Shown here: positions 1 through 49,800 of the stretch, piece after piece | How the letters are laid out: each line of letters opens with the position of its first letter | How positions within the stretch are numbered: position 1 is the first letter of the stretch | Assembly: GCA_021159105.1 (NCBI GenBank) | Contig: JAGGSM010000064.1 | Location: 1-49,800 of the forward strand | DNA length: 49,800 bases | Direction: 5' to 3' | Origin: Candidatus Bipolaricaulota bacterium | GTDB taxonomy: Bacteria; Bipolaricaulota; Bipolaricaulia; UBA7950; UBA9294 | The notes under the pieces: model-generated | Seen by the model: the letters and a program-made list of their open reading frames with translations, nothing else | What the model was told of the DNA's origin: nothing | Databases searched by the model: none | Program-made: the position numbers and the translations under genes

Positions 1-1759
<1,759 letters not shown>

Positions 1760-1820
1760 TTGTAAAACACCTCCGTAGGTTACAGCGATCGATCATAAGA
1801 TCGTTCGATGACTCGAAATA

Positions 1821-2738
1821 TCAATTCTCAAACAGCGCCTCCACGAACTGCTCCGCGGAGAACTCGTGCAGGTCCTCCTTGTCCTCGCCCACCCCGATGT
1901 AGAGGAGCGGCAGGTGAAGCTGATCCCAGATCGATAGTACCACCCCTCCCTTCGCCGTTCCATCGAGCTTGGTGATCACGATCCCGGTCAAGTCTATCGC
2001 CTCGTGGAACTTGCTCGCCTGCGAGATGCCGTTCTGGCCGGTCGTCGCGTCGAGGACGAGGATCCTCTCGTCCGATCCGCGCCCCAGCTTCTTCTTAACC
2101 GTGCGCTCGATCTTCGCCAGCTCCTCCATCAGGTTGTGCTTGGTCTGCAGGCGGCCGGCCGTATCGACGATGAGGATCCCTCCCACCCTCTGTGCGTGGT
2201 CGATGGCGTCGAAGACGACCGCCGACGGGTCGGCTCCTATGTTGTGGCGGACGAGATCGACATCGATGCGCTCGGCCCACACCGCGAGCTGGTCGATCGC
2301 CGCTGCGCGGAACGTATCCGCCGCGGCGAATGTGATCGGGACCTTAGGATCACGCTCGCGCAGGCGCGCGGCGATCTTAGCTGCGGTCGTCGTCTTCCCC
2401 GAGCCGTTGACCCCGGTCAGGACGAGCACGGTCGGCTGACCGTCTTCGCGCAGGGTTAATCCGCGTTCACATCCGCTCAGCCTCTCCAGTATCTCCTGCT
2501 TGAGGACAGCCATGAGGCCGCCGTCCTCCAGCTCCTTTCTGCTGTGCTCGGCGAGGCTCTCCGTCAATTCCATCGCCAGACCGGCGCTGACATCGCCCGC
2601 GATGAGGATCTCCTCGATCTGTTCGATCTGATCCGCGCTCAACTTCTTACCGGCCTTAAGGATACTGCCCAGCGAACCGGCAAACCCTGACCGAGCCTTG
2701 CTCAATCCCTTCTTAAGCCTATCTATCCACGCCATCAC
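1821..2738 (-). CDS. ftsY: signal recognition particle receptor FtsY (NG-domain-only form)
   Basis: 305 aa with GVNGSGKTTTAAKIA P-loop, DTAGRL and TKLDGTAKGG SRP-GTPase motifs. Start overlaps the argS stop by 4 nt. Confidence 0.9.
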   Translation of the reverse strand: MMAWIDRLKKGLSKARSGFAGSLGSILKAGKKLSADQIEQIEEILIAGDVSAGLAMELTESLAEHSRKELEDGGLMAVLKQEILERLSGCERGLTLREDGQPTVLVLTGVNGSGKTTTAAKIAARLRERDPKVPITFAAADTFRAAAIDQLAVWAERIDVDLVRHNIGADPSAVVFDAIDHAQRVGGILIVDTAGRLQTKHNLMEELAKIERTVKKKLGRGSDERILVLDATTGQNGISQASKFHEAIDLTGIVITKLDGTAKGGVVLSIWDQLHLPLLYIGVGEDKEDLHEFSAEQFVEALFEN

Positions 2739-4360
2739 ATCATCTCCGGGGTTGACATACCGAGAATCTCCAGACTGTTCTTGAAGACCATCTGCACCGC
2801 CGACAACAGGGCCAAACGGGCCTGCATCAGATCGGTCTCCTCCCCTAGCACGCGGTGGTCGGCGTAGTAGGCGTGAAACGCGCGCGCGAGGTTGAGGGCG
2901 TACTCGGCCAGCAGGTGCGGGGCAAAGCGCAGTGCCGCCTCTTCCAAGATCTCGGGGAAGGAGTCCAGCTGCTTGATGAGATCGAGCTCTGATGGCGACT
3001 GCAATGGCGACAGATCGACCTCGCTCGGATCGTCGATCTCCTCCGCCTTGCGGAAGATAGAGGCGATGCGCGTGTGGGCGTACTGGATGTAGTAAACGGG
3101 ATTGTCGAGCGACTCAGCGCGCGCCAGGTCCAGGTCGAACTGCAGGTGCGTCTCTGGCTTGCGGGCGACCATGAAGTAGCGAACCACATCGCGACCCAAT
3201 TCGCTCGTGAGATCACGCAGCAGCACAAATCTCCCGGCACGCGTCGACATGCGCAGCGTCTCTCCCCCTTCCACGATGCTGACGAACTGATGCACCGCAT
3301 AGCGCAGGAAGTCCTGTGGATAGCCGAGGATCTTTAGCGCTGCTTGCATGCACGACTGCTCCACGTGATGGTCCGCCCCCTGCACGTCGATGACATGATT
3401 GAAGCCGCGGCGGTATTTGTCCATGTGATAGGCGATGTCGACCATCAAGTACGTTGGCCGACCGTCGCTCCTGATGAGGACGGAGTCCTTTATCCCCCCG
3501 TTATCCTCTGCGCGCAGCCAGATCGCGCCGTCCTGCTTGTAGGTCCCGCCACGTTCGGTGAGAGCCTTCAGTGCGGCATCCACCTCGCCGCGGCGGTGCA
3601 GATCGGCCTCGCTGAACCAATTGTCGAACTTAACGCCGAGCTGCGCCAGGTCGTCCTTAATCATCTCCTTGATCACGCTGACGCCACGCACCCGGAAGAA
3701 TCCCTTTGCAGCCTCATCGAAGACGGGATATGCGTCCGCGATGTCGTCTTTAACCTGCTGCGCGATCTCGATCAGGTAGTCACCCTGGTATCCCTGTTCA
3801 GGGATGGTTACGTCTTCGCCGCACAGCTGCCGATAGCGCGCCCACAGCGACTGTGCCAACAGATCGACCTGCCTCCCCTCATCGTTGAAGTAGTACTCGC
3901 GGGTCACGTCGTAGCCGAGTTGCTCATACAGCGAGGAGAGGACATCGCCGAGGACCGCCTGGCGTCCATGCCCGACGGTGAGCGGCCCAGTGGGATTCGA
4001 GCTGACGAACTCTACCTGCAGCTTCGTTCCTCTTCCTATCTTCTCTGCTGTGAGCTTGCCTTCATCCTGCAATATCTCCTTCAAGCAGGAGTGGATCATC
4101 TCCCTTTTGAGGTGGAGGTTGATGAACCCGGGGCCAGCGATCTCCACCTTGGCGAACGCATCCTGCGGTAGGTTTCCTATGATACGGGCGGCGAGATCAC
4201 GCGGCGATGACCTGGCGATCTTCGCACCGGCCATGGCGATGTTCGAGGAGAAATCTCCGTACTCTGGCCTTTCTGAAGGATCGACAGAGAATGAAACAGG
4301 CTCTAAGCCAAGCTTCCTCCAGGCTTCAGTGAGCAGCGTTTTGATTGATGTAGTTAGCAT
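2735..4360 (-). CDS. argS: arginine--tRNA ligase
   Basis: 541 aa. Class-I synthetase with SSNPTGPLTVGHGR (HIGH-like) and MSTRAG (KMSKS-like) motifs and a typical ArgS C-terminal anticodon-binding region. Confidence 0.92.
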   Translation of the reverse strand: MLTTSIKTLLTEAWRKLGLEPVSFSVDPSERPEYGDFSSNIAMAGAKIARSSPRDLAARIIGNLPQDAFAKVEIAGPGFINLHLKREMIHSCLKEILQDEGKLTAEKIGRGTKLQVEFVSSNPTGPLTVGHGRQAVLGDVLSSLYEQLGYDVTREYYFNDEGRQVDLLAQSLWARYRQLCGEDVTIPEQGYQGDYLIEIAQQVKDDIADAYPVFDEAAKGFFRVRGVSVIKEMIKDDLAQLGVKFDNWFSEADLHRRGEVDAALKALTERGGTYKQDGAIWLRAEDNGGIKDSVLIRSDGRPTYLMVDIAYHMDKYRRGFNHVIDVQGADHHVEQSCMQAALKILGYPQDFLRYAVHQFVSIVEGGETLRMSTRAGRFVLLRDLTSELGRDVVRYFMVARKPETHLQFDLDLARAESLDNPVYYIQYAHTRIASIFRKAEEIDDPSEVDLSPLQSPSELDLIKQLDSFPEILEEAALRFAPHLLAEYALNLARAFHAYYADHRVLGEETDLMQARLALLSAVQMVFKNSLEILGMSTPEMM

Positions 4361-4581
4361 GATTGTCTATGATGGAAAGCGAAGGCCACGGACCGATGTC
4401 GAACCGAATCCGCGTCTTCTCCTCCCGGTGAACTGATGGCTCCCTGAACCAAAAGGTCGACTTGTTGCCAATGTTTTGCCGATTCCGTGCGAGTTACCTC
4501 TGCTTATGGGCCTCTTGCCTCCAATTAGCAGGTTAAGTATAGCTTCCATCCGCACCATGTCAACGATGCGCCTACAGCTGC

Positions 4582-6402
4582 ATGCGGTATAATTGCGACA
4601 TGGATGGCCACTCTTTCTTTCGCATGCTTAGAAACAGACCGGTATTGGCCTTTGTGGGTGGCTTTGCGATCGCTGGTATCGCGATTGGACTGATCGTTCT
4701 CTTCACCCTGTTTTGGGTGGAGCCGATGTCGGCCCCTGAACAGGCAGGGACGGTCAGGTTCAATGCGGATCACTTCACTCTGTGGTATCAGAAGGGAGGG
4801 CAAGGGGTCTCATCGCACGGCGCGTTATCGGAGGAGCTGCAGCAGGACTTGAGTGACCTCATCAGCCTGCTGCAGGTGAACCCAGATTTGATTCCGGGGA
4901 AGATCGATGTCTTCATTCACGACGATGTGGCCTCCATGCAGTCGTCGATTGCCAGCAGGAAGAGCCCGAATTCGCGCGGCGGATACATCGCTCCCCTCGA
5001 TCTCCTTGTTGGAGAGCCCCCTCGCCAGAGGTTGGCAGAACTGGTACTGGCCTTTGGCTGGGGGGAATGCGGTTCGCAGTTGTTGAAGCAGGGCATGGCA
5101 CTGTACGCTGCGGATCCGAAGCGCAATTTCCATGCCGTGGTCGCTGCTCTTCCCAAGCGGCTGTACTACTCGCTTCCCGAGCTGATCCTTATGGAGAAGA
5201 GAGGTAGGTTTGCAGAGTCAGCCTACGATCAATTCGACTCTCCCTACTCTACCGCCTCGATCCTCTTTGCTGATCTGAGGGACCTGTTAAGCCTGTCAGC
5301 GCATGGAGAGGCCTCCCTTGAGGACATAGCAGGCCTGGAAGCGGCCTCATTCGTTCAGTTCGTCATCGAAACAGAGGGAGGAATAGGAGCGGTGAAACAG
5401 GCATGGGGAAGGGGATCAACAGATAGCCTCATTAGTCGCATCGACTCGGCCCCTCTGGCGGAGATCGGCAGGGCCTGGTACTCCTACGCTGGGGAACATG
5501 GGAAGGAATCCTCTGACTTTTCGATGTTGACGGCCTACTACAGGCTTGCCGCAGGGTACCCGGATACGGCATGGACTGAGTGCAGCGCGTGGGACGAGAG
5601 TGATCTCACGCAGGGTGAGAGAATGATAGCTGTTCGATGTGCCCTTGCTGTGGGAGAATTCGCTGATGCGCAGAAGCTGGTATCACAGCTGGATGAGGGG
5701 GACAAGAGGGAAGAACTTATGGGGTTTTCCTCTCTGTACACCGGATGGATTGTACAAGAGGCGACTGGCGTGAGGCTCTTCATCTCCCCGCAGCTCCCTG
5801 CGGAAGAGAGGCCGGAGTTGTCCGTCGTTGAGAAGCTGTACAATGATATGGCTGACAGGCTTGCTCTCAGTGCGGCGGATCTCCCAGAGAGGATAACGCT
5901 GTTCTTCTATCCCAATACTGGGGACAGGGATGCGGGCATTCATCTGGTCCCTCTATCTGAAGAGAAGAATGCGACCCTCCATCTTGTGCCGAGCGACGAT
6001 GTCGCCCTCGAATTGGCGAGAACCCTTCCCGTCTATGCTTGGAGAAGGGATACGTACTCTCAGCTCCTGCGAGAGGGATTGGCCATAGCCCTGTCCAGAG
6101 AGGCGTCCCTTCTCGAAGCGCAGGGACGGAGCCTGCGCAGTGAAGGGAGCTGGTACCCCCTCGCCTCTGTCGACTACGGGATGACGGCTGATAGCACGGT
6201 TGCCCTGGAGGGGGGGATTCTGATGAACTATCTCCTCGACGAGTGCGGAGGAGGTGCTGTGCGCGATGTGTGGATAGCGACGTCACCTTCCGGCAGGTAC
6301 ATCTCTTTTGACTCCGCTCTTGCCGAGATCTGTCATACGACGAGGAAAGACATAGAAGAGGTTCTGTTTAGATCGATCCTATCGTTGCGGAAGGATCAGT
6401 GA
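4582..6402 (+). CDS. hypothetical membrane-anchored protein with two related internal modules
   Basis: Long ORF with an N-terminal TM segment (VLAFVGGFAIAGIAIGLIVLFTLFWV). Two similar modules are present (KIDVFIHDDVASMQ... and RITLFFYPNTGDRD...). Start is uncertain: ATG 4582, 4600 or 4624, with TATAAT at 4588-4593 inside the longest version. Confidence 0.55.
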   Translation: MRYNCDMDGHSFFRMLRNRPVLAFVGGFAIAGIAIGLIVLFTLFWVEPMSAPEQAGTVRFNADHFTLWYQKGGQGVSSHGALSEELQQDLSDLISLLQVNPDLIPGKIDVFIHDDVASMQSSIASRKSPNSRGGYIAPLDLLVGEPPRQRLAELVLAFGWGECGSQLLKQGMALYAADPKRNFHAVVAALPKRLYYSLPELILMEKRGRFAESAYDQFDSPYSTASILFADLRDLLSLSAHGEASLEDIAGLEAASFVQFVIETEGGIGAVKQAWGRGSTDSLISRIDSAPLAEIGRAWYSYAGEHGKESSDFSMLTAYYRLAAGYPDTAWTECSAWDESDLTQGERMIAVRCALAVGEFADAQKLVSQLDEGDKREELMGFSSLYTGWIVQEATGVRLFISPQLPAEERPELSVVEKLYNDMADRLALSAADLPERITLFFYPNTGDRDAGIHLVPLSEEKNATLHLVPSDDVALELARTLPVYAWRRDTYSQLLREGLAIALSREASLLEAQGRSLRSEGSWYPLASVDYGMTADSTVALEGGILMNYLLDECGGGAVRDVWIATSPSGRYISFDSALAEICHTTRKDIEEVLFRSILSLRKDQ

Positions 6403-6446
6403 TGCTTTGCCCGTGTTCTCGAAGGGGAAGCACGAGGGAAACGAGA

Positions 6447-6476
6447 TTGACATTGAGGCTCTGTCTGTGGTATTCT
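6447..6476 (+). promoter_or_regulatory. candidate sigma70-type promoter for the 6601 gene and ABC importer
   Basis: TTGACA (6447-6452), 18-nt spacer, then TGgTATTCT extended -10 (TATTCT 6471-6476). Confidence 0.35.
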
Positions 6477-6600
6477 AGGAACGATGAAACGAGACTTGCA
6501 AGCTCTTCCACTAGATCGACTTGCGCATTGTTGGAGGTGATGCAACGACAGGTAGGAATGTCGGATCGACAGAGGTAAATGCAATAAGGGAGGTATAAGA

Positions 6601-7395
6601 ATGAAACTTACTGGCCTTCGGGCACTAGTAGTTGTAATGAGTTCGATTGCCCTGCTTTCAGTGATTGGTTTAGGGGCTAATCTGGAGAGTATTGCGTCAA
6701 ATGAATTGGTTCCTGAGATCAGCGCTGCAGCTGGAATGGCGCTCGCTGATTCCTATGCGGCTACGATGACGGAAGCGGAGCTGGAAGCCCTTGCGGTGGA
6801 TGGACGAACGATCGGTCTGCGCACCGCGGCGAGTGGTGCTCTTGCCATTCTGTATCGTGACAAGACTGAAGATGAGATCATGGCGATCCTCAAGGGTGAC
6901 GCAGATCCGATGATCCGTGCTGCCGCCATCGAGCCAGCGCAGGTCTACCTTGTTTCAGTCACCAGTGACGATGAGGACTTTAAACTGACCGACTACCTGA
7001 AGGATATTGCCATCAATGGCGAGACTCATGAGATGAGGCTGGCTGCTGCAAAGGCATACTACTTCATGTCGCGCAAGTCTCTTAAAGCAGCGGATTTGGA
7101 GGAGCAGGCCGTGACCAACGACAGCGATGAACTGGCATATGCAGCTGGTGAAGCCCTGTCCGGTTTCTACCTCTCATTCAACCCCAAGACACAGGCAGAA
7201 CTTGAGGATCTCGCGATCAATGGTTCGAGTGAGGGGCTGCGTGTTGCCGGAGAGATTGCTCTCTCCTCGCTCCTTATTAAGTCGGACCTGACAGCGCTCG
7301 ATTTCGAGACGACGCTTCTTTCCATCGCTGGAACGAAGAGCGCCGAGTATCGAGGTGCCTATAAGATTGCGCTGGCGAATCGCTACGCGCAATAG
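6601..7395 (+). CDS. secreted protein with HEAT/PBS-lyase-like helical repeats
   Basis: GGGAGG RBS and a signal peptide. Repeated amphipathic pairs include LRTAASGALAILY, MIRAAAIEPA, MRLAAAKAYYF, AYAAGEALSGFY and LRVAGEIALSSLL. Confidence 0.6.
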   Translation: MKLTGLRALVVVMSSIALLSVIGLGANLESIASNELVPEISAAAGMALADSYAATMTEAELEALAVDGRTIGLRTAASGALAILYRDKTEDEIMAILKGDADPMIRAAAIEPAQVYLVSVTSDDEDFKLTDYLKDIAINGETHEMRLAAAKAYYFMSRKSLKAADLEEQAVTNDSDELAYAAGEALSGFYLSFNPKTQAELEDLAINGSSEGLRVAGEIALSSLLIKSDLTALDFETTLLSIAGTKSAEYRGAYKIALANRYAQ

Positions 7396-7424
7396 GTCTT
7401 GGAAAGAAATAAGGAGGTCATAGA

Positions 7425-9248
7425 ATGAAAAAAACGGTTTTGGTATTGTTGGGTCTGCTGCTCGTCTTCTCTGCCCTAGCTATTGCGCAGGGGTACGAGA
7501 CGATGCCGGCGGATGCTAAGATTATCCCATTGGGGCAAGCGGATACGCCTTACGCTGATGCGCAGCCGGGTGTACGCGGAGGAATCTTCTATTGCGCCAC
7601 GATCAGCAATCCGAAGAAGTGGAACGATGTAACCGCTCACGAGACGAGCACCACGCAGTACACCGGCCTCATGCTGGAGGGCTTGATCAGCACGAATCCG
7701 GTCACTGTCGCCATTGAACCAGAACTTGCTAAGTCCTGGGATGTCTCCGAAGACGGTCTGACGATTACGTTCCACCTTCGTCAAGGGTTGAAGTGGTCCG
7801 ATGGCGAGCCTTTCACCGCTGATGACGTCATCTTCTCGTTCAACGACCTGTATCTGAACGAGGACGTGGAGACGGACACGCGCGACATCCTCGTCCTTCC
7901 GGATGACTCATATCCGGTGGTCACGAAGATCGATGACTATACCGTGCAGGTCACGACTTCCGTCGTGTTCCGCCCGATCCTCAACTCGATGGGTGCGAAC
8001 ATCCTTCCGAAGCACGCGCTTGCGCAGTACGTGCATAAGCTGAACCCCGATGTCCCAGTGGGCACGTTTAACTCCGCTTGGGGACTCGATACAGACCCGT
8101 CTGAGCTCGTCGGTATGGGGCCGTTCATCGTTGAGAGCTACACTCCTGACCAGAACGTGACCATGCGGCGCAACCCTTACTACTACCACTACGATCCGAA
8201 TGGGGTGCAGCTTCCTTACTTCGATAAGTACGTGGTGCTGACGGTGGCCAGCCAGGACGTCTCCCTGCTCAAGTTCCGCAACGGTGAGCTGGATGCACTG
8301 GGTATTCGTGCCGCTGACGTTCCTATCTTGAAGAGTGAAGAGGCGCAGAAGGGCTTCACGGTTCTAGTCAACCCTGATCTTCCTAACTACGGAACCTCCT
8401 GGATCGGGATCAACGAGGACATCGGTCTTGCTGAAGGGACGCACGACAACGAGCGCGCCCTCTTCCGCACGCGCGACTTCCGTGCCGCTCTGGCACACCT
8501 AGTCGACAAGCAAGCGATCATCGACTCCCTGTACAATGGCCTGGCCGTTCCTCAGTGGAGCCCAGTCAGCTACCTGTCGCCGTTCTACGCTGGGCGTGAC
8601 TACTACGGTGGTCCCGTCACGGAGAAGGATGCTGTGATCTTCGAGTACTCGCTCGACAAGGCGGCAGAGCTTCTCGACGGTATCGGTATTGTTGACCGCG
8701 ATGGTGACGGATGGCGCGACTACGAGGACGGCACGCGGGTCGAGATCGAGCTGAACACCAATGCCGGTAACACGGTGCGTGAAGGTATCTGTCTGATCGT
8801 CGCTGACCGTGCGGCCAAGATCGGCCTCAAGCTGAACTTTGTGCCGGTCGATTTCAACACCCTGGTCAACAAGCTCTTCGCCTCAACAGGCGAGCTGATT
8901 ATCCTGGGTCTGACCGGTGGGCCGGAGCCGAACAACGGTGCTAACGTCTACAAGTCCGACGGTGGTCTGCACTTCTGGCACTACTCCGCGGCCGACAATC
9001 CGACGGAAGTGGAGAAGAAGATCGATGAGCTCCTTGATGCCGGTGTGTCTACGCTGGACAACGACAAGGCGTTCGAGATCTACAAGGAGTACCAGATCAC
9101 CCTGGCCAAGGATGATCTCGGTCTAGTGTACACGGTCAACTCAGCGTTCACCTATGCTTACTACAACAAGGTAGGGAACGGTAACCTTTCTAGCCCGGTT
9201 GCCACTCCAGGTGGCGGTGGGCTTGCTGATATCTGCTACTTCAAGTAA
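7425..9248 (+). CDS. ABC transporter substrate-binding protein, family 5 (peptide/nickel/oligosaccharide type)
   Basis: 607 aa, AAGGAGG RBS, signal peptide. Length and sequence pattern are typical of OppA/DppA-like SBP_bac_5 proteins. Confidence 0.88.
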   Translation: MKKTVLVLLGLLLVFSALAIAQGYETMPADAKIIPLGQADTPYADAQPGVRGGIFYCATISNPKKWNDVTAHETSTTQYTGLMLEGLISTNPVTVAIEPELAKSWDVSEDGLTITFHLRQGLKWSDGEPFTADDVIFSFNDLYLNEDVETDTRDILVLPDDSYPVVTKIDDYTVQVTTSVVFRPILNSMGANILPKHALAQYVHKLNPDVPVGTFNSAWGLDTDPSELVGMGPFIVESYTPDQNVTMRRNPYYYHYDPNGVQLPYFDKYVVLTVASQDVSLLKFRNGELDALGIRAADVPILKSEEAQKGFTVLVNPDLPNYGTSWIGINEDIGLAEGTHDNERALFRTRDFRAALAHLVDKQAIIDSLYNGLAVPQWSPVSYLSPFYAGRDYYGGPVTEKDAVIFEYSLDKAAELLDGIGIVDRDGDGWRDYEDGTRVEIELNTNAGNTVREGICLIVADRAAKIGLKLNFVPVDFNTLVNKLFASTGELIILGLTGGPEPNNGANVYKSDGGLHFWHYSAADNPTEVEKKIDELLDAGVSTLDNDKAFEIYKEYQITLAKDDLGLVYTVNSAFTYAYYNKVGNGNLSSPVATPGGGGLADICYFK

Positions 9249-9313
9249 CATTTGAATGCAGCGGGGGTGTGGGTTCAGCCTGCGCCCCCGCATATTCAGG
9301 CCGGAGGATTCCT

Positions 9314-10306
9314 GTGATTACATACATCGTTCGTAGAACCCTGTATATGCTTCCGCTGCTCATCATTGTTTCCTTGATATCGTTTCTACTTATCTACATC
9401 ATGCCTGGCGATTACCTAACACGGGCTCAGATGAACCCGCAGGTTACGCAGGAGACCCTAGCACAGATGCGGGCTGCATATGGGCTTGACCAGTCAGTCC
9501 TGGTGCAGTATTGGCTGTGGCTGAAGCAGATCATCCTTCATGGCAATTTTGGAATGTCGTTTGAGACGATGCGGCCGGTCTTCTGGACGTTGTTCATGGG
9601 GGGGCGGCTCATGTGGACAATAATAGTCTCCCTGACCACGATGCTATTGACGTGGATGATCTCAATTCCATTGGGCATCTATTCAGCGACCCACCAGTAC
9701 AAGCCGAGCGATCATACCCTAACCTTCTTCGGCTTTCTTGGTTTGTCCATTCCTAACTTCTTCTTCGCTTTGGTCTTGCTGTGGCTGTTGGTGGCTGTAT
9801 TCAAAGTGGGCAACCACGGATTGGGGGTCGGGGGGCTGTTCGACAACAGATTCATCGCTGCCCCGTGGTCCCTGGCGAAGTTTGGGAACCTGTTGTGGCA
9901 CATCTGGCCGGCATGGCTTGTTATCGGAACATCCGGCATGGCCGGACTCATCCGCTACATGAGGGGAAGCCTTCTGGACACGCTCTCTCTCCAGTATGTG
10001 CAGACGGCGAGGGCGAAGGGCCTTCCAGAACGCACTGTGATCTATAAGCATGCTGTGCGGAATGCGATCAATCCTCTCGTCAGCATGCTTGGCATGAGCC
10101 TGCCTGGGCTCGTCTCCGGATCGCTCATCACTGCGATAGTTCTGAACCTGCCAACTGTGGAAAGGGCTTTCTTTTCCGCGCTTCAGATGCAGGACCAATA
10201 CGTGATTATGGGCGGGCTTCTTTTCTTTAGCTTGTTTTTATTATTAGGGAACTTAATTGCAGATATACTGCTTGCGTGGGTCGATCCTCGCATCCGATAC
10301 AGCTAG
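9314..10306 (+). CDS. ABC transporter permease (DppB/OppB-like)
   Basis: Start moved to GTG 9314 (GGAGG six nt upstream), giving VITYIVRRTLYMLPLLI, the canonical N-terminus of this family. An EAA-like loop (YVQTARAKGLPERTVIYKHAVRNA) is present. Confidence 0.88.
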   Translation: MITYIVRRTLYMLPLLIIVSLISFLLIYIMPGDYLTRAQMNPQVTQETLAQMRAAYGLDQSVLVQYWLWLKQIILHGNFGMSFETMRPVFWTLFMGGRLMWTIIVSLTTMLLTWMISIPLGIYSATHQYKPSDHTLTFFGFLGLSIPNFFFALVLLWLLVAVFKVGNHGLGVGGLFDNRFIAAPWSLAKFGNLLWHIWPAWLVIGTSGMAGLIRYMRGSLLDTLSLQYVQTARAKGLPERTVIYKHAVRNAINPLVSMLGMSLPGLVSGSLITAIVLNLPTVERAFFSALQMQDQYVIMGGLLFFSLFLLLGNLIADILLAWVDPRIRYS

Positions 10307-10325
10307 AACTCAGGGGGGAGACTGA

Positions 10326-11480
10326 TTGACTATGGGATTGTTCAGAAGGGAGAAGGAGCCACCACGAGAAGGTGATAAGCAGGAGTACGTGAGTCCTTCT
10401 CAGTGGAAGATGATTTGGCGCGCTTTTCGCAAGCATCGCTTGGGAAACGTGGGTATGGCGATCATACTGGTCCTTATTGTGGGGGCCGTCTTTGCAGAGT
10501 TCTTTGCTCCGTATGACTACAAGGATCAATATAATTCGTACTCGTTTTCTCCCCCATCGACGCTCCACTTTCGCAGTGAGTCGGGCTTCTCTCTCCGCCC
10601 CTTCGTCTACAAGACAAAGCGCACATTTGACCGTGAGACATATCGCCCTGTCTTTACGGAGGATACCAGCAAGAAGTACTACATCAGGCTGTTCGTGCGT
10701 GGTTCAGAGTATCGCTTGCTGGGGCTCTTCAAAACCAACATTCACTTCTTCGGCGCTCGCTCGGAGGATGGCGATGAGGCCATGGTCTTCCTGTTCGGTG
10801 CTGATGCATACGGGCGTGATCTGTTCACGCGCGTTATGATCGGAGGGAGGATCTCTCTTGCTGTTGGTCCGTTCGTCATCCTTCTGGGGTTCCCTATCTC
10901 GATCTTCTTGGGCGGCATCTCCGGTTACTACGGCGGAGGGGTTGACATGTTCCTTCAGCGGTTCGGTGAGGTGTTCATGGCGATCCCCGGCCTGCCGATT
11001 CTGCTGGTCATTGGGGCGGCACTATCTGGATTTGGTCTGTCCGCTGTGCTTGTATTCTTCGGGATAATCGGCGCTTTGACCATCGTCAGTTGGGCGGGAA
11101 TGGCACGTGTTATCAGAGGACAAGTGCTCGCCATCCGCCAGATGGACTTCGTCTCTTCTGCTAAGGCTGCGGGGGCGAGCGATGTGCGCATCATCATTCG
11201 CCACATTGCTCCGAATGTCACCAGTTACCTTGTAGTCGCGGCTACCCTGACGATCCCTGGCATGATGCTCTCGGAGGCTGCCCTTTCGTTCCTCGGTTAT
11301 GGGATCCACGAGCCGATGACAAGTTGGGGGCAGCTGCTCAATGCTGCCACGAACATATCGGGCATTCAGGAGCATCCGTGGCTGTTGATTCCGGGTGTCT
11401 TTATTGTGATATCGGTTCTCGCCTTCAACTTTATGGGTGATGCTCTGCGCGATGCGGTCGATCCGTTTAGCATCGTCTAG
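10326..11480 (+). CDS. ABC transporter permease (DppC/OppC-like)
   Basis: 384 aa multi-TM protein with an EAA-like loop (FVSSAKAAGASDVRIIIRHIAPNV). Start is TTG 10326 or ATG 10332. Confidence 0.88.
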   Translation: MTMGLFRREKEPPREGDKQEYVSPSQWKMIWRAFRKHRLGNVGMAIILVLIVGAVFAEFFAPYDYKDQYNSYSFSPPSTLHFRSESGFSLRPFVYKTKRTFDRETYRPVFTEDTSKKYYIRLFVRGSEYRLLGLFKTNIHFFGARSEDGDEAMVFLFGADAYGRDLFTRVMIGGRISLAVGPFVILLGFPISIFLGGISGYYGGGVDMFLQRFGEVFMAIPGLPILLVIGAALSGFGLSAVLVFFGIIGALTIVSWAGMARVIRGQVLAIRQMDFVSSAKAAGASDVRIIIRHIAPNVTSYLVVAATLTIPGMMLSEAALSFLGYGIHEPMTSWGQLLNAATNISGIQEHPWLLIPGVFIVISVLAFNFMGDALRDAVDPFSIV

Positions 11481-11546
11481 ATCGGGTTAAAGTTGCATCC
11501 TATCTGCTTTTTAGGTAAAATCTGACTTGAGATTTCCTAGAGGCGG

Positions 11547-13955
11547 GTGAGTATGGAACGGATTGAACGTGCCTTCATCGAAGACGAGATGGAGCAGTCG
11601 TACATCAATTACGCGATGAGCGTAATTCGTGGGCGGGCTATCCCCGATGTGCGCGATGGATTGAAGCCGGTGCAGCGGCGTATCCTGTACGGGATGCGCG
11701 AGCTGGGCGTCACCAGTAACAAGGCGCACAAGAAGGCGGCGCGCATCGTCGGTGAGGTGATGGGTAAATTTCACCCGCACGGCGATTCCGCTATCTACGA
11801 CACCATGGTCAACATGGCGCAGCCGTTCTCTTACCGCTATCCCCTCGTCGATGGGCAGGGAAACTTCGGCTCGATCGACGGGGATACCGCTGCGGCGATG
11901 CGTTATACCGAGGCCCGTCTATCTCCGATAGCTTCTGAATTCTTAGAAGAACTTGGAGAAGACACTGTCGATTGGATGCCGAACTTCGACGATTCCCTGC
12001 AGGAACCGATTGTCCTGCCGGCGAAGGTCCCCAACCTGTTGATGAACGGGGCGTGGGGAATCTCCGTGGGGATGACTACCCAGATCCCGCCACATAACCT
12101 CGGGGAGCTGATCGATGGCATTCTCCTGCTGATGGATAACCCGCTGGCGTCGGTCAAGGATCTGATGCAGCATATCCTCGGCCCGGACTTCCCCACCGGC
12201 GGTATCATCATGGGGCGAGGGGGGATCGAGGACATGTACCGCACCGGGCAGGGGAAGGTGACCCTGCGCGGCAAGGCGGAGATCGACGACGATCGGATCA
12301 TCATCAGCGAGATCCCTTACCAGATAAAGAAGTCGACGATCGTGGAATCTATTGCCAACAAGGTGCACAACGGCCAGATCGACGGAATCTCCGATCTGCG
12401 CGATGAGTCGGATCGTGAGGGAATGCGTATCGTCGTCGAGCTGAAGCGGTCGGCCAACCCGAACGTGGTGCTCAACCAGATCTTCAAGTTTACCCCACTG
12501 GAGAAGACGTTTGCTGCCGTCTTTCTGGTGATCATCGATGGGAACCCGCGCACGCTGTCGCTGAAGGAGATCCTGAACTCGTTCATCGACTTTCGCCGCG
12601 AGGTTGTGCGCCGCCGCACAGAGCATCGGCTCAATGTGGCACGCAAGCGAGCCCACATTCTGGAGGGCTACCGGATAGCACTTGCAAACATCGATCGTGT
12701 TGTCAAGATCATCCGCGGGGCGGCAGACACTCCCGCCGCTGCAGAGCAACTGAAGAGTGAGCTTGCTCTGAGCGATGAACAGACCGACGCCATCCTGAAG
12801 ATGCGCTTGTCGCAATTGACGACCCTCGAGGGGAACAAGATCGACGCTGAGTACGAGGAGAAGCTACTGGCCATAGCGGAGTACGAGAAGATACTCGGAA
12901 GCGATCTCCTCCTGGACGAAACGATCAAGAGGGAGCTGCGCGAGATCAGCCAGAAGTACATGAGCGAGAGGCGCACTCTGATCACGGATGAGGATGGGAA
13001 CGTCGATTTCAACAGCCTTATCCCCGATTACGACCTGATGGTATCGATCACCCAGCGCGGATACGTCAACGCACCGCGGGCGATTGAGTTTCACAGTCAG
13101 GGGCGAGGGGGAAAGGGAGTGATCGGGCAGCGCACGAAGGAAGACGACTACGTCCGTATCACCAGCCTGGTAAACGCGCGCGATGAGCTTCTCATCTTCT
13201 CCAATAGGAGGCAGGTCTACCGCACGCAGGGGCATCGCCTCCCGTCGCTCAAGCGGGATGCGGTTGGCAAGAACCTGCGCACGGTCGTCCCCCTGGAGCA
13301 GGATGAGGTGGTGCGTACGATCCTCCCCGTCTCGGACTTCATCGCGGCCGAGGATCGCTTCTGTCTCATGGCGACGGAGAATGGGATCGTCAACCGTAAT
13401 CGGTTGAAGGACTACAAGAACGTACACGCCAGCGGGATCATCGCCATCAACGCTGATGATGACGATCACCTGGTCGACGTCCACCTGACGTACGGTGACG
13501 GTGAGCTGCTCCTCGCCACCATGCACGGGAAGGCGATCCGCTTCCGCGAATCGGATGTCCGCTTGACCAAGCGCCCATCGCGCGGTGTGATCGGGATCCG
13601 CCTGGAAGAGGGGGACCGGGTGATCGGGATTGCTGCGATCGACCGGGATATCACGATGGAGAAGAAGCTGCTCATGGTCACCGAGCGGGGCTACGGAAAG
13701 CGCGTCTCCCTCGTCGACTTTCCGCTGCAGGGGCGGGGTGGAAAGGGAGTGTTGGGCATCAAGATCGACCGCGATTCCGGCCCGCTGGTGTCGATCGGCA
13801 TCGTCTCCGATCAGGACGAGATCATCATCAACACGGAACAGAAGGTGATCCGCATCCTCGCTGGCGACATCAACACCTACGGCCGCTACGCCCGCGGGGT
13901 GAAGTTGATCGACCTGGAGGACGATGACCGCATCGTCTCCGTGGTGCGAACCTAG
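11547..13955 (+). CDS. gyrA: DNA gyrase subunit A
   Basis: 802 aa with [23 protein letters not shown] (catalytic Tyr region) and C-terminal beta-pinwheel repeats. Confidence 0.95.
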
Positions 13956-13964
13956 GAGAGAAGA

Positions 13965-15176
13965 ATGAGCGATAGATTCGAGCAATTGGTAGAGGGCCTG
14001 AAGGAGCGGCCGAGCGTCGATCGGTTGATCCCAGAATCGGAGCTGGTGGAGAAGCTCAGGAGATCGGAGGAGACGGGGAACCCGCTGCGGATCAAACTGG
14101 GGATCGATCCCTCCGCCCCCCACCTCACCCTCGGCCACTCCATCCCGCTGAAGAAGATGCGCCAGTTTCAGGACCTCGGTCACACCGGAGTCCTCGTTGT
14201 CGGAGACTTCACAAGGCGCATCGGCGACCCCTCCGGTCGCTCATCGACGCGTGCGCTGATGACGCAGGAGGACATCGAGAAGAATATGTCGACCTACGTT
14301 GAGCAGGCATTCAAGATCCTCGACCCGGAGAGAACGGAGATCCGCTACAACTCCGAGTGGCTGGGCAAGCTCACATTTGCCGACGTCATCTCCCTCACCG
14401 CGAAGTACACGGTCGCGCGCATGCTCGAGCGGGACGACTTCGCCAAGCGCTTCGCGGGCAATCTGCCGATCAGCGTCCTTGAATTCCTGTATCCGCTGGC
14501 GCAGGCATACGACTCCGTGGCCATCCAGGCGGATGTCGAACTGGGGGGCGCAGATCAGCTGTTCAACCTCCTCGTCGGGCGTGATATCCAGCGTGAGTAT
14601 GGGCAGGAGCCACAGGCGATCATGACCGTACCGCTTCTCATCGGCACTGACGGCGTACGCAGCATGAGCCAGACGGTGGGAAACTACGTGGGGATAGGCG
14701 AATCACCGAGCGAGATGTACGGCAAGATCCTCTCCATCCCCGATGATCTGCTGCACGAGTACTTCTTCCAGCTGACGGATCTCGACATGAGCGAGGCCGA
14801 TGCCCTCATCGCCAGCTCCCCGCGCGATGCCAAGCGTAGATTGGCTCTGGAGATCGTGGCTCACTACCACGACGAGAAACTGGCCCTCGCCGCGCAGGAG
14901 GAGTTCGATCGCATCCACATCCAACACGCACGTCCAAGCGACGTTCCACAGGTTAAGATCGACCGTGAGCTCCTGAAGGATGGGAACGTGATCTGGGTGA
15001 TCTCCCTGCTGCAGGGGTCGGGACTGGTGAAGAGCCGCAGTGAGGCCAAGCGCCTCATCACGCAGGGGGGCGTGAGGGTGAACGAAGAACGTATCACCTC
15101 ACCGGACCTCGAACTCCCGTTCGAACCCCCGATGCTGATCCAGGTCGGCAAGCGATCCTTTGCAGAAGCGATATAG
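13965..15176 (+). CDS. tyrS: tyrosine--tRNA ligase
   Basis: 403 aa with HLTLGH (HIGH), a KMSKS-like SMSQT, and a C-terminal S4 domain (SRSEAKRLITQGGVRVN). Confidence 0.9.
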   Translation: MSDRFEQLVEGLKERPSVDRLIPESELVEKLRRSEETGNPLRIKLGIDPSAPHLTLGHSIPLKKMRQFQDLGHTGVLVVGDFTRRIGDPSGRSSTRALMTQEDIEKNMSTYVEQAFKILDPERTEIRYNSEWLGKLTFADVISLTAKYTVARMLERDDFAKRFAGNLPISVLEFLYPLAQAYDSVAIQADVELGGADQLFNLLVGRDIQREYGQEPQAIMTVPLLIGTDGVRSMSQTVGNYVGIGESPSEMYGKILSIPDDLLHEYFFQLTDLDMSEADALIASSPRDAKRRLALEIVAHYHDEKLALAAQEEFDRIHIQHARPSDVPQVKIDRELLKDGNVIWVISLLQGSGLVKSRSEAKRLITQGGVRVNEERITSPDLELPFEPPMLIQVGKRSFAEAI

Positions 15177-15261
15177 CTTGGCGGACGCTGGGAACATCGG
15201 GGCGTGAGTAGCTCGATTAAGCCGGATAGCCACAGAAGAGCATTACGCAGGGAGGGATAGG

Positions 15262-15771
15262 ATGGCTGAAAGAGCCCTGGAATTCATCGCAAAGCGCAGA
15301 TCGATCCGCAAGTTCACCGGAGAGGCAATCCCGCGTGACGCGCTCGTAACGATCCTCAAGGCAGCGATGGCCGCGCCGTCGGCGAACAACGCCCGTCCAT
15401 GGGAGTTCCTCGTTGTCACTGACAGGGCGAAGATTTCCGCTATCTGCCGCGCCCACCCCTACGCGGGCTTTGGCGTTGACGCCGGTGCGGTGATCATCCC
15501 CTTTGGCAAGAAAGAAGGATACAAGTGGTTCGATCAGGACATGGCGGCCGCGACCGAGAATCTGCTGCTCGCCGCTGCTCAGCTCGGCCTCGGTGCGACG
15601 TGGTGCGGGCTGCACGGGGAACTGGAGGAGAGGGTCCATTCCGTGGCTGGCCTGCCTGATGACGTCTTCGGGTTTGCCCTCATCCCTATCGGCATCCCTG
15701 CCGAAGAGAAACCTCCTCGAACACAGTACGACGAGAAACGGATCCACTGGGAGGACTGTCGCTCTCAGTGA
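15262..15771 (+). CDS. nitroreductase family protein
   Basis: 169 aa with RRSIRKF...APSANNARPWEF, the signature of the NADH/flavin nitroreductase fold. Confidence 0.85.
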   Translation: MAERALEFIAKRRSIRKFTGEAIPRDALVTILKAAMAAPSANNARPWEFLVVTDRAKISAICRAHPYAGFGVDAGAVIIPFGKKEGYKWFDQDMAAATENLLLAAAQLGLGATWCGLHGELEERVHSVAGLPDDVFGFALIPIGIPAEEKPPRTQYDEKRIHWEDCRSQ

Positions 15772-15946
15772 GCTTTCACAGCCCGTCCATGGCGATGATG
15801 AGCCGGCGTGCAGGAGAGGACACTTCGATTTCGCCGGTGGCAGGATGGGTACACTCGCATGCACACTCATCTGCTCGCTATCGGGGCCATCCTTGGACCT
15901 CGGAAACTGTAGGTTGATGAACTACCCCGCCGCAAGCGCGCGGTGG

Positions 15947-16010
15947 ATCAAGAAGCTTTGTGAGAAGGACGCCTCAATGGGCGGGGAATGAATCCCTGCA
16001 GAGGATTCAC
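15947..16010 (-). repeat. about 64-nt intergenic repeat element, copy A (at the 3' end of cysE)
   Basis: About 88% identical by eye to the reverse complement of 19768-19831. On the minus strand it reads GUGAAUCC-UCUGCAG-GGAUUCA hairpin, UUCCCCGCCC, then AAGCUUCUUGAU. Confidence 0.6.
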
Positions 16011-16015
16011 TCCTC

Positions 16016-16570
16016 CTAGCGCGCCGGTATTGCCGCAAGATCACGGATTGGAACGCGCTCCCCTTGCCCGGGCCTTGCCACCACGCCTACGATCGCGCCT
16101 GGTGGAACGTCCTCGCGCAAGATGGCACCGGCACCGATCTTGGCTCTCTGTCCAATGTGTATCGGTCCCAGGAGGACTGCATTCGCGCCGATCAGGACGT
16201 TGCGCCCGATCGTCGGATGACGAATGCTGTGACGGTGCGATGTCGAGCCGATCACTACCCCGGAATAGATCAACACGTCATCCTCGATCCTCGCCGTCTC
16301 CCCAATCACCACCCCCATCCCGTGATCGATCACGACCCGCCGACCGATAACAGCTCCCGGATGGATCTCCACCCCAGTACGCCGCCGCGCTGCGTGTGAC
16401 AGCATGCGTGCTAGGAGCTTGGCGTGATGCGTCCAAAGGAAGTGGCTGATACGATGAACCCACAGGGCGTGCATCCCGGGATAGCACAACAGAACCTCAA
16501 CGGAGTTGCGTGCCGCTGGATCGCGTGCTAGGATGGCTGCGATGTCCTCATGAAGTTTAGTAAACATCAT
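16016..16570 (-). CDS. cysE: serine O-acetyltransferase
   Basis: Hexapeptide-repeat acyltransferase ([40 protein letters not shown]...). Start trimmed to the ATG-ATG pair at 16565-16570 behind GGGAGGTG, overlapping the cysK stop. Confidence 0.85.
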
Positions 16571-17492
16571 CCACCTCCCACAGATCTGATGAGAGGTAAC
16601 GCTCGCCCGTGTCCGGCAGGATGACGACGATCGTTGCCGCATCGTTCTTCGCACGAGCGGCGAGGTCAAGAGCAGCCCACATGGCCGCTCCTGATGAGAT
16701 GCCGGCGAAGATCCCCTCATGCTTCGCCAATCTGCGCGAGGTCGTGCGCGCGTCCTCGTCTCTCACCGTGATCACCTCGTCCAAGAGATCGCAGTCGAGT
16801 ACCTTTGGCACGAAACCCGCTCCGATCCCTTGAATCCCGTGCTTGCCGGCCACACCGGAGGTGATGACGGGTGATCCCGCTGGTTCGACGCCGATGATCT
16901 TGATCTCCGCGTTGTGCGACTTGAGGAACCGACCAACGCCTGTGATCGTTCCGCCGGTTCCGATCCCAGCGACGAAGATGTCGACCTTGCCGTCAGTGTC
17001 TTCCCAGATCTCGCGGGCGGTGGTGCGTTCGTGCGCGTCCGGATTTGCTGGGTTATCGAACTGCCGTGGCATGAACGCACCTGGCGTATCAGCGACGAGC
17101 CGCTCGGCCTCGGCGATCGCCCCCTTCATGCCAGAATCGCTGGGTGTCAGGACGAGCTCGGCACCGAGAGCTTTGAGTATCCTCCGCCGCTCGCGGCTCA
17201 TCGTCTCGGGCATGGTAAGGATGAGGCGATACCCTCGCACCGCGCAGACGAGCGCCAGACCGATTCCGGTGTTTCCCGATGTCGCTTCTACGATTGTGCT
17301 GCCCAGACCGGCGACTCCGCGCTCTTCAGCGTCTTCTATCATCGCCAAGGCAGGACGGTCCTTGACGCTCCCCATCGGATTGAACGATTCGAGCTTCGCC
17401 AGCACGCGGGCTGTGGAATCGCCGACGAGCTTGTTTATCCGCACCATCGGTGTCTTGCCAATCAAATCTAATACCGTATATGAAATAAACAT
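16557..17492 (-). CDS. cysK: cysteine synthase A (O-acetylserine sulfhydrylase)
   Basis: 311 aa from ATG 17490-17492 (AAGGAG RBS). PLP-enzyme motifs are [14 protein letters not shown] and GTGGTITG. Confidence 0.92.
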
Positions 17493-17590
17493 CTTAACTC
17501 CTTGCAAGAGAGAAGAGAGTGGACCACTGCCAACGCAGAGCGCCGGCACGGTTGATGTTGAAAATCAGGTTTAGTGGGATACGTGTTGTG

Positions 17591-17674
17591 TTAACACGCA
17601 CAAAGCGAATCGGAAGTGAATGGACAACAAACGCGATCACCTGCTGCTATAACGAGTCGATGCACTGTTGTCAT
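17591..17674 (-). CDS. candidate Cys-rich leader peptide (27 aa) upstream of cysK-cysE
   Basis: GGAGGTG at 17681-17687, 6-nt spacer, then ATG. Encodes MTTVHRLVIAAGDRVCCPFTSDSLCAC* with four TGT Cys codons including a CC pair. The stop lies 98 nt upstream of the cysK ATG. Too short for the ORF track. Confidence 0.35.
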   Translation of the reverse strand: MTTVHRLVIAAGDRVCCPFTSDSLCAC

Positions 17675-17927
17675 GACATTCACCTCCTGGTATTTTCTGG
17701 CTTCACTCTACCACAGGAAAGCAGATGTGTCAAGCCGACGGATTGCATCACCGTGAATAGCAAGAAACGCTCTCTGTTCTCATGCCCTGTGTAGAGCTCT
17801 CCTTGAGGTGTCAGTTTAGTCCAGCACTAGTCTTCATCACACACGAACGCAAGGATCAGAGGAGCACGGCTTGGCGAACGAGGCGACCATCGGCTACCAT
17901 CTTTTCCTAGACTGGCTTGCAGGAGGG

Positions 17928-18863
17928 ATGATCTTGCGACACTTTCTCATCGATACCGACACTGCCTCCGACGATGCCGTTGCCCTCGTTATGGCCCTCA
18001 ACTACCCGGATGTTCAGGTGGAGGCGATCACAGTGGTGGCGGGGAACGTCCCGCTGAAGCTGGGAGTGCAGAACGCGCTGTACACAGTAGAGCAGTGTCA
18101 ATCGGGCGTCCCCGTCTATGCGGGGCTGGCCAAGCCGCTGTTGCGACCGCTGCAAACGGCGCAGTTCATCCACGGTCAGGACGGGATGGGAGAGATCGGC
18201 CTGCCTCTACACGGGCGCGTTCCTGCCCCCGGGCACGGTGTCGACATGATAATCGATACGATTCATCGCTTCGCCGGCGACATCACCCTTGTCACGCTCG
18301 GTCCGCTGACGAACATCGCTGTCGCCCTGCATCGCGATCCGCAGATTGCCAAGCTAGTCAAGCGTTGCGTGGTCATGGGCGGGATCGGTCTCGGGCATGG
18401 GAACATCGTTCCTGCGGCGGAGTACAACATCTGGGTCGATCCGGAAGCGGCGAAGATCGTCTTCGAATCGGGCCTTCCGATAACCATGGTCGGCTGGGAC
18501 GTCTCGCAGAAGTACGCCACGTTCGACGATGAGCAGGCGGAGGAACTGCGGAGCCTCTCCTCCCTCGGTGAGTTCTGCGTGAGCATCCAAGCCTACCTGC
18601 GCAGATTCGGGGTGGAGAAGCTCGGACTGCCCGGGTTCGATCTTCCCGATCCGATCGCGATGGCTGTTGCTCTCGACCGGAGCGTGGCAGTCGTGACGAA
18701 GCGCCTGCACGTGGCGATCGAAGCGCACAGCGAACTGACGCGTGGGGCGACCGTGGTCGACCACATGGGAATCACGGGTAACGAGCCGAACGCCGATGTC
18801 GTCCTGCAAGCATCGCGCCAGCGCTTCCTTGAGATCCTGTATGCGGCGGTGAGAAGCGCTTGA
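17928..18863 (+). CDS. nucleoside hydrolase (IUNH family)
   Basis: DTDTASDDAVAL N-terminal Asp cluster typical of inosine/uridine-preferring nucleoside hydrolases. Start trimmed to ATG 17928 (or TTG 17934) next to GGAGGG. Confidence 0.85.
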   Translation: MILRHFLIDTDTASDDAVALVMALNYPDVQVEAITVVAGNVPLKLGVQNALYTVEQCQSGVPVYAGLAKPLLRPLQTAQFIHGQDGMGEIGLPLHGRVPAPGHGVDMIIDTIHRFAGDITLVTLGPLTNIAVALHRDPQIAKLVKRCVVMGGIGLGHGNIVPAAEYNIWVDPEAAKIVFESGLPITMVGWDVSQKYATFDDEQAEELRSLSSLGEFCVSIQAYLRRFGVEKLGLPGFDLPDPIAMAVALDRSVAVVTKRLHVAIEAHSELTRGATVVDHMGITGNEPNADVVLQASRQRFLEILYAAVRSA

Positions 18864-19771
18864 TCTGTGTTGTCGGCAGCATCAACACCGACCTCGTTAT
18901 CGAGGTTGAAAGAATTCCTTTCCCTGGAGAGACGATCGCGGGTAAGAGCATCGCCCGCTATCCAGGAGGGAAAGGGGCGAACCAGGCGGTTGCCGCGGCC
19001 CGCCTTGGGGCGCAGGTCGTCATGTTCGGTAAAGTCGGAAGCGACCAGTTTGGGGACGACTTGCGTGTTTGGCTGCAAGAGACTGGCCTTGACGTAGGCA
19101 ACATCGAGCGAGCGGAGGGACCGTCCGGCCTTGCTGTAATCAGCGTCGCAGAGAGCGGGGAGAACGCGATCACGATAGTTCCGGGGGCAAATGCGCTGGT
19201 CGATCGGCGCTACATCGACAAGCACCTGGCTCTGCTGGCAAGCTGCGACATCCTCCTGCTGCAACTGGAGATACCGCCAGAAACGATCGACTTCCTCCTT
19301 AGCGAGCTACCATCTAGACGGCCGCGTGTCATCCTCGACCCATCGCCGGTCCAGGACATCTCGCATCTACTACTGGAGAGGATAGATCTCCTCACCCCAA
19401 ACGAGCACGAATTGCGCCTTCTCAGCGGTAGCTCCAACATCGAGGCTGGATCGCGCTTACTCATCTCCCGTGGGGTAAAGAACGTGATCTGCACCGCTGG
19501 TGCGGATGGGGCTTATCTCACTACCCCGGATGCGTGTACACACTTCCTCCCGTTGAACGTGAATCCACTCGACACCACTGCTGCTGGCGATGCGTTCAAC
19601 GGCGCGTTGGCTTGGGCGTGGCAAACGCGTCTTCTGAGCGAAGCCATCCCCTACGCGTGCGCTGCCGGAGCGCTCGCTACAACCAAGAGAGGGGCCCAAC
19701 CCTCGCTTCCGCCCCTCGACGAGATCGAGACAATCATGAAGGAACGAGTGCAGCGAGAATCTACAAACTGA
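18860..19771 (+). CDS. rbsK: ribokinase
   Basis: 303 aa PfkB-family kinase with GSINTDL, GGKGANQAVAAARLG and C-terminal DTTAAGDAFNGAL motifs. TTG start overlaps the upstream stop. Confidence 0.85.
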   Translation: MICVVGSINTDLVIEVERIPFPGETIAGKSIARYPGGKGANQAVAAARLGAQVVMFGKVGSDQFGDDLRVWLQETGLDVGNIERAEGPSGLAVISVAESGENAITIVPGANALVDRRYIDKHLALLASCDILLLQLEIPPETIDFLLSELPSRRPRVILDPSPVQDISHLLLERIDLLTPNEHELRLLSGSSNIEAGSRLLISRGVKNVICTAGADGAYLTTPDACTHFLPLNVNPLDTTAAGDAFNGALAWAWQTRLLSEAIPYACAAGALATTKRGAQPSLPPLDEIETIMKERVQRESTN

Positions 19772-19831
19772 ATCCCCTACAGGGATTCATTCCCCGCCCC
19801 TTGTGGCGTGCTTCTTACAAAGCTTCTTGAT
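19768..19831 (+). repeat. about 64-nt intergenic repeat element, copy B (at the 3' end of rbsK)
   Basis: Starts at the rbsK stop codon. Reads UGAAUCC-CCUACAG-GGAUUCA hairpin, UUCCCCGCCCC, then AAGCUUCUUGAU. It has the same orientation relative to the upstream gene as copy A. Confidence 0.6.
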
Positions 19832-19925
19832 AGATTCTCCGCTTCCGGAGGGATGCTTCATTCATTGACAAGCACCGCATGAAACTGCTGATACCTGTGA
19901 GGGTAAGTAGCATGAGGTGATTGCA

Positions 19926-20741
19926 ATGAAGGGTACATTTGTGTTTGGCGTGGTTCTTCTCCTGGTTCCCTTGTTCGGCGTTCTAGGGATTGCGCAGGTG
20001 AGCAGCAGTGCATCCGCTTCGGCTTCATCGGATGGGCCGATGGAGGTGACGATTGGGACGTTCAACTTCACGGGTGGCGACTCGTTGGCTCTGGAGATCG
20101 TCAGGGACGAACCGTGCGCGTGCATGTGCGATCCGATCTCTGTCACCGGTTTCCACCTGCAAAACGCTGATGGTCCTGTTCCCGTGAAGCTACTGAACGA
20201 TCTCATGCTTCCACTTCCAATTGAAGAGTGGGTGAGGATGTTCAGCCTTGTTTCGCCCGATGGGAGCCCCCTTCCCGCTGGGCAGTACACGGCTGTAGTT
20301 GAGACGAGCGCAGGGGTGTTCAAGGCGCGGATCAGCGTCGCTGAACCTGGCATGAGCGCTTCCTCTTGGGGGCGAGTGTCATCTTCTGCGTCCATTTGCG
20401 GGGTGGAGATCCGCTTGTATCACTTACTGACTAAAGATACGGCAGCGAGCATCAACCTGCACGTTGGGGACCGACTCATGATCGCCCTTGTTGGAAATGC
20501 GACCACGGGCTACGCGTGGCAGCAGGTGGCTAGCGAAGATGAGGCTATGCTATTGTCGCTTCCAGGAATCGACTATCTGCCCGATCCTGCTCCGGCTGGA
20601 ATGGTCGGCAGTGGCGGCACATTCTTCTTCCGGTTCAGCGCTGAGAGAGCAGGAGCGATGGATCTCGCCTTCACCTACCGTCGTCCGTGGGAAGAGGGTC
20701 CTGGAGCAGACACCATCACGTTCCACGTGGTTGTAGACTAG
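19926..20741 (+). CDS. secreted protein with C-terminal chagasin-like (I42) cysteine-peptidase inhibitor domain
   Basis: Signal peptide. The C-terminal domain carries GNATTGYAW (NPTTGY-type motif), GSGGTFFFRF and YRRPW, matching the three chagasin/ICP loops. Start at ATG 19926 behind GAGGTG. Confidence 0.72.
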   Translation: MKGTFVFGVVLLLVPLFGVLGIAQVSSSASASASSDGPMEVTIGTFNFTGGDSLALEIVRDEPCACMCDPISVTGFHLQNADGPVPVKLLNDLMLPLPIEEWVRMFSLVSPDGSPLPAGQYTAVVETSAGVFKARISVAEPGMSASSWGRVSSSASICGVEIRLYHLLTKDTAASINLHVGDRLMIALVGNATTGYAWQQVASEDEAMLLSLPGIDYLPDPAPAGMVGSGGTFFFRFSAERAGAMDLAFTYRRPWEEGPGADTITFHVVVD

Positions 20742-20823
20742 AAAAAGGGGACAGGCTACTTTTCCACGAAGAGTAGAGCACTGCGAAGTATGCTATGCGC
20801 AAAAAGTAGCCTGTCCCCTTTTT
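20742..20823. terminator. perfect 22-bp inverted repeat with 38-nt spacer (bidirectional-terminator-like)
   Basis: AAAAAGGGGACAGGCTACTTTT (20742-20763) is exactly complementary to AAAAGTAGCCTGTCCCCTTTTT (20802-20823). An A-run precedes it and a T-run follows. Confidence 0.6.
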
Positions 20824-20930
20824 TGGCTTGCCTTCGGCTCGCTCCTGTTCTATAGTGGTGGTTGAAGAATCAAAATGGGAGAATTTTCATCGGGCACGCT
20901 GAGACCACTGCCCGCACAAGGAGGAGCTGA

Positions 20931-22682
20931 TTGATGATGCAAAGAATCCTACGCGTGAACATGAAAGATCGTACAGCCGCATTCGAGGATGTTCCCGAGA
21001 AGTACAAGGAGCGTGCCGGCCGCTGGTTGACATCGAGTATCGTCGCTTCGGAGGTTCCACCGACGTGCCACCCGCTCGGGCCGGAGAATAAGCTCGTCAT
21101 CACCTCTGGCCTCACGAGCGGGACGTCCTCTCCTACGTCAGCGCGTGTCTCCATAGGTGGGAAATCACCACTGACGGGAACGATCAAGGAGTCGAACGCT
21201 GGGACGGGCTTTGCGCATATGCTGGCGCGGCTGCGGATCAAGGCGATCATCATCGAGGGGCAGCCGCAGGATGCAACGAAGTACTGGACGATCAAGATTG
21301 ACAAGAATGGCCCCAGCTTCCTCCCCGCCGATCAGTACGTGGGGTTGAAGCTGAGCGAAGCCTACGAGAAGCTGTTTTCCGAGCACGGCGGCCTCTCTCA
21401 CACCTCGATCATGGGAATCGGTGTGGCTGGGGAGTACCGCCTCGGAGCGGCTGGGATCTGCTTCAATGATATCAAGGGTCGCGCCACACGCTATTCTGGG
21501 CGCGGTGGCATGGGCGCGGTGATGGGAAGCAAAGGGCTCAAATTCATCATCCTCGACGATACCGATGCCCCGGGCGTCGAGATCGTCAACAAGGAGCTGT
21601 TCGATTCTGGCCGCAAGAAGCTCGCCGACGCCCTGATGTCGCACGCGATCACCAAACCGAAGGGGGCTCTCAATTCCTACGGCACCGCCGTCCTTGTCAA
21701 CATCGTGAACGAGGTCGGAGGACTGCCCACGCGCAACTTCCGCAGCGGGCGTTTCGAGGGAGCGACGAAGGTCTCCGGCGAGGCGCTCTTCGCCAACAAC
21801 AAGGAACGCACTGGGAAAGAGGTGTACAACCACGCCTGCTCCCCTGGGTGCATCATCCAGTGCTCAAACACGGTCTACCGCAAGGACGGTTCGGAGCATA
21901 TGTCCTGCCTGGAGTACGAGTCGGATTGGGCGTTCGGCCCCAACTGTGGGATCGACGACATAGACACTGTTGCGGAGCTGGTGAACAAGTGCAACGAATA
22001 CGGGTTGGACACGATCGAGGTCGGTGGAGCGCTGGCGGTGGCGATGGACGGGGGACTGGCTGAGTTCGGAGATGGCGCGCGAGCTCTGGAGATCGTAGAT
22101 GAGATCGGGAGTGGTACGCCGCTTGGCCGCATCATCGGAAGCGGGGCGGTGACCACTGGAAGAGCGTTTGGCGTCAGCCGTGTCCCTGCGGTGAAGGGGC
22201 AGAACATGCCCGCCTACGAGCCGCGCGCGATCAAGGGGATCGGGATGACCTACGCCGTAGGCACGATGGGTGCTGACCACACATCCGGGTACACAATCGC
22301 CACCGAGGTGCTTGGTGTCGCCGGGAAAGCCGACCCGCTGAACAGTAAGAAGGCGGAGATGGCACGCAACTTCCAGTACGCCACGGGATTTATCGATTCA
22401 AGCGGCCATTGCCTGTTCATCGCCTTCGCTATCCTCGATATTCCATCTGGGTTTGAAGGGATGATCGAGGAGTGCAACGGAATTCTCGGGACATCGTGGA
22501 CCGCCGCCGACGTAACGCGTATCGGAAAGGAGGTCATCGACATCGAGCGGGAGTTCAACCGCGCCGCCGGCTTCACCAGGGCTGACGATCGCCTTCCAGA
22601 GTTCATGACCTACGAGCCACTTCCGCCGCACAACGCCGTGTGGGACATTCCTGATGAAGAGCTGGACAGTATATTCGGCTAG
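20931..22682 (+). CDS. aor: aldehyde:ferredoxin oxidoreductase (tungstopterin AOR family)
   Basis: 583 aa. N-terminal RILRVNM...TAAFEDVP plus family-typical length and pattern. Start is TTG 20931 or ATG 20934/20937 after GGAGG. Confidence 0.88.
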   Translation: MMMQRILRVNMKDRTAAFEDVPEKYKERAGRWLTSSIVASEVPPTCHPLGPENKLVITSGLTSGTSSPTSARVSIGGKSPLTGTIKESNAGTGFAHMLARLRIKAIIIEGQPQDATKYWTIKIDKNGPSFLPADQYVGLKLSEAYEKLFSEHGGLSHTSIMGIGVAGEYRLGAAGICFNDIKGRATRYSGRGGMGAVMGSKGLKFIILDDTDAPGVEIVNKELFDSGRKKLADALMSHAITKPKGALNSYGTAVLVNIVNEVGGLPTRNFRSGRFEGATKVSGEALFANNKERTGKEVYNHACSPGCIIQCSNTVYRKDGSEHMSCLEYESDWAFGPNCGIDDIDTVAELVNKCNEYGLDTIEVGGALAVAMDGGLAEFGDGARALEIVDEIGSGTPLGRIIGSGAVTTGRAFGVSRVPAVKGQNMPAYEPRAIKGIGMTYAVGTMGADHTSGYTIATEVLGVAGKADPLNSKKAEMARNFQYATGFIDSSGHCLFIAFAILDIPSGFEGMIEECNGILGTSWTAADVTRIGKEVIDIEREFNRAAGFTRADDRLPEFMTYEPLPPHNAVWDIPDEELDSIFG

Positions 22683-22742
22683 ACCTTCCTTAAGATGATC
22701 TGCTGGCGGCGTACTCTTAAGGTGCGCCGCCAGCCTACAAAC

Positions 22743-23021
22743 ATGGAACAAATCGAGATCCACCTCTACGGCAAGCTACGGCGCTACGCACCAAATTCCG
22801 ATCCGCACGGCGACTCCATCCTACGCCACGCGGGAGATGGCAAGACGATCGCCCAAGCTGTGGAGGAGATCGGGATCGATAAGCGAGATCTGGGGGCGAA
22901 CATCTTCGTCAACGGTGAGTACTCAGATGTTGAGCGGGTTCTCCACGCGGAGGATCGCCTAGCGCTGTTCCCAGATGACATGCAGCTTCTGTACAAGTGG
23001 TACTTCGCGCGGAGGAAGTGA
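22743..23021 (+). CDS. MoaD/ThiS-like beta-grasp protein without C-terminal Gly-Gly
   Basis: 92 aa from ATG 22743. Beta-grasp-like pattern (IEIHLYGKLRRY...VNGEYSDVERVLHAEDRLALFP), but it continues DDMQLLYKWYFARRK instead of ending in GG. Confidence 0.55.
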   Translation: MEQIEIHLYGKLRRYAPNSDPHGDSILRHAGDGKTIAQAVEEIGIDKRDLGANIFVNGEYSDVERVLHAEDRLALFPDDMQLLYKWYFARRK

Positions 23022-23022
23022 A

Positions 23023-23262
23023 GTGACCGGACAGATAGAAGTTGATCTTCTCCTGTTTGCCACGCTGCGAAGAAGAGGGTTGAAGTCTCAGCAGAGGATC
23101 ACCCTGCAGGCAAGTACCAGCGTTCGCGGGGTGGCGGAGGCCCTCGCCATACCGCAGGGTGAGATCCACCTTGTATTCATCAACGGCCGCGCGGCATCCT
23201 TCGATCAGGATCTTCAGGATGGCGACCGCTTGGCACTCTTCCCAGCAATCGGTGGCGGATGA
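23023..23262 (+). CDS. MoaD/ThiS-family sulfur-carrier-like protein
   Basis: 79 aa from GTG 23023 (GGAGGAAG RBS). Ends ...INGRAASFDQDLQDGDRLALFPAIGGG*, the canonical ThiS/MoaD C-terminus. Confidence 0.7.
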   Translation: MTGQIEVDLLLFATLRRRGLKSQQRITLQASTSVRGVAEALAIPQGEIHLVFINGRAASFDQDLQDGDRLALFPAIGGG

Positions 23263-23447
23263 AGAGAAGGTGGCGTGCGCAGCTTGCCCGCCGCGTTGAG
23301 TTGTATCCAACAGCCCAAACGCATCGTTTAGGACCGAGGGCAGGTATCTGGTGTCAGCAACAACTCCCTTCGCGCTCTTCATGTTTGCCTGTCCTTTTGG
23401 GCACAGGTAGGTCCTTTGTGTTGAGGCGAACCTCCCCAGTTCGTATT

Positions 23448-23867
23448 CTACGGCGCATCAAGGGAAGGTACAGTGAACACAGCAAACCCGCTGATAGCGT
23501 TCACCTGCTGCTGCAAGAAGGCTACCAGATCAGAAGGTAACGCGGCGACATCGGAGGGCGTGATCCCTGGCACGACGATCGCTGCGGTGAGCATCTCCTG
23601 CTCGATGATCTGATGAGAGATCGCCTGCACCTGGAAGGATCCGTACTCGCTCTCGGTGATCGGACGCATGATCACCACGAGATCGGTCCTCGGGAGGAGG
23701 ACGGCGAAGAGATCCCTCTCGACCTGTGCATCATCCTCTCCCTGCGGGAAGCCTCGGAGGTCCCCGATACCGGCGATCGCATAGCGTGTTGGACCGGCTG
23801 CACAGCTCAGGGCTGTCGCTCCTATCAACATCACCACGAGTAGGAAGATCAATCCCTTTTCTATCAT
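23448..23867 (-). CDS. hypothetical lipoprotein
   Basis: GGAGGTGG RBS and ATG 23865-23867. Signal peptide with lipobox-like ALSC. Confidence 0.55.
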   Translation of the reverse strand: MIEKGLIFLLVVMLIGATALSCAAGPTRYAIAGIGDLRGFPQGEDDAQVERDLFAVLLPRTDLVVIMRPITESEYGSFQVQAISHQIIEQEMLTAAIVVPGITPSDVAALPSDLVAFLQQQVNAISGFAVFTVPSLDAP

Positions 23868-23954
23868 GAAAACCACCTCCTGCCTCCACTATAATGACTG
23901 AGGTCGGAGGCAGCAAAACACCACACTCTGCAGGCCGGGAGGTAGGAGGAGCAA

Positions 23955-24920
23955 ATGGATCCGTTGCAGCGCGTCCGCGATGCATGTATGGCCGTGGCGG
24001 AACGAGCGGTCCACGTGCGGATCAACAGCGAGCATATCGGTGCTTACGCGGAATCGCTCTTCACCGATCAGCTGGAGCTACCGGCGCTCGACCCCGTCCA
24101 TCACTACGTTGGGCACGGAGCGGACACGGTAGCGTTTATCCTCACTTTGGACGCGATCAACTTTGGATCGGGCTACTTTCCCCACATTCACAAGCGCCCC
24201 GGGATGAGCGGTTACTTCACCATCGCCTCCACTCTCACCGACCTGTTCTCTCGCCGCGGCCCTCTATCGGCGAGAGAACTGCGAGAGATCACTGCCGATG
24301 ACTGCGCTGAGATATTCGATCAGGACAAGACGGACCCGGTGATCTCCGAGCTTATGGCCCTCTTCTCCCGTGCACTGAACGATCTTGGCTCGTATCTCAT
24401 ACGCCGCTTCCACGGCGATTTCACCGCTCTTGTTGCAGCCGCTGAACGTTCCGCAGCGCGGTTAGTCGGTGCCCTCACGGGCATGCCGTTCTTCGATGAC
24501 GTTTCAGAGTACAGGGGAATTGATGTCCCCTTCTACAAACGGGCACAGATCACCGCTTCCGACCTTGCCCTTGCCCTCGCCTTCGACGGAAAGGGGCCGG
24601 GCGAGTTTTATGATCTCGATCGATTGACCATCTTTGCCGACAACATGGTCCCGCATGTGCTGAGGGTCGATCGGATCCTGACCTACGATGAGAGTCTCCT
24701 GGCCCGCATCGAGCGGGAGGAGCTGATACCGGCCGGCTCACAGGAGGAGGTTGAGATTCGCGCCTGCGCGGTGCACGCCGCGGAGCTGATCGTGGAAGCG
24801 ATCAACGAAACGGGCAGGGAAGTGACGGCGCAACAGCTCGACAACTTGCTGTGGAATAGGGGGCAGGGACCTGAATACAAGGGCTGTCCTCGTCATCGTA
24901 CGCGCAGCGTCTACTACTGA
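23955..24920 (+). CDS. queuosine-salvage protein family (DUF2419 / QNG1-like)
   Basis: 321 aa. LDAINFGSGYF, FYKRAQITASDL and LTIFADNMVPHVL resemble the conserved blocks of DUF2419 as I recall them. Confidence 0.65.
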   Translation: MDPLQRVRDACMAVAERAVHVRINSEHIGAYAESLFTDQLELPALDPVHHYVGHGADTVAFILTLDAINFGSGYFPHIHKRPGMSGYFTIASTLTDLFSRRGPLSARELREITADDCAEIFDQDKTDPVISELMALFSRALNDLGSYLIRRFHGDFTALVAAAERSAARLVGALTGMPFFDDVSEYRGIDVPFYKRAQITASDLALALAFDGKGPGEFYDLDRLTIFADNMVPHVLRVDRILTYDESLLARIEREELIPAGSQEEVEIRACAVHAAELIVEAINETGREVTAQQLDNLLWNRGQGPEYKGCPRHRTRSVYY

Positions 24921-24994
24921 TCTTCGCACCGACCATGGACTGGGCCGCTTCGGGGAAGGGCTGAGGCCTCATCGGTCCAGGGCAGGGCGGAAAC

Positions 24995-25372
24995 TCACTC
25001 TCCACACGTGACGAGATCAGAGATCTTGTCTATGATCCCCTCACCTATTCCACTCACATTAACAAGGTCGTCGAGTGATCTGAATGGGCCGTGAGCTTTG
25101 CGATACTCGACAATGTTTGCTGCTTTGCTTGGGCCGATACCGGGGAGCTTCTCTAACTCTTCGATCCCCGCTGAGTTGATGTCTACTTTGGGGGGAGAAT
25201 CTAGGAAGGTTGGACGGAGGACTCTCACCCTGGAGAGCTCGATCGGTGCAACCTCGATGACTGCTCTATGGACGAGGGATGGCAGGAATAGAGCCAGACC
25301 GCTCGCGATGATACCGATGGCAACCAGCACAATCAGCCCACGCTCCTGTGTCGGTGAGAAGCGCGGTCTCAT
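24995..25372 (-). CDS. comEA: ComEA-family helix-hairpin-helix DNA-binding protein
   Basis: N-terminal TM segment. VDINSAGIEELEKLPGIGPSKAANIVEYRKAHGPFRSLDDLVNVSGIG is the tandem HhH motif. Confidence 0.85.
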   Translation of the reverse strand: MRPRFSPTQERGLIVLVAIGIIASGLALFLPSLVHRAVIEVAPIELSRVRVLRPTFLDSPPKVDINSAGIEELEKLPGIGPSKAANIVEYRKAHGPFRSLDDLVNVSGIGEGIIDKISDLVTCGE

Positions 25373-25884
25373 GCGAGGATCTCCCGCAGGCGCCTGATCC
25401 CCTCCCGTTCGCGCGCGATGCGCATCGGCTCGGGGAGCCGCTCGTAGCGGCGCCAGCCGAATTTGTCCGAATATGCCTGCACAAATACCTTCAACAGCCT
25501 CTCTCTCAGGGCCTTGTCCCTACGCAGCACATCCCCCTTTGCTTTGACCAGCCGCTCCACCTCGGGGATGTACAGGTCGTAGCGGGTGGATGAGGACAAG
25601 AGCGATATGGCCTGCTCGTTGTCCTCCCCGAGCAAGGCGATTCCTCGGTTGAATAGCTCCCGCCGCTTCATCTCATTCTGAGCGGCGATGCGCATGGCTC
25701 GTCGCTGTTCCTTGTGATGTGACAACTCCTTGCGCGAGAAAGGGACGATCGTGTACTGACACCCATCTGGACAGGGCGGAAACGCATCCTCGTGTGCTTC
25801 AATGCGCCCGTGCAGCGCCAAGCACCGTGGGCATGTACGGTAGTTGACATTGGCGTAGAATTGGTAGTACGTCTTTCTTAACAT
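25369..25884 (-). CDS. hypothetical protein with N-terminal CxxC...CxxxC zinc-ribbon-like motif
   Basis: 171 aa with 4-nt overlap with comEA. TCPRCLALHGR...CPDGC is followed by a charged helical region. No confident family assignment. Confidence 0.55.
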   Translation of the reverse strand: MLRKTYYQFYANVNYRTCPRCLALHGRIEAHEDAFPPCPDGCQYTIVPFSRKELSHHKEQRRAMRIAAQNEMKRRELFNRGIALLGEDNEQAISLLSSSTRYDLYIPEVERLVKAKGDVLRRDKALRERLLKVFVQAYSDKFGWRRYERLPEPMRIAREREGIRRLREILA

Positions 25885-25994
25885 ACGACAAGTGTATGTT
25901 CAAACCAAGGCTCTGGGCAAGTCGGTGAAAAGAGCATTGTGCGATGTGTCGGGGCTTGGTAGAATCCAGCGGTACACACTTAGCGGAGGCAGAT

Positions 25995-26270
25995 ATGTTC
26001 CAGATAGTCCTATCGACGTTCGCTCTCGTATTCATGGCCGAGCTGGGAGATAAGACCCAGATTGCTGTGTTCACCCTCGCTGCGCAGACCCACTCCCCGT
26101 GGTCCATACTGATCGGGGCAGGGGGAGCGCTTCTGGTGTCGAGCGCGCTCGCTGTATTGCTGGGGACGCTTGCCGCACGTTTCATCCCGGAGCACGCTGT
26201 TCGCCTAATTCATTACGGTGCTGGCGCTCTGTTCATCCTGATCGGTGCCTGGACGATCTGGAAGGCGTAG
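25995..26270 (+). CDS. UPF0016 (GDT1/TMEM165) family membrane protein, single-repeat form
   Basis: 91 aa from ATG 25995 (GGAGG RBS). Contains a single E-x-G-D-K-T motif (AELGDKTQIAV) and 3 TM segments. Confidence 0.72.
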   Translation: MFQIVLSTFALVFMAELGDKTQIAVFTLAAQTHSPWSILIGAGGALLVSSALAVLLGTLAARFIPEHAVRLIHYGAGALFILIGAWTIWKA

Positions 26271-26276
26271 TGCTGA

Positions 26277-27086
26277 TCAGGTAAACCAGGTCTTATCCTC
26301 CCAGCCTTGCAGTTTCTTCACCAGTGGCTTGTAGGTCATGTCTAGGTGAATTGGCGTTATGGAGATGTAACCGTTGGCTATCGCCCAGATATCGGTCCCT
26401 TCCTCCTCTGGCGGAACCTGGGTGCGCGGCTCTCCGGTGATCCAGTAGTAGCTGCGTCCGCGCGGGTCCTTCCCCTGCACTAAGTAGTTCTTGTAGACCA
26501 AACCGCCCAGCCGCGTTACCTTCACCTTCGACGGCCGGTCGCTGTGCATGCGGGGGACATTCACGTTCAGCAACACTCCGGAAGGGAGTATATTCTCTTC
26601 GAGGAGCAGCGCTGCGAGGCGAGCGGCGAAGCTGGCTGCCCTCGAGTAGTCCGGTATCTCCAGTTCATCGGCATCCGTGTCCAAGGAGACGGCTATGGCT
26701 GGGATACCTGTGCGGGCTCCTTGCATGGCTGCTGCTACCGTCCCGGAGTACGTGACATCTTCCCCCAAATTCAGCCCGGCATTTATCCCGGAGACAACGA
26801 GATCTGGCTTCTCCTTAAGCAGGCCGAGGACGGCAAGTGAGACGCAATCAGAGGGGGTGCCGCTGGTCATATGTCCCACACTTCCATTGAGCAAGCGTAC
26901 CGTATCTACGCGCAGTGGCTTGTGGAAGGTCATCGTGCGGCTCGCGGCGGACCAGTTTCGGTCGGGTGCGAACACCTCGACAAACGCGATCCGGTCGAGC
27001 TCCTCCTTGAGGGCCATTATCCCGCGCGCATTCACCCCATCATCGTTAGTCACGAGTATCGTCTTCTTCTTCGCAGTCTGGCTCAC
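26277..27086 (-). CDS. surE: 5'/3'-nucleotidase SurE
   Basis: 269 aa with ILVTNDDGVNARGI N-terminal signature and GINAGLNLG. Confidence 0.9.
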   Translation of the reverse strand: MSQTAKKKTILVTNDDGVNARGIMALKEELDRIAFVEVFAPDRNWSAASRTMTFHKPLRVDTVRLLNGSVGHMTSGTPSDCVSLAVLGLLKEKPDLVVSGINAGLNLGEDVTYSGTVAAAMQGARTGIPAIAVSLDTDADELEIPDYSRAASFAARLAALLLEENILPSGVLLNVNVPRMHSDRPSKVKVTRLGGLVYKNYLVQGKDPRGRSYYWITGEPRTQVPPEEEGTDIWAIANGYISITPIHLDMTYKPLVKKLQGWEDKTWFT

Positions 27087-27685
27087 TTTTCCTCCTCATC
27101 TTCCTTTTCGCTATCCTGCTCCCTCACAGTAGACTCAGCAAGGCTGTAGAAGTCAAGAACGTTGTCCCCGTATCTTCTTCTGTCGAAGCGTTCCAGCGGC
27201 CCGTATCCATCTTCCAGATCTGTCTTGTTCCGCACTTCCGTTATTATGAACCCATCCTCGGCTAGGATCGAGTGTTCTGCCATCAGTCGCAGGGCAGAGT
27301 CAGCGAGACCTCTGTCGTAGGGAGGGCCGACGAAGATCAGGTCGTAGCGCTTTCCCCTTCGCTGCAGGTGATCGATCCCGATTGCGTAGTCCCTCTGCAG
27401 GACGCTTCCCTGATCCAGGAACCCGAGCAGATCTAGGTTCCTCCGCACAATCCCGCACGCCTTCGGGGATCGATCGACGAACGTAGCCTCGCGCGCGCCC
27501 CGTGAGAGAGCCTCCAGGCCGACGCTCCCCGTCCCGCAGAATAGATCAAGGAATCTGGCGTCGATGACCAGGTCGGCGAGGATGTTGAACAGCGCGCTGC
27601 GGACGAAGTCGCGCATCGGCCTTATACCACTCTCCTCCCACTCCACGAGGCGGTGTCCCTTTCTGCTTCCGCTGATGATGCGCAC
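27083..27685 (-). CDS. rsmD: 16S rRNA (guanine966-N2)-methyltransferase RsmD-like
   Basis: RIISGSRKGHRL, DLFCGTGSVGLEALSRGA (SAM motif I) and FVGPPY (DPPY-type motif). Start trimmed to GTG 27685, because the longest ORF (to 27781) would overlap the divergent HAD gene. Has an acidic C-terminal tail. Confidence 0.8.
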   Translation of the reverse strand: MRIISGSRKGHRLVEWEESGIRPMRDFVRSALFNILADLVIDARFLDLFCGTGSVGLEALSRGAREATFVDRSPKACGIVRRNLDLLGFLDQGSVLQRDYAIGIDHLQRRGKRYDLIFVGPPYDRGLADSALRLMAEHSILAEDGFIITEVRNKTDLEDGYGPLERFDRRRYGDNVLDFYSLAESTVREQDSEKEDEEEK

Positions 27686-27761
27686 TCTGTCTCCCTTGAT
27701 TTTGCCTCTTGCACTACCTAAGATCTGACTGTCACTCAACCACGTTACCTTTATAGAGGAT

Positions 27762-28484
27762 ATGCTCATCAACAGAGTCATTCAACCACTGCAGGACCTG
27801 AGGCTGTCCGCCGTTGTCTTCGACCTCGACGGAACGCTCTGCCATTACGCGATAAGCATCGAGCGCGCCATGGCTGACGCGCTGCGACAGGTCGGTGTTC
27901 CACCAGATCTTATCGGTGACCTATCCCTTGCCGCGGATCGCTACTACGATCTGTGGTACGATCTTCAGGATGTGGATAGCACGCTGTCGCTGCGTGAGCG
28001 GATCTGGCTCAGCCTCCTCTCCGAGCACGGCACGAATGATCCGGCGCTGGCGCGCAGGATCGCGCAGGTGTACATCGCCGCGCGCACCAAGTCACTCGTT
28101 CTCTTCGACGGCGTCCTCCCGTTGCTGAGCGATCTTCGAGAGAAGTACTCCCTTGGCCTACTCACCAACGGGCCGAGCGAGATGCAGTGGGAGAAGATTG
28201 ATCTCCTCGGTCTGAAGGGATGCTTCGATACGATCACCGTCTCAGGGGACGCTGGGATTCACAAGCCGGACACGCGCGTGTTCTCCGGCCTGCTGGAACG
28301 GTTGAATACCGCTGCAGGTAGGGCTGTATACGTGGGGAACTCCTATGAAATGGATATAATCGGAGCGAGCGAAACGGGCATGCTCTCCGTGTGGGTAAAT
28401 CCGGATGGTGAAGAGGAGCCGCAGGATCACGTTGCGGATGCCATCATCACTGATGTTACAGAGCTTCGGGGGCTTCTTCTATGA
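27762..28484 (+). CDS. HAD-superfamily hydrolase
   Basis: VVFDLDGTL (motif I), LLTNG (motif II) and a VGNSYEMDIIGA motif IV region. Confidence 0.8.
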   Translation: MLINRVIQPLQDLRLSAVVFDLDGTLCHYAISIERAMADALRQVGVPPDLIGDLSLAADRYYDLWYDLQDVDSTLSLRERIWLSLLSEHGTNDPALARRIAQVYIAARTKSLVLFDGVLPLLSDLREKYSLGLLTNGPSEMQWEKIDLLGLKGCFDTITVSGDAGIHKPDTRVFSGLLERLNTAAGRAVYVGNSYEMDIIGASETGMLSVWVNPDGEEEPQDHVADAIITDVTELRGLLL

Positions 28485-29845
28485 AAAGAGCGGATGTGGC
28501 GATAATCGGAGCGGGACCGGCGGGGCTGTTCGCCGCCAATGAGCTCATCGATAGCGGACTGAAGGTCCTTCTGATAGACCGTGGAACAAGTCCCAGCCTC
28601 AGGAAGCACATCTGCTTCGGCGTTGGGGGGGCGGGTGCGTTCTCCGACGGGAAGCTCAACCTGACATCGAAGATCGGTGGTGATCCGGCGAGCATCGGCC
28701 AGGATGAGGCCGTCATTCAGTCCTACATCGATCAGGTTGACGACACGTTCACTGCCTTTGGCGCACCGAACAAGTACTCGGGAGAGGACCAGCAAGCGCT
28801 CGCTGCGCTCAAGCGGGAGGCGAGCCGCCACGGGATCGAGTTTATCAGTGGCCGTCAGCGCCACATGGGAACATCGCACGTTCGCCAGATCATCGATCGT
28901 TTCTATCATCACCTCCTGGATCACGGGGTTCTAACGTCGCTTGAAAACCGCATTGAGCATATCTCTCGCAAAGGCGATGTCTTTGTCCTGGAGGGGAGCG
29001 AACGGATCGAGGCGCGCTACGTGCTCGCCGCGCCCGGTCGTGCCGGTGCCTACTGGCTGCGTGAGGAGGCGGGGAAGCTGGGGATCGTCACCGAGTATGG
29101 ACCGATCGACGTCGGGGTGCGCGTTGAGTTTCCCGCCGAGATCTACACCCAGATCGAACGGGTGATGTACGATGCCAAGCTGCGCGTGCGCAGCGCGACC
29201 TACGACGACATGGTGCGCACGTTCTGTACCAACCCGCGCGGGTTTGTGGTCAAGGAGAGCTACGATGATTTTGCCCTGGTGAACGGGCACGCCGAGAACG
29301 ATGAGAAGACGGAGAACACGAACTTCGCGCTCCTGTCTCACATTGAGCTGACTGACCCGGTGGAGGACACCACTGAGTACGGGCGCGCGATCGCAAAGCT
29401 GGCGACGACGATCGGCGGAGGTCGACCGATCATCCAGCGGCTGAAGGACCTCAAGAACGGGCATCGCTCCACAATAGATCGCCTGCGGCGAGCGACGATC
29501 TCCCCCACCCTGGAAGATGTCACCCCTGGGGATATATCGATGGCCCTCCCCGCCCGCGTTGTTGTGAACCTGATCGAGGGTCTGGAGCAGCTGAACGCGA
29601 TCATCCCCGGGCTCACCTCGGACAACACCTTCCTCTACGCTCCTGAGATCAAGTTCTACGACACGCGCTACCCTGTAAGCCCGGCGATGGAGACAGCTAT
29701 CCCTGGATTCTACGTCGCTGGTGATGCCTCAGGGCACTGCCGTGGGATCGTCTACTCAGCGGTGAGCGGGCTGATCGCCGCACGCCACATCAGGCAGATG
29801 GCAACAGGGGGCGCAGCATCAAGGGAGAAGGAAGACAGGGCGTGA
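28481..29845 (+). CDS. FAD-dependent oxidoreductase (COG2509-like)
   Basis: 454 aa with DVAIIGAGPAGLFAA dinucleotide-binding motif and C-terminal GFYVAGDASG. Confidence 0.78.
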   Translation: MKRADVAIIGAGPAGLFAANELIDSGLKVLLIDRGTSPSLRKHICFGVGGAGAFSDGKLNLTSKIGGDPASIGQDEAVIQSYIDQVDDTFTAFGAPNKYSGEDQQALAALKREASRHGIEFISGRQRHMGTSHVRQIIDRFYHHLLDHGVLTSLENRIEHISRKGDVFVLEGSERIEARYVLAAPGRAGAYWLREEAGKLGIVTEYGPIDVGVRVEFPAEIYTQIERVMYDAKLRVRSATYDDMVRTFCTNPRGFVVKESYDDFALVNGHAENDEKTENTNFALLSHIELTDPVEDTTEYGRAIAKLATTIGGGRPIIQRLKDLKNGHRSTIDRLRRATISPTLEDVTPGDISMALPARVVVNLIEGLEQLNAIIPGLTSDNTFLYAPEIKFYDTRYPVSPAMETAIPGFYVAGDASGHCRGIVYSAVSGLIAARHIRQMATGGAASREKEDRA

Positions 29846-31047
29846 GATCTGCCAAGCGATTAGCGATCCTTCTGGCAGCAACGACACTCACTCTTCTTCT
29901 CCTCGTCCCTGTTCTTGCGCTAGGGGACATCTACCTCCCCGCAACCGTCACTTCGTTCAACCAAGCATATCGTGGACCGAGCGGATACTGGGGGGACTGC
30001 GGGATGGGTACGAACGGGTGCCAGGACACAATCGAAATCGCAGGTTGTCTGATCACTTCGTTCTCCATGGTCCTTGACTACTACGATGTCAGTCTCTCCA
30101 TCCCGCGTGAGTACTCATGCACCGCTACGGCGCGCACGGGGATGGACCCAGGGATCCTAAACGATTGGCTGAAGACGCACGGCGGATACGGAAAGTGCGG
30201 GAATGACATCGGGTCATGCTGCCTGGAGTGGACGCACCTCCCACCCCAGATCTCCGTGACGCAGTACGTTAACCACAGCGAAAATGGCGTCGATAGCACA
30301 GCTCAGCGGACGATCGACAGCGCCCTTAAGCAAGGGTATCCGGTGATCAGCGGCGTCCACTGGGGGAGCCACTGCCACGGCTCGACCGCGCAGACCGAGG
30401 ATTGCCACTGGGTAGTGATCACAGGGAAGAAGGGATCCACCTACACGATCATCGATCCGTACAACTACGACACGACAGACCCGCGTGGCGTGAGAACGAC
30501 CCTCGATCGCGGCACGTTCGGAGCCTATACCATCGATCGCTACGTTGTGGTCAAGGGGATTGTCCCCCTATCGCCCCTTGCTGGCCTACGCCTGAGTGTC
30601 TCCTTCGAGCCAAGCGGCACGCTTCGAACCGGTGCTGCGCAGGTTCGCTCGATCAGCATCAATGGCGGCAGTGACATGCCTGTCCTTCTCTACATCCGCG
30701 TCGTCGACCCTCACGGCGCAGTGAGATACGCCTACTACGGATCGGATAGCACACTCCATTATACGAAAGAGAAGCACAGCCTGTATGCGGAGCCGCGGTC
30801 GTTCTCCGATGGCACGTACGTGCTGAACGAATCGAGCACAGCTGGAGAAGATGCGGGTAGATGGACGTGGGAGGCGTGGGCGGAGGAGCCGGGAAATCCA
30901 GGAAGGCCTTACGGGTATGCTGTTTCCTCCTACACGATCAGCGCCGGGAGCTCCGGGGCGGCAAACGGGATCGCCATCGCATTGACGCTAGCGATATTCA
31001 TCGCTGCGCTCATCTACGTATCGATGCTCCTGCGCACAGGGAACTGA
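29842..31047 (+). CDS. secreted, C-terminally membrane-anchored protein with peptidase C39-like (papain-fold) domain
   Basis: Signal peptide. AGCLITSFSMVLDYY (candidate nucleophile Cys) and CHWVVITGKKGSTYTIIDPY (candidate His) resemble C39-like domains. A C-terminal TM segment is present (IAIALTLAIFIAALIYVSMLL). Confidence 0.55.
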   Translation: MRSAKRLAILLAATTLTLLLLVPVLALGDIYLPATVTSFNQAYRGPSGYWGDCGMGTNGCQDTIEIAGCLITSFSMVLDYYDVSLSIPREYSCTATARTGMDPGILNDWLKTHGGYGKCGNDIGSCCLEWTHLPPQISVTQYVNHSENGVDSTAQRTIDSALKQGYPVISGVHWGSHCHGSTAQTEDCHWVVITGKKGSTYTIIDPYNYDTTDPRGVRTTLDRGTFGAYTIDRYVVVKGIVPLSPLAGLRLSVSFEPSGTLRTGAAQVRSISINGGSDMPVLLYIRVVDPHGAVRYAYYGSDSTLHYTKEKHSLYAEPRSFSDGTYVLNESSTAGEDAGRWTWEAWAEEPGNPGRPYGYAVSSYTISAGSSGAANGIAIALTLAIFIAALIYVSMLLRTGN

Positions 31048-31823
31048 CCCCTGCTCTTGCCTGGTAGTTGTGGCGAGAAAGTGAGGGTCAGCGCATCGAG
31101 CGAACAGGCACTGGTGCATTCACCGCACTTGATGCAGTTGTGATCGTCGTACTCCTCATACGGCTTCAATCCCATTGGGCAGGCGGCGGCGCAGGCATTG
31201 CACCGCGAGCAGCGGTTCGTGTCGAGCTTGAGGTGCAAGAAGCTCACCCGGTTGAACAGCGATAGGATTGCTCCCATCGGGCAGAGATAGCGGCACCAGA
31301 AGCGGGAGATGAGGACCATCCCGATGAGCACAAGGCCCAGTGTGATCATGTGAACAATGAACGGGCGGTTCACGTGGGCCACTCCGAGGAAGAGGTATGG
31401 GATCGATGCCTCGATCGAAGCGGCCGGGCACAGCTTGCAGAACATCGTATCGGCAAACGCCCATGCGGCGACGATCGTCCCGATGAGCACAACGTATTTG
31501 GTGTAAGAGAAGCTTTTAACAATGCGTGTTTTATTGAACGAGAGCAGGTCGTTCAACGTACCGAACGGGCAGAACCAGCCGCAGAACCCTCGCCCGAGGA
31601 CGAGGCCGTAGGCGATGATCGTCCCGATCCAGAAGTATGGGACTGTCCCGTAGATCACCAGGTTTTGCATCAGGCCGATCGGGCAGATCGTCACCGAGAG
31701 CGGGCAGGCGTAGCAGTGAAGCCCGGGGAAGATGATGTGTGTGACCCCGATCCCGGTGAACCCAAACAGCCCGAGGAGGAGTCCGAACCCCTGACTGATC
31801 CGCCGCATCAACGACAACCTCAC
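31014..31823 (-). CDS. NapH/MauN-family membrane polyferredoxin
   Basis: Multi-TM protein with two CX3CP motifs (CGWFCP, CRYLCP) plus CYACP. Two C-terminal [4Fe-4S] motifs are present (CSRCNACAAACP, CIKCGECTSAC). Confidence 0.8.
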   Translation of the reverse strand: MRLSLMRRISQGFGLLLGLFGFTGIGVTHIIFPGLHCYACPLSVTICPIGLMQNLVIYGTVPYFWIGTIIAYGLVLGRGFCGWFCPFGTLNDLLSFNKTRIVKSFSYTKYVVLIGTIVAAWAFADTMFCKLCPAASIEASIPYLFLGVAHVNRPFIVHMITLGLVLIGMVLISRFWCRYLCPMGAILSLFNRVSFLHLKLDTNRCSRCNACAAACPMGLKPYEEYDDHNCIKCGECTSACSLDALTLTFSPQLPGKSRGQFPVRRSIDT

Positions 31824-32824
31824 TTTTCCACCCCCAGTAGATCGAGCAAGCGTTCTTCCAGGTGATCGATGCCGAATATGACATCACCGCTGTCCACGCG
31901 CTGTATCGCCGGAACGATCGTCCTTTGGTTGTGGATGATGCCGTTGGCGGCGGCCATATCCCTGTTCTCATCAACGTTGACGAACCGGTACTTGATGTGA
32001 TCGCTGTGCTGCGCCATCTGCTCCACCATCGCCTCGGCGTACGGGCAAGTGTGGCACCAGGGCGCGTAGTACACGATCAGCTCCAGGTCCACGCTCAGGT
32101 TGTTGAGGGCAGAAAGAGCTCCCTCTGATAGGACCGGCTCTTCGTGCTGTGACTCCTCTATCCCCACGCACGAGGTGCACAGCACGGCTGCGATCCCCTG
32201 TGCCTGTTCGTGCTGACCGAGGATAACCCCGTAGGCGAGTCCACCGACGACAAATAGGAACAGGACAACGTACAGGGGGATGCGCATCCCGGCGGACCGC
32301 CACAGCAGTATCGCAGTGATCAGCAGGATCCCTGCGACCATCGGGATGACCCACGAGGGGAGCGACCTAACGCGCTTCACTGTTGTTGGCCCGACCGATG
32401 CCGCACTCACCAACACCGGAACGCTCACCTCATCGACGATCTGGAAACAGCTCACCTCGATGCAGTAGGTGTAGATCACCTGCAATTTGAGATCGTGCGT
32501 TCCTAGCGCGACATTCGATGAGGCGATGAGATTCAGGTAAAGCGTATCCTTCCCGAACGGAGCGATCACCTTGATATCCCCCTCCGCCGGCTCGATCGTG
32601 AAGCCATCGGCATCGATCAGGCTCACCGCGATGTCGTCCGCCGGGTGGAGCGACTTGTTCTCTATCGACAGCTGAAGCGCTGCTCTCCCACCGGGGGCGA
32701 TCTCCGCCTTCTCCGGTGAAAGGGTGTATGACAGGATCGACTCCTGTCCGATCGCCGAGTAGCCGAAGAGGGCAACAGCAAGTGTCGCCGCGAGGAGCAG
32801 TGCTCTTGTATGCCGATGGATCAT
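31820..32824 (-). CDS. membrane protein: DsbD-alpha-like N-terminal domain, 2 TM segments, thioredoxin-like domain
   Basis: Signal peptide and an Ig-like domain ending QVIYTYCIEVSCFQIVDEVSVPV (DsbD N-terminal-type Cys pair). Two TM helices follow, then CTSC and a thioredoxin motif YAPWCHTCPY. Confidence 0.62.
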   Translation of the reverse strand: MIHRHTRALLLAATLAVALFGYSAIGQESILSYTLSPEKAEIAPGGRAALQLSIENKSLHPADDIAVSLIDADGFTIEPAEGDIKVIAPFGKDTLYLNLIASSNVALGTHDLKLQVIYTYCIEVSCFQIVDEVSVPVLVSAASVGPTTVKRVRSLPSWVIPMVAGILLITAILLWRSAGMRIPLYVVLFLFVVGGLAYGVILGQHEQAQGIAAVLCTSCVGIEESQHEEPVLSEGALSALNNLSVDLELIVYYAPWCHTCPYAEAMVEQMAQHSDHIKYRFVNVDENRDMAAANGIIHNQRTIVPAIQRVDSGDVIFGIDHLEERLLDLLGVEK

Positions 32825-32833
32825 CGATCTCCC

Positions 32834-33982
32834 CTACTTTCCGCTTATGAGTTTATCTATTGCCGCCTCGAGATCATCTCCGCGCAGGCTCTTTCCGCGG
32901 ATCATCCCGTCGCGGTCGATCAGGTAGCTCATCGGTATCCCGGTGACGCGATACAGCCCTGAGACCTTGTTGTCGGCCCCATCGAACACCTGTGGGTAGG
33001 TGAGGCCGAAGTACGAGACTGCGCCGGTGAATGCCCCTTCGTTGCGATCGAGGTCGATCCCTACCACCACCAATCCGCGATCCGCGTAGTCCTTGTATGC
33101 CTGCTCCACGTTTGGAAGCTCCTCTCGGCAGGGAGCGCACCAGCTCGCCCAGAAGTCGAGAAGGACGACCCTGCCCTTGAGGGAAGAGAGGGAAAGATCG
33201 TTCCCGTCGGCATCTTTGACTGAGAAGTCTGGCGCTGGGTAGCCAACCGCGAGTGGGAGCTTCTCGTCGACCCACTTGTCCGTCTCATCGACCGTGATCG
33301 TGGATCCGTCCGGGCTGACGCTCGTCGCTTCGTATACCGTGCCATGGATATTGAACGGCGCATCGAGCCAGTAGCGCTCGTGCGAATCCTGGCTTGCCAG
33401 GAGTTTTCCATCCTGGTCGATATCGATCAGCAGCTGATCGTGGTCCAGGTCATCGAACAGCCCGTCGCTGTTCTCATCGATGATCGCCATCTTGTAGCTA
33501 ACTCCACCAAGCTCAATCTGCCCCGCCATGTAGCAATCGCGAAAGTAGATGATCGCGGTCGGCGTCGATGGGTTCCACACGAGGAACATGCGGTACTGCC
33601 TCGTCCCGCTGTCTGTCGGGATGGTGAACGTTGCGTAACCGAGGAAGCCCCCGTCGTACAATTGCTGGATCCAATCTATGGGAACGAGCGTCTCGCTCCC
33701 ATCCGTGTCTGCGTACAGTTTGCCACTGCCTCCATCCTGATCGATCACGAGCGCGAAGCCCGCACCGCCGAGCGTCAGTGTGGCGTACATCGGAGTGCCG
33801 GAGTAGTCCGGCTCAGTCAGGCCAGGGATCGCGTCCGATGAGAGCTGCAGTGCTTGTGGGTAGTAGCCCGTCGTCAGATCCAAGATCGAATCTACGTACT
33901 CAAGGCTTCCTGTAGACGCGGCGAGCATTGCAGAAAAAAGAATAACAATCACTGATGTGATAAGCGCAGAACGATGAATCAT
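32834..33982 (-). CDS. TlpA/ResA-like thiol:disulfide oxidoreductase with an N-terminal extracytoplasmic domain
   Basis: C-terminal domain has LLDFWASWCAPCREELP (CxxC thioredoxin fold, TlpA type). The N-terminal part has Asp-rich Ca-binding-like loops (DENSDGLFDDLDHD, DIDQDGK). Confidence 0.8.
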   Translation of the reverse strand: MIHRSALITSVIVILFSAMLAASTGSLEYVDSILDLTTGYYPQALQLSSDAIPGLTEPDYSGTPMYATLTLGGAGFALVIDQDGGSGKLYADTDGSETLVPIDWIQQLYDGGFLGYATFTIPTDSGTRQYRMFLVWNPSTPTAIIYFRDCYMAGQIELGGVSYKMAIIDENSDGLFDDLDHDQLLIDIDQDGKLLASQDSHERYWLDAPFNIHGTVYEATSVSPDGSTITVDETDKWVDEKLPLAVGYPAPDFSVKDADGNDLSLSSLKGRVVLLDFWASWCAPCREELPNVEQAYKDYADRGLVVVGIDLDRNEGAFTGAVSYFGLTYPQVFDGADNKVSGLYRVTGIPMSYLIDRDGMIRGKSLRGDDLEAAIDKLISGK

Positions 33983-35262
33983 CTAGTACCCCCTAAGAGT
34001 TTACGCAACCGAGCAACGACAATTCTCTTACCTATGACTGACAGTATGTCAAACAGTCCGGGCCCGACGGCGCGGCCGGTGACACTAACACGTATCGCGT
34101 GCGCGACGTCCTTCAACTTGGCCCCCTGCGCGGCGAGAACATCGTGCAGCAACCTCTCCACGTCATCGCGGGAGAAGGACGGGGTCTGAGATAGGGCATC
34201 GCTAATCGAAGCGATGATCTCCGCCTGGCGATCGTCGAGCGAGATTTCAGCATCCATCTCGATCTCCACCGGGAACAGAGCGAGCATCATGTCAGCCAGA
34301 TCGACGAGCGTGTGGCAGCGGTGGCGCAGAAGCTCAGCGCCGATCGTCAGGCGTTCATCACCTGCAGCGCTCCACATCTCCTCAGTCACCTTCCCCGTCT
34401 CGATGATGAACGGATGCACGAGGTCGACCAAGCGGGATGGATCGGCGAGCTTCATGTGTTGCTGGTTCAGCCAGCGCAGCTTCTCCTCGTCGAAGATCGC
34501 AGCGGAGCTGCCGATACGCTTGAGGCTGAACAGCTTCACCAGCTCATCGCGGGTGAATACCTCCTGGTCCCCGTGCGACCAACCGAGGCGAGCGAAGAAG
34601 TTGACCATCGCCTCCGGGAGGAACCCCCGCCTTCTGTACTCCAACACGGAGGTCACCCCGTGGCGCTTGGACAGGCGCGTGCGATCCGGCCCAAGGATCA
34701 TCGGCAGGTGGGCGAACTTCGGCGGCTTCCTGCCGAGTGCGCGATAGAGCATGATCTGCTTGGGAGTGTTCGTCAGGTGATCGTCCCCGCGGATGACGTG
34801 CGTGATCTCCATGTCGGCATCGTCGACCACGACGACGAAGTTGTAGACGAACGTCCCATCGGAGCGGCGGATGACGAAGTCCTTTATCTGATCGTGATTG
34901 AAGGTGACATCTCCGGCGAGGAGGTCGTGCACCACGGTCTCGCCGGGTGGAACCCTGAACCACCATGCGCCGTCCTGCTCGTACGCGCTTCCACTGTCGA
35001 GGAGGGACTGCGCCGCTTCGAGGTGCGCGTCCGTGCGATCGGTCTGGCGGTAGTACTCGTCCCAATCGAGCCCGAGCCAGGTCATCGCCTCCACGATCTG
35101 ATCGATCGATTCCTGCGTGGAGCGTTCCTGGTCCGTATCCTCGATCCGCAGGACGAACGTACCGCCCTGGTTGCGCGCGTACAGCCAATTAAACAGCGCA
35201 GTGCGCGCACCGCCGACGTGTAGGTACCCGGTTGGGCTGGGGGCAAATCGAACCTTGACCAT
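33979..35262 (-). CDS. gltX: glutamate--tRNA ligase
   Basis: 427 aa with RFAPSPTGYLHVGGARTALFN (HIGH) and RLSKRHG (KMSKS). Stop overlaps the downstream start by 4 nt. Confidence 0.92.
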   Translation of the reverse strand: MVKVRFAPSPTGYLHVGGARTALFNWLYARNQGGTFVLRIEDTDQERSTQESIDQIVEAMTWLGLDWDEYYRQTDRTDAHLEAAQSLLDSGSAYEQDGAWWFRVPPGETVVHDLLAGDVTFNHDQIKDFVIRRSDGTFVYNFVVVVDDADMEITHVIRGDDHLTNTPKQIMLYRALGRKPPKFAHLPMILGPDRTRLSKRHGVTSVLEYRRRGFLPEAMVNFFARLGWSHGDQEVFTRDELVKLFSLKRIGSSAAIFDEEKLRWLNQQHMKLADPSRLVDLVHPFIIETGKVTEEMWSAAGDERLTIGAELLRHRCHTLVDLADMMLALFPVEIEMDAEISLDDRQAEIIASISDALSQTPSFSRDDVERLLHDVLAAQGAKLKDVAHAIRVSVTGRAVGPGLFDILSVIGKRIVVARLRKLLGGTR

Positions 35263-35371
35263 CGCTACTCCCTTTGCATCTGTAATTGAACCAGGAGTTT
35301 ACTACATCACGGGAGCCGTTTTCTAGCGCAGTCTGCAGCAGGGATGGTTTAACTCACTCAATCCCTCAATC

Positions 35372-37732
35372 CTACAGTTCCTCGTGAGCAGTGCGGGCAA
35401 TGATCTCGTCCTGCAGGCCCGGGCCGAGGTTGTTGAAGTAGTCGCTGTACCCAGCGACGCGTACGATCAGATCTCGATGCTCCTCCGGGTGAAGCTTGGC
35501 CTCGCGCAGCGTGTCAGCACCGACGACGTTGAACTGGATGTGGTGGCCATCGTAGCGGAAGTAGGTGCGAACGAGTGCCGCCAGCTTGTCGATCCCGGAG
35601 TCACCGGCGAGGACAGAGGGGAGAAACTTCTGGTTTAACAGCGTCCCGCCGGTACGGACGTGATCGATCTTCCCCATCGAGCGTACCACCGCGGTTGGGC
35701 CGTGCGTGTCCGCCCCTTGGCTTGGCGAGATCCCATCGGAGAGGGGCCTTCCCGCGATGCGCCCGTTCGCCGTCGCTCCTACCATCCTGCCGAAGTAGAT
35801 GTGGACCGTTGTCGGCAGGAGGTTCACCCGGTAGGAGCCGCCGTTTGTGTTCGGTCTACCGTCGATCGCTTCGAAGTAGGCGTCGAAAAGTTTGCGCGCA
35901 ATGTCGTCAGCGCGATCGTCGTCGTTTCCGAAGGCTGGCGATGCGGCGAGGCGCTTGCGCAGTCCCTCTTCGCCCTCGAAGTTGCTGTCGAGGACGCGTA
36001 CCAGATCGGGAAGCAAGATCCTTCCTTCATCAAAGACGTGGTATTTGATCGCTGACAGGGCGTCTGTCGTCGTCCCCAACCCGACCCCTTGAATGTAGGT
36101 CGTGGGATAGCGCGGTCCTCCGTCGTTGTAATCGCGTCCGCGCGCGATGCAATCATCGACGAGGAGCGATAGGAAGGGAGCGGGCATTTCCCCAGCGTAC
36201 AGCCGCTCTATGGTGTTGTTCCCGGCTATCTTCAGATCGACGAAGTACTGAAGCTGCCTGCGGTAGGCGGAGAACAGCTCATCGAAATCCTTAAACGTGC
36301 TTATGTCTCCGGTCTTGATCCCCACCATCTCTCCGGTGCGCGGATCGATCCCGTTGTGCAGCGTGATCTCCAGGATCTTCGGCCAGTTCATGTACCCGGT
36401 GAGGACGCAGCTCTCCTTGCCGAACGCGCTGATCGTCACGCACCCGCTCGGCCCGCCGTTTCGTGCGTCCTCGATGCTCTTTCCCGCGCGCAGGAATTCC
36501 TGCACGATGGCGTCGGTGTTGAAGATCGAGGGCTGACCGAAGCCCTTGCGTACGACGCGTAACGCTGATTTGAGGAAGCGGTTAGGGTTCTTCTTGCTCA
36601 GTTGGATGCAGGAGCCGCTGAACGGGAGGCGCATCTCGCTGATCACATCTAGTATAAGGTAGGAGACATCGTTCACCGCATCCTCGCCGTTTTCGGTCAG
36701 TCCACCGGCGTTCACGAGGACGAAGTCGTTGTACGTGGCGCTCTGCTCGACGGTAATCCCGACCTTAGGTGGGGCCGGCTGGTTGGAGAACTTAATCCAC
36801 AGGCACTCGAGCAGCTCCTTTGCCTGTTCGCGGGTGAGCGTCCCAGCAGCGATCTCGCGCTCGTAGAATGGATTTAGATGCTGATCGAGCCGCCCTGGGT
36901 TGAACGAATCCCAACTGTTCAGCTCGATCACCACCCCCAGGTGGACGAACCAGTACATCTGGATCGCCTCCCAGAAGCTGCGTGGAGCGTGCGCAGGTAC
37001 CCACAGGCATACTTCCGCTATCCTTTCCAGCTCCTCGCGCCGGTGGGGATCCTGTTCCCTTGTTGCCATCTCTCGGGCGAGATCGGCGTACCTGCGAGCG
37101 AGGTTGATCATCGCCTCGGCCGCGATCTTCATGGCGCGCAGCTCTTCGTCCTTGTCATAGGCGCGCGGATCGCTCTTCCAGTCTATTTGTGCGCGCACAC
37201 GCTTGATCTTATCGATGAAATCGAGCAGGCCGTGGTGATAGATCTTGTCGTCGAGTACGGCATGGCCAGGGGAGCGCTGTTCCATGAACTCGGTGAACAC
37301 CCCGGCATCGAACGCTTTGTGCCACTGCGGGCTCATTGCGGCAAACACCTTCTCTCGCATCGATCGCCCCTGCCAGAAAGGGATCACCTCTTCGGTCAAC
37401 GTTGTGAACGCGTCCTCGCTCACGGCAAACGGGGTGCGAGTGCGGGTGTCAAGCAAACGCAGATCTTCTGCGGAGTGGCTGCATAGTTCAGGGTAGGTCG
37501 GGGTCGCCTTGGGCGCTGGTCCGCGCTCCCCGACGATCAGCTCACCATCCCCGATGGAGATCGACTTGTTCGCCAGCAGGTATGAGAAGGCGAGCGCTCT
37601 TGTCACGGGAACAGAATGTCCCAATGCATCGGAACTGGAATAGAACTGGGTGATAAGGCTCGCCCGCTCGGCGCTCACCCGCGGGACGGCATCCCGACTC
37701 TCCTGCAACAACTGCTCGATACGCTCGTTCAT
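35372..37732 (-). CDS. glycyl-radical enzyme, PFL2/glycerol-dehydratase-like clade, unknown substrate
   Basis: 786 aa with C-terminal glycyl-radical motif VRVAGYSDYF. The Cys loop reads GGPSGCVTISAFG (Cys431; Thr433 where the dehydratase/lyase members have Glu). Confidence 0.9.
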   Translation of the reverse strand: MNERIEQLLQESRDAVPRVSAERASLITQFYSSSDALGHSVPVTRALAFSYLLANKSISIGDGELIVGERGPAPKATPTYPELCSHSAEDLRLLDTRTRTPFAVSEDAFTTLTEEVIPFWQGRSMREKVFAAMSPQWHKAFDAGVFTEFMEQRSPGHAVLDDKIYHHGLLDFIDKIKRVRAQIDWKSDPRAYDKDEELRAMKIAAEAMINLARRYADLAREMATREQDPHRREELERIAEVCLWVPAHAPRSFWEAIQMYWFVHLGVVIELNSWDSFNPGRLDQHLNPFYEREIAAGTLTREQAKELLECLWIKFSNQPAPPKVGITVEQSATYNDFVLVNAGGLTENGEDAVNDVSYLILDVISEMRLPFSGSCIQLSKKNPNRFLKSALRVVRKGFGQPSIFNTDAIVQEFLRAGKSIEDARNGGPSGCVTISAFGKESCVLTGYMNWPKILEITLHNGIDPRTGEMVGIKTGDISTFKDFDELFSAYRRQLQYFVDLKIAGNNTIERLYAGEMPAPFLSLLVDDCIARGRDYNDGGPRYPTTYIQGVGLGTTTDALSAIKYHVFDEGRILLPDLVRVLDSNFEGEEGLRKRLAASPAFGNDDDRADDIARKLFDAYFEAIDGRPNTNGGSYRVNLLPTTVHIYFGRMVGATANGRIAGRPLSDGISPSQGADTHGPTAVVRSMGKIDHVRTGGTLLNQKFLPSVLAGDSGIDKLAALVRTYFRYDGHHIQFNVVGADTLREAKLHPEEHRDLIVRVAGYSDYFNNLGPGLQDEIIARTAHEEL

Positions 37733-37735
37733 GCT

Positions 37736-38647
37736 CTAACCCCCTATTCGTACCGGGAGATCGATTCTCTCAGCGATGTAAGAAGCGGCTTCCTCTCCGG
37801 ACGGTTCTTCCGTCCGCGAAAAGTTGTACTCCCGCCCCAAGCGTGCGTATTTGCCCGCGCCGGCGCGATGATACGGCAGGACATTCACCCTTTCCACCGA
37901 CTTCAGGGATGTCACCAGAGCTATCAGATCCATGAGCGATCGCTCAACATCGTTCACCCCCGGTACGAGCGGGTACCTGATCCATATTCGCTTGCCCATC
38001 TCATCGATGCTGCGCAGATTGCGCAGGATGCTCCGGTTGGACACCCCTGTGTAGGCGATGTGAGCTGCGTCATCCAGCGTCTTGATATCGTACAGAAATA
38101 GATCGATCACATCAGCTACCTTCATCAGCTCCGCCTCGGGGGCAAACCCGCTCGTATCGAGCGCGGTGTGGATGTCCAACTCTACGCACCGGGCAGCTAC
38201 CGCGCGCACGAAGTCCGCCTGCATCAGCGGCTCCCCTCCGGAGAACGTCACTCCTCCGCCCGATTCCTCATAAAAGAGCGTATCCTTTACTATTTCTGAA
38301 ACGACCTGTTCGACGTTCATCTGTCGCCCGGTAAGCTCACGCGCGCCGTTTGGGCACACGGGGACACAATCGCCGCACCCGATGCAGAGGGATTGATCGA
38401 GCTGCAAGCGATCATCTACGATATCGAGTGCGCCCTGCTTGCAGGCAGACACGCATGCTCCGCACAGGGTGCAGCGCTCCTCGTAGTAGAGGATCTCCGG
38501 CCGCGCGCGCTGGCTCTCTGGATTGTGGCACCATTCACAGGAGAGGGGACAACCTTTTAGAAAGACTGTCGTGCGTATCCCCGGGCCGTCGTGGATCGCG
38601 TAGCGCTTTATGTCGAGGATTGTCCCCGTTCTCTCTTGTAGGCTCAC
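37736..38647 (-). CDS. glycyl-radical enzyme activating protein (radical SAM with two auxiliary ferredoxin-like clusters)
   Basis: CPLSCEWCHNP (CX3CX2C) plus CTLCGACVSAC and CIGCGDCVPVCP. Confidence 0.9.
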   Translation of the reverse strand: MSLQERTGTILDIKRYAIHDGPGIRTTVFLKGCPLSCEWCHNPESQRARPEILYYEERCTLCGACVSACKQGALDIVDDRLQLDQSLCIGCGDCVPVCPNGARELTGRQMNVEQVVSEIVKDTLFYEESGGGVTFSGGEPLMQADFVRAVAARCVELDIHTALDTSGFAPEAELMKVADVIDLFLYDIKTLDDAAHIAYTGVSNRSILRNLRSIDEMGKRIWIRYPLVPGVNDVERSLMDLIALVTSLKSVERVNVLPYHRAGAGKYARLGREYNFSRTEEPSGEEAASYIAERIDLPVRIGG

Positions 38648-38650
38648 TTT

Positions 38651-39100
38651 CTATTCGGTCGAGGCCTGTAGAGTTGCGCTCCAGCTAAATGTGTAGGCAG
38701 CACCGTCGTTGGTCTGCGTCCCCGTACCACTGAGCACATCGCCGTCACGCTTCCCTTCTAGGTCTATCTGCACATTAGCGTGCGGAGTGACGACGTCCAT
38801 CACACCGGAAGCATGGATGGTGAACTCTCCGTTTCCCGCGGTTCCATCGGTAATCGAAATCGAGAACGGCTTCGATCCCGGCCCCATCAGACCGATTTCG
38901 CCGGTGATCTCTGTCTTCTTCTCCTCCTGTACAAGCGTGAGGGTGATTGGCGAGGTGAAGGAAGTGGCCGGGCCGCTCGTCCAGGTGATGAACCCACTCC
39001 ACGTTCCAGCGACATAGATGATGCCAGGGCCGAAACAACCGCTCAAGCCGAGAATGCTAGTCAGCATTACAGCTACAGCAATCCATCCTCTCTTCTTCAT
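38651..39100 (-). CDS. hypothetical lipoprotein, first gene of the glycyl-radical enzyme operon
   Basis: GGAGGG RBS and ATG 39098-39100. MKKRGWIAVAVMLTSILGLSGC lipobox. The stop lies 3 nt from the activase start. Confidence 0.62.
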   Translation of the reverse strand: MKKRGWIAVAVMLTSILGLSGCFGPGIIYVAGTWSGFITWTSGPATSFTSPITLTLVQEEKKTEITGEIGLMGPGSKPFSISITDGTAGNGEFTIHASGVMDVVTPHANVQIDLEGKRDGDVLSGTGTQTNDGAAYTFSWSATLQASTE

Positions 39101-39123
39101 GATTGATCCCTCCATAAAGGATG

Positions 39124-39152
39124 ATTCTATCAGCTTGTCGCCCCTTTTGAAA
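39124..39152 (-). promoter_or_regulatory. candidate promoter of the lipoprotein / activase / glycyl-radical enzyme operon
   Basis: Minus strand: TTTCAA (39147-39152), 17 nt, then TGaTAGAAT (TAGAAT 39124-39129), about 25 nt upstream of the RBS. Confidence 0.4.
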
Positions 39153-39315
39153 CCGGCGTCGGCGTACGCTCACTCGGCTCTCCCATCTTTTTCTCGTTTG
39201 CTGGGGCTGATGGAACCAACGCTGCGGCCTGTCGCACGTGTGCTGCCATCATCCTTCTTCTGCGGTTGGCTTTCTCGCATGAGAAGGGGACTACAGAGCG
39301 CGAGTGTGTGTCAGC

Positions 39316-39344
39316 GTCTAAAAACATCCGTTTCAAGGTATATT
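39316..39344 (+). promoter_or_regulatory. shared promoter-like motif, copy 1 (GTCTAAA-N16-TATATT)
   Basis: GTCTAAAAACATCCGTTTCAAGGTATATTATAGGTG. Near-identical to 40318-40346 and similar to 47216-47244 on the minus strand. Confidence 0.5.
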
Positions 39345-39486
39345 ATAGGTGTAGATCATTGACAAGTGAACCGAGAGGAAGATGGAAAGGAACCGAAGAC
39401 GGGGAACATCTGGGCCCCTCTTCAGATGACTATGAACAATACTTCAGCGGGCGGTCCGCTGAATGTAAGAAAATTCCTCATGAGAA

Positions 39487-39670
39487 GCATCTACTAAGAG
39501 CAAACCGCCCGAAAGGGCGGGACGCAAAGCTACGGACCTTCTGGACAACGCTCGCAAGGAGCATTGTGTAAAGGGCAAACCGGGAGCGATCCCGGGACGC
39601 AAAGCCACGGGTCTCATTGAGACAGCCGGGTTGCCGCAAGCAGTCTGATGGTGGCCGAGTTGCTGGATGC
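39487..39670 (+). promoter_or_regulatory. c-di-GMP-I (GEMM-I) riboswitch, outer aptamer of a nested tandem, copy 1
   Basis: 5' half GCAAACC-GCCC-GAAA-GGGC-GGGACGCAAAGCUACGGACC (39500-39538). 3' half GAUGGUGGCCGAGUUGCU (39647-39664). Closing helix GCAUCUA/UGGAUGC. Encloses the inner aptamer. Confidence 0.62.
39573..39635 (+). promoter_or_regulatory. c-di-GMP-I (GEMM-I) riboswitch, inner complete aptamer, copy 1
   Basis: GGGCAAACC GGGA-GCGA-UCCC GGGACGCAAAGCC ACGG GUCUC-AUU-GAGAC AGCCGGGUUGCC. Matches the GEMM-I core (GCAAAC, GNRA hairpin, GGACGCAAAGCC, GCCGGGUUnCC) as recalled from Vc2/RF01051. Confidence 0.85.
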
Positions 39671-39699
39671 ACTCAAGAAACCATTGGGAGGTGTTCTTA

Positions 39700-40161
39700 A
39701 TGAGGAGCAGTAGAGTGATGGTAGGCCTGTTGGTGTTGAGCTTGGTGGTTGGGATGATTGGACTGGCTGGTATTGCTAAGCCAGGGAAACCACTGCCGCT
39801 GGGCCCGCGCCCATTGCCGCCGGAGATGTCTAACAGCGTTACTGATATGGTTTCATGGACTGTTCAGGGGTTCATCGAACTGACGATCGATGATAGTGCG
39901 TTCGACTTTGGACTGATCGATGCTGGAGTTGACTCCGTGACCGTAGAAGAGGCGAACACACTGGCTGTCGTAAGCAACACGGAGTGGACGCTGAGCTACA
40001 CGATCACGGGAACTGGCAGCGATCACCTGGGGGTCCTGCTCTCTGACGAAGCAGGAGAAGGGAACGCCGAAATCAACGTCGGCTACAGCCTGAATGACCT
40101 CCGTTCGATGGACCCGGGTAGCTACACTGCTACGGTTACCTACACAGTAGCGGCCAAGTAA
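39700..40161 (+). CDS. small secreted beta-sandwich protein, WxL-like/pilin-like (paralog 1)
   Basis: 153 aa from ATG 39700 (GGGAGGTG, 6-nt spacer), plus a signal peptide. Motifs are IELTIDDSAFDFGLID, VVSNTEWTLSYT and C-terminal PGSYTATVTYTVAAK. Confidence 0.8.
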   Translation: MRSSRVMVGLLVLSLVVGMIGLAGIAKPGKPLPLGPRPLPPEMSNSVTDMVSWTVQGFIELTIDDSAFDFGLIDAGVDSVTVEEANTLAVVSNTEWTLSYTITGTGSDHLGVLLSDEAGEGNAEINVGYSLNDLRSMDPGSYTATVTYTVAAK

Positions 40162-40175
40162 GGGATGGGGATTGC

Positions 40176-40206
40176 AGCCTCGGGCCTCGTGAGTGGTCCC
40201 GAGGCT
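40176..40206 (+). terminator. hairpin terminator after paralog 1
   Basis: AGCCTCGGG (40176-40184) pairs with CCCGAGGCT (40198-40206) across a 13-nt loop, followed by TCTCTTGTG. Confidence 0.55.
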
Positions 40207-40317
40207 TCTCTTGTGCACTGAACTACCTGCCGCAAGCAAGCGGTGTATCGAGAGGCTTGCAAGAAGCACGCCTGCGGGATGGGCAGTGAAAATCCCAAGG
40301 GATTTCGTGTTCTTCAT

Positions 40318-40346
40318 GTCTAAAAGTATCCGTTTCAAGGTATACT
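40318..40346 (+). promoter_or_regulatory. shared promoter-like motif, copy 2 (GTCTAAA-N16-TATACT)
   Basis: GTCTAAAAGTATCCGTTTCAAGGTATACTATAAGTG. Same 23-nt register as copy 1. Confidence 0.5.
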
Positions 40347-40499
40347 ATAAGTGTAGGTCATTGACAAGTGAACCGAGAGGAAAAGGAAGATGGATTGTCG
40401 AAAGGCGAGCAGACTGAGAAGCAGCTCGCCTGACGGCATGAGAAGGATCGAAAGATTGCAGTGGACGGTCCACTGCAAGTACTAGATATCCTCGGAGAA

Positions 40500-40688
40500 G
40501 CATCTACTAAAAGCAAACCGCCTGAAAGGGTGGGACGCAAAGCTACGGACCTTCTAGACAACGCTCGCAAGGGCATTGTGTACAAGGGCAAACCGGGAGC
40601 GATCCCGGGACGCAAAGCCACGGGCCTCTTGTATCAGAGGCAGCCGGGTTGCCGCAGGCAGTCTAATGGTGGCCGAGTCGCTAGATGC
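40500..40688 (+). promoter_or_regulatory. c-di-GMP-I riboswitch, outer aptamer of nested tandem, copy 2
   Basis: GCAAACC-GCCU-GAAA-GGGU-GGGACGCAAAGCUACGGACC (40513-40551), then AAUGGUGGCCGAGUCGCU (40665-40682). Closing helix GCAUCUA/UAGAUGC is 7 Watson-Crick bp. Confidence 0.62.
40586..40653 (+). promoter_or_regulatory. c-di-GMP-I riboswitch, inner complete aptamer, copy 2
   Basis: GGGCAAACC GGGA-GCGA-UCCC GGGACGCAAAGCC ACGG GCCUCU-UGUAUC-AGAGGC AGCCGGGUUGCC. The distal P3 helix differs from copy 1 but stays complementary. Confidence 0.85.
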
Positions 40689-40717
40689 ACTCAAAAAACC
40701 ATTGGGAGGTGCTTTCA

Positions 40718-41158
40718 ATGAGGATAAACAAGTTTATGGTAGGCATGTTGGTGTTGGGTTTGGCAGTGAGCGTTCTAGGCGCAGTCGCTTTGGCGACGCC
40801 CGGACACGGGAATGGCTACCACGCTTCAGATACGGCAGTAGACAACGTCTCGTGGACGATCCAGGGGTTCATTGAACTCACGATCGATAACGGCGCGTTT
40901 GATTTTGGTGAGATCGCTGCCGGTGTGGACTCCGTGAGCGAAAGAAACGCGAATACGCTGCATGTATTCAGCAACACAGCGTGGAAGCTCTCTTACTCCG
41001 TAACTGGAGCAGGAAGCGATCACCTGAGTGTGGCCATGTCTTCAGACGAAGGTGAAGGTAACGACGACATAACCGTCGGCTACAGCTTGAATAACCTTCG
41101 AATGATGCATCCTGATACGTACACGGCAACAGTCGTCTACACCGTCGCTGCCAAGTGA
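40718..41158 (+). CDS. small secreted beta-sandwich protein, WxL-like/pilin-like (paralog 2)
   Basis: 146 aa from ATG 40718 (GGGAGGTG RBS), plus a signal peptide. Motifs are IELTIDNGAFDFGEIA, VFSNTAWKLSYS and PDTYTATVVYTVAAK. Confidence 0.8.
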   Translation: MRINKFMVGMLVLGLAVSVLGAVALATPGHGNGYHASDTAVDNVSWTIQGFIELTIDNGAFDFGEIAAGVDSVSERNANTLHVFSNTAWKLSYSVTGAGSDHLSVAMSSDEGEGNDDITVGYSLNNLRMMHPDTYTATVVYTVAAK

Positions 41159-41169
41159 TAACTAAACCG

Positions 41170-41197
41170 CCCGGGGACCGAGCAATCGGTCCCCGGG
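41170..41197 (+). terminator. hairpin terminator after paralog 2
   Basis: CCCGGGGACCGA-GCAA-TCGGTCCCCGGG, a 12-bp stem with a GNRA loop. The following T-tract is weak. Confidence 0.55.
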
Positions 41198-41447
41198 ACA
41201 TTCATTCTCGGTTCTCAGTCAACATGGTGAGCCCAGGAGCGCACAGCGGTGATACCAGTGGAGATCTATGTGCTATCAAGGAGTGCTCTGAAAAGAAGCA
41301 CCCGGCATCGGTTATCAAACCCCTCCTCCTGCAGTTATACTTCATACAGTCAGTGGTGCTTCCGCTGTAACGGTGCGTGTTCGCTGGCCTGTTAGAAGGT
41401 GGGTAGGAGTCAACATCACGTTCGAAGCGAAGTGGTGAGGAGGGGGG

Positions 41448-42512
41448 ATGATGCTAAGAGAGATGAGGTCTTCGGGCATTCACCTGATCGTTCTCTTCGT
41501 TATCGTGATCCTCTCGGTCAGCCTCCTGCAGGTCATCGGAGAGGCGGTGGTTATATCGAAGAGCCTCCTGCGCTTTGATGCTCAACCGGGGGCCAATGAG
41601 GAGACCCTGCTTACGGTTGAGAACAACGAGGGAAGCGACATCCGTGTCAGGGTCCGACTCATCGACTGGGATGATACCCCGGATGGGCGAACTCTCCTCT
41701 TTTCTCCGGATACCATTGAACGCTCCTGTTCCTCCTGGATAGAGTATGCTCCGCAGGCGTTCAATCTGCGCCCTGGACAGAAGCAGGAGGTACACGTGAC
41801 GATCCGTGTCCCCTCTTCAGCCGTGGGAACGTACTGGGCGGCTCTGCTCGTTGATAAGCCCGCCCAGCCAGACGCCCCGCCCGAGGGCGGGATTCGCGCC
41901 AAGACCCAGTTCTTGATAAAGATCTATCAGACATCCCTTCCAGCATCAACCACCGGGAAGATAGCAAGCGTTGTTGTCCGTGGGCTGGATCCGCTCTGGG
42001 TGACACTTCAGTTCGCCAACACAGGAGAGACCCTGATGGAGGACGTCAGCGCCACGGCTACTCTGCAGGATCGCACCGGACAGACGCTTGGTGAGCTCTC
42101 ATCTGATCCATTTTCCGTCCTGCCGGGCCACACGGTGGATGTTGCATTGGCAAGTTCACTTTACATGCAGGTTCCGGGAGTGTACCTCGTCACAGCGGTC
42201 GCCGACTATGGGGCCGATTACCTCGTTGCCGGCCAGGTCGCTCTGCGGATAAAGCAACTATCTCTCTCACCGATAGGGGGAAGCCTCAACACTCCAACAG
42301 ACCTCGATGGAGATGGCCTGTATGAAGACATAGACGGCGATGGAAGGCTCACGGAAGCGGACCTGTCTCTGTACACGAGCAACCTCGATGATAGGTGCAT
42401 AACGCGAAACAAACGCGCGTTTGACTATGACAACGACGGCGAGATAACACAGGACGATGTGGGCCTGTTACAGGCAATGCTATCACGCCAACAGGAGCGC
42501 GCCGGAAGGTGA
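41448..42512 (+). CDS. secreted two-Ig-domain, chaperone-like protein (DUF916/DUF3324-like) with C-terminal dockerin-type repeats
   Basis: Signal/TM segment. LLRFDAQPGANEETLLTVENNEGSDIRVRVRLIDW... is followed by a second beta domain. The C-terminus (nt about 42300-42485) has DLDGDGLYEDIDGDGRLTEADLSLY and DYDNDGEITQDDVGLLQAML, a duplicated Ca-binding loop plus helix as in type-I dockerins. Confidence 0.72.
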   Translation: MMLREMRSSGIHLIVLFVIVILSVSLLQVIGEAVVISKSLLRFDAQPGANEETLLTVENNEGSDIRVRVRLIDWDDTPDGRTLLFSPDTIERSCSSWIEYAPQAFNLRPGQKQEVHVTIRVPSSAVGTYWAALLVDKPAQPDAPPEGGIRAKTQFLIKIYQTSLPASTTGKIASVVVRGLDPLWVTLQFANTGETLMEDVSATATLQDRTGQTLGELSSDPFSVLPGHTVDVALASSLYMQVPGVYLVTAVADYGADYLVAGQVALRIKQLSLSPIGGSLNTPTDLDGDGLYEDIDGDGRLTEADLSLYTSNLDDRCITRNKRAFDYDNDGEITQDDVGLLQAMLSRQQERAGR

Positions 42513-42632
42513 CACGCTCGCTGGCTTGCAATCCGCAGTAACATCGACCCAATCACGTCCCACTTCCCGCGCTCACAGAGCTACCACGCCCCTCGAAGGT
42601 GCAGGGTGAGCTGTGGCACGGCCCATCTGTGA

Positions 42633-43958
42633 TCAACCCGGATCATCTTCGCCAGCAGGCTGTATGCTGCTCAGGATATCCTTCAAACTAGGTGCTTCCT
42701 GCCCATTCCAACCGTCAGCTCTGACAGATATGGTGAAGTCAAGGCCCATCTCCGCATTGAGATTGGCCACTTGATCGCTCAGTCGCTTTGAGGCCACCTG
42801 TGCTCCGGCAAGCGGTGTCTCCGGCAGCAGCGCCACGAACCGTTGCTCGCTCACACGAAATACTGGATCAACCGATCGGAGCTTCGCAATGAGGAGGTTC
42901 GCTGTCGCCTGCAGGAGACGTTTCTTATTCTCTTCAGAGGTTCCCTCGCCCGGAGATATGTCTACGATCAGGACCGAAGTTGGATGCCCGTAGCGTGCTC
43001 CCTTCTTCAACTCCTGATCAAGGAGCCTTTGGAAGTAGGAGAACGTGTAAGTGCCCGTCTCTTCGTCGAGCATAACTACGTCCCGCAGTGCCTGTTCGCG
43101 CGATCCGATCACCTTTATCATCAGGTTGAAGACATCGATGAACCGCGCCATCTCGTCACGTACCTTCAGCCCTGCTTGCCTGACCGGCCCAGTCGATACC
43201 TGCACACCGTAGTTCCTCTGTGAGACACTCTCCGCCGCTGCTGCCAGCCTAAGGATCGGCCGGGTGACGATGAGGCTCACGATCCCGTAGATGAGGAAGC
43301 CGAGAACGAGGAATCCGATAACAGATGCCAGCCCAAGCTCTAGTGAGAGGTGATTGACGTAGCGTTGCTGTTCGGCAAGGGACATGTCCACCGAGACTAC
43401 CCCGACCAGATCTGCATCCATGAATAGAGGATAGTCTGCGCGCAGGTATGCTTCTCCCCCTACCCGAACCTGCCTTACCCGCACATCCCGCAGGGCGAGC
43501 AAGGCGCCCTGCGCTTCTTGTGAAAGGATCTTGCCAATCAGTGACGAGTCCGTGCTAGCGACAACTCGCAGCCCCCTGCCGGTCACTCCGCTGACCGTTA
43601 TGCCGACGATAGAGTCGTATCGTGTCATCAGGGTATTGATGTCTTGTTCCAGTTGGTCGGAGTAGTACAGTATATATGCCTTCTCCTGAAGCGACTTGGA
43701 GACGACGCTTGCCACGCTGCGGGCACGCTGCTCGTAGATCCCAGCGATGGTGGTGTGAAGCGATGTGAGCGACAACCAGGCTAGGATGCCGATAACTGAG
43801 AGTGTGATCACGAAGACAGGAACAAGAATCTTGATCTTCAGGGGGGATCGATAGTAGATGTTCGATGACAGGGTCATCAAGCCTCTCTTCAACCGGTGCT
43901 TGATCCTTGCCAGGTATCCCTGCTCTTCCGCTCTCTTGTCCTCAACATTCTCGGACAT
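42633..43958 (-). CDS. membrane sensor protein: extracytoplasmic domain, HAMP, degenerate GGDEF domain with intact RxxD I-site
   Basis: Two TM segments flank a domain of about 150 aa, followed by HAMP-like RPILRLAAAAESVSQ...FIDVFNLMI. The GGDEF position reads SEQRF, and RSVD lies exactly 5 residues upstream (KLRSVDPVFRVSEQRF, nt 42837-42878). DxLT...NRR is replaced by DEETGTYTFSYF. Start at ATG 43956-43958 behind GGAGGG. Confidence 0.8.
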   Translation of the reverse strand: MSENVEDKRAEEQGYLARIKHRLKRGLMTLSSNIYYRSPLKIKILVPVFVITLSVIGILAWLSLTSLHTTIAGIYEQRARSVASVVSKSLQEKAYILYYSDQLEQDINTLMTRYDSIVGITVSGVTGRGLRVVASTDSSLIGKILSQEAQGALLALRDVRVRQVRVGGEAYLRADYPLFMDADLVGVVSVDMSLAEQQRYVNHLSLELGLASVIGFLVLGFLIYGIVSLIVTRPILRLAAAAESVSQRNYGVQVSTGPVRQAGLKVRDEMARFIDVFNLMIKVIGSREQALRDVVMLDEETGTYTFSYFQRLLDQELKKGARYGHPTSVLIVDISPGEGTSEENKKRLLQATANLLIAKLRSVDPVFRVSEQRFVALLPETPLAGAQVASKRLSDQVANLNAEMGLDFTISVRADGWNGQEAPSLKDILSSIQPAGEDDPG

Positions 43959-43972
43959 TGCTACCAACCCTC

Positions 43973-46450
43973 CTATTGAGCCATCAATCCTTGCTGCACC
44001 ATGAACTGCCTGGCAGCCGCCGCTGGATCGCTGTGTAATAACCGTACCCTACTTACCAGGGAATGTACATTATCCGATGTGAGAAGGGGGCGAAGCTCCT
44101 CTTCAATAGCTCGCACTCCAGGGTGTGCATCGATCACGCTCTGGCGCGTGAAGAAGGTTATCTGCCGGGCAGTCAATGCTCCCTGATCATCGTTGAGTGC
44201 CTGGTATCCCACAATCGTAACTGCCTCTTGCAAGCTATGTACAATCGCTGCATCGACTGTCCCCAACTTCAGTGCGGTCTCTGACTCATCGATCCCGTTG
44301 GTCCAGACTACGTTATCCTCTTCGAGTGTTATCCCATATGTCGATGCGAGTGCTGCAACGCTGGCATGAGGGATCTCCCGCTCTACAGCTAGCTTCACGC
44401 TTCTCTGATCACCTGTGAGGTAGATGGCCAGGTTGGAGATTGTCGTTCCAGATAGATGGGTAGCTATCTCCGGGGATACGACAAGCAGGAGCGTATCTTC
44501 TGCTGGAAGAAGGCTGGAGGCGCTTATCCCTGTGTCCGATAGCTCTTTCACATCGAACAGATCGGCCTTCCCAACAGCGACATCGATATCGCCAGCGATG
44601 AGGGCATCCTTCACCTGTTCCTCGCTTTCGAGTCCGATTAGGTCGATCACTCTCATCCCCTCACTCGTTAATCCGAGCTGGAGGAGGCGAGCGATCATGA
44701 CTTGGTCGAGGGAGCTCGTTGCACCGAGGGCAACCGATGCCTTCCAAGACGACCTGGGGAGCACGACCTGGCCTACAATGCGGGAAGGGTCCTCTTCTTC
44801 TGCGCCGTTCCAGTAGTTTCCTTCCGCATAGATTGTCCTATCCGATGAGTTTGATATGTCGTATCTCTTGTTGCCGGAGAAGGAGTTCTTAGCTAGCGTA
44901 AGGGAGAAGCCCTGTTCCGCCCCGGCCAGAAGTTCGGAGTCGCTTCCTCGCAAGATCGTCTCTTGCTTGTCCAGTTTTGAGGAGATCTCCAGCCCAGTGG
45001 AGTTGTATGAGATAGTATTGCCTTCAAGCCTTGTGCCGGTCCCGGACTCGAACAGCCTTAGGGCAATCTCGCTGTGGCTGATGCGGTTGTCCAGAAGTGC
45101 GGTCTGTGATGAAGAGGCGATCAGTACTCCGACCTTGTTGTCCTTGAGAGTGTTGTCTTGAATGTGATTCTTGTCGGCATGATTGAGCAGACACAAGCCC
45201 TGTTCCGAGCTATTGGTCATGCTATTGCGCAGCAGTTGGTTATCGCTTGCTCCAATCAATGCCACTGCGTATGCGCTCCCAGCAGTGACATTGTCGAGGA
45301 GCAGATTCCGCGACCCGGCTGACAAGACAATTCCCGCCAGTGCGTTCTCCTTAAGCGAGTTGCGTAATACCCTATTTCTCGCACCTTCCAGGATCTGGAG
45401 CCCGATCGCGTTCTTCTCCAGGTCATTGGCAAGGATCAGGCTCGACTTAACCCCTTCCAGTGTGAGGGCTGTGCCTTGGCACGTGCTGACGAAGTTGTGC
45501 GTAATGCTGTTATCTTGGCACGCAGAGAGCGAAATCCCATCCCTGAGGCCGTCTTGCACGCTGTTTTCGGATATGGCGTTCTGTGGTGACTTGTACAGTG
45601 AGATCGCGTACTTGGCGCTCCTCCTGATTGAGTTATGCTCTATCCTGTTGTTGGAGGCAGTGTTCAGCAGAATGCCGGTTGCGCAGTCGGTGAACCTGCC
45701 CCCTGTAATGAGGTTCGAAGAGGAACTAAGAATCTCCAGACCGATTTCGCTGCAACTGATCGCGGTAAGCGTGGCGATCTCGTTCTCTTGTGAATCGTCT
45801 TCGATCGAGACTCCGACCCCAACCCCGTCCACGCTGATATCCTCGATCGTGTTGGACCAGGCGGAGGAGAGACGTACGCCAACTGCCGCGTCCTTTCCGA
45901 TGTGGATTTGCTGCAGCCTGTTTCGATTGGCGCTCATCATCTCTATTCCCGTCTTGCATCCGCCGATGACGATCGAGGTGATCACGCTACCGTTGGATTC
46001 GCTCGCCTGTATCCCGACGCGCGCTCCTTCGATAACAAGATCATCAAGACTGGCATTGACTGAGTGCAGCAATTGCACCCCGATGCCGTCTGCTTCGATC
46101 CTGAAACCACGTAACTCGATCCCCGTGGCATGAATTGTCACTGCCGGCTCACCGGTGGGACAGACAATCTTGGCTCGCCCGCCGGACGATATGATCGTTA
46201 CATTTGAAGCATCGATATGAATTGGCCCTTCGTACGGACCGCCTCTCGCTTGAACGACAATCGTCGAACCACCGGCGACTTGATCCAGAGCCGCTTGGAT
46301 CGTCGGGTAGTCCCTCGGCACGACTATCTGTGAAGAAGGAGCAGGTCTACTGACCAAGAAAAACCATGTAAGGGCGCAGGCCGCAAGGACTGCTACTCCT
46401 CCAATTCCCAGCACAAAGTGCCAACTTCCAGGCAGTTTCCTTGACCTCAT
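43973..46450 (-). CDS. membrane-anchored parallel beta-helix (NosD/PbH1-like) repeat protein fused to a C-terminal OpuAC-like solute-binding domain
   Basis: 825 aa with an N-terminal TM segment. About 20 repeats of roughly 22 aa (N..I..N.I....GI.L) span residues about 45-545. The last 255 aa or so (nt 43976 to about 44749) resemble glycine-betaine-type periplasmic binding domains (ALIAGDIDVAVG..., TVDAAIVHS...). Confidence 0.78.
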   Translation of the reverse strand: MRSRKLPGSWHFVLGIGGVAVLAACALTWFFLVSRPAPSSQIVVPRDYPTIQAALDQVAGGSTIVVQARGGPYEGPIHIDASNVTIISSGGRAKIVCPTGEPAVTIHATGIELRGFRIEADGIGVQLLHSVNASLDDLVIEGARVGIQASESNGSVITSIVIGGCKTGIEMMSANRNRLQQIHIGKDAAVGVRLSSAWSNTIEDISVDGVGVGVSIEDDSQENEIATLTAISCSEIGLEILSSSSNLITGGRFTDCATGILLNTASNNRIEHNSIRRSAKYAISLYKSPQNAISENSVQDGLRDGISLSACQDNSITHNFVSTCQGTALTLEGVKSSLILANDLEKNAIGLQILEGARNRVLRNSLKENALAGIVLSAGSRNLLLDNVTAGSAYAVALIGASDNQLLRNSMTNSSEQGLCLLNHADKNHIQDNTLKDNKVGVLIASSSQTALLDNRISHSEIALRLFESGTGTRLEGNTISYNSTGLEISSKLDKQETILRGSDSELLAGAEQGFSLTLAKNSFSGNKRYDISNSSDRTIYAEGNYWNGAEEEDPSRIVGQVVLPRSSWKASVALGATSSLDQVMIARLLQLGLTSEGMRVIDLIGLESEEQVKDALIAGDIDVAVGKADLFDVKELSDTGISASSLLPAEDTLLLVVSPEIATHLSGTTISNLAIYLTGDQRSVKLAVEREIPHASVAALASTYGITLEEDNVVWTNGIDESETALKLGTVDAAIVHSLQEAVTIVGYQALNDDQGALTARQITFFTRQSVIDAHPGVRAIEEELRPLLTSDNVHSLVSRVRLLHSDPAAAARQFMVQQGLMAQ

Positions 46451-46555
46451 GATCAGATGATAGCGATTGGTTACGACAAAGTGAAGGCCTCCCCATCATG
46501 TTCACAGGAGGTAGACGGGGAGGCCGGGAGCGTCAACGACGCATGGTTCTGGTCA

Positions 46556-47116
46556 TTACTTGGGCATCACCGTGTACACAACCTCAAGGCCATAGCTACC
46601 GGGCCGGTAGTCACTTCCGAGCAATATGCGGTGGTCAACACCGATGTCGAAGCTTCCCCGATTCCCACTTGCCAGTATCTGAGGTGTGTTGCTGATTGGG
46701 AAATACTCCCCTCCATGTTCGCGCAGCAGAAAGTCTGAGATTGGCTTTGTGAACGTTCTATCATCGCTCTGTCCCATATCAGTCTCATCTGTCCACACCT
46801 GGACCTTCCACGGGATATTGCTGTTTACGGTGAGGTCGACCGAGTTCATCTCCTCTATGTACCCCCGTTGAAGATCGTAATCTTCTGGCTGGGGCATCAC
46901 ATAATCGGCTGTCACCGAAGGCCCGTGCGTCCCGGAGCCGGCGATTCGCAGTTCTTGATACGGAAGAACGGTCCAGCTCATGTGCACAGTAACGGAGCTC
47001 TGAGTGGCTAACACCAGCCCGACAGCGGACACAGTAGCAATGCAGGCGAGAGCGACCATTGCCCCCCTCCTGTGCCCTTTGATCCACGCCCCGAATCTGG
47101 GAAAAACTCGTTTCAT
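46556..47116 (-). CDS. small secreted beta-sandwich protein, WxL-like/pilin-like (paralog 5)
   Basis: 186 aa from ATG 47114-47116 (AGAGGTG RBS), plus a signal peptide. Motifs are VNSNIPWKVQVW and C-terminal PGSYGLEVVYTVMPK. Confidence 0.7.
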   Translation of the reverse strand: MKRVFPRFGAWIKGHRRGAMVALACIATVSAVGLVLATQSSVTVHMSWTVLPYQELRIAGSGTHGPSVTADYVMPQPEDYDLQRGYIEEMNSVDLTVNSNIPWKVQVWTDETDMGQSDDRTFTKPISDFLLREHGGEYFPISNTPQILASGNRGSFDIGVDHRILLGSDYRPGSYGLEVVYTVMPK

Positions 47117-47215
47117 CATCATCACCTCTAACGCGTAGCCGCATAAACAAGCTACCGATGATACATCTATCATTCTACTGAGAAGCTTCGCTCCTCGCCA
47201 ATCGCTGACAATTAT

Positions 47216-47244
47216 ATTATACCTTGCACGCACATTCTTTAGAC
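47216..47244 (-). promoter_or_regulatory. shared promoter-like motif, copy on minus strand (GTCTAAA-N16-TATAAT)
   Basis: Minus strand reads GTCTAAAGAATGTGCGTGCAAGGTATAATATAATTG. Same 23-nt register as copies 1 and 2. No riboswitch lies between it and the 47116 start. Confidence 0.5.
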
Positions 47245-47379
47245 AACGAGCTTGCGCAAGTCGCCAGACAGTCTTCTCAGGGACCCTAGCCGGTCTATAC
47301 GCGATAGGCGTAAAGGAAAGTGAAACACTGATCTGGTCGGTGATGGGGTGAGATTATTGTGTCTCGTTTCCTCGCGGTC

Positions 47380-47407
47380 TTGACATGGCGCGCATGAGAA
47401 GTATAAT
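47380..47407 (+). promoter_or_regulatory. near-consensus sigma70-type promoter of the third riboswitch unit
   Basis: TTGACA (47380-47385), 16-nt spacer, TATAAT (47402-47407), followed by the same TATAGGTGTA as copy 1. Confidence 0.65.
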
Positions 47408-47502
47408 ATAGGTGTAAAAAGTGGCAGATGGTAAAAATAAGGGAGGTGGTAGGTGGAGTGAAGATTATGTAAACTGTACGAAGTAGTATGTTGCCTCTCA
47501 CA

Positions 47503-47676
47503 AGCATTGAAGGGCAACCCGCACGAAAGGGCGGGGCGCAAAGCTACGGCCTGCAAAGGTATGGACGAAAGGGCAAACCGGGAGCGATCCCGGGGCGCAA
47601 AGCCTTGAGTCTTCTTTTATTAGAAGATCGTCAGGCTGCCGTGGCGTACCTAATGGTGGCAGAGCTACAAGATGCT
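47503..47676 (+). promoter_or_regulatory. c-di-GMP-I riboswitch, outer aptamer of nested tandem, copy 3 (divergent)
   Basis: GGGCAACCC-GCAC-GAAA-GGGC-GGGGCGCAAAGCUACGGCC (47511-47551), then AAUGGUGGCAGAGCUAC (47652-47668). Closing helix is AGCAUU/GAUGCU. Confidence 0.55.
47571..47640 (+). promoter_or_regulatory. c-di-GMP-I riboswitch, inner complete aptamer, copy 3
   Basis: GGGCAAACC GGGA-GCGA-UCCC GGGGCGCAAAGCC UUGA GUCUUCU-UUUAUU-AGAAGAU CGUCAGGCUGCC. Confidence 0.8.
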
Positions 47677-47708
47677 CATGAAATAAAGACCATTAGGAGG
47701 TGCTTAAC

Positions 47709-48206
47709 ATGAAGAGGCTTTTTATATCGATTTTGGTAGTAGCGGTGGCAGTGAGTGTGGGTGTTGCGGTTTGGGCCAGCAATCCACAGGATGTACGGGT
47801 GAACTGGCACACCAATAGTTGGATTATCCTCTACGTGCCCGACCAGAGTATCGAGCTGGGTACGATTGACGGTAGCCAGTACAATCCGGCGAGCGAGACC
47901 TGGACGCCGATTACCGATGGGAGCGATCACAGCGCGTACGTGATAACGAACAACGCCGCTGGCTTCACGCTTTCGGTGTCTGCCGCAAACGCTGCTGGGT
48001 ATGTAGCAGCTGATCTGTCTCGTTTCCAGATGGTTGGTGGGAATCTCGGAACGTGGACTGGTAACCTCAATAACACTCAGATCCTGAGCGGTTCGAGTGT
48101 TGGTGTCGGGAGAGCAACCAACATCAACTACCAGTACGTTCCAAGCTGGGACGATGCTGCTGGTGACTATCGCGTGATCGTCACCTACACGGCGACCGCA
48201 CAATAG
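47709..48206 (+). CDS. small secreted beta-sandwich protein, WxL-like/pilin-like (paralog 3)
   Basis: 165 aa from ATG 47709 (AGGAGGTG, 6-nt spacer), plus a signal peptide. Motifs are SIELGTIDGSQY, ITNNAAGFTLSVS and AGDYRVIVTYTATAQ. Confidence 0.78.
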   Translation: MKRLFISILVVAVAVSVGVAVWASNPQDVRVNWHTNSWIILYVPDQSIELGTIDGSQYNPASETWTPITDGSDHSAYVITNNAAGFTLSVSAANAAGYVAADLSRFQMVGGNLGTWTGNLNNTQILSGSSVGVGRATNINYQYVPSWDDAAGDYRVIVTYTATAQ

Positions 48207-48232
48207 GATATCACGGATGGAGCGGTCAAGTT

Positions 48233-49195
48233 ATGGCCGCTCCACATTCCAAAATGTCCATCAAAGCTGTTCTTCTTTTCCTTCTCGTCTTCCTTCTGGC
48301 CAGTCTGGGCGCCATCGCCAAAACGAGCTGCAACAGTTGGTGGACGGACGAAACCTGCCTCACCGTGCATCCTGATGTCGATCTGGGGACCATCGACTCA
48401 TCCCTTTTTCATGGTGCCACACCCGAAGGGAGCGGCGCATTACAGCCGCTCACGGCGCTGGACAACGCAATTGACATTACGCGCAATGGTTGGGCGAGCC
48501 TGAACTGGACCCTTGAGGTCAAGGCGGCATCGAGCTTGGGGGTGGCCCTTTCGCGCCTGCACTGGAGACACAGTGGAACAGGAGAAGGATACCTGCCGTT
48601 CTCATCGCTCGGCGCTTGGACGCAAGTGGCGACTGGGAGGGGGTCGGCATCTGTCCCAGTGGACTATGAGTACTTGCCGACAACTGCGGATGCTCCTGGG
48701 AACCATCAAGTTACCCTCACCTATCGTGTCACGATCTCATGGGGATCCTATGAGTTGTATTCTGTCAGTGAGGACACGGTGTTGTTCCTCAATGCACGTG
48801 ACTGGATTGTCCTTGCCATTAACGATCGCATCGATCTTGGCACGATCGATGGCGCCGGTTATGTGATGGGAAGGGGGCTTCCGGCGCGTGACAGTGTTGG
48901 CAATGGCATGTTCATCGTCAGCAATTTGACTACGGGCTGGGATGTCACGCTTCAGGTAGGATCGCTATCAACCCCACCGTGCTACAGAGGGGATCTGTTG
49001 AGAGTCTTCTTCTGGCAGATAGACGGCTCGACGTTCCGTTCGGCGAGCGGGCTGCAGGCGCAGCCCATCACTGTGGCTTCAAGCAGTGCGCCAGGGAAGG
49101 TGCAGCACACGCTCGGCTACCGCTACACTCCAACGACTGCTGAATGCGGAGGAGATTATTCCATATCTTTGATCTACACGGCAACGCCGCGCTAG
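48233..49195 (+). CDS. secreted protein with two tandem copies of the same WxL-like/pilin-like domain (paralog 4)
   Basis: 320 aa with a signal peptide. Domain 1 has DVDLGTIDSSLF, LNWTLEVK and PGNHQVTLTYRVTIS. Domain 2 has RIDLGTIDGAGY, TTGWDVTLQV and GGDYSISLIYTATPR. Confidence 0.75.
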   Translation: MAAPHSKMSIKAVLLFLLVFLLASLGAIAKTSCNSWWTDETCLTVHPDVDLGTIDSSLFHGATPEGSGALQPLTALDNAIDITRNGWASLNWTLEVKAASSLGVALSRLHWRHSGTGEGYLPFSSLGAWTQVATGRGSASVPVDYEYLPTTADAPGNHQVTLTYRVTISWGSYELYSVSEDTVLFLNARDWIVLAINDRIDLGTIDGAGYVMGRGLPARDSVGNGMFIVSNLTTGWDVTLQVGSLSTPPCYRGDLLRVFFWQIDGSTFRSASGLQAQPITVASSSAPGKVQHTLGYRYTPTTAECGGDYSISLIYTATPR

Positions 49196-49248
49196 CGTGC
49201 TTGCATTTGCTTGGTCACATCTGGCAGAATAGCTGTGAGGAGGGACAG

Positions 49249-49800
49249 ATGAGATCGGCAAGATTCTTCTTTCTTATTGCAGCGGTCATCGTTGGTGTCA
49301 GCGTGAACTGCCTTGCGCTCCAGATTACGCAGATCGAGTTTGATCTGCACATGCCTCCAGGATCTGCGGACACGTACACGTTTCAGGTGATCAACAATGA
49401 GGCAGACTCCCAGGATGTGACGGTGTACATCGGGGACTGGACGCGAACGGAGAGCGGCGAGAACGATTTTCTCTCCCTTGACAGTGCCCGCTGGCTCTTT
49501 GCGCGCAAGTTCAAGGCAGGGGATGAGTTGGACATCCAGTATCGTGCTACCCTGCCCAGGGATGGCATCACCGTGAATGGGACATATGCAACGGGAAGCC
49601 CCGCTGCGCAGGGGGAGATTGTTGGTGAAAGTAACCTCCTCGTGGTTGGAGCGCAGACCCCGGTTGAACCGACTGATGGGGTGGTCGCCATCACCCGCAC
49701 CGTCGTCTCCGTGGGGGACGGTGGAGCAGTCACTGTCGATCTGCACGTGCATGCGCTGCAGGACTTCGGAGGCTTACGCATCGACGAGACATTCTCCTTG
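49249..49800 (+). CDS. secreted chaperone-like Ig-domain protein, paralog of the 41448 gene (partial; runs off the right edge)
   Basis: Not in the ORF track (no stop). GAGGAGGG RBS and ATG 49249. Hand translation gives MRSARFFFLIAAVIVGVSVNCLALQITQIEFDLHMPPGSADTYTFQVINNEADSQDVTVYIGDWTRTESGENDF..., open through 49800. The N-terminal block aligns with LLRFDAQPGANEETLLTVENNEGSDIRVRVRLIDWDDTPDG of the 41448 protein. Confidence 0.7.
   Translation, partial: MRSARFFFLIAAVIVGVSVNCLALQITQIEFDLHMPPGSADTYTFQVINNEADSQDVTVYIGDWTRTESGENDFLSLDSARWLFARKFKAGDELDIQYRATLPRDGITVNGTYATGSPAAQGEIVGESNLLVVGAQTPVEPTDGVVAITRTVVSVGDGGAVTVDLHVHALQDFGGLRIDETFSL

Follow-up and report, generated by a model that had tools for sequence, protein, structure and literature searches.

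A c-di-GMP riboswitch-associated gene island of small secreted pilin-like proteins and WxLIP-like partners in uncultured Bipolaricaulota

The window, a stretch of 49,800 nucleotides from an uncultured member of the Bipolaricaulota, contains a gene island with c-di-GMP riboswitches 5' of genes for small secreted pilin-like proteins, accompanied by genes for WxLIP-like partners (Table 1). This arrangement raises the question which surface system these components form and whether it has been described. The island has a GC content of about 54 % versus about 59 % in the remaining contig. Orthologues of the lipoprotein gene at its border occupy the same divergent place beside A-type genes in the related loci L001, L002, L005, L006 and L009; the lipoprotein is a possible accessory component.

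Table 1. Features of the island and its leaders in the window
Feature	Coordinates	Strand	Characteristics
Conserved lipoprotein	38651..39115	-	154 aa, LSGC lipobox; divergent from A; no Pfam match
Short aptamer-like element, leader A	39489..39545	+	RF01051, 37.1 bits vs gathering score 35
c-di-GMP-I aptamer, leader A	39565..39639	+	RF03167, 72.7 bits, E 4.5e-16
Expression platform, leader A	39640..39699	+	conserved helix UCUGAUGGU / ACCAUUGGG
A	39700..40161	+	small secreted beta-sandwich protein, 153 aa; AlphaFold core pLDDT >90, 7 strands
Short aptamer-like element, leader B	40502..40558	+	RF01051, 34 bits, E 0.0012, just under gathering score
c-di-GMP-I aptamer, leader B	40578..40657	+	63.6 bits, E 1.9e-13
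B	40718..41158	+	A paralogue, 146 aa, 58 % identity (sequence comparison)
C	41448..42512	+	N-terminal signal/anchor helix, two Ig-like domains, type I dockerin (Pfam, AlphaFold, Foldseek-type PDB matches)
D	42633..43967	-	TM, sCache, TM, HAMP, degenerate GGDEF (SEQRF), RxxD I-site; Pfam GGDEF E 3.8e-8, sCache_3_2, HAMP
E	43973..46450	-	signal-anchored right-handed beta-helix (NosD-like), C-terminal OpuAC-like binding domain (Pfam)
F	46556..47122	-	small-family member, distinct subtype with PISDF motif; HMM E 1e-50
Sigma-70 promoter	47380..47407	+	perfect consensus TTGACA-16 nt-TATAAT, 12/12 matches; ~100 nt 5' of leader G
Short aptamer-like element, leader G	47504..47559	+	26.9 bits, E 0.0066, under gathering score
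c-di-GMP-I aptamer, leader G	47563..47644	+	60.6 bits, E 1.4e-12
G	47709..48206	+	small-family member, 165 aa (profile comparison)
H	48233..49195	+	small-family domain twice in tandem, at residues about 30-169 and 170-320 (HMM matches two stretches)
I	49249..49800	+	C-like two-Ig-domain protein, partial, cut by contig end (sequence comparison; L005 orthologue)

The initial annotation had placed three of the genes behind c-di-GMP riboswitches, and this was borne out. All three Rfam aptamers exceeded the gathering score (E 1e-12 to 5e-16) and are located 55-65 nt before the starts of A, B and G. Rfam assigns these aptamers to the GGC variant, but at the diagnostic position all of them have the canonical A instead of G. 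A shorter aptamer-like element lies 5' of each aptamer and has equivalents in relatives; that of leader A has a complete P1a hairpin, with P1b for the most part absent or diverged. The three window leaders aligned over their full length with 83 % column identity. Of the Shine-Dalgarno sequence GGGAGG, the 5' portion is masked by the platform helix, and the remainder can pair with the aptamer 3' strand. In 13 leaders, RNAalifold found 21 pairs, with one-sided changes that preserve pairing and a compensatory change in one pair. No terminator was found 3' of the aptamer in leader A, and no riboswitch precedes F in this window.

The five small genes encode one secreted beta-sandwich domain in six copies, as initially annotated. 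An HMM from the six trimmed domains retrieved all five genes and no other gene of the window, and the A-family and G-family profiles matched over the full length (probability 96 %, E 1.5e-9). G shares 28 % identity with each half of H (E 3e-14 and 4e-12); the matches of A to F and H are weaker. Signal peptides, claimed for all five proteins, can be read directly from the sequence: every N-terminus combines charged and hydrophobic stretches with an A-x-A-type site. The gene coordinates stood except for the start of F, which was moved from 47233 to near 47122, at MMMKR preceded by GAGGTG. Likewise, the three shared motifs are visible in the alignment, except that motif 2 is without its Trp in G and motif 1 is missing from F. 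Orthologues of the F type come after C in L010, L011, L012, L015 and L056, and a GC-rich hairpin follows B at 41170-41197.

The family comprises 199 representatives among 1.84 billion, including tandem- and triple-domain forms, and matched no Pfam model and no NCBIfam family. The suggested WxL-like or SCPU-type nature of the small domain was not upheld: none of 124 members matched WxL (PF13731) or SCPU even at E<=1, the distal Trp-x-Leu motif is absent, and the top 50 structural matches of A included no WxL chain. Likeness to donor-strand pilins held in part, since the best PDB neighbours of A (Foldseek) are of this kind, but with weak scores (E 1e-3 to 6e-2, TM about 0.4-0.5). Nearly all of these neighbours are fibre subunits, with TLP-1a at the top and TLP-1b, CfaB, the PapG pilin domain, Caf1, CsuE, FimA and TasA among them.

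For the two-Ig-domain proteins C and I, the proposed resemblance to DUF916/DUF3324 proteins was substantiated. The Ig-like domains of C are of the WxLIP/PapD-chaperone type and bear a long hairpin (residues 127-163) with a low-confidence tip. The three best PDB matches of the AlphaFold model (pLDDT 87.4) are Enterococcus faecium WxLIP structures (E 7e-14 to 1e-12); top matches include 9i25_C and 9i1y, 9i25 being a WxLIP-WxL complex. The chaperone-usher chaperones CfaA, CsuC, Caf1M and FimC come next. In relatives of C and I, PF06030 (WxLIP_PGBD) appeared repeatedly below threshold (best 25.7 bits, cut-off 27.3), and one near-threshold PapD_N match was obtained. As the WxLIP matches of C have no WxL counterpart in the small domain, the term WxL-like is supported for the partners only. 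The C-terminus of C (residues 292-345) is, by its Dockerin_1 match (25.3 bits, cut-off 22.9) and its similarity to solved dockerins (E 7e-6), a true type I dockerin in place of a TM anchor, as had been annotated; neither the window nor conserved neighbours yielded a cohesin for it. The first domain of I has an insertion of about 115 aa. The full-length I orthologue in L005 matched the C profile with 99.5 % probability, and full-length orthologues possess neither dockerin nor TM helix, thus no anchor at all.

In accordance with the annotation, usher, sortase, LPXTG protein and cohesin were not detected by Pfam scans of the island genes and 20 upstream ORFs, which include most of the larger ORFs of the window; most of the rest was covered by precomputed Pfam lists of a syntenic relative, with a few upstream ORFs outside the direct scan. 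SipW was not found in the window either.

The genes F, E and D occur together in seven related loci and form a conserved operon. E matched Beta_helix (5e-45), NosD (5e-43) and OpuAC (9e-13). D had been annotated as a putative c-di-GMP receptor, and this is plausible: the RxxD site is invariant in eight orthologues, and the GGDEF site varies. Its layout of TM, outward sensor domain, TM, HAMP and degenerate GGDEF resembles LapD. A secreted S8 protease gene adjoins D in seven related loci and is absent from this window; the pairing recalls LapD/LapG/LapA, but D has no EAL domain, and the protease is of the subtilase type, unlike LapG-type cysteine proteases.

The survey of homologous loci established the gene linkage beside the aptamers, protein families and predicted folds. 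A small-family gene stands beside the full-length C homologue in 20 of 25 loci, and a riboswitch is present in 18 of the 25; 34 of 41 aptamers, across 29 loci, lie directly 5' of a small-family gene. The three-part module was also present in two further metagenome assemblies, L007 and the low-GC L065; in L007 the small protein is only ~25 % identical to A and the C homologue 35 % identical. No locus contained an usher gene.

From these components we infer export, strand complementation, tethering, switch direction and a biological role. We tentatively favour, at somewhat below an even chance, a c-di-GMP-gated cell-surface module in which two-Ig partners hold the subunits by strand complementation and the C dockerin is the tether. 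Binding of c-di-GMP to the leader aptamers would lead to synthesis of the small Ig-like subunits A, B, G and H, with F made from its own operon. As the 3' strand of a bound aptamer would no longer help to mask the ribosome-binding site, control would be translational and the switch most likely ON; against this direction, the predicted alternative pairing has little true covariation. Subunits would be exported through Sec. Outside the membrane, C and I may hold them in a WxLIP- or PapD-like manner, a long beta-hairpin strand completing or extending the sandwich, and the calcium-binding dockerin of C would tether the complex to the envelope. The outcome would be a surface layer, possibly oligomeric, that mediates adhesion or aggregation. 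D, with outward sCache and cytoplasmic GGDEF domain, would supply a second c-di-GMP input at the protein level and would work jointly with E. The gated module is favoured by the aptamer scores and canonical binding-site base, the WxLIP and chaperone matches of C, the near-threshold PF06030 and PapD_N matches in relatives of C and I, the linkage of small genes to riboswitch and C that extends to L007 and L065, the genuine dockerin, the invariant RxxD and the conserved helix over the Shine-Dalgarno sequence. In published AlphaFold models, a gap in the WxL sandwich is predicted to be closed by a strand from a WxLIP hairpin (PMC10599100), and the hairpin of the WxLIP-matching C is comparable. Against it stand the lack of any detectable sequence relation of the small family to WxL and of WxL chains among the matches of A, the missing cohesin, the anchorless I-type partners and the absence of a riboswitch before F.

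Less probably, the subunits polymerise head to tail through the N-terminal V-x-W strand into a true donor-strand-exchange pilus or matrix fibre, with C and I as transient chaperones only or as base anchor. The structural neighbours of A point to such a fibre, the V-x-W segment ranks with the best-conserved positions of the superfamily, and the donor strand of TLP-1 fibres is N-terminal (PMC11494351). The several paralogous subunits and multi-domain forms recall major and minor pilins, and C resembles the chaperones of archaic (Csu) and alternate (CFA/I) chaperone-usher pili. These pili differ from the island by their usher, and the island by its dockerin-bearing partner and the lack of PapD or fimbrial Pfam matches above threshold. 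TasA of Bacillus, archaeal bundling pili and TLP-1 pond fibrils dispense with an usher as well and share secreted beta-sandwich subunits whose N-terminal strand is conserved, and a biofilm-matrix role is plausible; unlike them, the island encodes a chaperone-like partner and has no SipW-type peptidase, TapA or Peptidase_M73 signature. Apart from the weak Foldseek values, a fibre is made doubtful by the N-terminal segment of A, which is confidently placed in the monomer model and so is not left free, and by the stable anchoring module of C, unusual on a transient chaperone.

An exopolysaccharide-centred matrix appears improbable. E would modify or bind the polysaccharide under D as a PelD-like or LapD-like receptor, and the small proteins and C would be carbohydrate-binding matrix proteins independent of strand complementation. 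The NosD/Beta_helix repeats of E are typical of sugar-active proteins and are joined by a binding domain; D combines a degenerate GGDEF domain with RxxD, the arrangement of PelD, and its operon is conserved. Yet no glycosyltransferase or polysaccharide export gene was found in the island or its conserved neighbours, E and D are missing from many loci that have the riboswitch, small genes and C, and the CBM-like and GH123_N-type matches in the small family are weak, single and sub-threshold. It is scarcely likelier that the small proteins and C/I are functionally independent surface or envelope proteins, e.g., S-layer-associated ones, linked by shared regulation only. In L024 and L056, unrelated secreted proteins do stand behind c-di-GMP aptamers in neighbouring positions, but the adjacency of C homologues and small genes persists down to about 25-35 % identity and across gene orders, which co-regulation alone hardly explains.

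Among known systems, c-di-GMP riboswitches control adhesins and pili in Clostridioides difficile (CD2831, pilA1) and Bacillus thuringiensis (cap, tandem riboswitches), where they act on sortase-anchored collagen-binding proteins or type IV pilins. The island shares the GEMM-type aptamers, often tandem, directly 5' of surface genes; here, however, the controlled genes belong to an unannotated family accompanied by WxLIP-like partners. The Firmicute WxL/WxLIP (Csc) loci of Enterococcus, Listeria and Lactiplantibacillus likewise combine several small secreted beta-sandwich proteins, in single-domain and longer forms, with one two-Ig protein of ~350 aa, and solved WxLIP is the closest structure to C. 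Cyclic-dinucleotide control also exists for L. plantarum WxL genes, with c-di-AMP acting through a repressor (PMC13522541). In contrast to these loci, the small domain of the island has no detectable WxL signature, its partners end in a dockerin or in nothing instead of a C-terminal TM helix, an LPXTG protein is missing, control lies with c-di-GMP riboswitches, and the hosts are Bipolaricaulota and a few other uncultured lineages instead of Firmicutes.

In the searchable literature no paper was found that ties Bipolaricaulota or Acetothermia to these elements, and the small proteins belong to no Pfam or NCBIfam family; the initial impression of novelty is thus reasonable. The island is real and conserved, apparently an undescribed c-di-GMP-controlled variant of WxL/WxLIP-type or chaperone-subunit surface systems. 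Its recurrence in some two dozen related genomes and two other metagenome assemblies indicates that the module is probably a hitherto undescribed cell-surface adhesion or biofilm system.

The island at 39.3-49.8 kb combines c-di-GMP aptamers, an unannotated family of secreted β-sandwich proteins and WxLIP/PapD-like two-Ig proteins that often end in a dockerin, and this linkage is conserved across genomes; a subset of the loci contains an additional operon for a putative c-di-GMP receptor. The GC content is ~54 % in the island and ~59 % elsewhere on the contig. An ORF call placed the island genes where the initial annotation had them (table below), and an NCBI entry (locus tag J7J63_02060) matches protein A at 100 % identity. 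The scanned part upstream of the island carries housekeeping and metabolic genes, among them those for a FtsY-type SRP GTPase, ArgRS, GyrA, TyrRS, an oligopeptide ABC transporter, an aldehyde:ferredoxin oxidoreductase and a glycyl-radical enzyme with its activase, together with several ORFs without Pfam match. The glycyl-radical enzyme/activase pair is syntenic in one related locus (L005) and not found at the equivalent position in two others (L001, L002). A lipoprotein gene has the same divergent position beside A-type genes in five related loci (L001, L002, L005, L006, L009) and may belong to the system.

Positions of features in the window and in related loci (L numbers)
Feature	Sequence	Position (strand)	Remarks
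ORF	window	602-1624	340 aa; no Pfam match at E ≤ 1e-5, nor at E ≤ 0.01
ORF	window	4582-6402	606 aa; no Pfam match at E ≤ 1e-5, nor at E ≤ 0.01
ORF	window	15217-15870	217 aa; no Pfam match at E ≤ 1e-5
ORF	window	19917-20741	chagasin-type (I42) peptidase-inhibitor domain
Glycyl-radical enzyme and radical-SAM activase	window	35372-38647 (-)	enzyme PFL-like, 786 aa; directly upstream of island
Lipoprotein	window	38651-39115 (-)	154 aa; no Pfam match
Short element, leader A	window	39489-39545
Aptamer, leader A	window	39565-39639
A	window	39700-40161	small family
Short element, leader B	window	40502-40558
Aptamer, leader B	window	40578-40657
B	window	40718-41158	small family
F	window	46556-47122 (-)	small family
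Promoter consensus	window	47380-47407 (+)	sigma-70
Short element, leader G	window	47504-47559
Aptamer, leader G	window	47563-47644
G	window	47709-48206	small family
H	window	48233-49195	small family, two domains
Sigma-70-family factor	L003	8904-9551
Sigma-70-family factor	L007	8673-9443
Multi-Ig protein	L003	12728-15637
Multi-Ig protein	L018	9060-11930
Multi-Ig protein	L065	7589-end
S8 subtilase	L012	13295-14734
Aptamer	L056	1336-1426 (-)	before an unrelated secreted protein
Aptamer	L024	2092-2181 (+)	before an unrelated secreted protein

One small domain had been proposed to be common to the genes A, B, F, G and H. An HMM built from the alignment of the six trimmed window domains recovered exactly these five genes in the window, with two matches in H, and the profiles of 33 A-type and 17 G-type sequences aligned over the full length (probability 96 %, E 1.5e-9), in agreement with this proposal. 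A and B share 58 % identity, G and each half of H 28 %, and A matched F and H more weakly; judged from the sequence profiles, the weak links among A, G, F and H are real. Three shared motifs had also been described. They are visible in the alignment, but G lacks the Trp of motif 2 and F lacks motif 1; the strongest signature is motif 3 (PG-x-Y-x-x-T-x-x-Y-T-x-T), located 2-4 residues from the C-terminus. The signal peptides are credible on reading the N-termini, all of which have the charged, hydrophobic, A-x-A layout typical of Sec substrates. Close homologues, 71 clusters for A and 19 for G, are all unannotated and without Pfam domain. Among 1.84 billion proteins the six-domain HMM matched 199 representatives (50 % identity) at E ≤ 1e-3, nearly all predicted to be secreted, 140-200 aa long and closed by the common C-terminal strand; two- and three-domain forms also occur. 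Seven proteins of 2,000-5,500 aa (P0126, P0130, P0135, P0172, P0203, P0250, P0255) matched only the last 40-50 profile positions, 11-21 times each, which could be a repeat derived from the C-terminal strand motif of the family, or else noise of low complexity; with their many short matches to the C-terminal motif, these giants were set aside as repeat noise. A weak lone match on a Bacteroidota-like contig (L066) was treated as a distant or doubtful member.

Profile searches against Pfam and NCBIfam placed the small proteins in no well-characterised family. The five window proteins had no match to WxL (PF13731) at E ≤ 1, 124 members of the family showed no recurrent match to any Pfam family at E ≤ 1, and NCBIfam yielded nothing above threshold. 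Isolated sub-threshold matches (DUF4402 for A, E 0.0033; a CBM13-like domain for B; ComJ noise) were rejected because none recurred across the family. Searches of PDB sequences with the A-family and six-domain profiles gave nothing meaningful; a match to an S-layer fragment (E 0.03) was rejected. The WxL domain contains two Trp-x-Leu motifs within 160-190 aa (PMC13522541, PMC10599100), whereas the small domain has a length of 110-150 aa. A proximal W-x-L is found in A, B and the first domain of H (WTL, WKL, WTL), is altered in the second domain of H and in F and absent from G, while the distal Trp-x-Leu is replaced by Y-T-V/A in all window copies. The WxL chain of 9i25 was not among the best 50 of 753 Foldseek matches of model A. 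With no PF13731 match among the 124 members and the distal motif missing, the WxL-like designation of the small domain is not supported. The AlphaFold model of A has a seven-strand β-sandwich core with pLDDT >90 from residue 51; the N-terminal segment is confidently placed and is not a DSSP strand. Its best PDB matches in Foldseek were almost all donor-strand fibre subunits (E 1e-3 to 6e-2, TM 0.4-0.5), the neighbours, at weak statistics, being TLP-1a/b, CfaB, the PapG pilin domain, Caf1, CsuE, FimA and TasA. TLP-1 fibrils assemble through insertion of an N-terminal strand (PMC11494351). The suggested likeness to donor-strand pilins is weakly borne out by the fold of A; for the spore-coat-U (SCPU) type, none of the 124 members gave a profile match.

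The partner C was modelled with a pLDDT of 87 as an N-terminal helix, two Ig-like domains and a helical C-terminal module, with a long hairpin (residues 127-163) of low confidence at its tip. Its top three PDB matches are WxL-interacting proteins (WxLIP) of E. faecium, 9i25_C (E 7e-14), from an entry described as WxLIP bound to a long WxL, and 9i1y_A/B (E 1e-12), at a target-normalised TM of 0.51-0.53. CfaA, CsuC, Caf1M, FimC and other chaperones of chaperone-usher systems follow with E 7e-10 to 1e-7. C itself did not match PF06030 (DUF916, WxLIP_PGBD); in six of eight C/I relatives the match stayed under the cut-off of 27.3 bits (best 25.7 bits; E 1.3e-5 to 0.1), and four of these matches extend over the greater part of the profile and lie N-terminally, as they should. 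PapD_N was matched by one relative only (L065), below threshold (E 1e-3), and PF11797 (DUF3324/HBD) by none of C, I and the eight relatives at E ≤ 1. Among PDB sequences the C profile found dockerins and EF-hands only and no WxLIP, so that the link to WxLIP rests on the fold and the weak PF06030 matches. The initial comparison with DUF916/DUF3324 partners agrees with the fold of C; at sequence level, its DUF916 part finds sub-threshold matches in relatives and its DUF3324 part none. By its sequence, the C-terminal module of C is a genuine type I dockerin: PF00404 scored 25.3 bits (cut-off 22.9), the CelS dockerin was matched with E 7e-6, and the calcium-binding loops DLDGDG/DIDGDG and DYDNDG are visible. 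C therefore ends, as had been noticed, in a dockerin in place of a transmembrane anchor; no cognate cohesin was found in the window or in conserved neighbours. The dockerin-like module also matched the C-termini of many large haloarchaeal and methanogen proteins, often several in a row (L033-L064; Haloarcula, Halorubrum, Methanoculleus, Methanospirillum and others). The gene of the second partner, I, runs off the end of the contig. Orthologues of full length resemble C, with an insertion of ~115 aa in the first domain and neither dockerin nor transmembrane helix; the one in L005 stops right after the second Ig domain.

Covariance-model scores for the c-di-GMP-I riboswitch class (RF01051, clan CL00126) revealed three aptamers of 60.6-72.7 bits, above the Rfam gathering score, each 55-65 nt upstream of A, B or G, as expected from the riboswitches reported before three of the five small genes. 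The best-scoring Rfam model was RF03167 (c-di-GMP-I-GGC variant), a label that can mislead: it expresses overall similarity and says nothing on ligand specificity. The RF03167 consensus reads ACGC-G-AA, with G at the intercalating position, and the window aptamers read ACGC-A-AAG. All 55 aptamer cores of the window and 34 related loci have A, not G, at the variant-defining position, which we take to be the equivalent of A47 in the Vc2 aptamer. An altered ligand was rejected on this canonical A, so that nothing in the sequences points to a ligand different from c-di-GMP. Upstream of every full aptamer there is a short element whose P1a hairpin is intact and whose P1b is missing, truncated or divergent; at its position corresponding to G20, leaders A and B have A, and some leaders of orthologues have G. 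In the predicted MFE structure of leader A, the entire second aptamer is enclosed by the stem that comes after the first unit, which hints at nested units instead of a simple tandem. Single Rfam matches in relatives span 130-165 nt, compared with 80-87 nt of the model. The leaders of A, B and G are homologous over their whole length, including the 60 nt from aptamer to start codon. An intrinsic-terminator platform was rejected, as no terminator follows the aptamers. For 13 leaders from four genomes, RNAalifold predicted a conserved 9-bp helix over the first Shine-Dalgarno bases and a pairing of the remaining Shine-Dalgarno bases with the 3' strand of the aptamer; covariation is thin in this set, the base changes being mostly one-sided. 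Since a ligand-folded aptamer would abolish the pairing of the 3' strand, we infer from the predicted structures a translational ON switch. A perfect sigma-70 consensus (TTGACA, 16 nt, TATAAT) is located in the divergent F/G intergenic region, ~100 nt 5' of the G leader.

A second contact to c-di-GMP may be provided by D, in which two transmembrane helices flank an sCache domain, followed by HAMP and a GGDEF domain with a degenerate, variable active-site motif (SEQRF in D); the RxxD I-site (RSVD) lies five residues before it. Eight orthologues all keep the RxxD but differ at the GGDEF position. Such a pattern is found in c-di-GMP receptors of the I-site type, for example PelD, and the overall layout recalls LapD. 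The non-catalytic motif and the conserved RxxD are consistent with the putative receptor function assigned before. E is a signal-anchored NosD-type β-helix protein with an OpuAC-like domain. Five loci (L010, L011, L012, L015, L056) have the order C, F-type, E-type, D-type and an S8 subtilase with Ig-like domain, and the block is inverted in L009 and L013 as in the window. The secreted subtilase lies beside the D-type gene in these five loci and in L013, and not in the window; its N-terminal Ig-like domain resembles the second domain of C. By analogy, the LapD-like layout of D and the adjacent subtilase suggest a protease-controlled release of surface proteins.

A scan for the C family in one genome per GTDB species presented 25 loci with a full-length C homologue. 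Their labels are mostly Bipolaricaulota or Acetothermia; several read "uncultured Thermotogae", and Fraserbacteria and Atribacteria occur once each. The components also co-occur in these homologous loci: a small-family ORF adjoins the C homologue in 20 and a c-di-GMP-I aptamer is present in 18 of them. Over all loci, a small-family ORF lies directly downstream of 34 of the 41 full aptamers; three of the seven exceptions precede a secreted protein of 147-148 aa whose orthologues are weak members of the family. Further aptamers in L056 and L024 lie in front of unrelated secreted proteins, one of >445 aa with Ig or cadherin-like repeats and one of 395 aa, a sign that the riboswitch regulon may take in more surface proteins. 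L005 and L009 are syntenic with the window island, L009 in full and with identities of 67 % for C and ~79 % for the A homologue. Near-identical or syntenic islands occur in several MAGs labelled "uncultured Thermotogae bacterium" (L009-L013, L028, L031, L033, L035), and these labels look inconsistent. The same module was found in two further metagenome assemblies. In L007, an aptamer is followed by an F-type small protein, a sigma factor, a 112-aa protein and a C homologue with dockerin (35 % identity, hhalign probability 100 %). In the low-GC locus L065, a GAF-GGDEF gene is followed by an F-type gene behind two aptamers, two G-type genes behind one aptamer each, a dockerin-bearing C homologue, a PKD-dockerin protein and a multi-Ig protein of 971 aa. 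Sigma-70-family factors lie beside or inside the module in two unrelated loci (L003, L007). Multi-Ig proteins of 950-970 aa (SdrD_B, PKD, NPCBM_assoc, SpaA-like) follow a C/I-type gene in L003, L018 and L065; the long adhesins that belong to WxL clusters might be their equivalents.

By architecture, the closest known systems are the Firmicute WxL/WxLIP clusters, by partner fold the chaperone-subunit pairs of chaperone-usher systems. A WxL cluster consists of at least one WxLIP gene and at least two adjacent WxL genes (PMC10599100). C or I with at least two small proteins presents an analogous layout, both in the window and in 20 of the 25 related loci, although the small proteins are not demonstrable WxL proteins. 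In Firmicutes, a hairpin strand of WxLIP is predicted to make the WxL sandwich complete, and a C-terminal transmembrane helix serves WxLIP as anchor (PMC10599100). The two tandem Ig-like domains of C share the fold of the solved WxLIP; in contrast, C and I are without C-terminal transmembrane helix, C having the dockerin and I-type proteins no anchor. The partner fold resembles CfaA, CsuC, Caf1M and FimC, but no usher gene was found, as the initial annotation had it for the window: Pfam scans of the window and the precomputed annotations of the related loci showed none. The Peptidase_M73 signature of TasA/camelysin and a dedicated signal peptidase gave no Pfam matches, and TasA is a weak structural neighbour of A only (E 0.043). 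The island does not qualify as either system, with no WxL signature or distal motif, no DUF3324 match, no transmembrane anchor and no usher.

We tentatively favour, short of even odds, a model in which the partners would hold the small subunits by β-strand complementation and tether them to the envelope, so that an adhesive or aggregative surface would be produced at high c-di-GMP. A true donor-strand fibre, the assembly type of the fold neighbours of A, is a somewhat less likely alternative that agrees with the same data. The adjacency of small gene and C homologue, which survives at 25-35 % protein identity, argues against two other readings: a mere co-regulation of independent surface proteins and a system centred on a polysaccharide are both improbable.

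An unlikely reading joins all parts into a fibre system of chaperone and subunit that works without an usher; it would be widespread among the Bipolaricaulota, with single occurrences in MAGs labelled Fraserbacteria and Atribacteria and two more in further assemblies. The unannotated pilin-like family would polymerise by strand exchange, dockerin-tethered WxLIP/PapD-like proteins would handle the subunits, tandem c-di-GMP riboswitches would turn the subunits on, and D, as a LapD-like inside-out receptor, would release or retain the fibre together with the secreted subtilase or E. If true, such a system would be an evolutionary bridge from Firmicute WxL/WxLIP complexes to Gram-negative chaperone-usher pili.

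New are the small-protein family, the dockerin or missing anchor of the partner, the riboswitch control and the hosts. The literature search found no paper describing the module, in accordance with the novelty first claimed, and nothing relevant on Bipolaricaulota or Acetothermia with c-di-GMP or riboswitches, or on DUF4402. The analysis defines a protein family without Pfam or NCBIfam model and a consistent target for many orphan c-di-GMP riboswitches of these lineages. It extends WxLIP-type proteins well beyond the Firmicutes and places them structurally beside the chaperones of chaperone-usher systems, which hints at a common principle of strand complementation across very different cell envelopes. 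To our knowledge, the Bipolaricaulota (Acetothermia, OP1) have no cultured members, and next to nothing is known of their cell surface; the module would be their first candidate adhesion or biofilm apparatus, and one with a clear regulatory input.

What the first reader, a model, noticed from the sequence alone, without database searches (positions are those of the whole stretch)
39487..39670. Tandem c-di-GMP-I riboswitch in which the second aptamer appears to sit inside P3 of the first (copy 1)
As RNA, 39497-39538 reads AGAGCAAACC GCCC-GAAA-GGGC GGGACGCAAAGC UACGGACC. That is the 5' half of a GEMM-I aptamer: GCAAAC, a GNRA-capped hairpin, and the GGACGCAAAGC core. P3 does not close locally. 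Instead there is a small GNRA hairpin (39547-39569) and then a complete second aptamer at 39573-39635. Only after that comes GAUGGUGGCCGAGUUGCU (39647-39664). This resembles the canonical 3' half (Vc2 UAGGUAGCGGGGUUACC, from memory). It can pair with the first 5' half as C39530-G39659, U31-A58, C33-G57, G34-C56, G35-C55, C37-G54 and C38-G53, with A32 and A36 bulged. The helix extends as CUGGAC (39541-46) / GUCUG (39643-47). CAA (39501-03) pairs with UUG (39660-62), and GCAUCUA (39487-93) / UGGAUGC (39664-70) closes the element. By alignment to Vc2 G20/C92, the ligand-reading positions are G39500/C39663 (outer) and G39575/C39634 (inner). That argues for c-di-GMP rather than 3'3'-cGAMP. The tandem GEMM-I arrangements I know of are side by side, and I am not aware of a nested one.
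Basis: partly seen in the sequence, partly recalled or inferred. Interest (0 to 1): 0.85.

Follow-up and report, generated by a model that had tools for sequence, protein, structure and literature searches.

The report
Nested double c-di-GMP riboswitch
Three mRNA leaders in this Bipolaricaulota contig carry one complete c-di-GMP-sensing RNA fold inserted into a stem of a second one, sharing a single translation switch; I found no published description of this architecture, which could give a sharper or two-signal response.

Summary
At 39487-39670, and again at 40500-40688 and 47503-47676, a complete GEMM-I (c-di-GMP-I) aptamer sits inside the distal P3 of a second GEMM-I aptamer. The halves of the outer aptamer lie about 100 nt apart. 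About 100 distinct homologs exist, all from Bipolaricaulota/Acetothermia-type contigs. In 74 of them the long-range outer helices are 91% paired (24-37% when slid), and 7 of 22 pairs covary. A covariance model built only from spliced outer halves finds ordinary contiguous GEMM-I aptamers end to end in unrelated bacteria.

One expression platform serves both aptamers. The outer P1 5' strand and the outer P3 3' strand each pair with the Shine-Dalgarno region. Ligand-dependent folding should therefore free the ribosome site, making this a translational ON switch. The regulated genes encode small secreted beta-sandwich proteins that weakly resemble fibre subunits.

- The G20-equivalent positions are 39499 and 39574, not 39500 and 39575.
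- Position 39499 is A. The outer aptamer of copies 1 and 2 therefore carries the c-GAMP/bispecific signature, not G.
- The proposed CAA/UUG pairing is wrong.

I found no description of a nested arrangement in the searchable literature. Verdict: a new architectural variant of a known riboswitch class. Ligand binding and cooperativity are untested.

The parts
39475..39480 (+). Leader strand UCCUCA (P0 5'). It pairs with UGAGGA at 39701-39706, which overlaps the start codon.
   Evidence: About 91% of cells paired across 74 sequences, with CG->UA changes at one pair. RNAduplex of leader plus P1 5' strand against the SD..AUG region gives a mean of -22 kcal/mol, z -4.4, and z below -2 in 68 of 74.
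39484..39491 (+). Anti-SD strand 1 (GAAGCAUC). It pairs with GGUGUUCU at 39690-39697 and overlaps the outer P1 5' strand, so the two pairings are mutually exclusive.
   Evidence: 97.1% paired, three pairs with changes on both sides. RNAalifold recovers this helix without guidance. It is present in the MFE folds of copies 1 and 2.
39487..39493 (+). Outer aptamer P1, 5' strand (GCAUCUA). It pairs with 39664-39670.
   Evidence: 97.4% paired. Covariation UA->CG in 8 sequences and AU->UA in 7.
39499..39499 (+). Outer aptamer G20-equivalent ligand contact. It is A here.
   Evidence: Rfam alignment and Vc2 G21-C46 numbering. The column is G in 67 and A in 7 of 74 sequences.
39500..39525 (+). Outer aptamer P2 with GAAA tetraloop (39511-39514) and the conserved AAA and GAC bulges.
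   Evidence: RF01051 match. All six upper pairs covary. The loop is GAAA in 72 of 74.
39526..39538 (+). Outer A47-equivalent (39526) and the P3 5' strand (39528-39538).
   Evidence: A is invariant in 74 of 74. P3 is 89% paired with 39650-39661.
39542..39546 (+). Outer P3 distal extension (P3b), 5' strand. It pairs with 39643-39647.
   Evidence: Four of 5 pairs show changes on both sides.
39550..39562 (+). Junction hairpin (GCUC-GCAA-G-GAGC). It forms a three-way junction with P3b and the inner P1, and is absent from copy 3.
   Evidence: The sequence varies while pairing is kept; UA->CG in 9 sequences.
39564..39639 (+). Complete inner GEMM-I aptamer. P1 is 39564-68/39635-39. The G20-equivalent is G39574. 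P2 is 39575-39600 with a GCGA loop. The A47-equivalent is A39601. P3 is 39603-39632. The C92-equivalent is C39634.
   Evidence: Rfam 72.7 bits, E 2e-15. P2 and P3 covary strongly. Contact positions are G 74/74, A 74/74 and C 72/74.
39643..39661 (+). Outer P3b 3' strand (39643-47) and outer P3 3' strand (39650-61). 39645-39652 (CUGAUGGU) doubles as anti-SD strand 2.
   Evidence: The same CUCCUAAUGGU/ACCAUUAGGAG pairing forms the expression platform of a single-aptamer relative at L224:3724-3798.
39663..39670 (+). Outer C92-equivalent (C39663) and the P1 3' strand (39664-39670).
   Evidence: C in 73 of 74. P1 counts.
39680..39702 (+). Expression platform target. ACCAUUGG (39680-87) pairs with anti-SD strand 2. 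The SD is GGGAGGU (39686-92). GGUGUUCU (39690-97) pairs with anti-SD strand 1. The start codon is 39700-02.
   Evidence: P(unpaired) of the SD bases is 0-0.08 at all but one position (0.40) in the free ensemble. It is 0.4-0.97 when the nested fold is enforced.
39700..40161 (+). Regulated ORF. It encodes a 153-aa secreted protein, a member of a Bipolaricaulota-specific family.
   Evidence: The AF2 model of the copy-2 paralog has pLDDT 83 and is a beta-sandwich. Foldseek gives only weak hits to TasA-like, PapG-pilin and Caf1 subunits.
40489..40724 (+). Copy 2 of the whole device. Outer P1 is 40500-06/40682-88. The outer G20-equivalent is A40512. Rfam places the inner aptamer at 40578-40657 (structural inner P1 40576-80/40653-57). 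The SD is 40704-10 and the ATG 40718.
47493..47718 (+). Copy 3, the variant without the junction hairpin. Outer P1 is 47503-08/47671-76. The outer G20-equivalent is G47513. P3b is 47557-63/47645-51 and runs on into the inner P1. The inner aptamer is 47563-47644. The SD is 47695-701 and the ATG 47709.
   Evidence: A perfect TTGACA-16-TATAAT promoter lies at 47380-47407.

Best explanation
Each of the three leaders is a nested tandem GEMM-I (c-di-GMP-I) riboswitch with one expression platform. The outer aptamer has a normal P1, a P2 with a GAAA loop, and the ligand-pocket nucleotides. Its P3 is interrupted beyond the tetraloop-receptor region by a complete second aptamer, whose loop is GYGA or GYAA and never GAAA. 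The inner P1 joins the outer P3 extension, either through a three-way junction (copies 1 and 2) or as a direct continuation of it (copy 3).

Without ligand, two strands of the outer aptamer are used elsewhere. The leader plus the P1 5' strand (UCCUCA..GAAGCAUC) pairs with GGUGYUUY..AUGAGGA. The P3 3' strand (CUGAUGGU here; consensus CUAAUGGU) pairs with ACCAUURG. Together they bury the Shine-Dalgarno sequence and the start codon.

The following steps are inferred. Ligand binding in the inner aptamer fixes its P1 and thereby the outer P3b/P3. Ligand binding in the outer aptamer fixes P1. Both anti-SD strands are then withdrawn and translation of a small secreted protein, possibly a matrix or fibre subunit, switches on. 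Because outer folding depends on inner folding, the two sites should act cooperatively or as an AND gate.

What is shown: the architecture, its conservation and covariation, the conserved ligand-contact bases, and the competing pairings. What is inferred: ligand binding, the ON direction, and coupling between the sites.
For: Architecture:
- Rfam finds complete inner aptamers, and finds the outer 5' half only by deleting P3.
- 74 distinct homologs are 91.8% paired on the full nested structure, against 32-42% when slid, with 32 covarying pairs.
- The long-range outer helices alone are 90.7% paired, against 24-37% when slid, with 7 covarying pairs and 0 of 500 shuffles reaching any measure.
- Model R1, built only from spliced outer halves, matches contiguous GEMM-I aptamers over model positions 1-96 in Lachnospiraceae and Clostridiales contigs (L001 52.8 bits, L101 48.7, L091 45.0). 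It also spans a 136-nt insert in a nested element that was not in its training set (L224:2447-2674, 60.5 bits, E 8e-18).

Ligand pocket: A47-equivalent 74/74, C92-equivalent 73/74 and 72/74, G20-equivalent G or A in the outer and G in the inner aptamer.

Orthogonal tetraloops: outer GAAA in 72 of 74; inner GYGA or GYAA in 74 of 74.

Expression platform:
- Competing helices are 97% and 87% paired, with covariation.
- The duplex averages -22 kcal/mol with z -4.4.
- The MFE is the sequestered state, and the SD opens when the nested fold is enforced.
- There is no credible terminator inside the elements.
- A single-aptamer relative uses the same CUCCUAAUGGU/ACCAUUAGGAG platform.
Against: There are no binding or expression data. 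The outer P3 core is nearly invariant, with only 1 of 10 pairs covarying; its first pair is A.C in 50 of 74 sequences. RNAalifold without guidance recovers the anti-SD helix, both P2 helices and the inner P3, but not the outer P1 or P3.

Nearest-neighbour energies put the best fold that contains the nested helices about 19 kcal/mol above the sequestered MFE. Tertiary contacts and ligand binding must supply that difference. The leader/start-codon helix P0 can persist in both states, so the start codon may stay partly paired when the switch is ON.

Swapped P3 pairings (outer 5' with inner 3', and the reverse) are only slightly worse than cognate ones: 8.1 against 8.9-9.4 of 10 pairs. Other topologies therefore cannot be excluded. 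Coupling between the two sites is inference only.
Confidence: 0.7

Rival explanations
1. Hetero-ligand version. In copies 1 and 2 the outer aptamer (A at the G20 position) senses 3'3'-cGAMP, or both dinucleotides. The inner aptamer (G) senses c-di-GMP. The device would then be a two-input gate rather than a cooperative sensor of one ligand.
For: A39499 and A40512 align with G20. GEMM-Ib c-GAMP riboswitches carry A there, and the Vc2 G20A mutant binds both ligands at 53 and 120 nM (PMC6140456). The A variant is confined to one paralog lineage, 7 of 74 sequences, which points to a selected change rather than noise.
Against: A at this position is not sufficient for c-GAMP selectivity; G20A is bispecific. 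No c-GAMP synthase was looked for or seen. The only GGDEF-like protein in the window is degenerate, with SEQRF in place of GGDEF. Sixty-seven of 74 family members have G in both sites.
Confidence: 0.15
2. Only one site is functional. The outer 'aptamer' is a structural scaffold or relic that positions the anti-SD strands, or the inner aptamer is a passive, well-folded cap on P3. The response is then an ordinary one-ligand response.
For: The outer P3 core shows little covariation. Rfam scores the outer 5' half only just above threshold (37.1 against 35). In the crystallised Vc2 RNA, as I recall, the P3 loop tolerated replacement, so an insert there need not have a function.
Against: Every ligand-contact position is conserved in both aptamers across 74 diverged sequences. 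A relic would decay at those positions. The spliced-outer model scores canonical aptamers at 45-54 bits over its full length. Both aptamers keep their own tetraloop type.
Confidence: 0.1
3. Strand-swapped or multi-state switch. Because the two aptamers are homologous, the outer 5' half can pair with the inner 3' half, or the inner 5' half with the outer 3' half. This would give alternative single-aptamer folds that form part of the regulatory cycle.
For: Swapped P3 registers keep 8.1 of 10 pairs on average. Model R1 produces a full-length alignment at 40571-40690 that joins the inner 5' half to the outer 3' half (47 bits). RNAalifold proposes UGCCG (alignment columns 307-311) with UGGUG (342-346).
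Against: Cognate pairings are better (8.9-9.4 of 10), and the mismatches fall at fixed positions that look like discrimination. The tetraloop types differ between the two aptamers. No covariation specific to swapped pairs was found.
Confidence: 0.05

Closest known systems
c-di-GMP-I (GEMM-I) riboswitch aptamer, Rfam RF01051, e.g. Vibrio cholerae Vc2
   Same: Both aptamers have the P1/P2/P3 three-helix fold. They share the GCAAAC...GACGCAAAGC core, a GNRA loop on P2, and the bulged P3 with ...GCCGRGYYGC at its 3' side. They also have the A47- and C92-equivalent bases.
   Different: The outer copy is split by a whole second aptamer of 76-190 nt in its P3. The outer G20-equivalent is A in copies 1 and 2.
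Side-by-side tandem c-di-GMP-I riboswitches (Bacillus thuringiensis Bc3-5 triple tandem; 347 doublets and 12 triplets in Sherlock et al. 2022, PMC9481103)
   Same: Several aptamers of the same class lie in one leader, and the expected result is a steeper response.
   Different: In that review the aptamers lie one after another and are listed under multiple expression platforms. Here they are nested and share one SD-sequestering platform, with no terminator between them. Side-by-side examples found here (L001, L033, L116, L224:1646-1832) close P3 locally.
Tandem glycine riboswitch (two aptamers, one expression platform)
   Same: Two homologous aptamers act through one expression platform, and coupling between the sites is expected.
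   Different: The glycine aptamers are adjacent and communicate through inter-domain tertiary contacts (from memory). Here one aptamer lies topologically inside a helix of the other, so coupling would go through helix stabilisation.
c-AMP-GMP (3'3'-cGAMP, GEMM-Ib) riboswitches, e.g. Geobacter Gs1761
   Same: A at the G20-equivalent position in the outer aptamer of copies 1 and 2.
   Different: Different phylum and different regulated genes. The selectivity determinants beyond A20 were not examined, and most family members have G.
Engineered allosteric ribozymes with two aptamers in series (Jose, Soukup and Breaker 2001; recalled from memory, not checked here)
   Same: One aptamer closes the stem that a second ligand-dependent module needs. 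Binding is then cooperative and depends on both effectors.
   Different: Those constructs are synthetic, use two different aptamers, and drive a hammerhead ribozyme. This element is natural, uses homologous aptamers, and drives SD accessibility.
c-di-GMP-I-GGC variant, Rfam RF03167
   Same: It is the best-scoring Rfam model for the three inner aptamers (72.7, 63.6 and 60.6 bits) and for many relatives.
   Different: The model consensus has G where RF01051 has the first A of GCAAAG, the A47 position. All 74 inner and 74 outer aptamers have A there. The label reflects overall sequence similarity, not the variant pocket.

Membership tests
c-di-GMP-I riboswitch aptamer (RF01051 / clan CL00126): inner aptamer | Covariance-model score above the curated threshold over the full model | tested here: met
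   39565-39639 scores 72.7 bits, 40578-40657 scores 63.6 and 47563-47644 scores 60.6 against RF03167, in each case over model positions 1-80 of 80. Lower-scoring matches from the same clan were suppressed.
c-di-GMP-I riboswitch aptamer: inner aptamer | Ligand-contact bases G20, A47 and C92 | tested here: met
   G39574, A39601 and C39634. The columns are G 74/74, A 74/74 and C 72/74. Numbering was checked against Vc2 G21-C46.
c-di-GMP-I riboswitch aptamer: outer aptamer | Full-length match to a GEMM-I covariance model | tested here: inconclusive
   As it stands in the genome, only the 5' half matches (RF01051 37.1 bits against a threshold of 35, with 33 P3 positions deleted). A spliced sequence cannot be given to the Rfam tool. 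The reciprocal test is positive: model R1, built from spliced outer halves, matches canonical aptamers at positions 1-96 with 45-54 bits and spans the insert in L224.
c-di-GMP-I riboswitch aptamer: outer aptamer | P1, P2 and P3 helices supported by comparative data | tested here: met
   P1 is 97.4% paired with 2 covarying pairs. In P2, 6 of 6 upper pairs covary. P3 is 89% paired but mostly invariant. In P3b, 4 of 5 pairs covary.
c-di-GMP-I riboswitch aptamer: outer aptamer | G at position 20 (Hoogsteen reader of one guanine of the ligand) | tested here: not met
   A39499 (copy 1) and A40512 (copy 2). The feature is met in copy 3 (G47513) and in 67 of 74 family members.
c-di-GMP-I riboswitch aptamer: outer aptamer | A47 and C92 equivalents | tested here: met
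   A39526 (74/74) and C39663 (73/74).
c-di-GMP-I riboswitch (either aptamer) | Binds c-di-GMP and changes gene expression | not testable with these tools
   This needs in-line probing, ITC or reporter assays.
c-di-GMP-I-GGC variant (RF03167) | G at the A47 position (model consensus GACGCGAAG) | tested here: not met
   All aptamers read GCAAAG. The alignment shows a mismatch at that model position, and one search gives A in 74/74 for both aptamers.
c-AMP-GMP (GEMM-Ib) riboswitch | A at position 20 | tested here: met
   This applies only to the outer aptamer of copies 1 and 2, and to 7 of 74 family members.
c-AMP-GMP (GEMM-Ib) riboswitch | Selective binding of 3'3'-cGAMP, and a cGAMP synthase in the organism | not tested
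   The only GGDEF-like protein in the window is degenerate. The rest of the genome was not available.
Pseudo-cooperative tandem riboswitches (independent units) | Each aptamer has its own expression platform | tested here: not met
   There is no credible terminator or second SD-sequestering element between the aptamers. The inner aptamer lies inside the outer P3.
Dual-aptamer riboswitch with one expression platform (glycine-type) | Two aptamers and a single expression platform | tested here: met
   One SD/AUG-sequestering platform is built from outer-aptamer strands.
Dual-aptamer riboswitch with one expression platform (glycine-type) | Cooperative or mutually dependent ligand binding | not testable with these tools
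   This is inferred from the topology only.

The most novel reading that the evidence does not exclude
A natural riboswitch in which one aptamer is nested in a helix of another. Ligand binding in the inner site would be a precondition for folding of the outer site. The result would be true cooperative (Hill coefficient above 1) or AND-type control through a single expression platform. In the A20 sub-lineage (window copies 1 and 2), the device could integrate two different cyclic dinucleotides.
Probability: 0.45. Interest if true: 0.85.

Novelty: new variant of a known kind. Interest (0 to 1): 0.72.

Why it matters
All tandem riboswitch architectures described in the literature I could search place the aptamers side by side. 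A nested arrangement couples two binding sites through helix stability alone. That principle was used in engineered allosteric RNAs, but I could not find a natural example reported.

If the two sites are coupled, this offers a simple and evolvable route to switch-like responses to c-di-GMP. It would also give a compact design for synthetic two-input RNA devices.

The case also exposes a blind spot in standard annotation. Covariance-model scans report one complete aptamer plus a marginal half-hit. Nested elements are therefore undercounted, and here they are mislabelled as the 'GGC' variant.

Finally, it links c-di-GMP signalling in the uncultivated phylum Bipolaricaulota to a family of small secreted proteins that may be fibre subunits.

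Tried and rejected
1. A self-contained outer aptamer: rejected. Rfam reaches its threshold only by deleting P3, and no local partner for GCUACGG exists.
2. Filing the inner aptamer as c-di-GMP-I-GGC: rejected. The defining G is an A.
3. Transcription attenuation: rejected. No credible intrinsic terminator lies in or after the elements. The one hit, at 47591-47607, lies in the inner aptamer core.
4. Unguided consensus folding: RNAalifold did not return the outer P1 or P3 and gave the anti-SD helix instead. Single-sequence MFE folds likewise give the sequestered state.
5. Strict orthogonality of the two P3 helices: only partial.
6. Naming the regulated proteins: Pfam and NCBIfam gave nothing above threshold. 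The PDB sequence search gave nothing. All homologs are 'hypothetical'. The fold search gave only weak fibre-subunit-like hits with E of 0.005 or higher.
7. The window's GGDEF protein as a clue to the ligand: its motif is degenerate.
8. Literature:
- Searches for nested, embedded or inserted aptamers, and for Bipolaricaulota/Acetothermia with riboswitch, found nothing relevant.
- The 2022 tandem-riboswitch review contains no mention of 'nested'.
- Weinberg et al. 2017 (PNAS), which defined the GGC variant, and Nelson et al. 2015 could not be read. A remark there on nested context cannot be excluded.
9. Scanning a spliced outer sequence directly against Rfam is not possible with these tools. I replaced it with the reciprocal model test.
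Full report
**What is in the sequence.** Rfam at gathering thresholds finds four matches in the window. Three are complete aptamers: 39565-39639 (72.7 bits), 40578-40657 (63.6) and 47563-47644 (60.6), best matched by RF03167. The fourth is a marginal RF01051 match at 39489-39545 (37.1 bits, threshold 35). That match covers the 5' half well. It deletes 33 model positions of P3 and keeps a four-pair 'P3' with two non-standard pairs. The upstream half-aptamer therefore has no local 3' half. All three loci have the same layout: 5' half, complete aptamer, then AUGGUGGC(C/A)GAG...GAUGC, followed about 15 nt later by ACCAUURGGAGGUG and an ATG.

**Is it real and conserved?**
- A pattern scan of one genome per species returned the arrangement in MAGs labelled Bipolaricaulota or Acetothermia, and in some labelled Thermotogae or Neomarinimicrobiota. 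Several contigs carry two or three copies, like the window.
In all I collected 124 instances and about 100 distinct sequences.
- The window itself is a Candidatus Bipolaricaulota contig. The copy-1 protein is recorded as J7J63_02060 on a 49,800-nt contig.
- Tight side-by-side tandems from Lachnospiraceae and Clostridiales turned up in the same scan. They close P3 locally and serve as contrasts.

**Comparative structure.** I aligned 74 distinct elements (A1) and counted pairs for a structure transferred from copy 1.
- The full nested structure has 65 pairs. It is 91.8% paired, against 32-42% when the 3' partners are slid. Thirty-two pairs show changes on both sides, and 0 of 500 shuffles reach any measure.
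- The three helices that define nesting were then tested alone. Together they are 90.7% paired, against 24-37% when slid. Seven of 22 pairs and 36 cells show changes on both sides, against 3.5 pairs and 8.3 cells in shuffles.
- Outer P1 is 97.4% paired, with UA->CG in 8 sequences and AU->UA in 7. In P3b, 4 of 5 pairs covary.
- The outer P3 core is 89% paired but almost invariant, so it is supported by conservation and homology rather than covariation.
- The hairpin-less subtypes (copy 3, and the L034 and L005 types) keep the P3b and inner P1 helices with different sequences. Examples are AGGUAUG/CGUACCU, GGCUGC/GCAGCC and GGGUG/CACCU.

**Reciprocal model test.** A spliced sequence cannot be given to Rfam. 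I therefore built a covariance model (R1) from 20 spliced outer halves, using a GAAA cap in place of the insert.
- R1 matches ordinary contiguous GEMM-I aptamers over model positions 1-96 in unrelated bacteria: L001 52.8 bits, L101 48.7, L091 45.0 and L090 45.0.
- It also matches single aptamers of the same clade (L177 54.1 bits).
- On its own it bridges a 136-nt insert in a nested element of a subtype absent from its training set (L224:2447-2674, 60.5 bits, E 8e-18).
- The two outer halves together are therefore a bona fide GEMM-I aptamer by sequence and structure.

In Vc2, G21-C46 and C22-G45 form the base of the helix that carries the tetraloop, and C92 pairs with the ligand (PMC11705072). 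G20 is the base just 5' of the GC of GCAAAC. This agrees with the Rfam alignment.
- The equivalents are A39499, A39526 and C39663 in the outer aptamer. In the inner aptamer they are G39574, A39601 and C39634.
- Across 74 sequences the outer G20 column is G in 67 and A in 7. The inner is always G. A47 is always A. C92 is C in 73 and 72.
- Window copies 1 and 2 belong to the A lineage; copy 3 has G.
- A at this position is the mark of c-GAMP or bispecific GEMM-Ib RNAs. The Vc2 G20A mutant binds c-di-GMP at 53 nM and c-GAMP at 120 nM (PMC6140456).
- The proposed CAA(39501-03)/UUG(39660-62) pairing conflicts with the family structure.
- The distal P3 register that fits the consensus has G39653 and G39654 bulged.
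- The RF03167 'GGC' label is misleading here. Its consensus has G at the A47 position, and every aptamer in this family has A.

**Features that keep the two aptamers apart.** The outer tetraloop is GAAA in 72 of 74. The inner loop is GCGA, GUGA, GUAA or GCAA in 74 of 74 and is never GAAA. Swapped P3 pairings retain 8.1 of 10 pairs, against 8.9-9.4 for cognate pairings. The losses fall at fixed positions. This is partial, not strict, orthogonality.

**Expression platform.** Two outer-aptamer strands have alternative partners around the ribosome site.
- GAAGCAUC (39484-91) overlaps the P1 5' strand and pairs with GGUGUUCU (39690-97). This helix is 97.1% paired, with three covarying pairs.
- CUGAUGGU (39645-52) overlaps the P3b and P3 3' strands and pairs with ACCAUUGG (39680-87). 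This helix is 87.3% paired, with two covarying pairs.
- A leader segment, UCCUCA (39475-80), pairs with UGAGGA over the start codon. Other subtypes show different but complementary sequences, such as GCCUCU/AGAGGC, CUCAUGG/CCAUGAG and UUCUUCA/UGAAGAA.
- The duplex of leader plus P1 5' strand with the SD..AUG region averages -22 kcal/mol. Its z-score is -4.4 against shuffled leaders, and z is below -2 in 68 of 74.
- For copies 1 and 2 the MFE fold is this sequestered state; copy 3 shows it only in part. In copy 1 the SD bases have P(unpaired) of 0-0.08 at all but one position (0.40) in the free ensemble. They have 0.4-0.97 when the nested fold is enforced.
- RNAalifold without guidance returns the anti-SD helix.
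- No credible terminator is present.
- A single-aptamer relative uses CUCCUAAUGGU/ACCAUUAGGAG as its platform, with the P1 3' strand overlapping the anti-SD strand (L224:3724-3798). That supports the reading that ligand-driven folding frees the SD, which makes this an ON switch. The direction and the coupling remain inferred.

**Proposed mechanism.** Apo state: both anti-SD strands are engaged and the SD and AUG are buried. Holo state: the inner aptamer fixes its P1, which is joined to the outer P3b. In copies 1 and 2 the join is a three-way junction with the 39550-62 hairpin; in copy 3 P3b runs directly into the inner P1. This favours the outer P3 over alt-2. The outer pocket then fixes P1 over alt-1. 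Both events are needed to free the SD fully, so I expect cooperative or AND-like behaviour. Nearest-neighbour energies put the best fold that contains the nested helices about 19 kcal/mol above the sequestered MFE. This is a rough figure that tertiary contacts and ligand binding would have to cover.

**Regulated genes and context.**
- Each element precedes a 146-165-aa protein with a signal peptide.
- Homologs are all unnamed and lack Pfam domains. Pfam and NCBIfam give nothing above threshold.
- An AlphaFold model of the copy-2 protein (pLDDT 83) is a beta-sandwich with a disordered N-terminus.
- Foldseek gives only weak matches (E of 0.005 or higher, TM 0.4-0.5). These are to TasA-like TLP-1a, the PapG pilin domain, Caf1 and Csu subunits.
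- 'Fibre or matrix subunit' is therefore a tentative reading, though it fits a c-di-GMP ON switch.
- Copy 3 has a perfect TTGACA-16-TATAAT promoter at 47380-47407. All three copies share a TATAATATAGGTGTA-like box.

**Comparison with what is known.** The 2022 review of tandem riboswitches lists 347 doublet and 12 triplet c-di-GMP-I arrangements under multiple expression platforms. The word 'nested' does not occur in it (PMC9481103). Full-text searches for nested, embedded or inserted aptamers, and for Bipolaricaulota or Acetothermia with riboswitch, found nothing relevant. The paper that defined the GGC variant could not be read. I therefore cannot exclude a remark there. The closest functional analogues are the tandem glycine riboswitch and engineered series-aptamer allosteric ribozymes; the latter comparison is from memory.

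**Verdict.** The ligand assignment needs correction. The element is a new architectural variant of a known riboswitch class, found in at least about 100 versions in one candidate phylum. Binding, direction of control and cooperativity remain to be tested.

Noticed in passing
L177:281-355, L223:9582-9656(-), L133:873-948(-), L224:1646-1832, L224:3724-3798, L054:4792-4874: The same clade also has ordinary single GEMM-I riboswitches and a side-by-side tandem. It has a single aptamer with the same CUCCUAAUGGU/ACCAUUAGGAG anti-SD platform. In L054 a third, single aptamer lies about 85 nt upstream of a nested pair in what looks like the same leader. Rfam files all of these under RF03167 although they carry A at the A47 position.
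   Followed up: partly
window 39443-39463 and 40458-40480; also L054 upstream of its nested element: A conserved perfect hairpin (UUCAGCGG-gcggu-CCGCUGAA; UUGCAGUGGAC-g-GUCCACUGCAA) sits 10-25 nt 5' of the leader strand of copies 1 and 2. Its stem sequence differs between copies while pairing is kept. No U-tract follows it. Its function is unknown.
   Followed up: no
window 39340-39354, 40341-40355, 47403-47417; 47380-47407: A shared TATAATATAGGTGTA-like box lies upstream of all three copies. Copy 3 has a perfect TTGACA-16-TATAAT promoter. Relatives show TGTCTAA-N17-(T/C)ATAA(T/C). This implies that each copy has its own promoter and a leader of 250-350 nt.
   Followed up: partly
L074, L037, L094, L128, L134, L136 (inner P3 loop; alignment A1 columns 173-292): Many homologs carry 50-155-nt insertions in the terminal loop of the inner P3. 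The insertions share recurring GGGUUCAUUGAGUUGAAC-like motifs. The window copies have short loops. The insertions may be a mobile mini-element or a further structured domain.
   Followed up: no
window 42633-43967 (-): This is a membrane sensor with an sCache domain and a degenerate GGDEF domain (SEQRF where GGDEF/GGEEF is expected). It is more likely a c-di-GMP receptor or an inactive relative than a cyclase. It lies between the riboswitch-controlled genes.
   Followed up: partly
window 41448-42512 (+) and 48233-49195 (+): Larger ORFs follow the copy-2 and copy-3 genes. The first has a C-terminal dockerin type I domain (E 1.8e-5). The second has no family match. They may be co-transcribed partners of the small secreted proteins.
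   Followed up: no
window 35372-38647 (-) and 43973-46450 (-): A glycyl-radical enzyme (PFL-like, E 2e-216) lies next to its radical-SAM activase. Separately there is an 825-aa protein that fuses a right-handed beta-helix/NosD region to an OpuAC substrate-binding domain.
   Followed up: no
A1 columns 307-311 with 342-346 (window 39632-39636 with 39649-39653): RNAalifold proposes a helix between UGCCG at the inner aptamer's 3' junction, which includes the C92-equivalent, and UGGUG in the outer P3 3' strand. It shows only one-sided changes. It could be an apo-state pairing or an artefact of two conserved G/U-rich strings.
   Followed up: no

Follow-up and report, generated by a model that had tools for sequence, protein, structure and literature searches.

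Known riboswitch aptamers occur alone, in side-by-side arrangements, or in pseudo-symmetric folds with two sites. The leader analysed here is closest to the c-di-GMP-I class (RF01051, clan CL00126), represented for instance by Vc2 of Vibrio cholerae, with which both of its aptamer shells have in common a three-helix junction, a P2 capped by a GNRA loop, an A bulging from P3, the sequence blocks GCAAAC and GACGCAAAGC, and the pocket nucleotides A47 and C92. Unlike in Vc2-type aptamers, the P3 tip of one aptamer is here replaced by another aptamer. Side-by-side tandems of c-di-GMP-I aptamers comprise 347 reported doublets and 12 triplets (Sherlock et al., 2022; PMC9481103), and a triple tandem, Bc3-5, has been described in Bacillus thuringiensis (PMC4759541). 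These tandems likewise place several same-class aptamers in one leader, with a sharper dose-response to be expected, but they consist of consecutive units and are associated with 'multiple expression platforms' (PMC9481103), whereas the aptamers described here are nested and share one platform. A side-by-side arrangement did not fit the present leader, in which outer P3 encloses the inner aptamer between its two strands and a single platform sequesters the Shine-Dalgarno sequence.

The glycine riboswitch also combines two same-class domains with a single platform, the folding of one domain being expected to favour the other, and a dual-aptamer, single-platform organisation of this type was found in the leader described here. 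However, glycine aptamers lie side by side, dock by tertiary contacts and bind a different class of ligand, whereas coupling in the present leader would run via a continuous shared helix, formed by a P3 extension stacked on inner P1. GEMM-Ib (c-AMP-GMP) aptamers of Geobacter and relatives carry an A at position 20 of the GEMM-I fold, as does the outer aptamer in two of the copies considered below. Unlike in GEMM-Ib systems, the genome (91% complete) yielded no signature of a cGAMP synthase, the A20 aptamer is the outer member of a nested arrangement, and most orthologs have G20. The c-di-GMP-I-GGC variant (RF03167), the name of which appears to encode positions 20, 47 and 92, has a model consensus nearly identical to the inner P3 sequence, but with G at the A47 position (GACGCGAA). 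Here A is found at that position in 52/52 inner and 52/52 outer aptamers, so that both are of the standard type by that nucleotide.

The window is the whole stretch of 49,800 nucleotides analysed here, from contig JAGGSM010000064.1 (positions 1 to 49,800, forward strand; assembly GCA_021159105.1) of a Candidatus Bipolaricaulota bacterium. At 40500-40688 of its + strand we propose, with a probability of roughly 0.7, a nested dual-aptamer c-di-GMP-I (GEMM-I) riboswitch with a putative two-site translational ON mechanism. This is the second of three copies in the window, the same nested layout being present at 39487-39670 (copy 1) and 47504-47675 (copy 3). A full-text search of the non-subscription literature returned no description of a nested natural riboswitch, nothing on riboswitches in Bipolaricaulota, and thus no prior report of a complete aptamer nested in the stem of a same-class aptamer with one platform; in the 2022 survey of tandem architectures (PMC9481103), c-di-GMP-I tandems appear only under multiple expression platforms and the term 'nested' is absent.

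Nested architecture and its conservation

Relatives of the leader were sought with a pattern search for two closely spaced GEMM-I 5' halves in a collection of 185,579 species genomes. Among the matches listed, all true nested cases came from Bipolaricaulota/Acetothermia-type genomes, some of them under other NCBI labels although their contigs are those of genomes of the window's own GTDB phylum, and the clostridial matches were ordinary side-by-side tandems. A covariance model for nested leaders was built from copies 1 and 2; it assigned 75-230 bits to nested leaders vs at most 64 bits to side-by-side tandems. Of 151 genomes sampled from the phylum, about 48, belonging to eight families, gave a match of nested size.

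Fifty-two leaders, 50 of them distinct and all from one phylum (Bipolaricaulota/Acetothermia), were aligned by fitting to this model (alignment A3). In the 50 distinct leaders, 95.7% of pair cells were standard, compared with 31-40% when partners were slid, and double changes were found in 39 of the 60 pairs, a count reached by 0/500 shuffles, although kinship among the leaders inflates the shuffle statistics. As A3 was fitted to its own model, the count was repeated on a plain MAFFT alignment of 24 diverse leaders (A6) for outer P1, outer P3, the P3 extension and inner P1. Here 90.8% of cells were paired (26-41% when slid) and 11 of 27 pairs contained double changes, with 0/500 shuffles reaching the observed value. 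The sequences of the 50 distinct homologs thus strongly support the predicted architecture, and with it the claim of the original prediction that copy 2 is built in the same nested way as copy 1.

Run de novo on 24 MAFFT-aligned leaders, RNAalifold predicted outer P1, inner P3 and the two P2 hairpins but missed outer P3, the P3 extension and inner P1. Its alternative to outer P3, consisting of a local 3' hairpin and a CGG/CCG pairing, showed no covariation and was rejected, because the nested helices covary on the same alignment.

In copy 2, 59 of the 60 proposed pairs are standard. Outer P1 is formed by GCAUCUA (40500-40506) and UAGAUGC (40682-40688); it is 96% paired across the leaders (99% in A6), and its fourth pair covaries (UA 30, CG 18). 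The nucleotide in the alignment column of Vc2 G20 is an A (40512). It is followed by the outer P2 hairpin (40513-40538), which is closed by G-C/C-G pairs (40513-14/40537-38) and is about 98-100% paired, with double changes in five of its six stem pairs. The A47 equivalent, A40539 (A in 52/52 rows), precedes the 5' strand of outer P3 (40541-40551), which pairs with 40668-40679 and leaves A40545 bulged; this helix is 93% paired in A3 and 90% in A6.

Outer P3 does not end in a loop: a 5-bp extension, formed by UAGAC (40555-40559) and GUCUA (40661-40665), leads into a three-way junction. All five pairs of the extension contain double changes, and 92% of its cells are paired in A3 and 88% in A6. 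The three-way junction carries a small GNRA hairpin (GCUC-GCAA-GGGC, 40563-40574) and a complete inner c-di-GMP-I aptamer (40576-40657). The former is 89-97% paired and shows double changes in the leaders that have it, being missing from copy 3 and from Acetothermia-type leaders. P1 of the inner aptamer (40576-80/40653-57) is 96% paired, with covariation in three of five pairs, and the inner pocket comprises G40587 (G20), A40614 (A47) and C40652 (C92). The 3' strands of the P3 extension and of outer P3 are followed by G40680 and by C40681, the outer C92 equivalent, which completes the segment 40661-40681 ahead of the 3' strand of outer P1. The P2 tetraloops are GAAA in the outer (40524-27) and GCGA in the inner aptamer (40599-602); no canonical 11-nt tetraloop receptor was identified in outer or inner P3, and no convincing match was obtained around CCUAAUGG.

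The original prediction had drawn the accessory hairpin longer, with an additional outer stem. The sequence it gave is present at 40558-40579, but the outer part, ACAA (40558-61) with UUGU (40576-79), competes with two other helices, its bases at 40558-59 overlapping the P3 extension and those at 40576-79 overlapping inner P1. This stem is 77% paired and shows some covariation, which is partly explained by the two competing helices; it was therefore rejected as part of the bound fold and kept as a possible competitor. It could be a toggle that passes the occupancy of the inner aptamer to outer P3.

The outer site and its ligand

The two aptamers differ in how Rfam models score them. The inner one reaches 63.6 bits with RF03167 (cut-off 59; match at 40578-40657) and 71.4 bits with RF01051 (cut-off 35), clan competition placing inner aptamers in RF03167. 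The outer aptamer of copy 2 is matched in its 5' half only (40502-40558), with 34.0 bits, below the cut-off of 35; it misses the cut-off as one aptamer because the model cannot span the insert of roughly 115 nt.

The outer pocket of copy 2 consists of A40512, A40539 and C40681. In the 52 aligned rows, the outer A47 equivalent is kept in 52 and the C92 equivalent in 51, and the inner pocket has G20 in 48, A47 in 52 and C92 in 52. Outer position 20 (A3 column 13) is G in 44 rows, A in seven and a gap in one. The A20 carriers are copies 1 and 2 of the window and leaders L028, L042, L109, L128 and L143, which fall in two families; none of the inner aptamers has A at this position. Four intact GGDEF domains and six of HD-GYP type are encoded in the genome, in which a search for EAL domains found none. 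c-di-GMP is the presumed ligand of both aptamers; in copies 1 and 2, the A at outer position 20 may alter or relax the ligand choice of the outer aptamer, and its c-di-GMP affinity or selectivity may differ.

Tentatively, and with rather low probability, the nested pair could be an RNA logic or cooperativity device, in which the inner aptamer must bind c-di-GMP first, the A20 outer site reads a second signal or another threshold, and a strand-exchange toggle operates at the three-way junction. Inner binding would then build the helix needed by the outer aptamer; in copies 1 and 2 the second signal would be cGAMP or some other dinucleotide, unless the outer site responds to c-di-GMP with a threshold of its own, and one leader would compute a sequential two-step or a two-signal decision.

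A more specific proposal, which we consider unlikely, is that the A20 outer aptamer senses 3'3'-cGAMP, as in GEMM-Ib, or is promiscuous, with the inner aptamer sensing c-di-GMP, so that the leader of copies 1 and 2 would integrate two signals. It draws on A40512 at the G20 equivalent, on the restriction of this A to outer aptamers (7/52), and on the statement by Sherlock et al. (2022; PMC9481103) that this nucleotide exchange is frequent among c-di-GMP-I variants responsive to c-AMP-GMP. Against it, the residues at what we take from PleD and GacA to be the Hypr position of the four intact GGDEF domains are E, E, Q and D, with no Ser among them, and a search for SMODS-type cyclases in the 91%-complete genome found none. 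Moreover, G20A mutants of Vc2 still bind c-di-GMP, and the orthologous outer aptamers mostly retain G20.

It is similarly doubtful that only the inner aptamer binds, the outer shell being a degenerate former aptamer now serving as scaffold and expression platform. The inner aptamer alone reaches the Rfam curated cut-off, copy 2 lacks a G at outer position 20, and the bulge in the 3' strand of outer P3 is GG where the consensus has AG, all of which would agree with such degeneration. This is countered by conservation: in the outer shell of essentially every one of the 52 leaders, across the phylum, the equivalents of A47 and C92 are retained, as are the GNRA loop and both sequence blocks (GCAAAC and GACGCAAAGC). 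In addition, the stand-alone aptamers of the phylum, which share the ACGGACC...GGUGGCCG P3 of the outer shell and the GGUGGCC feature, pass Rfam. An inner-less relative (L159), which has the P1, P2 and P3 sequences of copy 2 with a plain hairpin replacing the inner aptamer at the P3 tip, was scored by Rfam as a whole aptamer (59.1 bits, cut-off 59).

Expression platform and predicted switch

The aptamers are followed by an expression platform at 40689-40717, which contains ACUC, CCAUUGGG (40699-40706) and the Shine-Dalgarno sequence GGGAGGU (40704-40710). Upstream of outer P1, the 5' flank AUCCUC (40488-40493) is complementary to GAGGAU (40720-40725), which covers the last base of the start codon and codons 2-3. 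This helix (helix 1) belongs to the minimum-free-energy fold and is 91% paired across 48 leaders, its outermost pair covarying (AU 22, CG 6, UA 5, GU 4, UG 4, GC 1); it might survive ligand binding.

In ligand-free folding, the whole leader (40484-40730) takes on a structure that differs from the nested fold (z = -6.4). In it, GAAGCAUCU (40497-505), which includes the 5' strand of outer P1, pairs with AGGUGCUUUC (40707-16); UCUAAUGG (40662-69), from the 3' strands of the P3 extension and P3, pairs with CCAUUGGG; and GAGU (40675-78) pairs with ACUC (40689-92). The alternative partner of the outer P1 5' strand is the 3' part of the Shine-Dalgarno sequence (40707-40712), this pairing being 89% kept across the leaders, and helices 3-4 of the sequestering fold are 90-96% paired. 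The sequestered form is the ligand-free minimum-free-energy fold of all three leaders in the window, with paired probabilities of 0.6-1.0 for the Shine-Dalgarno bases (0.64-1.0 in the ligand-free ensemble of copy 2).

Over 48 leaders the sequestering fold is 87.8% paired vs 42-62% when slid, with double changes in 10 of 27 pairs, and divergent leaders retain it with other sequences, as in L037, where GCCUAUUGGUGG stands against CCACCAAUAGGC. Duplexes of strands with their own partners were more stable than those with swapped partners (-23.6 vs -19.9 and -14.9 vs -13.4 kcal/mol), with a permutation p < 1e-4 that is inflated by relatedness. By nearest-neighbour energy the nested fold (-68 kcal/mol) lies far above the sequestered one (-102 kcal/mol), so that ligand and tertiary energy, or the kinetics of co-transcriptional folding, would probably be needed to drive the switch.

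The sequestering strands are bases of outer P1 and outer P3, and aptamer folding and sequestration are therefore mutually exclusive. Since strands are shared in this way and no terminator-like hairpin with a U-tract was found between 40500 and 40718, before the start codon, we infer a switch that turns translation ON only when both aptamers are folded. In the ligand-free state, the 5' flank and the 5' strand of outer P1 would base-pair with the start-codon region and the 3' half of the Shine-Dalgarno sequence, the 5' half of which would be occupied by the 3' strand of outer P3 and its extension; with both strands so engaged, the ribosome site would be buried. Ligand binding by the inner aptamer would lock inner P1 and the P3 extension stacked upon it, and binding by the outer aptamer would lock P3 and P1. 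Jointly, the two events would withdraw both sequestering strands and expose the ribosome site, so that high c-di-GMP would turn on translation of a secreted fibre-like protein. The inner aptamer is transcribed and foldable before the outer one closes, and sensing is therefore probably sequential; the two-site response would probably be sharper.

The opposite polarity, or an action via transcription or RNA stability in place of translational activation, appears quite improbable. The AUCCUC/GAGGAU helix over the start codon could become favourable once P1 joins both ends, and c-di-GMP-I riboswitches are known in both polarities, which would suit an OFF switch. Set against this are the exclusivity of the two folds, with the Shine-Dalgarno-sequestering strands drawn from outer P1 and P3, and the absence of the terminator-like hairpin. 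Fibre and adhesin genes, besides, are typically induced at high c-di-GMP.

Paralogous copies and the regulated gene

Copies 1 and 2 are mutual nearest relatives with 93% identity (91-92% for congeneric orthologs). They are 12 substitutions apart, nine of which lie within real pairs, and their alignment has seven indel columns. The original prediction had listed five changes from copy 1 to copy 2 and held that they preserve the helices, and alignment of both leaders located all five as it had placed them. In outer P2, CCGCCC/GGGCGG becomes CCGCCU/GGGUGG (40518-23/40528-33) by two independent C-to-U changes, each converting a C-G into a wobble pair, and the helix is kept. In outer P1, GCAUCUA/UGGAUGC becomes GCAUCUA/UAGAUGC, a U.G being replaced by U-A at 40505/40683.

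The P3 extension changes from UGGAC/GUCUG to UAGAC (40555-59)/GUCUA (40661-65), two wobbles becoming Watson-Crick pairs as proposed, except that C40554, which had been counted in the strand, is unpaired. In the distal part of inner P3, a U-A at 40625/40640 becomes C-G, the sole true compensatory double change between the two copies, and the stem is longer by one pair in copy 2; the fifth change concerns the accessory hairpin discussed above. Most of the listed changes are thus single-sided switches between wobble and Watson-Crick pairs, not compensatory pairs.

Three further substitutions had gone unlisted. G-to-A at 40511 falls in a joining region, and A-to-G at 40657 turns a U-A of inner P1 into U.G. 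The third, U-to-C at 40679, is the one that departs from the claim that differences keep the helices, as it replaces an A-U with A40541.C40679. In the family, 40541/40679 is A-U in 21 of 50 leaders and unpaired in 28, and is not a conserved pair.

When nine random transitions were placed on paired positions, at most one broken pair was obtained with p = 0.06, or p = 0.014 with the non-conserved 40541/40679 set aside, and a binomial test for an excess of substitutions in paired columns was not significant (p = 0.33). The caution that evidence from such close paralogs would be supportive but weak was thus well placed, helix compatibility between the two copies exceeding chance only at p ~0.01-0.06. 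That the helix-preserving pattern arose by chance and the long-range helices are unreal is nonetheless exceedingly improbable and largely refuted: two close paralogs are a weak test (p = 0.06 if 40541/40679 counts as a pair), the changes are mostly transitions at or into wobbles, which are frequently pairing-neutral by chance, and the long-range helices are missing from the RNAalifold prediction, but the 50 distinct homologs have double changes in outer P1, P3, the P3 extension and inner P1 on both alignments, with shuffles never reaching the observed values and slid controls at 26-41% pairing.

The gene downstream of copy 2 (40718-41158, + strand) encodes a 146-aa protein that, from its translation, has a signal peptide and is predicted to be secreted. 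A promoter-like block common to copy 1, GTCTAAAA ... TATACT (40318-40350), is read from the sequence as the probable transcription start of copy 2's own unit; a sigma-70 consensus scan of 40318-40350 returned no site on the + strand. Between this block and the riboswitch lies a leader hairpin, UGCAGUGG/CCACUGCA (40457-40477). A GC-rich 12-bp hairpin directly follows the stop codon (41170-41197), with a tail that is only moderately U-rich; if this possible terminator is one, the unit would be monocistronic.

A Pfam search of the regulated proteins found no family above the cut-off, and the 60 homologs of the 146-aa protein are all unnamed. AlphaFold2 gave a confident Ig-like beta-sandwich for it (mean pLDDT 81.7), and Foldseek returned only weak matches, none reaching E = 1e-3. 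The best, at E of about 5e-3 or worse, are subunits of donor-strand fibres (TasA-like TLP-1a, Caf1, the pilin domain of PapG and CfaB), and the modelled structure suggests that the protein is probably a fibre or pilin-like subunit. The genes after nearly all nested leaders begin with MR(I/M)NK... or MKRL..., followed by a hydrophobic signal-like sequence.

If the nested dual-aptamer reading is correct, it would represent a new RNA-only coupling of two binding events, which would use a shared helix instead of tertiary docking, and would offer a small natural framework for building two-input or digital RNA switches. It would also mean that annotation based on covariance models systematically misses the outer partner, Rfam seeing one aptamer where two exist. 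For the uncultured phylum Bipolaricaulota, the finding would tie c-di-GMP signalling to a family of secreted, probably fibre-like proteins.

Nested leaders and their annotation

The nested leaders, in which a complete inner c-di-GMP-I aptamer sits at the P3 tip of an outer GEMM-I aptamer, have an "inner-less" relative, L159 (G040:C20:205002-205112, minus strand), whose outer P1, P2, P3 and linker are identical in sequence to those of the second leader copy of the window (40500-40688), and which carries a plain hairpin rich in G and C at its P3 tip. Such a matching shell around a plain tip suggests either that the nested form originated by insertion at this site or that the L159 form arose through loss there. 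The three inner aptamers of the window (40578-40657, 39565-39639 and 47563-47644) were assigned to c-di-GMP-I-GGC (RF03167) by Rfam clan competition, whereas all three have an A at the nucleotide that distinguishes the RF03167 consensus, in which GACGC is followed by G. Automatic annotation would give them the wrong label and overlook the outer aptamers of the same leaders.

Variation among homologous leaders

In four homologous nested leaders (L138, L140, L142 and L144), the position-20 equivalent of the inner ligand pocket is C instead of G (Vc2 numbering; column 135 of the 52-leader alignment A3, context AAAC followed by GCAAACC). The pocket nucleotides A47 and C92 are unaltered in all four, and the variant pocket may bind a different ligand. 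Several congeneric leaders (L109:3482-5694, L128:475-1746 and L042:1331-2579) carry insertions of approximately 40-80 nt at the inner P3 tip, within which GGGUUC and AGUUCAU-like motifs are repeated; their aptamer cores are unaltered.

The usual ACCAUUAGGAGG-AUG platform is absent downstream of the nested leader L145 (1501-1676), and the 80 nt that follow are C-rich with inverted repeats, so a different expression platform may be in use. In the window, the second riboswitch copy is preceded by a stem-loop (UGCAGUGG-ACGGU-CCACUGCA, 40457-40477), itself downstream of the promoter-like block.

Neighbouring genes and c-di-GMP turnover

Between the riboswitch-controlled units lies a gene for a Cache-GGDEF protein (42633-43967, minus strand), which is probably inactive as a cyclase, its GGDEF motif reading SEQRF and the substrate-binding motifs upstream of it being lost. 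The 825-aa protein encoded next to the fibre-gene island (43973-46450, minus strand) is an unusual fusion: its right-handed beta-helix (Beta_helix/NosD) is joined to an OpuAC-type substrate-binding domain at the C terminus. The genome as a whole encodes four intact GGDEF domains and six HD-GYP-type (HD_5) domains, with no EAL domain found in the 91% complete assembly; judging from this gene content, c-di-GMP may be broken down in this organism by HD-GYP enzymes alone.

Follow-up and report, generated by a model that had tools for sequence, protein, structure and literature searches.

Organization of the locus

The gene considered here lies on the minus strand of a 49,800-nt stretch of DNA (hereafter, the window) from an uncultured Bipolaricaulota bacterium and encodes a 441-aa protein, P0001 (Table 1). 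Its likely start is the ATG at position 43958 rather than the TTG at 43967, as a Shine-Dalgarno sequence, GGAGGG, stands 9 nt ahead of this ATG. The same GGAGGG overlaps the TAG stop codon of the 825-aa gene directly upstream, which indicates that the two genes are tightly coupled and bears out an earlier, sequence-only reading of this DNA, in which the gene was described as translationally adjacent to a β-helix/solute-binding protein gene. A scan of positions 42400-47300 for promoters and terminators gave no signal exceeding the shuffle expectation. On either side of the gene pair, c-di-GMP aptamers form the leaders of small secreted-protein genes.

Table 1. Features of the P0001 locus, in positions of the window
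Feature	Position	Strand	Basis or content
Gene for P0001, 441 aa	42633..43958, including stop codon	(-)	TM-sCache-TM-HAMP-degenerate GGDEF
Shine-Dalgarno GGAGGG	43968..43973	(-)	spacing to ATG; overlap with upstream stop codon
TM1, residues ~42-66	43761..43835	(-)	hydropathy; helix in AF2 model
Extracytoplasmic sCache-like domain, residues ~67-207	43338..43760	(-)	Pfam below cut-off; Foldseek; conservation
TM2, residues ~208-232	43263..43337	(-)	hydropathy
HAMP-like linker and signaling helix, residues ~233-295	43074..43262	(-)	weak Pfam HAMP; model helices
Degenerate, C-terminally shortened GGDEF domain, residues 296-441	42636..43073	(-)	Pfam, phmmer, Foldseek, family profile
I-site RSVD (R361, D364), PVFRV with R368, SEQRF (370-374)	42837..42878	(-)	codons, phmmer, homolog counts
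R392 codon, third I-site Arg (PleD R390)	42783..42785	(-)	phmmer, homolog counts
β-helix/OpuAC partner gene, 825 aa	43973..46450	(-)	Pfam; TM anchor, NosD-like right-handed β-helix, OpuAC-type solute-binding domain
c-di-GMP-I / c-di-GMP-I-GGC aptamers	39489-39545, 39565-39639, 40578-40657, 47563-47644		Rfam, gathering threshold

Domain architecture of P0001

The layout of two transmembrane (TM) segments, an extracytoplasmic domain, and a HAMP-like linker that had been read from the sequence is upheld by hydropathy, by a sub-threshold match to sCache_3_2 (24.2 bits, under the Pfam cut-off of 28.4), and by a weak Pfam match to HAMP, for which PF00672 is precomputed in many homologs. The N-terminus ahead of TM1 is cytoplasmic, basic, and poorly conserved, while the sCache domain is the most conserved part of the protein, with 18 of 138 columns invariant. 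In Foldseek searches, the sCache region superposes on the extracellular domain of WalK (4ywz_A, TM-score 0.66), and the top match to the full-length protein is the WalK-YycH model 9a5d. The NCBIfam model HK_WalK likewise matches P0001, over residues 45-256 only (E 3e-7, 29 bits versus a cut-off of 725), and a Pfam search of P0001 for the HisKA and HATPase kinase domains found neither. An AF2 model of P0001 based on 37 homologs has a mean pLDDT of 80, with values of 85-92 in the GGDEF part, and contains two helices (194-246 and 269-294) that span the linker region. The pTM of this model is only 0.40, such that its inter-domain geometry is unreliable and the domain arrangement uninformative.

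A GGDEF fold with a dismantled active site

The C-terminal domain of P0001 retains the GGDEF fold. PF00990 matches residues 297-403 above its cut-off (33.7 versus 23.8 bits, E 3.8e-8), covering profile positions 3-113 of 161, with the C-terminal quarter missing in P0001, and TIGR00254 scores just under its own cut-off (34.7 versus 37.4 bits). By Foldseek, the degenerate domain (GGDEF*) superposes on the c-di-GMP-bound GGDEF domain of GcbC (5euh_A) with a TM-score of 0.74 and an rmsd of 2.4 Å. The other matches, which include 3hva_A (TM-score 0.69) and 3i5b_A (TM-score 0.71), are all GGDEF domains as well.

Within this fold, the catalytic residues are gone, and the computational checks that had been proposed all came out on the side of the sequence-only reading. 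The signature is degenerate, as the sequence-only reading had it, with SEQRF aligning with the GGEEF of PleD in phmmer, and the DxLTGLxNRR motif is replaced by LDEETGTYTFSYF. The accompanying claim on DxDxFK also holds: the motif is replaced by VDISPGEG, although its first Asp is kept (D333, equivalent to D327 of PleD). In the same alignment, N335 of PleD falls in a gap of P0001, and D344 aligns with a Lys. The helix with the consensus ADxALYxAK..GRN, which in PleD bears the phosphate ligands K442 and R446, is absent from P0001, whose chain ends earlier; the C-terminus of the family instead has the consensus ...GWSEExAPxIxxVLxxV..P.

We gauged conservation in a set of 117 homologs of at least 380 aa and 43-100% identity, nearly all of them from one Bipolaricaulota family. 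None of the 117 carries GG[DE]EF. The pentapeptides found at the signature position instead number more than 40 and follow the pattern xxxRF. Their positions 1-3 vary freely, Arg takes the place of the metal-binding Glu at position 4 in 115 of 117 sequences (R373 in P0001), and the final Phe (F374) is kept in 116. By alignment, then, the cyclase active site of P0001 has been dismantled, with GG[DE]EF, the guanine-binding Asn and Asp, and the C-terminal Lys/Arg helix all gone.

It could be argued that P0001 nonetheless makes c-di-GMP as an atypical cyclase, or that it cyclizes some other nucleotide. Sites of the AGDEF and SGDEF type can be active (PMC3974145), and an acidic residue occupies the position of PleD D327 in 109 of the 117 homologs. 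A signature that is free at three positions and nearly always Arg at the fourth, the absence of the guanine-binding residues and of the C-terminal phosphate-binding helix, and a Pfam match that stops at profile position 113 of 161 make this idea extremely improbable, however, and on the combined motif, substrate-site, and C-terminal evidence, we reject it.

Conservation of the I-site

The RSVD motif of P0001 lies at the I-site position, five residues before the signature, where it aligns with the RAID motif of PleD (R359/D362) in phmmer. The same alignment places R392 on R390 of PleD and FRV on CRY (R366). The family profile, in turn, puts RSVD on REVD of 6d9m, where the signature reads GGDEF, and on RKSD of DgcR (6zxm), where it reads GGEEF. 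Both the position and the spacing of RSVD had been recognized from the sequence, and the coordinates given for the codons of RSVD-PVFRV-SEQRF (42837-42878, read from 42878 to 42837 on the minus strand) are exact. The two key residues had also been picked correctly, but their numbers need amending: counted from the ATG, what had been called R364 and D367 are R361 and D364.

R361, V363, and D364, which make up RxVD, are each present in 117 of 117 homologs, as is R392, and R368 is present in 116. The Arg of the secondary I-site (R313 in PleD) is a Lys here (K319, conserved in 114 of 117). When the sequences are thinned to 44 with less than 80% identity, 17 of the 109 columns of the core GGDEF* are invariant, and the I-site triad is among them. 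The whole primary I-site triad, R361/D364/R392, is thus retained in the aligned sequences of the family without exception, although part of this invariance reflects limited divergence, as the homologs come from essentially one family and share at least 43% identity. That RxVD and R392 are invariant beside a signature with more than 40 variants takes the I-site match beyond chance.

The closest homolog beyond the family, from a genome of a sister family (G021), provides an out-group. This protein is 25% identical to P0001 and shares its TM-sCache-TM-HAMP-GGDEF layout. It has TDGD...GGAEI at the corresponding positions and retains GHxxGD and YKAK, but it lacks the Arg-Asp-Arg triad; its gene has no β-helix gene ahead of it. 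The absence of the triad from this homolog indicates that the triad is a specific retained feature of the family and not a generic structural one.

Partner genes and distribution

The P0001 gene occurs in 40 of the 54 sampled genomes of one Bipolaricaulota family (about three quarters) and is almost absent elsewhere in the phylum; the source names of its homologs are Candidatus Bipolaricaulota/Acetothermia. The β-helix/OpuAC gene is an obligate partner: in 41 of the 44 places in the family, it is the next gene upstream in the same orientation, and the three exceptions consist of two contig breaks and one gene fragment. It is also directly upstream in loci L013-L015 and L022-L025. Genomes without one of the two genes also lack the other, and in each of the five genomes with two copies, the pair has been duplicated together. 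The sCache domain is better conserved than this partner, with 70% versus 55% identity within the genus and 46% versus 30% across the family.

On the other side of the P0001 gene, a long S8 protease gene follows directly in 34 of the 44 places, as well as in L013, L014, L015, L022, and L023. Its product carries a signal peptide and combines an Ig-like N-domain with a catalytic domain in which Asp/His/Ser are intact. No long S8 gene is linked to the pair in this window, in G039, G146, L024, or L025, or in the second copies of the duplicated pairs, and for this reason the protease cannot be a universal output. In the lineage of this window, its place is occupied by a convergent gene for a 354-aa dockerin-bearing protein. 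A match at 41913-42272 (+) was considered as a hidden cassette S8 gene and rejected, as it is an Ig-like domain of the dockerin protein that the S8 protease also has; the sole strong match to the S8 protease in the genome itself is an unlinked short paralog on another contig (C38).

Genes for canonical GGDEF proteins also adjoin the cassette, lying 1-3 kb away in at least 12 genomes. In L013, the neighboring cyclase is a PAS-GGDEF-EAL protein with intact motifs, and the cassette is close to genes for large adhesins or surface proteins. Aptamers for c-di-GMP likewise accompany the cassette in L022 and in L013, where they sit in the leader of a gene for a giant cadherin-like adhesin. Neither the conserved S8 partner nor the neighboring cyclase genes of the relatives figured in the sequence-only reading.

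Supply of c-di-GMP and predicted binding

The source assembly (1.85 Mb, 91% complete) encodes four GGDEF domains of the canonical kind, all of which have both RxxD and GGDEF, and six HD_5 (HD-GYP-type) domains. Profile searches found no EAL domain in P0001 or in the whole genome, and no PilZ domain in the source genome or in any of 61 genomes of the family. Of these 61 genomes, 59 have a canonical GGDEF domain. In the window itself (contig C1), the searches found no further GGDEF domain and neither EAL nor HD_5, in keeping with the earlier statement that the window encodes no active cyclase or phosphodiesterase. A second degenerate GGDEF candidate, on contig C76 (19.6 bits), was set aside as class III nucleotidyl cyclase-like on the strength of FSDIRGFT...GDG, by motif reading only.

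The genome thus has cyclases able to make the ligand, and this, together with the invariance of the third Arg, R392, adds to the sequence-only case for an I-site receptor. The opposing view is that P0001 is a pseudoenzyme without nucleotide binding, in which the Arg, Asp, and Arg would be structural or make protein contacts and the protein would serve as a membrane adaptor for the β-helix protein. There is precedent for this, in that the GGDEF domains of GdpS, CsrD, and LapD are degenerate and are not known to bind c-di-GMP. Degenerate domains of this non-binding kind, however, usually lack RxxD. It also speaks for the adaptor that one cassette-bearing genome (G015, 93% complete) has no canonical GGDEF detected at E ≤ 1e-20. 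On the other hand, c-di-GMP riboswitches and cyclase genes surround the locus, and the three residues that are essential in PelD (PMC7112168) are invariant in the family and missing from the out-group protein of G021. We therefore consider a non-binding adaptor quite improbable, and P0001 is probably a dead cyclase that binds c-di-GMP at its I-site.

To the explanation as a whole, in which P0001 has lost cyclase activity and serves at the membrane as a c-di-GMP receptor, we assign a probability of roughly 70%. The sequence-only reading had likewise proposed a receptor rather than a synthase. Of that proposal, the loss of the cyclase residues and the retention of the I-site stand as described, and binding itself is a prediction from the sequence.

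Proposed direction of signaling

As a candidate receptor, P0001 would bind c-di-GMP made by the four canonical cyclases of the genome in its I-site pocket, probably as an intercalated dimer that links the GGDEF* domains of both subunits in a dimeric receptor. The change upon binding may then travel by way of HAMP and the TM helices to the highly conserved sCache domain, which would act on the co-translated, membrane-tethered β-helix/solute-binding protein. In most relatives, the sCache domain would also act on the secreted S8 protease encoded directly downstream, and in the lineage of this window, which has no linked S8 gene, the β-helix protein would be the sole remaining partner at the locus.

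Three features favor this outward direction: the cytoplasmic end has a ligand pocket alone and nothing enzymatic as an output; no other part of the protein is as well conserved as the sCache domain, which also exceeds its partner in conservation; and a secreted protease belongs to the ancestral cassette, in parallel with LapD/LapG (PMC3032553). By analogy, we tentatively propose a LapD-like, inside-out direction for P0001, at somewhat short of even odds. The alternative is the reverse flow of information. As an outside-in sensor or scaffold, P0001 would read an extracellular cue with its sCache domain, for instance a ligand that the OpuAC domain of the partner might present, in the manner of binding proteins that dock on sensor kinases or of YycH/YycI on WalK, and the dead GGDEF domain would be the output. 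In that role, it might bring in a cyclase or an HD-GYP enzyme or control its activity, or it might retain c-di-GMP nearby, and occupancy of the I-site would serve as a co-signal. The WalK-like character of the N-terminal module (HK_WalK and the Foldseek matches 9a5d and 4ywz), in a comparison with a kinase that signals outside in, and the solute-binding domain of the partner keep this outside-in or coincidence reading alive, and the canonical GGDEF genes that adjoin the cassette in many genomes are consistent with it. Set against it are the sole conserved functional site of the cytoplasmic part, which is a ligand pocket and neither an enzymatic nor a known protein-docking output, the conservation of the sCache domain beyond that of its partner and of a usual ligand sensor, and the secreted protease in the cassette, which better suits an extracellular output. 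With these points in mind, we judge an outside-in role unlikely.

The inside-out direction can be extended to a more speculative picture of the family, which we regard as doubtful in its entirety. Here, P0001 would be the main protein receptor for c-di-GMP in a family in whose 61 searched genomes no PilZ was found, and with c-di-GMP at the I-sites of a GGDEF* dimer, it would signal through HAMP and sCache to the β-helix protein and, ancestrally, to the S8 subtilisin-type protease, which would remodel riboswitch-controlled surface proteins. This would amount to a LapD/LapG-type circuit built from entirely different parts. The candidate receptor is encoded in an island of genes for surface proteins that are under the control of c-di-GMP riboswitches. 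This position suggests that one and the same cell-surface structure may receive a single signal by two routes, through RNA and through protein.

Signaling by c-di-GMP is almost unstudied in the Bipolaricaulota (OP1/Acetothermia), which have no cultured model and whose genomes encode one to a dozen cyclases. In the literature searched, one paper names both Bipolaricaulota and c-di-GMP, and it concerns GGDEF phylogeny only. The P0001 family offers a concrete, testable candidate for a c-di-GMP receptor in this phylum, one that is genetically locked to envelope proteins.

Comparison with known systems

Degenerate GGDEF receptors that use the I-site are already known, namely PelD, PopA, CdgG, SgmT, and CdgI. 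In the literature searched, we found no description of a TM-sCache-TM-HAMP-GGDEF* protein locked to a β-helix/solute-binding fusion and a subtilase, and a search for this architecture in combination with subtilisin or inside-out signaling found nothing. CdgI (YeaI of E. coli), SgmT, PopA, and CdgG each combine a degenerate GGDEF signature with an intact RxxD and bind c-di-GMP, and CdgI further resembles P0001 in its pair of TM helices and its periplasmic domain. None of the four, which we liken to P0001 by description, is known to have a HAMP, β-helix, or S8 context. Such degenerate binders with RxxD are covered in the introduction of PMC3032553.

The active cyclases PleD, WspR, and DgcR share with P0001 the fold, the RxxD five residues before the signature, and the third Arg on the next helix. 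In these enzymes, the I-site inhibits activity, whereas P0001 has no activity left to inhibit. A closer functional parallel is PelD of Pseudomonas aeruginosa and Bacillus cereus, which is also membrane-anchored, has a GGDEF domain without cyclase residues, and is encoded, like P0001, in an operon with the envelope proteins that it presumably controls. In B. cereus PelD, mutation shows that R363, D366, and R395 are required for c-di-GMP binding (PMC7112168), and R361, D364, and R392 of P0001 reproduce this RxxD plus third Arg at equal spacing. PelD differs in having four TM segments and a GAF domain, in belonging to the pel polysaccharide operon, and in having neither a periplasmic domain nor HAMP, whereas P0001 has two TM segments, sCache, and HAMP. 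P0001 is not an ortholog of PelD: Pfam finds no GAF domain in it, there are no pel genes nearby, and it has no sequence match to PelD chains.

For the N-terminal half, the best resemblance, by structure and by NCBIfam, is to the TM-sCache-TM-HAMP module of WalK. Both proteins are paired with a membrane-anchored accessory protein (YycH/YycI in the case of WalK), but WalK continues into HisKA and HATPase, whereas P0001 lacks both and ends in GGDEF*.

P0001 shares its overall plan with LapD of Pseudomonas fluorescens, which is also catalytically dead and consists of a TM segment, a periplasmic domain, a second TM segment, HAMP, and a dead GGDEF domain. When LapD binds c-di-GMP, HAMP passes the signal on to an output domain in the periplasm, and this domain binds a protease (PMC3032553). 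Just as LapD controls the periplasmic protease LapG, most relatives of P0001 are genetically coupled to a secreted protease, although the window itself has none linked. The parts, however, are not the same. LapD binds c-di-GMP in a degenerate EAL domain, a domain that P0001 does not have; its output domain is the domain-swapped LapD_MoxY_N fold, whereas the ectodomain of P0001 is sCache/WalK-like; and LapG is a cysteine protease, whereas the protease partner in the relatives of P0001 is a Peptidase_S8. With no EAL domain and with a different output fold and protease, P0001 is not a member of the LapD family. Should the inside-out direction hold, control over extracytoplasmic enzymes in the manner of LapD would have an independent origin here, with a dead cyclase that works through its I-site and with a serine protease.

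Genomic neighbourhood of the putative receptor gene pair

The riboswitch aptamers of the window flank the receptor gene pair, which comprises the beta-helix/SBP gene and the gene of the putative c-di-GMP receptor (GGDEF*), on either side and lie within the leaders of small secreted-protein genes, the first of which holds two Rfam aptamer matches. Among relatives, a canonical GGDEF gene is found 1–3 kb upstream of the beta-helix gene at the L013 cassette locus and in at least 12 genomes (e.g., G101:C22, G109:C86, G063:C14, G024:C16, and G074:C4), such that the neighbourhood there consists of four genes: cyclase, beta-helix/SBP, GGDEF*, and S8 protease. The L013 cyclase is a PAS-GGDEF-EAL protein in which RESD...GGDEF is intact, and the same locus carries a giant adhesin gene approximately 2.7 kb upstream of the cassette.

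In the window lineage, the position of the relatives' S8 gene is filled by a convergent dockerin-bearing gene. The product of this gene shares an Ig-like domain (residues 155–276) with the N-terminal domain of the relatives' cassette S8 protease (31% identity, E 3e-15). A second, short type of S8 protease, of which the window's own genome has a paralog, is unlinked and occurs in nearly all family genomes, including those that have no cassette.

Coordinates of features in the window, its genome, and related loci
Feature	Location	Strand	Remarks
c-di-GMP-I / c-di-GMP-I-GGC aptamers	window 39489-39639, 40578-40657, 47563-47644	+	Rfam, above gathering score
Dockerin-bearing protein gene	window 41448-42512	+	convergent
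Short S8 protease paralog	own genome C38:~11004-12046 (L016:1342-2382)		no Ig-like N-domain; truncated by contig end
309-aa ORF	own genome C76 (L006:1471-2400)		FSDIRGFT...GDG motifs
Cadherin/Big_9-repeat adhesin gene, >2271 aa	L013:1-4872	-	c-di-GMP riboswitch in leader
Canonical GGDEF gene	L013:5734-7461		
Out-group homolog	L026:3300-4595 (G021:C9)		TM-sCache-TM-HAMP-GGDEF, layout same as putative receptor

Signalling repertoire and out-group homolog

Searches of the window's own genome gave neither an EAL nor a PilZ domain, and none of the 61 family genomes yielded a PilZ domain. The own genome has six HD_5 (HD-GYP-type) domains, four of which cluster within ~12 kb on contig C17 (L007, L009, L010, and L012). 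Its weak, sub-threshold GGDEF match derives from the 309-aa ORF, whose sequence reads like that of a class III nucleotidyl cyclase. In genus g2, G015 (93% complete) carries the full cassette, and no canonical GGDEF domain was found in it at E<=1e-20; its congeners have one or two. The homolog from the sister family has GGAEI and lacks RxxD, with the C-terminal YKAK kept, and the gene next to it encodes a secreted, repeat-rich protein of 399 aa and not a beta-helix protein.

Follow-up and report, generated by a model that had tools for sequence, protein, structure and literature searches.

The window, a stretch of 49,800 nucleotides from a Candidatus Bipolaricaulota bacterium, carries three copies of a leader element on its forward strand, the third of which precedes two paralogous genes (Table 1). 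Searches of Pfam and NCBIfam with the regulated proteins returned nothing above threshold, no Pfam domain was found in 27 homologues of the protein encoded next to copy 3, and Foldseek comparison of the regulated proteins with the PDB gave weak pilin-like matches only. From the position of a putative promoter the transcript is predicted to begin some 90 nt ahead of outer P1; 0.9 +/- 1.1 promoter-like sites are expected in shuffled sequences.

Table 1. Predicted features of the riboswitch loci in the window. Numbers are positions in the window; the last column gives remarks and the basis of the assignment.
Feature	Position and sequence	Strand	Remarks, basis
Nested riboswitch copy 1	39487-39670; inner aptamer 39565-39639; outer G20-equivalent A39499	+	type A, accessory hairpin, three-way junction
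Nested riboswitch copy 2	40500-40688; inner aptamer 40578-40657; outer G20-equivalent A40512	+	type A
Putative sigma-70-type promoter	47380-47407, TTGACA-16 nt-TATAAT	+	12/12 consensus matches; consensus match alone
Outer P1, copy 3	AGCAUU 47503-08 / GAUGCU 47671-76	+	5 Watson-Crick pairs and 1 G.U
Outer P1 5' strand	47499-47508: AGCAUU 47503-08 plus CA 47499-500	+	complementarity, relatives
Outer core, copy 3	GGGCAACCC 47512-20, GCAC 47521-24, GAAA 47525-28, GGGC 47529-32, GGGGCGCAAAGC 47533-44	+	sequence
Outer J1/2 and P2	47512-47541; G20-equivalent G47513, GAAA tetraloop 47525-28, A47-equivalent A47540	+	Rfam local match, P2 covariation
Outer P3 5' strand	47542-47551, AGCUACGGCC; A47546 bulged as in the GEMM-I consensus	+	sequence
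Bridge and inner P1, 5' strand	47557-47567, AGGUAUG-G-ACG	+	compensatory versions in L072 (UAGGCAG/CUGCCUA) and L079 (CGC/GCG)
Inner complete GEMM-I aptamer	47563-47644; P2 loop GCGA 47584-87; equivalents G20 = 47572, A47 = 47599, C92 = 47639	+	RF03167 match
Inner core, copy 3	GGGCAAACC 47571-79, GGGA-GCGA-UCCC 47580-91, GGGGCGCAAAGCC 47592-604	+	sequence
Inner P1 and bridge, 3' strand	47640-47651, CGU-GG-CGUACCU	+	complementarity
Conserved CCUAAUGGUGGCAGAGCU	47649-47666; outer P3 3' strand (47655/58-47666) in the proposed ON state	+	relatives
Outer aptamer 3' end	47667-47680: A47667, C92-equivalent C47668, 2-nt spacer, GAUGCU 47671-76, plus UG 47679-80	+	sequence, relatives
Expression platform	47689-47711: ACCAUUAGG (Alt-1 partner), SD AGGAGGU 47695-701, GGUGCUU 47699-705 (Alt-2 partner), AUG 47709-11	+	sequence, relatives
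Regulated gene	47709-48206	+	165-aa secreted, beta-rich protein, lineage-specific family
Two-domain paralogue of regulated protein	48233-49195		follows regulated gene

Inspection of copy 3 (47503-47676, forward strand) located two GEMM-I (c-di-GMP-I) cores, at 47512-44 and 47571-604, both of which the original prediction had described as kept. The outer unit is split, its 5' half (47503-47551) providing the 5' strand of P1, P2 and the 5' strand of P3, and its 3' half (47655-47676) the 3' strands of P3 and P1. The closing helix AGCAUU/GAUGCU was found as predicted, with one of its six pairs a G.U. In outer P3, CUACGGCC (47544-51) pairs with strand 47655-64, and the single G.A mismatch that had been claimed corresponds to G47548.A47661; A47546 is bulged. 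The proposed bridging helix AGGUAU (47557-62)/GUACCU (47646-51) is present, is lengthened by G47563-C47645 and, past a G/GG internal loop, runs into inner P1 (ACG 47565-67/CGU 47640-42). The bridge of copy 3 amounts to an extended inner P1 that stacks on outer P3, with no three-way junction. The strands of inner P3, UUGAGUCUUCU and AGAAGAUCGUCAGG, are complementary as claimed and agree with the Rfam alignment. Copy 3 alone was compared, by duplex energy, with 5000 shuffles of the 3' strand. The summed energy of its helices was -27.4 kcal/mol against -14.15 +/- 3.41 for the shuffles, one of which (1/5000) reached the native value. Outer P1 (-8.8 kcal/mol) was matched by 3, the bridge with inner P1 (-10.8) by 113 and outer P3 (-7.8) by 948 of the 5000 shuffles, the last not being significant alone.

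Against the Rfam model RF03167, the inner aptamer of copy 3 (47563-47644) scored 60.6 bits (E = 6e-12), above the gathering score of 59, and the inner aptamers of copies 1 and 2 scored 72.7 and 63.6 bits. The outer 5' half of copy 3 (47504-47559) scored 26.9 bits (E = 0.0003) in a local alignment that skipped P3, the Rfam model being unable to span the insertion of about 100 nt. For the outer units of copies 1 and 2, RF01051 (gathering score 35) gave 37.1 and 34.0 bits, with the 5' half aligned only and the insertion beyond the model.

Pattern scans of genome and metagenome collections for the nested layout, a search that the original prediction had called for, yielded at least 94 distinct leaders, nearly all from Candidatus Bipolaricaulota/Acetothermia. 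They form three subtypes (A, B and C), with copies 1 and 2 of the window in type A and copy 3 in type B. Outer P1, which encloses both cores, occurs in complementary versions (GCAUCUA/UAGAUGC, GCACCUA/UAGGUGC, AGCGCC/GGUGCU, AGCAUU/GAUGCU, GGGGCACC/GGUG-U-CUCC, GCACU/AGUGC), and the helix that lies between outer P3 and inner P1 in compensatory ones (GGUAUG/CGUACC, UAGGCAG/CUGCCUA, GGCUGC/GCAGCC, UAGGC/GCCUA, UAGAC/GUCUA, UAAGC/GCUUA). RNAalifold on a mixed MAFFT alignment of 36 sequences returned the P2 stems and inner P3. It did not detect the outer helices, and it suggested pairs that are invariant and uninformative. As the subtypes do not line up with one another in J1/2 and the linker, we used subtype alignments and an alignment-free test in which cognate strand pairs of 89-90 leaders were compared with permuted ones in 2000 permutations. 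Cognate pairs were better than permuted ones in 2000/2000 for outer P1 (z = -8.3) and likewise in 2000/2000 for the bridge (z = -11.1), and three unrelated segment pairs taken as negative controls had no cognate advantage. The type A alignment had 93.6% of cells paired, against 31-40% with slid partners, and double changes at 22 pairs, where shuffles gave 13.3 +/- 1.7; in type B, 85.7% of cells were paired against 30-43%. Across the leaders, covariation is seen in outer P1 and in the bridge, and the related sequences support the nested order that had been predicted. Copy 3 itself had been put forward as the best covariation for this fold; the fold holds, but a single copy in one window is no proof, which comes from the at least 94 relatives.

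The comparison also refined two further claims. The accessory hairpin had been described as absent from copy 3, and no conserved hairpin was found in 18 type B leaders, but copy 3 itself can form GCCU-GCAA-AGGU (47549-60), a local hairpin that competes with AGGUAU/GUACCU. As a conserved accessory element this hairpin was rejected, since outside copy 3 it occurs only in L116 and L147, the closest relatives, where the loop is GUAA, and is not kept in type B. AGGUAU/GUACCU had further been said to replace CUGGAC/GUCUG of copies 1 and 2 at the same position; this homology of position is confined to the 3' strands, which directly precede AAUGGUGGC, and does not extend to the 5' strands AGGUAU and CUGGAC.

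In the outer unit, where P1, P2 and P3 meet at one three-helix junction, P1 and P2 co-vary. The strands of P3 are conserved and complementary, and compensatory changes in them are rare: U-A at the equivalent of 47545/47663 is C-G in L003 and U.G in a few other leaders. The proximal outer P3 is invariant inside each subtype, which leaves nearly no covariation, and its 5' strand is the same in all type B leaders compared (14/14). This helix contains a G.A mismatch that is invariant in type B, and in most type A leaders A.C takes the place of the consensus A-U. At its base, outer P3 is patterned like inner P3, bulged A and 2-nt bulge included (GCUACGGACC/GGUGGCCGAGYYGC versus GCCACGGGUC/GACAGCCGGGYUGC).

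Every conserved GEMM-I nucleotide is kept in the outer core. Among the matches listed, GGCAA(A/C)CC...CGCAAAGC is invariant in the outer and inner aptamers of 94/94 leaders, the P2 stems of which co-vary, and the C92-equivalent ...GC ahead of P1 is kept in all leaders. G20, A47 and C92, which we take to be the ligand-contact positions of Vc2 (mapped via the Rfam consensus), correspond in copy 3 to G47513, A47540 and C47668 of the outer and to G47572, A47599 and C47639 of the inner unit. In the 94 leaders among the matches listed, the position-20 equivalent is G in 94/94 inner aptamers, and in the outer ones G in 82 and A in 12. Both units are predicted to bind c-di-GMP. We rejected an assignment of the inner aptamers to the GGC variants (RF03167; the meaning of "GGC" in c-di-GMP-I-GGC was taken from the model consensus), as model position 37 is A (CGCAAAG) and not G (CGCGAAG) in all 94 inner and outer aptamers among the matches listed; a scan of all loci found no CGCGAAG-type cores near nested elements. 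By pocket sequence, inner and outer aptamers are canonical c-di-GMP-I. The P2 tetraloops, as read from the leaders among the matches listed, are orthogonal: the outer loop is GAAA in about 92/94, the inner one GYGA and never GAAA. In copy 3 these GNRA loops are GAAA (47525-28) and GCGA (47584-87), and an invariant CCU.../...AAUGG in outer P3 is a candidate receptor only. An 11-nt GAAA receptor was rejected here, as the U-A pair beside CC/GG co-varies as Watson-Crick (A-U in type C), which is not the classical receptor.

The original prediction did not include an expression platform. We found that two outer strands could each pair with one half of the Shine-Dalgarno (SD) region: in the outer P3/bridge 3' strand, CCUAAUGGU (47649-57) is complementary to ACCAUUAGG (47689-97; Alt-1), and in the outer P1 5' strand, AAGCAUU (47502-08) is complementary to GGUGCUU (47699-705; Alt-2). 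Cognate strands scored -13.57 for Alt-1 and -10.53 for Alt-2, against -12.46 +/- 0.13 (z = -8.7, 0/2000) and -9.92 +/- 0.10 (z = -6.1, 0/2000) for permuted ones. When aligned, both clamps had 84.6% of cells paired against 35-67% with slid partners, and a covariation of 0.201 against 0.150 (0/500). Type C has a fully compensated 12-bp version of Alt-1 (GCCUAUUGGUGG/CCACCAAUAGGC). In types A and B, Alt-1 reaches no further than the first 2-3 nt of the SD, and in type C it ends just short of it. The conserved AAUGGUGGC doubles as half of the SD-sequestering helix, and the conservation of proximal outer P3 could equally stem from this second role. The minimum free energy (MFE) folds of copies 1 and 3 hold both clamp helices, and the nested fold is less stable than this OFF-like fold by 8.3 kcal/mol in copy 3 and 12.5 kcal/mol in copy 1, a deficit that bound ligand could plausibly make up. 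In the MFE folds the outer P3 5' strand (GCUACGG) also pairs with the inner 3' tail (CCGUGGC); this pairing had no cognate advantage, with 1904 of 2000 permutations as good, and we did not accept it as a conserved element.

We consider it likely that copy 3 is a nested dual-aptamer c-di-GMP-I riboswitch with one common expression platform, in which the inner GEMM-I unit sits at the tip of outer P3 and its ligand would stabilise outer P3 and turn translation ON. In the ligand-free OFF state, both outer flanking strands would clamp the ribosome-binding site, Alt-1 and Alt-2 jointly covering the whole SD AGGAGGU. Ligand at the inner aptamer would stabilise inner P1, which runs on into the bridge helix and outer P3 (type A has a three-way junction as the link); the outer three-helix junction, thus completed, would bind a second ligand, and the clamp strands would be locked in outer P3 and P1, leaving the SD free. 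The strands freed on aptamer unfolding are complementary to the SD, and we therefore predict ON with ligand. The same scheme points to hierarchy or cooperativity between the two sites, and translation probably depends on two ligand-binding events. In type A, inner P1 does not overlap the clamp strands, and an effect on switching would need to pass the three-way junction. With slightly less than even confidence, we extend this reading to an inner aptamer acting as ligand-dependent transducer for outer P3, in a cooperative or hierarchical AND-type two-site sensor whose one platform clamps the SD from both sides, possibly as a c-di-GMP/cGAMP gate in the A20 sub-clade (copies 1 and 2).

The last possibility, that in copies 1 and 2, though not in copy 3, the two pockets form a two-input logic gate, with the outer one sensing a different cyclic dinucleotide from the inner one (3'3'-cGAMP and c-di-GMP), seems unlikely to us. 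It would account for the A at the outer G20-equivalent of both copies (39499 and 40512), which recurs in 12/94 outer and 0/94 inner aptamers among the matches listed, and G20A is reportedly the signature of GEMM-Ib cGAMP riboswitches. A G20A-type change has been described for a c-AMP-GMP aptamer in a review of tandem riboswitches (PMC9481103). Both pockets of copy 3 hold G, the feature being confined to the outer pockets A39499 and A40512, no cGAMP synthase was identified within the window, and the sole GGDEF protein encoded in it is degenerate. It also counts against such a gate that, among natural GEMM-I RNAs with A20, many retain c-di-GMP binding or are promiscuous. Rather improbable, too, is that only the inner aptamer binds and the outer one is a decayed duplicate with P1 and P3 strands kept as anti-sequestor strands of the platform. 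The near lack of covariation in proximal outer P3, the G.A or A.C mismatch near the outer junction and the score of the copy 3 outer aptamer below the Rfam gathering score would fit this, and the clamp role alone would conserve AAUGGUGGC and the P1 strands. However, outer J1/2, the P2 hairpin and ...GRCGCAAAGC lie outside both clamps and yet are as invariant as their inner counterparts (94 leaders among the matches listed) while the flanks diverge; moreover, the outer P2 stem co-varies and retains its GAAA loop, and the C92-equivalent ...GC before P1 is present in all leaders among the matches listed.

The two adjacent Rfam matches would be called a tandem doublet by an automatic pipeline, and if the element were an ordinary side-by-side tandem, or a normal riboswitch behind a truncated first aptamer, the flanking complementarity would be a coincidence. 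This we regard as scarcely credible, since the linker from the first CGCAAAGC to the second GGCAAACC is 24-47 nt, which leaves no room for both a P3 hairpin and a P1 3' strand, true compact tandems from the same scans (L103, L151, L156, L209, L216, L228) carry a complete P3 per unit, the covariation of outer P1 and of the bridge spans the inner aptamer, and the single-sequence shuffle test gave 1/5000. Furthermore, the inner aptamer interrupts the outer one, and a single SD platform serves both. An OFF switch or a switch of transcription termination is very improbable: the one terminator-like site (47591-47607) lies within the inner aptamer, from the P2 3' strand to the start of P3, and 0.8 +/- 0.9 such sites are expected by chance, no U-tract hairpin was found between 47676 and the AUG, and the strands released by unfolding are complementary to the SD, from which ON with ligand is expected.

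The nested riboswitch that we favour shares with the Vibrio cholerae Vc2 c-di-GMP-I aptamer (RF01051, clan CL00126), in both units, J1/2 A-G-G, GCAAACC...GACGCAAAG, P1-P2-P3 round one junction, a GNRA loop on P2, 3' ...UGC/UAC-C before P1 and a place upstream of secreted or surface-type genes. It differs in that the apical outer P3 is swapped for a whole second aptamer, with the outer halves about 105-125 nt apart. RF03167 is the best-scoring model for the inner aptamers (60-79 bits), but its consensus has G at model position 37, where the nested aptamers have A. Tandem glycine riboswitches likewise combine two homologous aptamers, a single platform and potential cooperative binding; their aptamers are adjacent and make tertiary contacts, whereas coupling here would run through the continuous helix of inner P1, bridge and outer P3. 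In engineered allosteric aptamers and aptazymes, e.g. Spinach-GEMM-I biosensors, a sensor aptamer is grafted on a stem via a transducer helix. These designs and the natural pair of a c-di-GMP-II riboswitch and a group I ribozyme (PMC9481103) follow the same logic, the ligand of the inserted aptamer stabilising a stem that the host fold needs, but here host and guest are both natural aptamers of the same class (binding is predicted), evolved in three subtypes. Known riboswitches with several aptamers are side-by-side arrangements. Tandem c-di-GMP-I riboswitches (347 doublets and 12 triplets, and the Bacillus thuringiensis triple tandem cited in the same review) are classed as pseudo-cooperative, with independent units and multiple expression platforms (PMC9481103). 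They too have two sensors of the same class per leader and an expected sharper response, but stand side by side, each contiguous, whereas the present units are nested, have helices and platform in common, and folding of the outer would depend structurally on the inner. The searchable literature, including the tandem review, yielded no description of nested aptamers or riboswitches, or of Bipolaricaulota/Acetothermia with a riboswitch or c-di-GMP.

If true, this would be a class of riboswitch architecture absent from current catalogues of tandem arrangements, and the nested pair with common helices and one platform would give a steep two-event switch from one aptamer class, a natural counterpart of transducer-stem designs in synthetic RNA sensors. 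Automatic annotation as adjacent Rfam matches hides the topology, and nested pairs may be present among the hundreds of "doublets" in the catalogues. With at least 94 natural variants in three subtypes, a predicted fold for each of the ON and OFF states and point mutations to tell the two pockets apart, the system is directly testable. Moreover, the lineage-specific secreted proteins of Bipolaricaulota, a phylum without a cultured model, would be marked as c-di-GMP outputs, possibly pilin-like.

Copy 3 (47503-47676, +) has a sigma-70-type promoter on its 5' side and, on its 3' side, the start codon of a gene encoding a 165-aa secreted protein. Using Rfam, its inner aptamer (47563-47644) was identified as a complete GEMM-I (RF03167, 60.6 bits, gathering score 59), adjoined upstream by a local match (47504-47559, 26.9 bits, E = 0.0003) to the 5' half alone of a second aptamer, which skips P3. 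The paired matches recur in the leaders of copies 1 (39487-39670) and 2 (40500-40688). On sequence grounds, the inner and the outer unit are each a canonical c-di-GMP-I aptamer. The inner aptamers (39565-39639, 40578-40657 and 47563-47644) score best as c-di-GMP-I-GGC, a misleading label; the variant-defining position is A where the model has G, and they were therefore not filed as GGC variants. All sequence elements that the original prediction described for copy 3 proved correct, at the positions it gave. Summed, the three flanking helices of copy 3 (-27.4 vs -14.15 +/- 3.41 kcal/mol) beat 4999 of 5000 shuffles, while outer P3 by itself was not significant (948/5000 shuffles as good).

Features of copy 3, its alternative helices (Alt-1, Alt-2) and the surrounding locus.
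Feature	Position	Strand	Remark
Promoter TTGACA-16-TATAAT	47380-47407		sigma-70-type, perfect consensus match
Alt-1, CCUAAUGGU	47649-57		bridge/outer P3 3' strand
Alt-1, partner ACCAUUAGG	47689-97		
Alt-2, AAGCAUU	47502-08		outer P1 5' strand
Alt-2, partner GGUGCUU	47699-705		
Shine-Dalgarno (SD) AGGAGGU	47695-701	+	
Start codon AUG	47709	+	
Leader start G(A/G)TCATTGACAAGTGAACCGAGA	39354-39376, 40356-40378		conserved, upstream of copies 1 and 2
Secreted-protein cluster	39700-40161, 40715-41158, 46556-47233(-), 47709-48206, 48233-49195, 41448-42512		
Beta-helix/OpuAC protein	43973-46450	-	large; in the cluster
sCache_3_2-plus-GGDEF protein	42633-43967	-	amid riboswitch-controlled genes

Genome contig and metagenome contig collections (the latter for the matches listed) were scanned for CGCAAAGC-N18-48-GGCAAACC-N8-30-CGCAAAGC, i.e. 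two GEMM-I cores with a spacing too small for a complete first aptamer. Among all scanned loci parsed, at least 94 distinct leaders share the nested layout, the arrangement that the original prediction proposed seeking in other genomes. Named source organisms are mostly Candidatus Bipolaricaulota/Acetothermia MAGs, some contigs are labelled Thermotogae or Neomarinimicrobiota, and several (L009, L040) carry three copies inside 2-3 kb, as in the window. The relatives split into three subtypes: type A (at least 64 leaders, including copies 1 and 2), with a three-way junction of the bridge helix that joins outer P3 to inner P1, an accessory hairpin and inner P1; type B (at least 18, including copy 3), lacking a conserved accessory hairpin and with a lengthened inner P1 stacked on outer P3; and type C (at least 12), which resembles type B with a longer and different bridge. 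Ordinary compact tandems with a complete P3 in each unit (L103, L151, L156, L209, L216, L228) were also recovered and served as a contrast set. Among the matches listed, inner P3 is longer by about 50-115 nt in 15/94 relatives (e.g. L099:1428+, L104:1272+, L040, L069, L019:2354+, L051 and L101, oriented coordinates); the extensions are mostly ~10-nt (G/A)GGTTC(A/G)TT repeats with a complementary GAAC-rich arm, and unrelated insertion sequence in L134, L144 and L234. In relatives a third GEMM-I aptamer, of conventional form, comes after the leader start, ~80 nt before the nested pair (L108:60-260, L032:4740-4950, L090:1240-1480(-), L074:1340-1580(-)); the window lacks this third aptamer, which was either lost or never present.

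The test turns on outer P1, the helix that has to surround both cores. This helix is AGCAUU/GAUGCU in copy 3 and stays complementary elsewhere as GCAUCUA/UAGAUGC, GCACCUA/UAGGUGC, AGCGCC/GGUGCU, GGGGCACC/GGUG-U-CUCC and GCACU/AGUGC. The bridge likewise shows compensatory versions in type A (UAGGC/GCCUA, UAGAC/GUCUA, UAAGC/GCUUA), type B (GGUAUG/CGUACC, UAGGCAG/CUGCCUA, CGC/GCG) and type C (GGCUGC/GCAGCC, GGUG/CACC). For 89-90 leaders, an alignment-free test set the energy of the duplex that each 5' strand forms with its own 3' partner against the energy with permuted partners, giving -10.20 vs -8.68 +/- 0.18 kcal/mol for outer P1 and -6.98 vs -5.25 +/- 0.16 kcal/mol for the bridge (0/2000 permutations as good in each). 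Three control pairs of unrelated segments had no cognate advantage (1879-1960/2000 as good), thus shared ancestry alone is insufficient for the signal. Over the full nested structure of 48 type A sequences, 93.6% of cells are paired vs 31-40% for slid partners, with 22 pairs changed on both sides vs 13.3 +/- 1.7 (0/500) and a covariation score of 0.222 vs 0.140 (0/500); the outer helices alone give 90.4% vs 27-36%, and 14 type B sequences 85.7% vs 30-43%. The weak point is proximal outer P3, invariant inside each subtype apart from a single compensatory event (U-A to C-G in L003) and some U.G. Its G.A mismatch (window 47548/47661) occurs without exception in type B (14/14 leaders) and accompanies loss of one A that types A and C have in the 5' strand, a coordinated, non-Watson-Crick change (GGACC/GGCC and GGCCG/GGCAG). 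The covariation of outer P1 and bridge in relatives supports the nested reading of copy 3.

The expression platform extends the original prediction, which did not describe it. The leaders have the nested topology and two alternative folds, with covariation in both. When copies 1 and 3 are folded to minimum free energy (MFE), the outer P1 and outer P3/bridge of the nested model are replaced by two long-range helices, Alt-1 and Alt-2, which jointly cover the SD, one from each side. Both are conserved and co-vary: Alt-1 is GCCUAUUGGUGG/CCACCAAUAGGC in type C and elsewhere CUGAUGGUGG/CCACUCAG or UUAUAUGGU/ACCAUGUGG, and Alt-2 is GAGGCAUCU/AGGUGCUUC or, in type C, UCGGGGCACC/GGUGCUUCGA. Cognate strands again outperformed permuted ones (Alt-1, -13.57 vs -12.46 +/- 0.13; Alt-2, -10.53 vs -9.92 +/- 0.10; 0/2000 as good in each), and 84.6% were paired vs 35-67% for slid partners. 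The double role of AAUGGUGGC accounts for its strong conservation. The OFF-like MFE fold is more stable than the nested one, by 8.3 kcal/mol in copy 3 and by 12.5 kcal/mol in copy 1, a difference for which bound ligand could plausibly compensate. Terminator-like sites did not exceed the number expected by chance.

In the main rival explanation, which is less likely, the inner pocket alone would work and the outer unit would have been kept as a platform; this leaves the conserved outer J1/2-P2 core unexplained. Outer J1/2, GCAA(A/C)CC, the P2 hairpin and GRCGCAAAGC lie outside every alternative helix and match their inner counterparts in invariance in all 94 leaders among the matches listed, and the outer P2 stem co-varies across relatives. 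Both pockets of copy 3 have bases equivalent to G20, A47 and C92 in Vc2 numbering, mapped via the Rfam consensus. The base of the outer P3 stem repeats the canonical inner P3 pattern, including the bulged A and a two-base bulge, which suggests that the nested element originated when a duplicated aptamer was inserted in a P3 loop. Among the 94 listed, the outer P2 loop (copy 3: 47525-28) is GAAA in about 92 and the inner one (47584-87) in none, being GCGA or GUGA; such distinct tetraloop classes would presumably prevent docking on the wrong partner. In copies 1 and 2 the outer aptamer has A as its G20 equivalent (39499, 40512), as in 12/94 outer vs 0/94 inner aptamers among the matches listed. 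Because A20 marks the GEMM-Ib RNAs that sense cGAMP, these two leaders might respond to two different dinucleotides.

With two functional pockets, we infer the following mechanism, including ligand identity, stoichiometry, ON direction and cooperativity of the switch. Without ligand, the outer aptamer would be unfolded and its two outermost strands would sequester the SD. When ligand is present, the inner aptamer, the first to be transcribed and folded, would stabilise its own P1, which in types B and C is continuous with the bridge and outer P3 and would compete directly with Alt-1. In type A the three-way junction would transmit the effect. The finished P3 and P1 would create the outer pocket, where a second ligand would lock P3/P1, freeing the SD so that translation begins.

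All three window leaders sit upstream of paralogous genes whose products are small, secreted and beta-rich. Among 5.8 billion proteins the regulated protein has only 27 homologues, all unnamed and one from Ca. Bipolaricaulota, and no family match was found in Pfam or NCBIfam. Its AlphaFold model (mean pLDDT 73) gave only weak PDB matches (E > 0.01, TM about 0.4), those of highest probability being the chaperone-usher pilins PapA, FimA and CsuA/B; a surface-fibre role would fit c-di-GMP control and is only a lead. Paralogous secreted proteins ending ...Y-T-[AV]-x-x are clustered in the window, together with a protein of 354 aa that carries a dockerin-like domain at its C terminus, in what looks like a surface-structure locus. 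In the GGDEF protein SEQRF replaces GG[D/E]EF, and with this degenerate active-site motif it may be a c-di-GMP receptor, not a cyclase.

A review of tandem riboswitches counts 347 c-di-GMP-I doublets and 12 triplets, treats the units as side-by-side and pseudo-cooperative with separate platforms, and makes no mention of nesting (PMC9481103). Nested elements appear as two adjacent Rfam matches (17 related loci scanned) and would be tallied as ordinary tandems. In the full texts covered, nothing relevant was found on nested aptamers or riboswitches, nor on Bipolaricaulota/Acetothermia with riboswitches or c-di-GMP; an earlier mention could exist in Weinberg et al. 2017, which introduced the GGC family. 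In function, the element most resembles the tandem glycine riboswitch and engineered sensors that graft one aptamer onto a stem of another. For riboswitch specialists the nested element is of genuine interest, and it can be tested directly.
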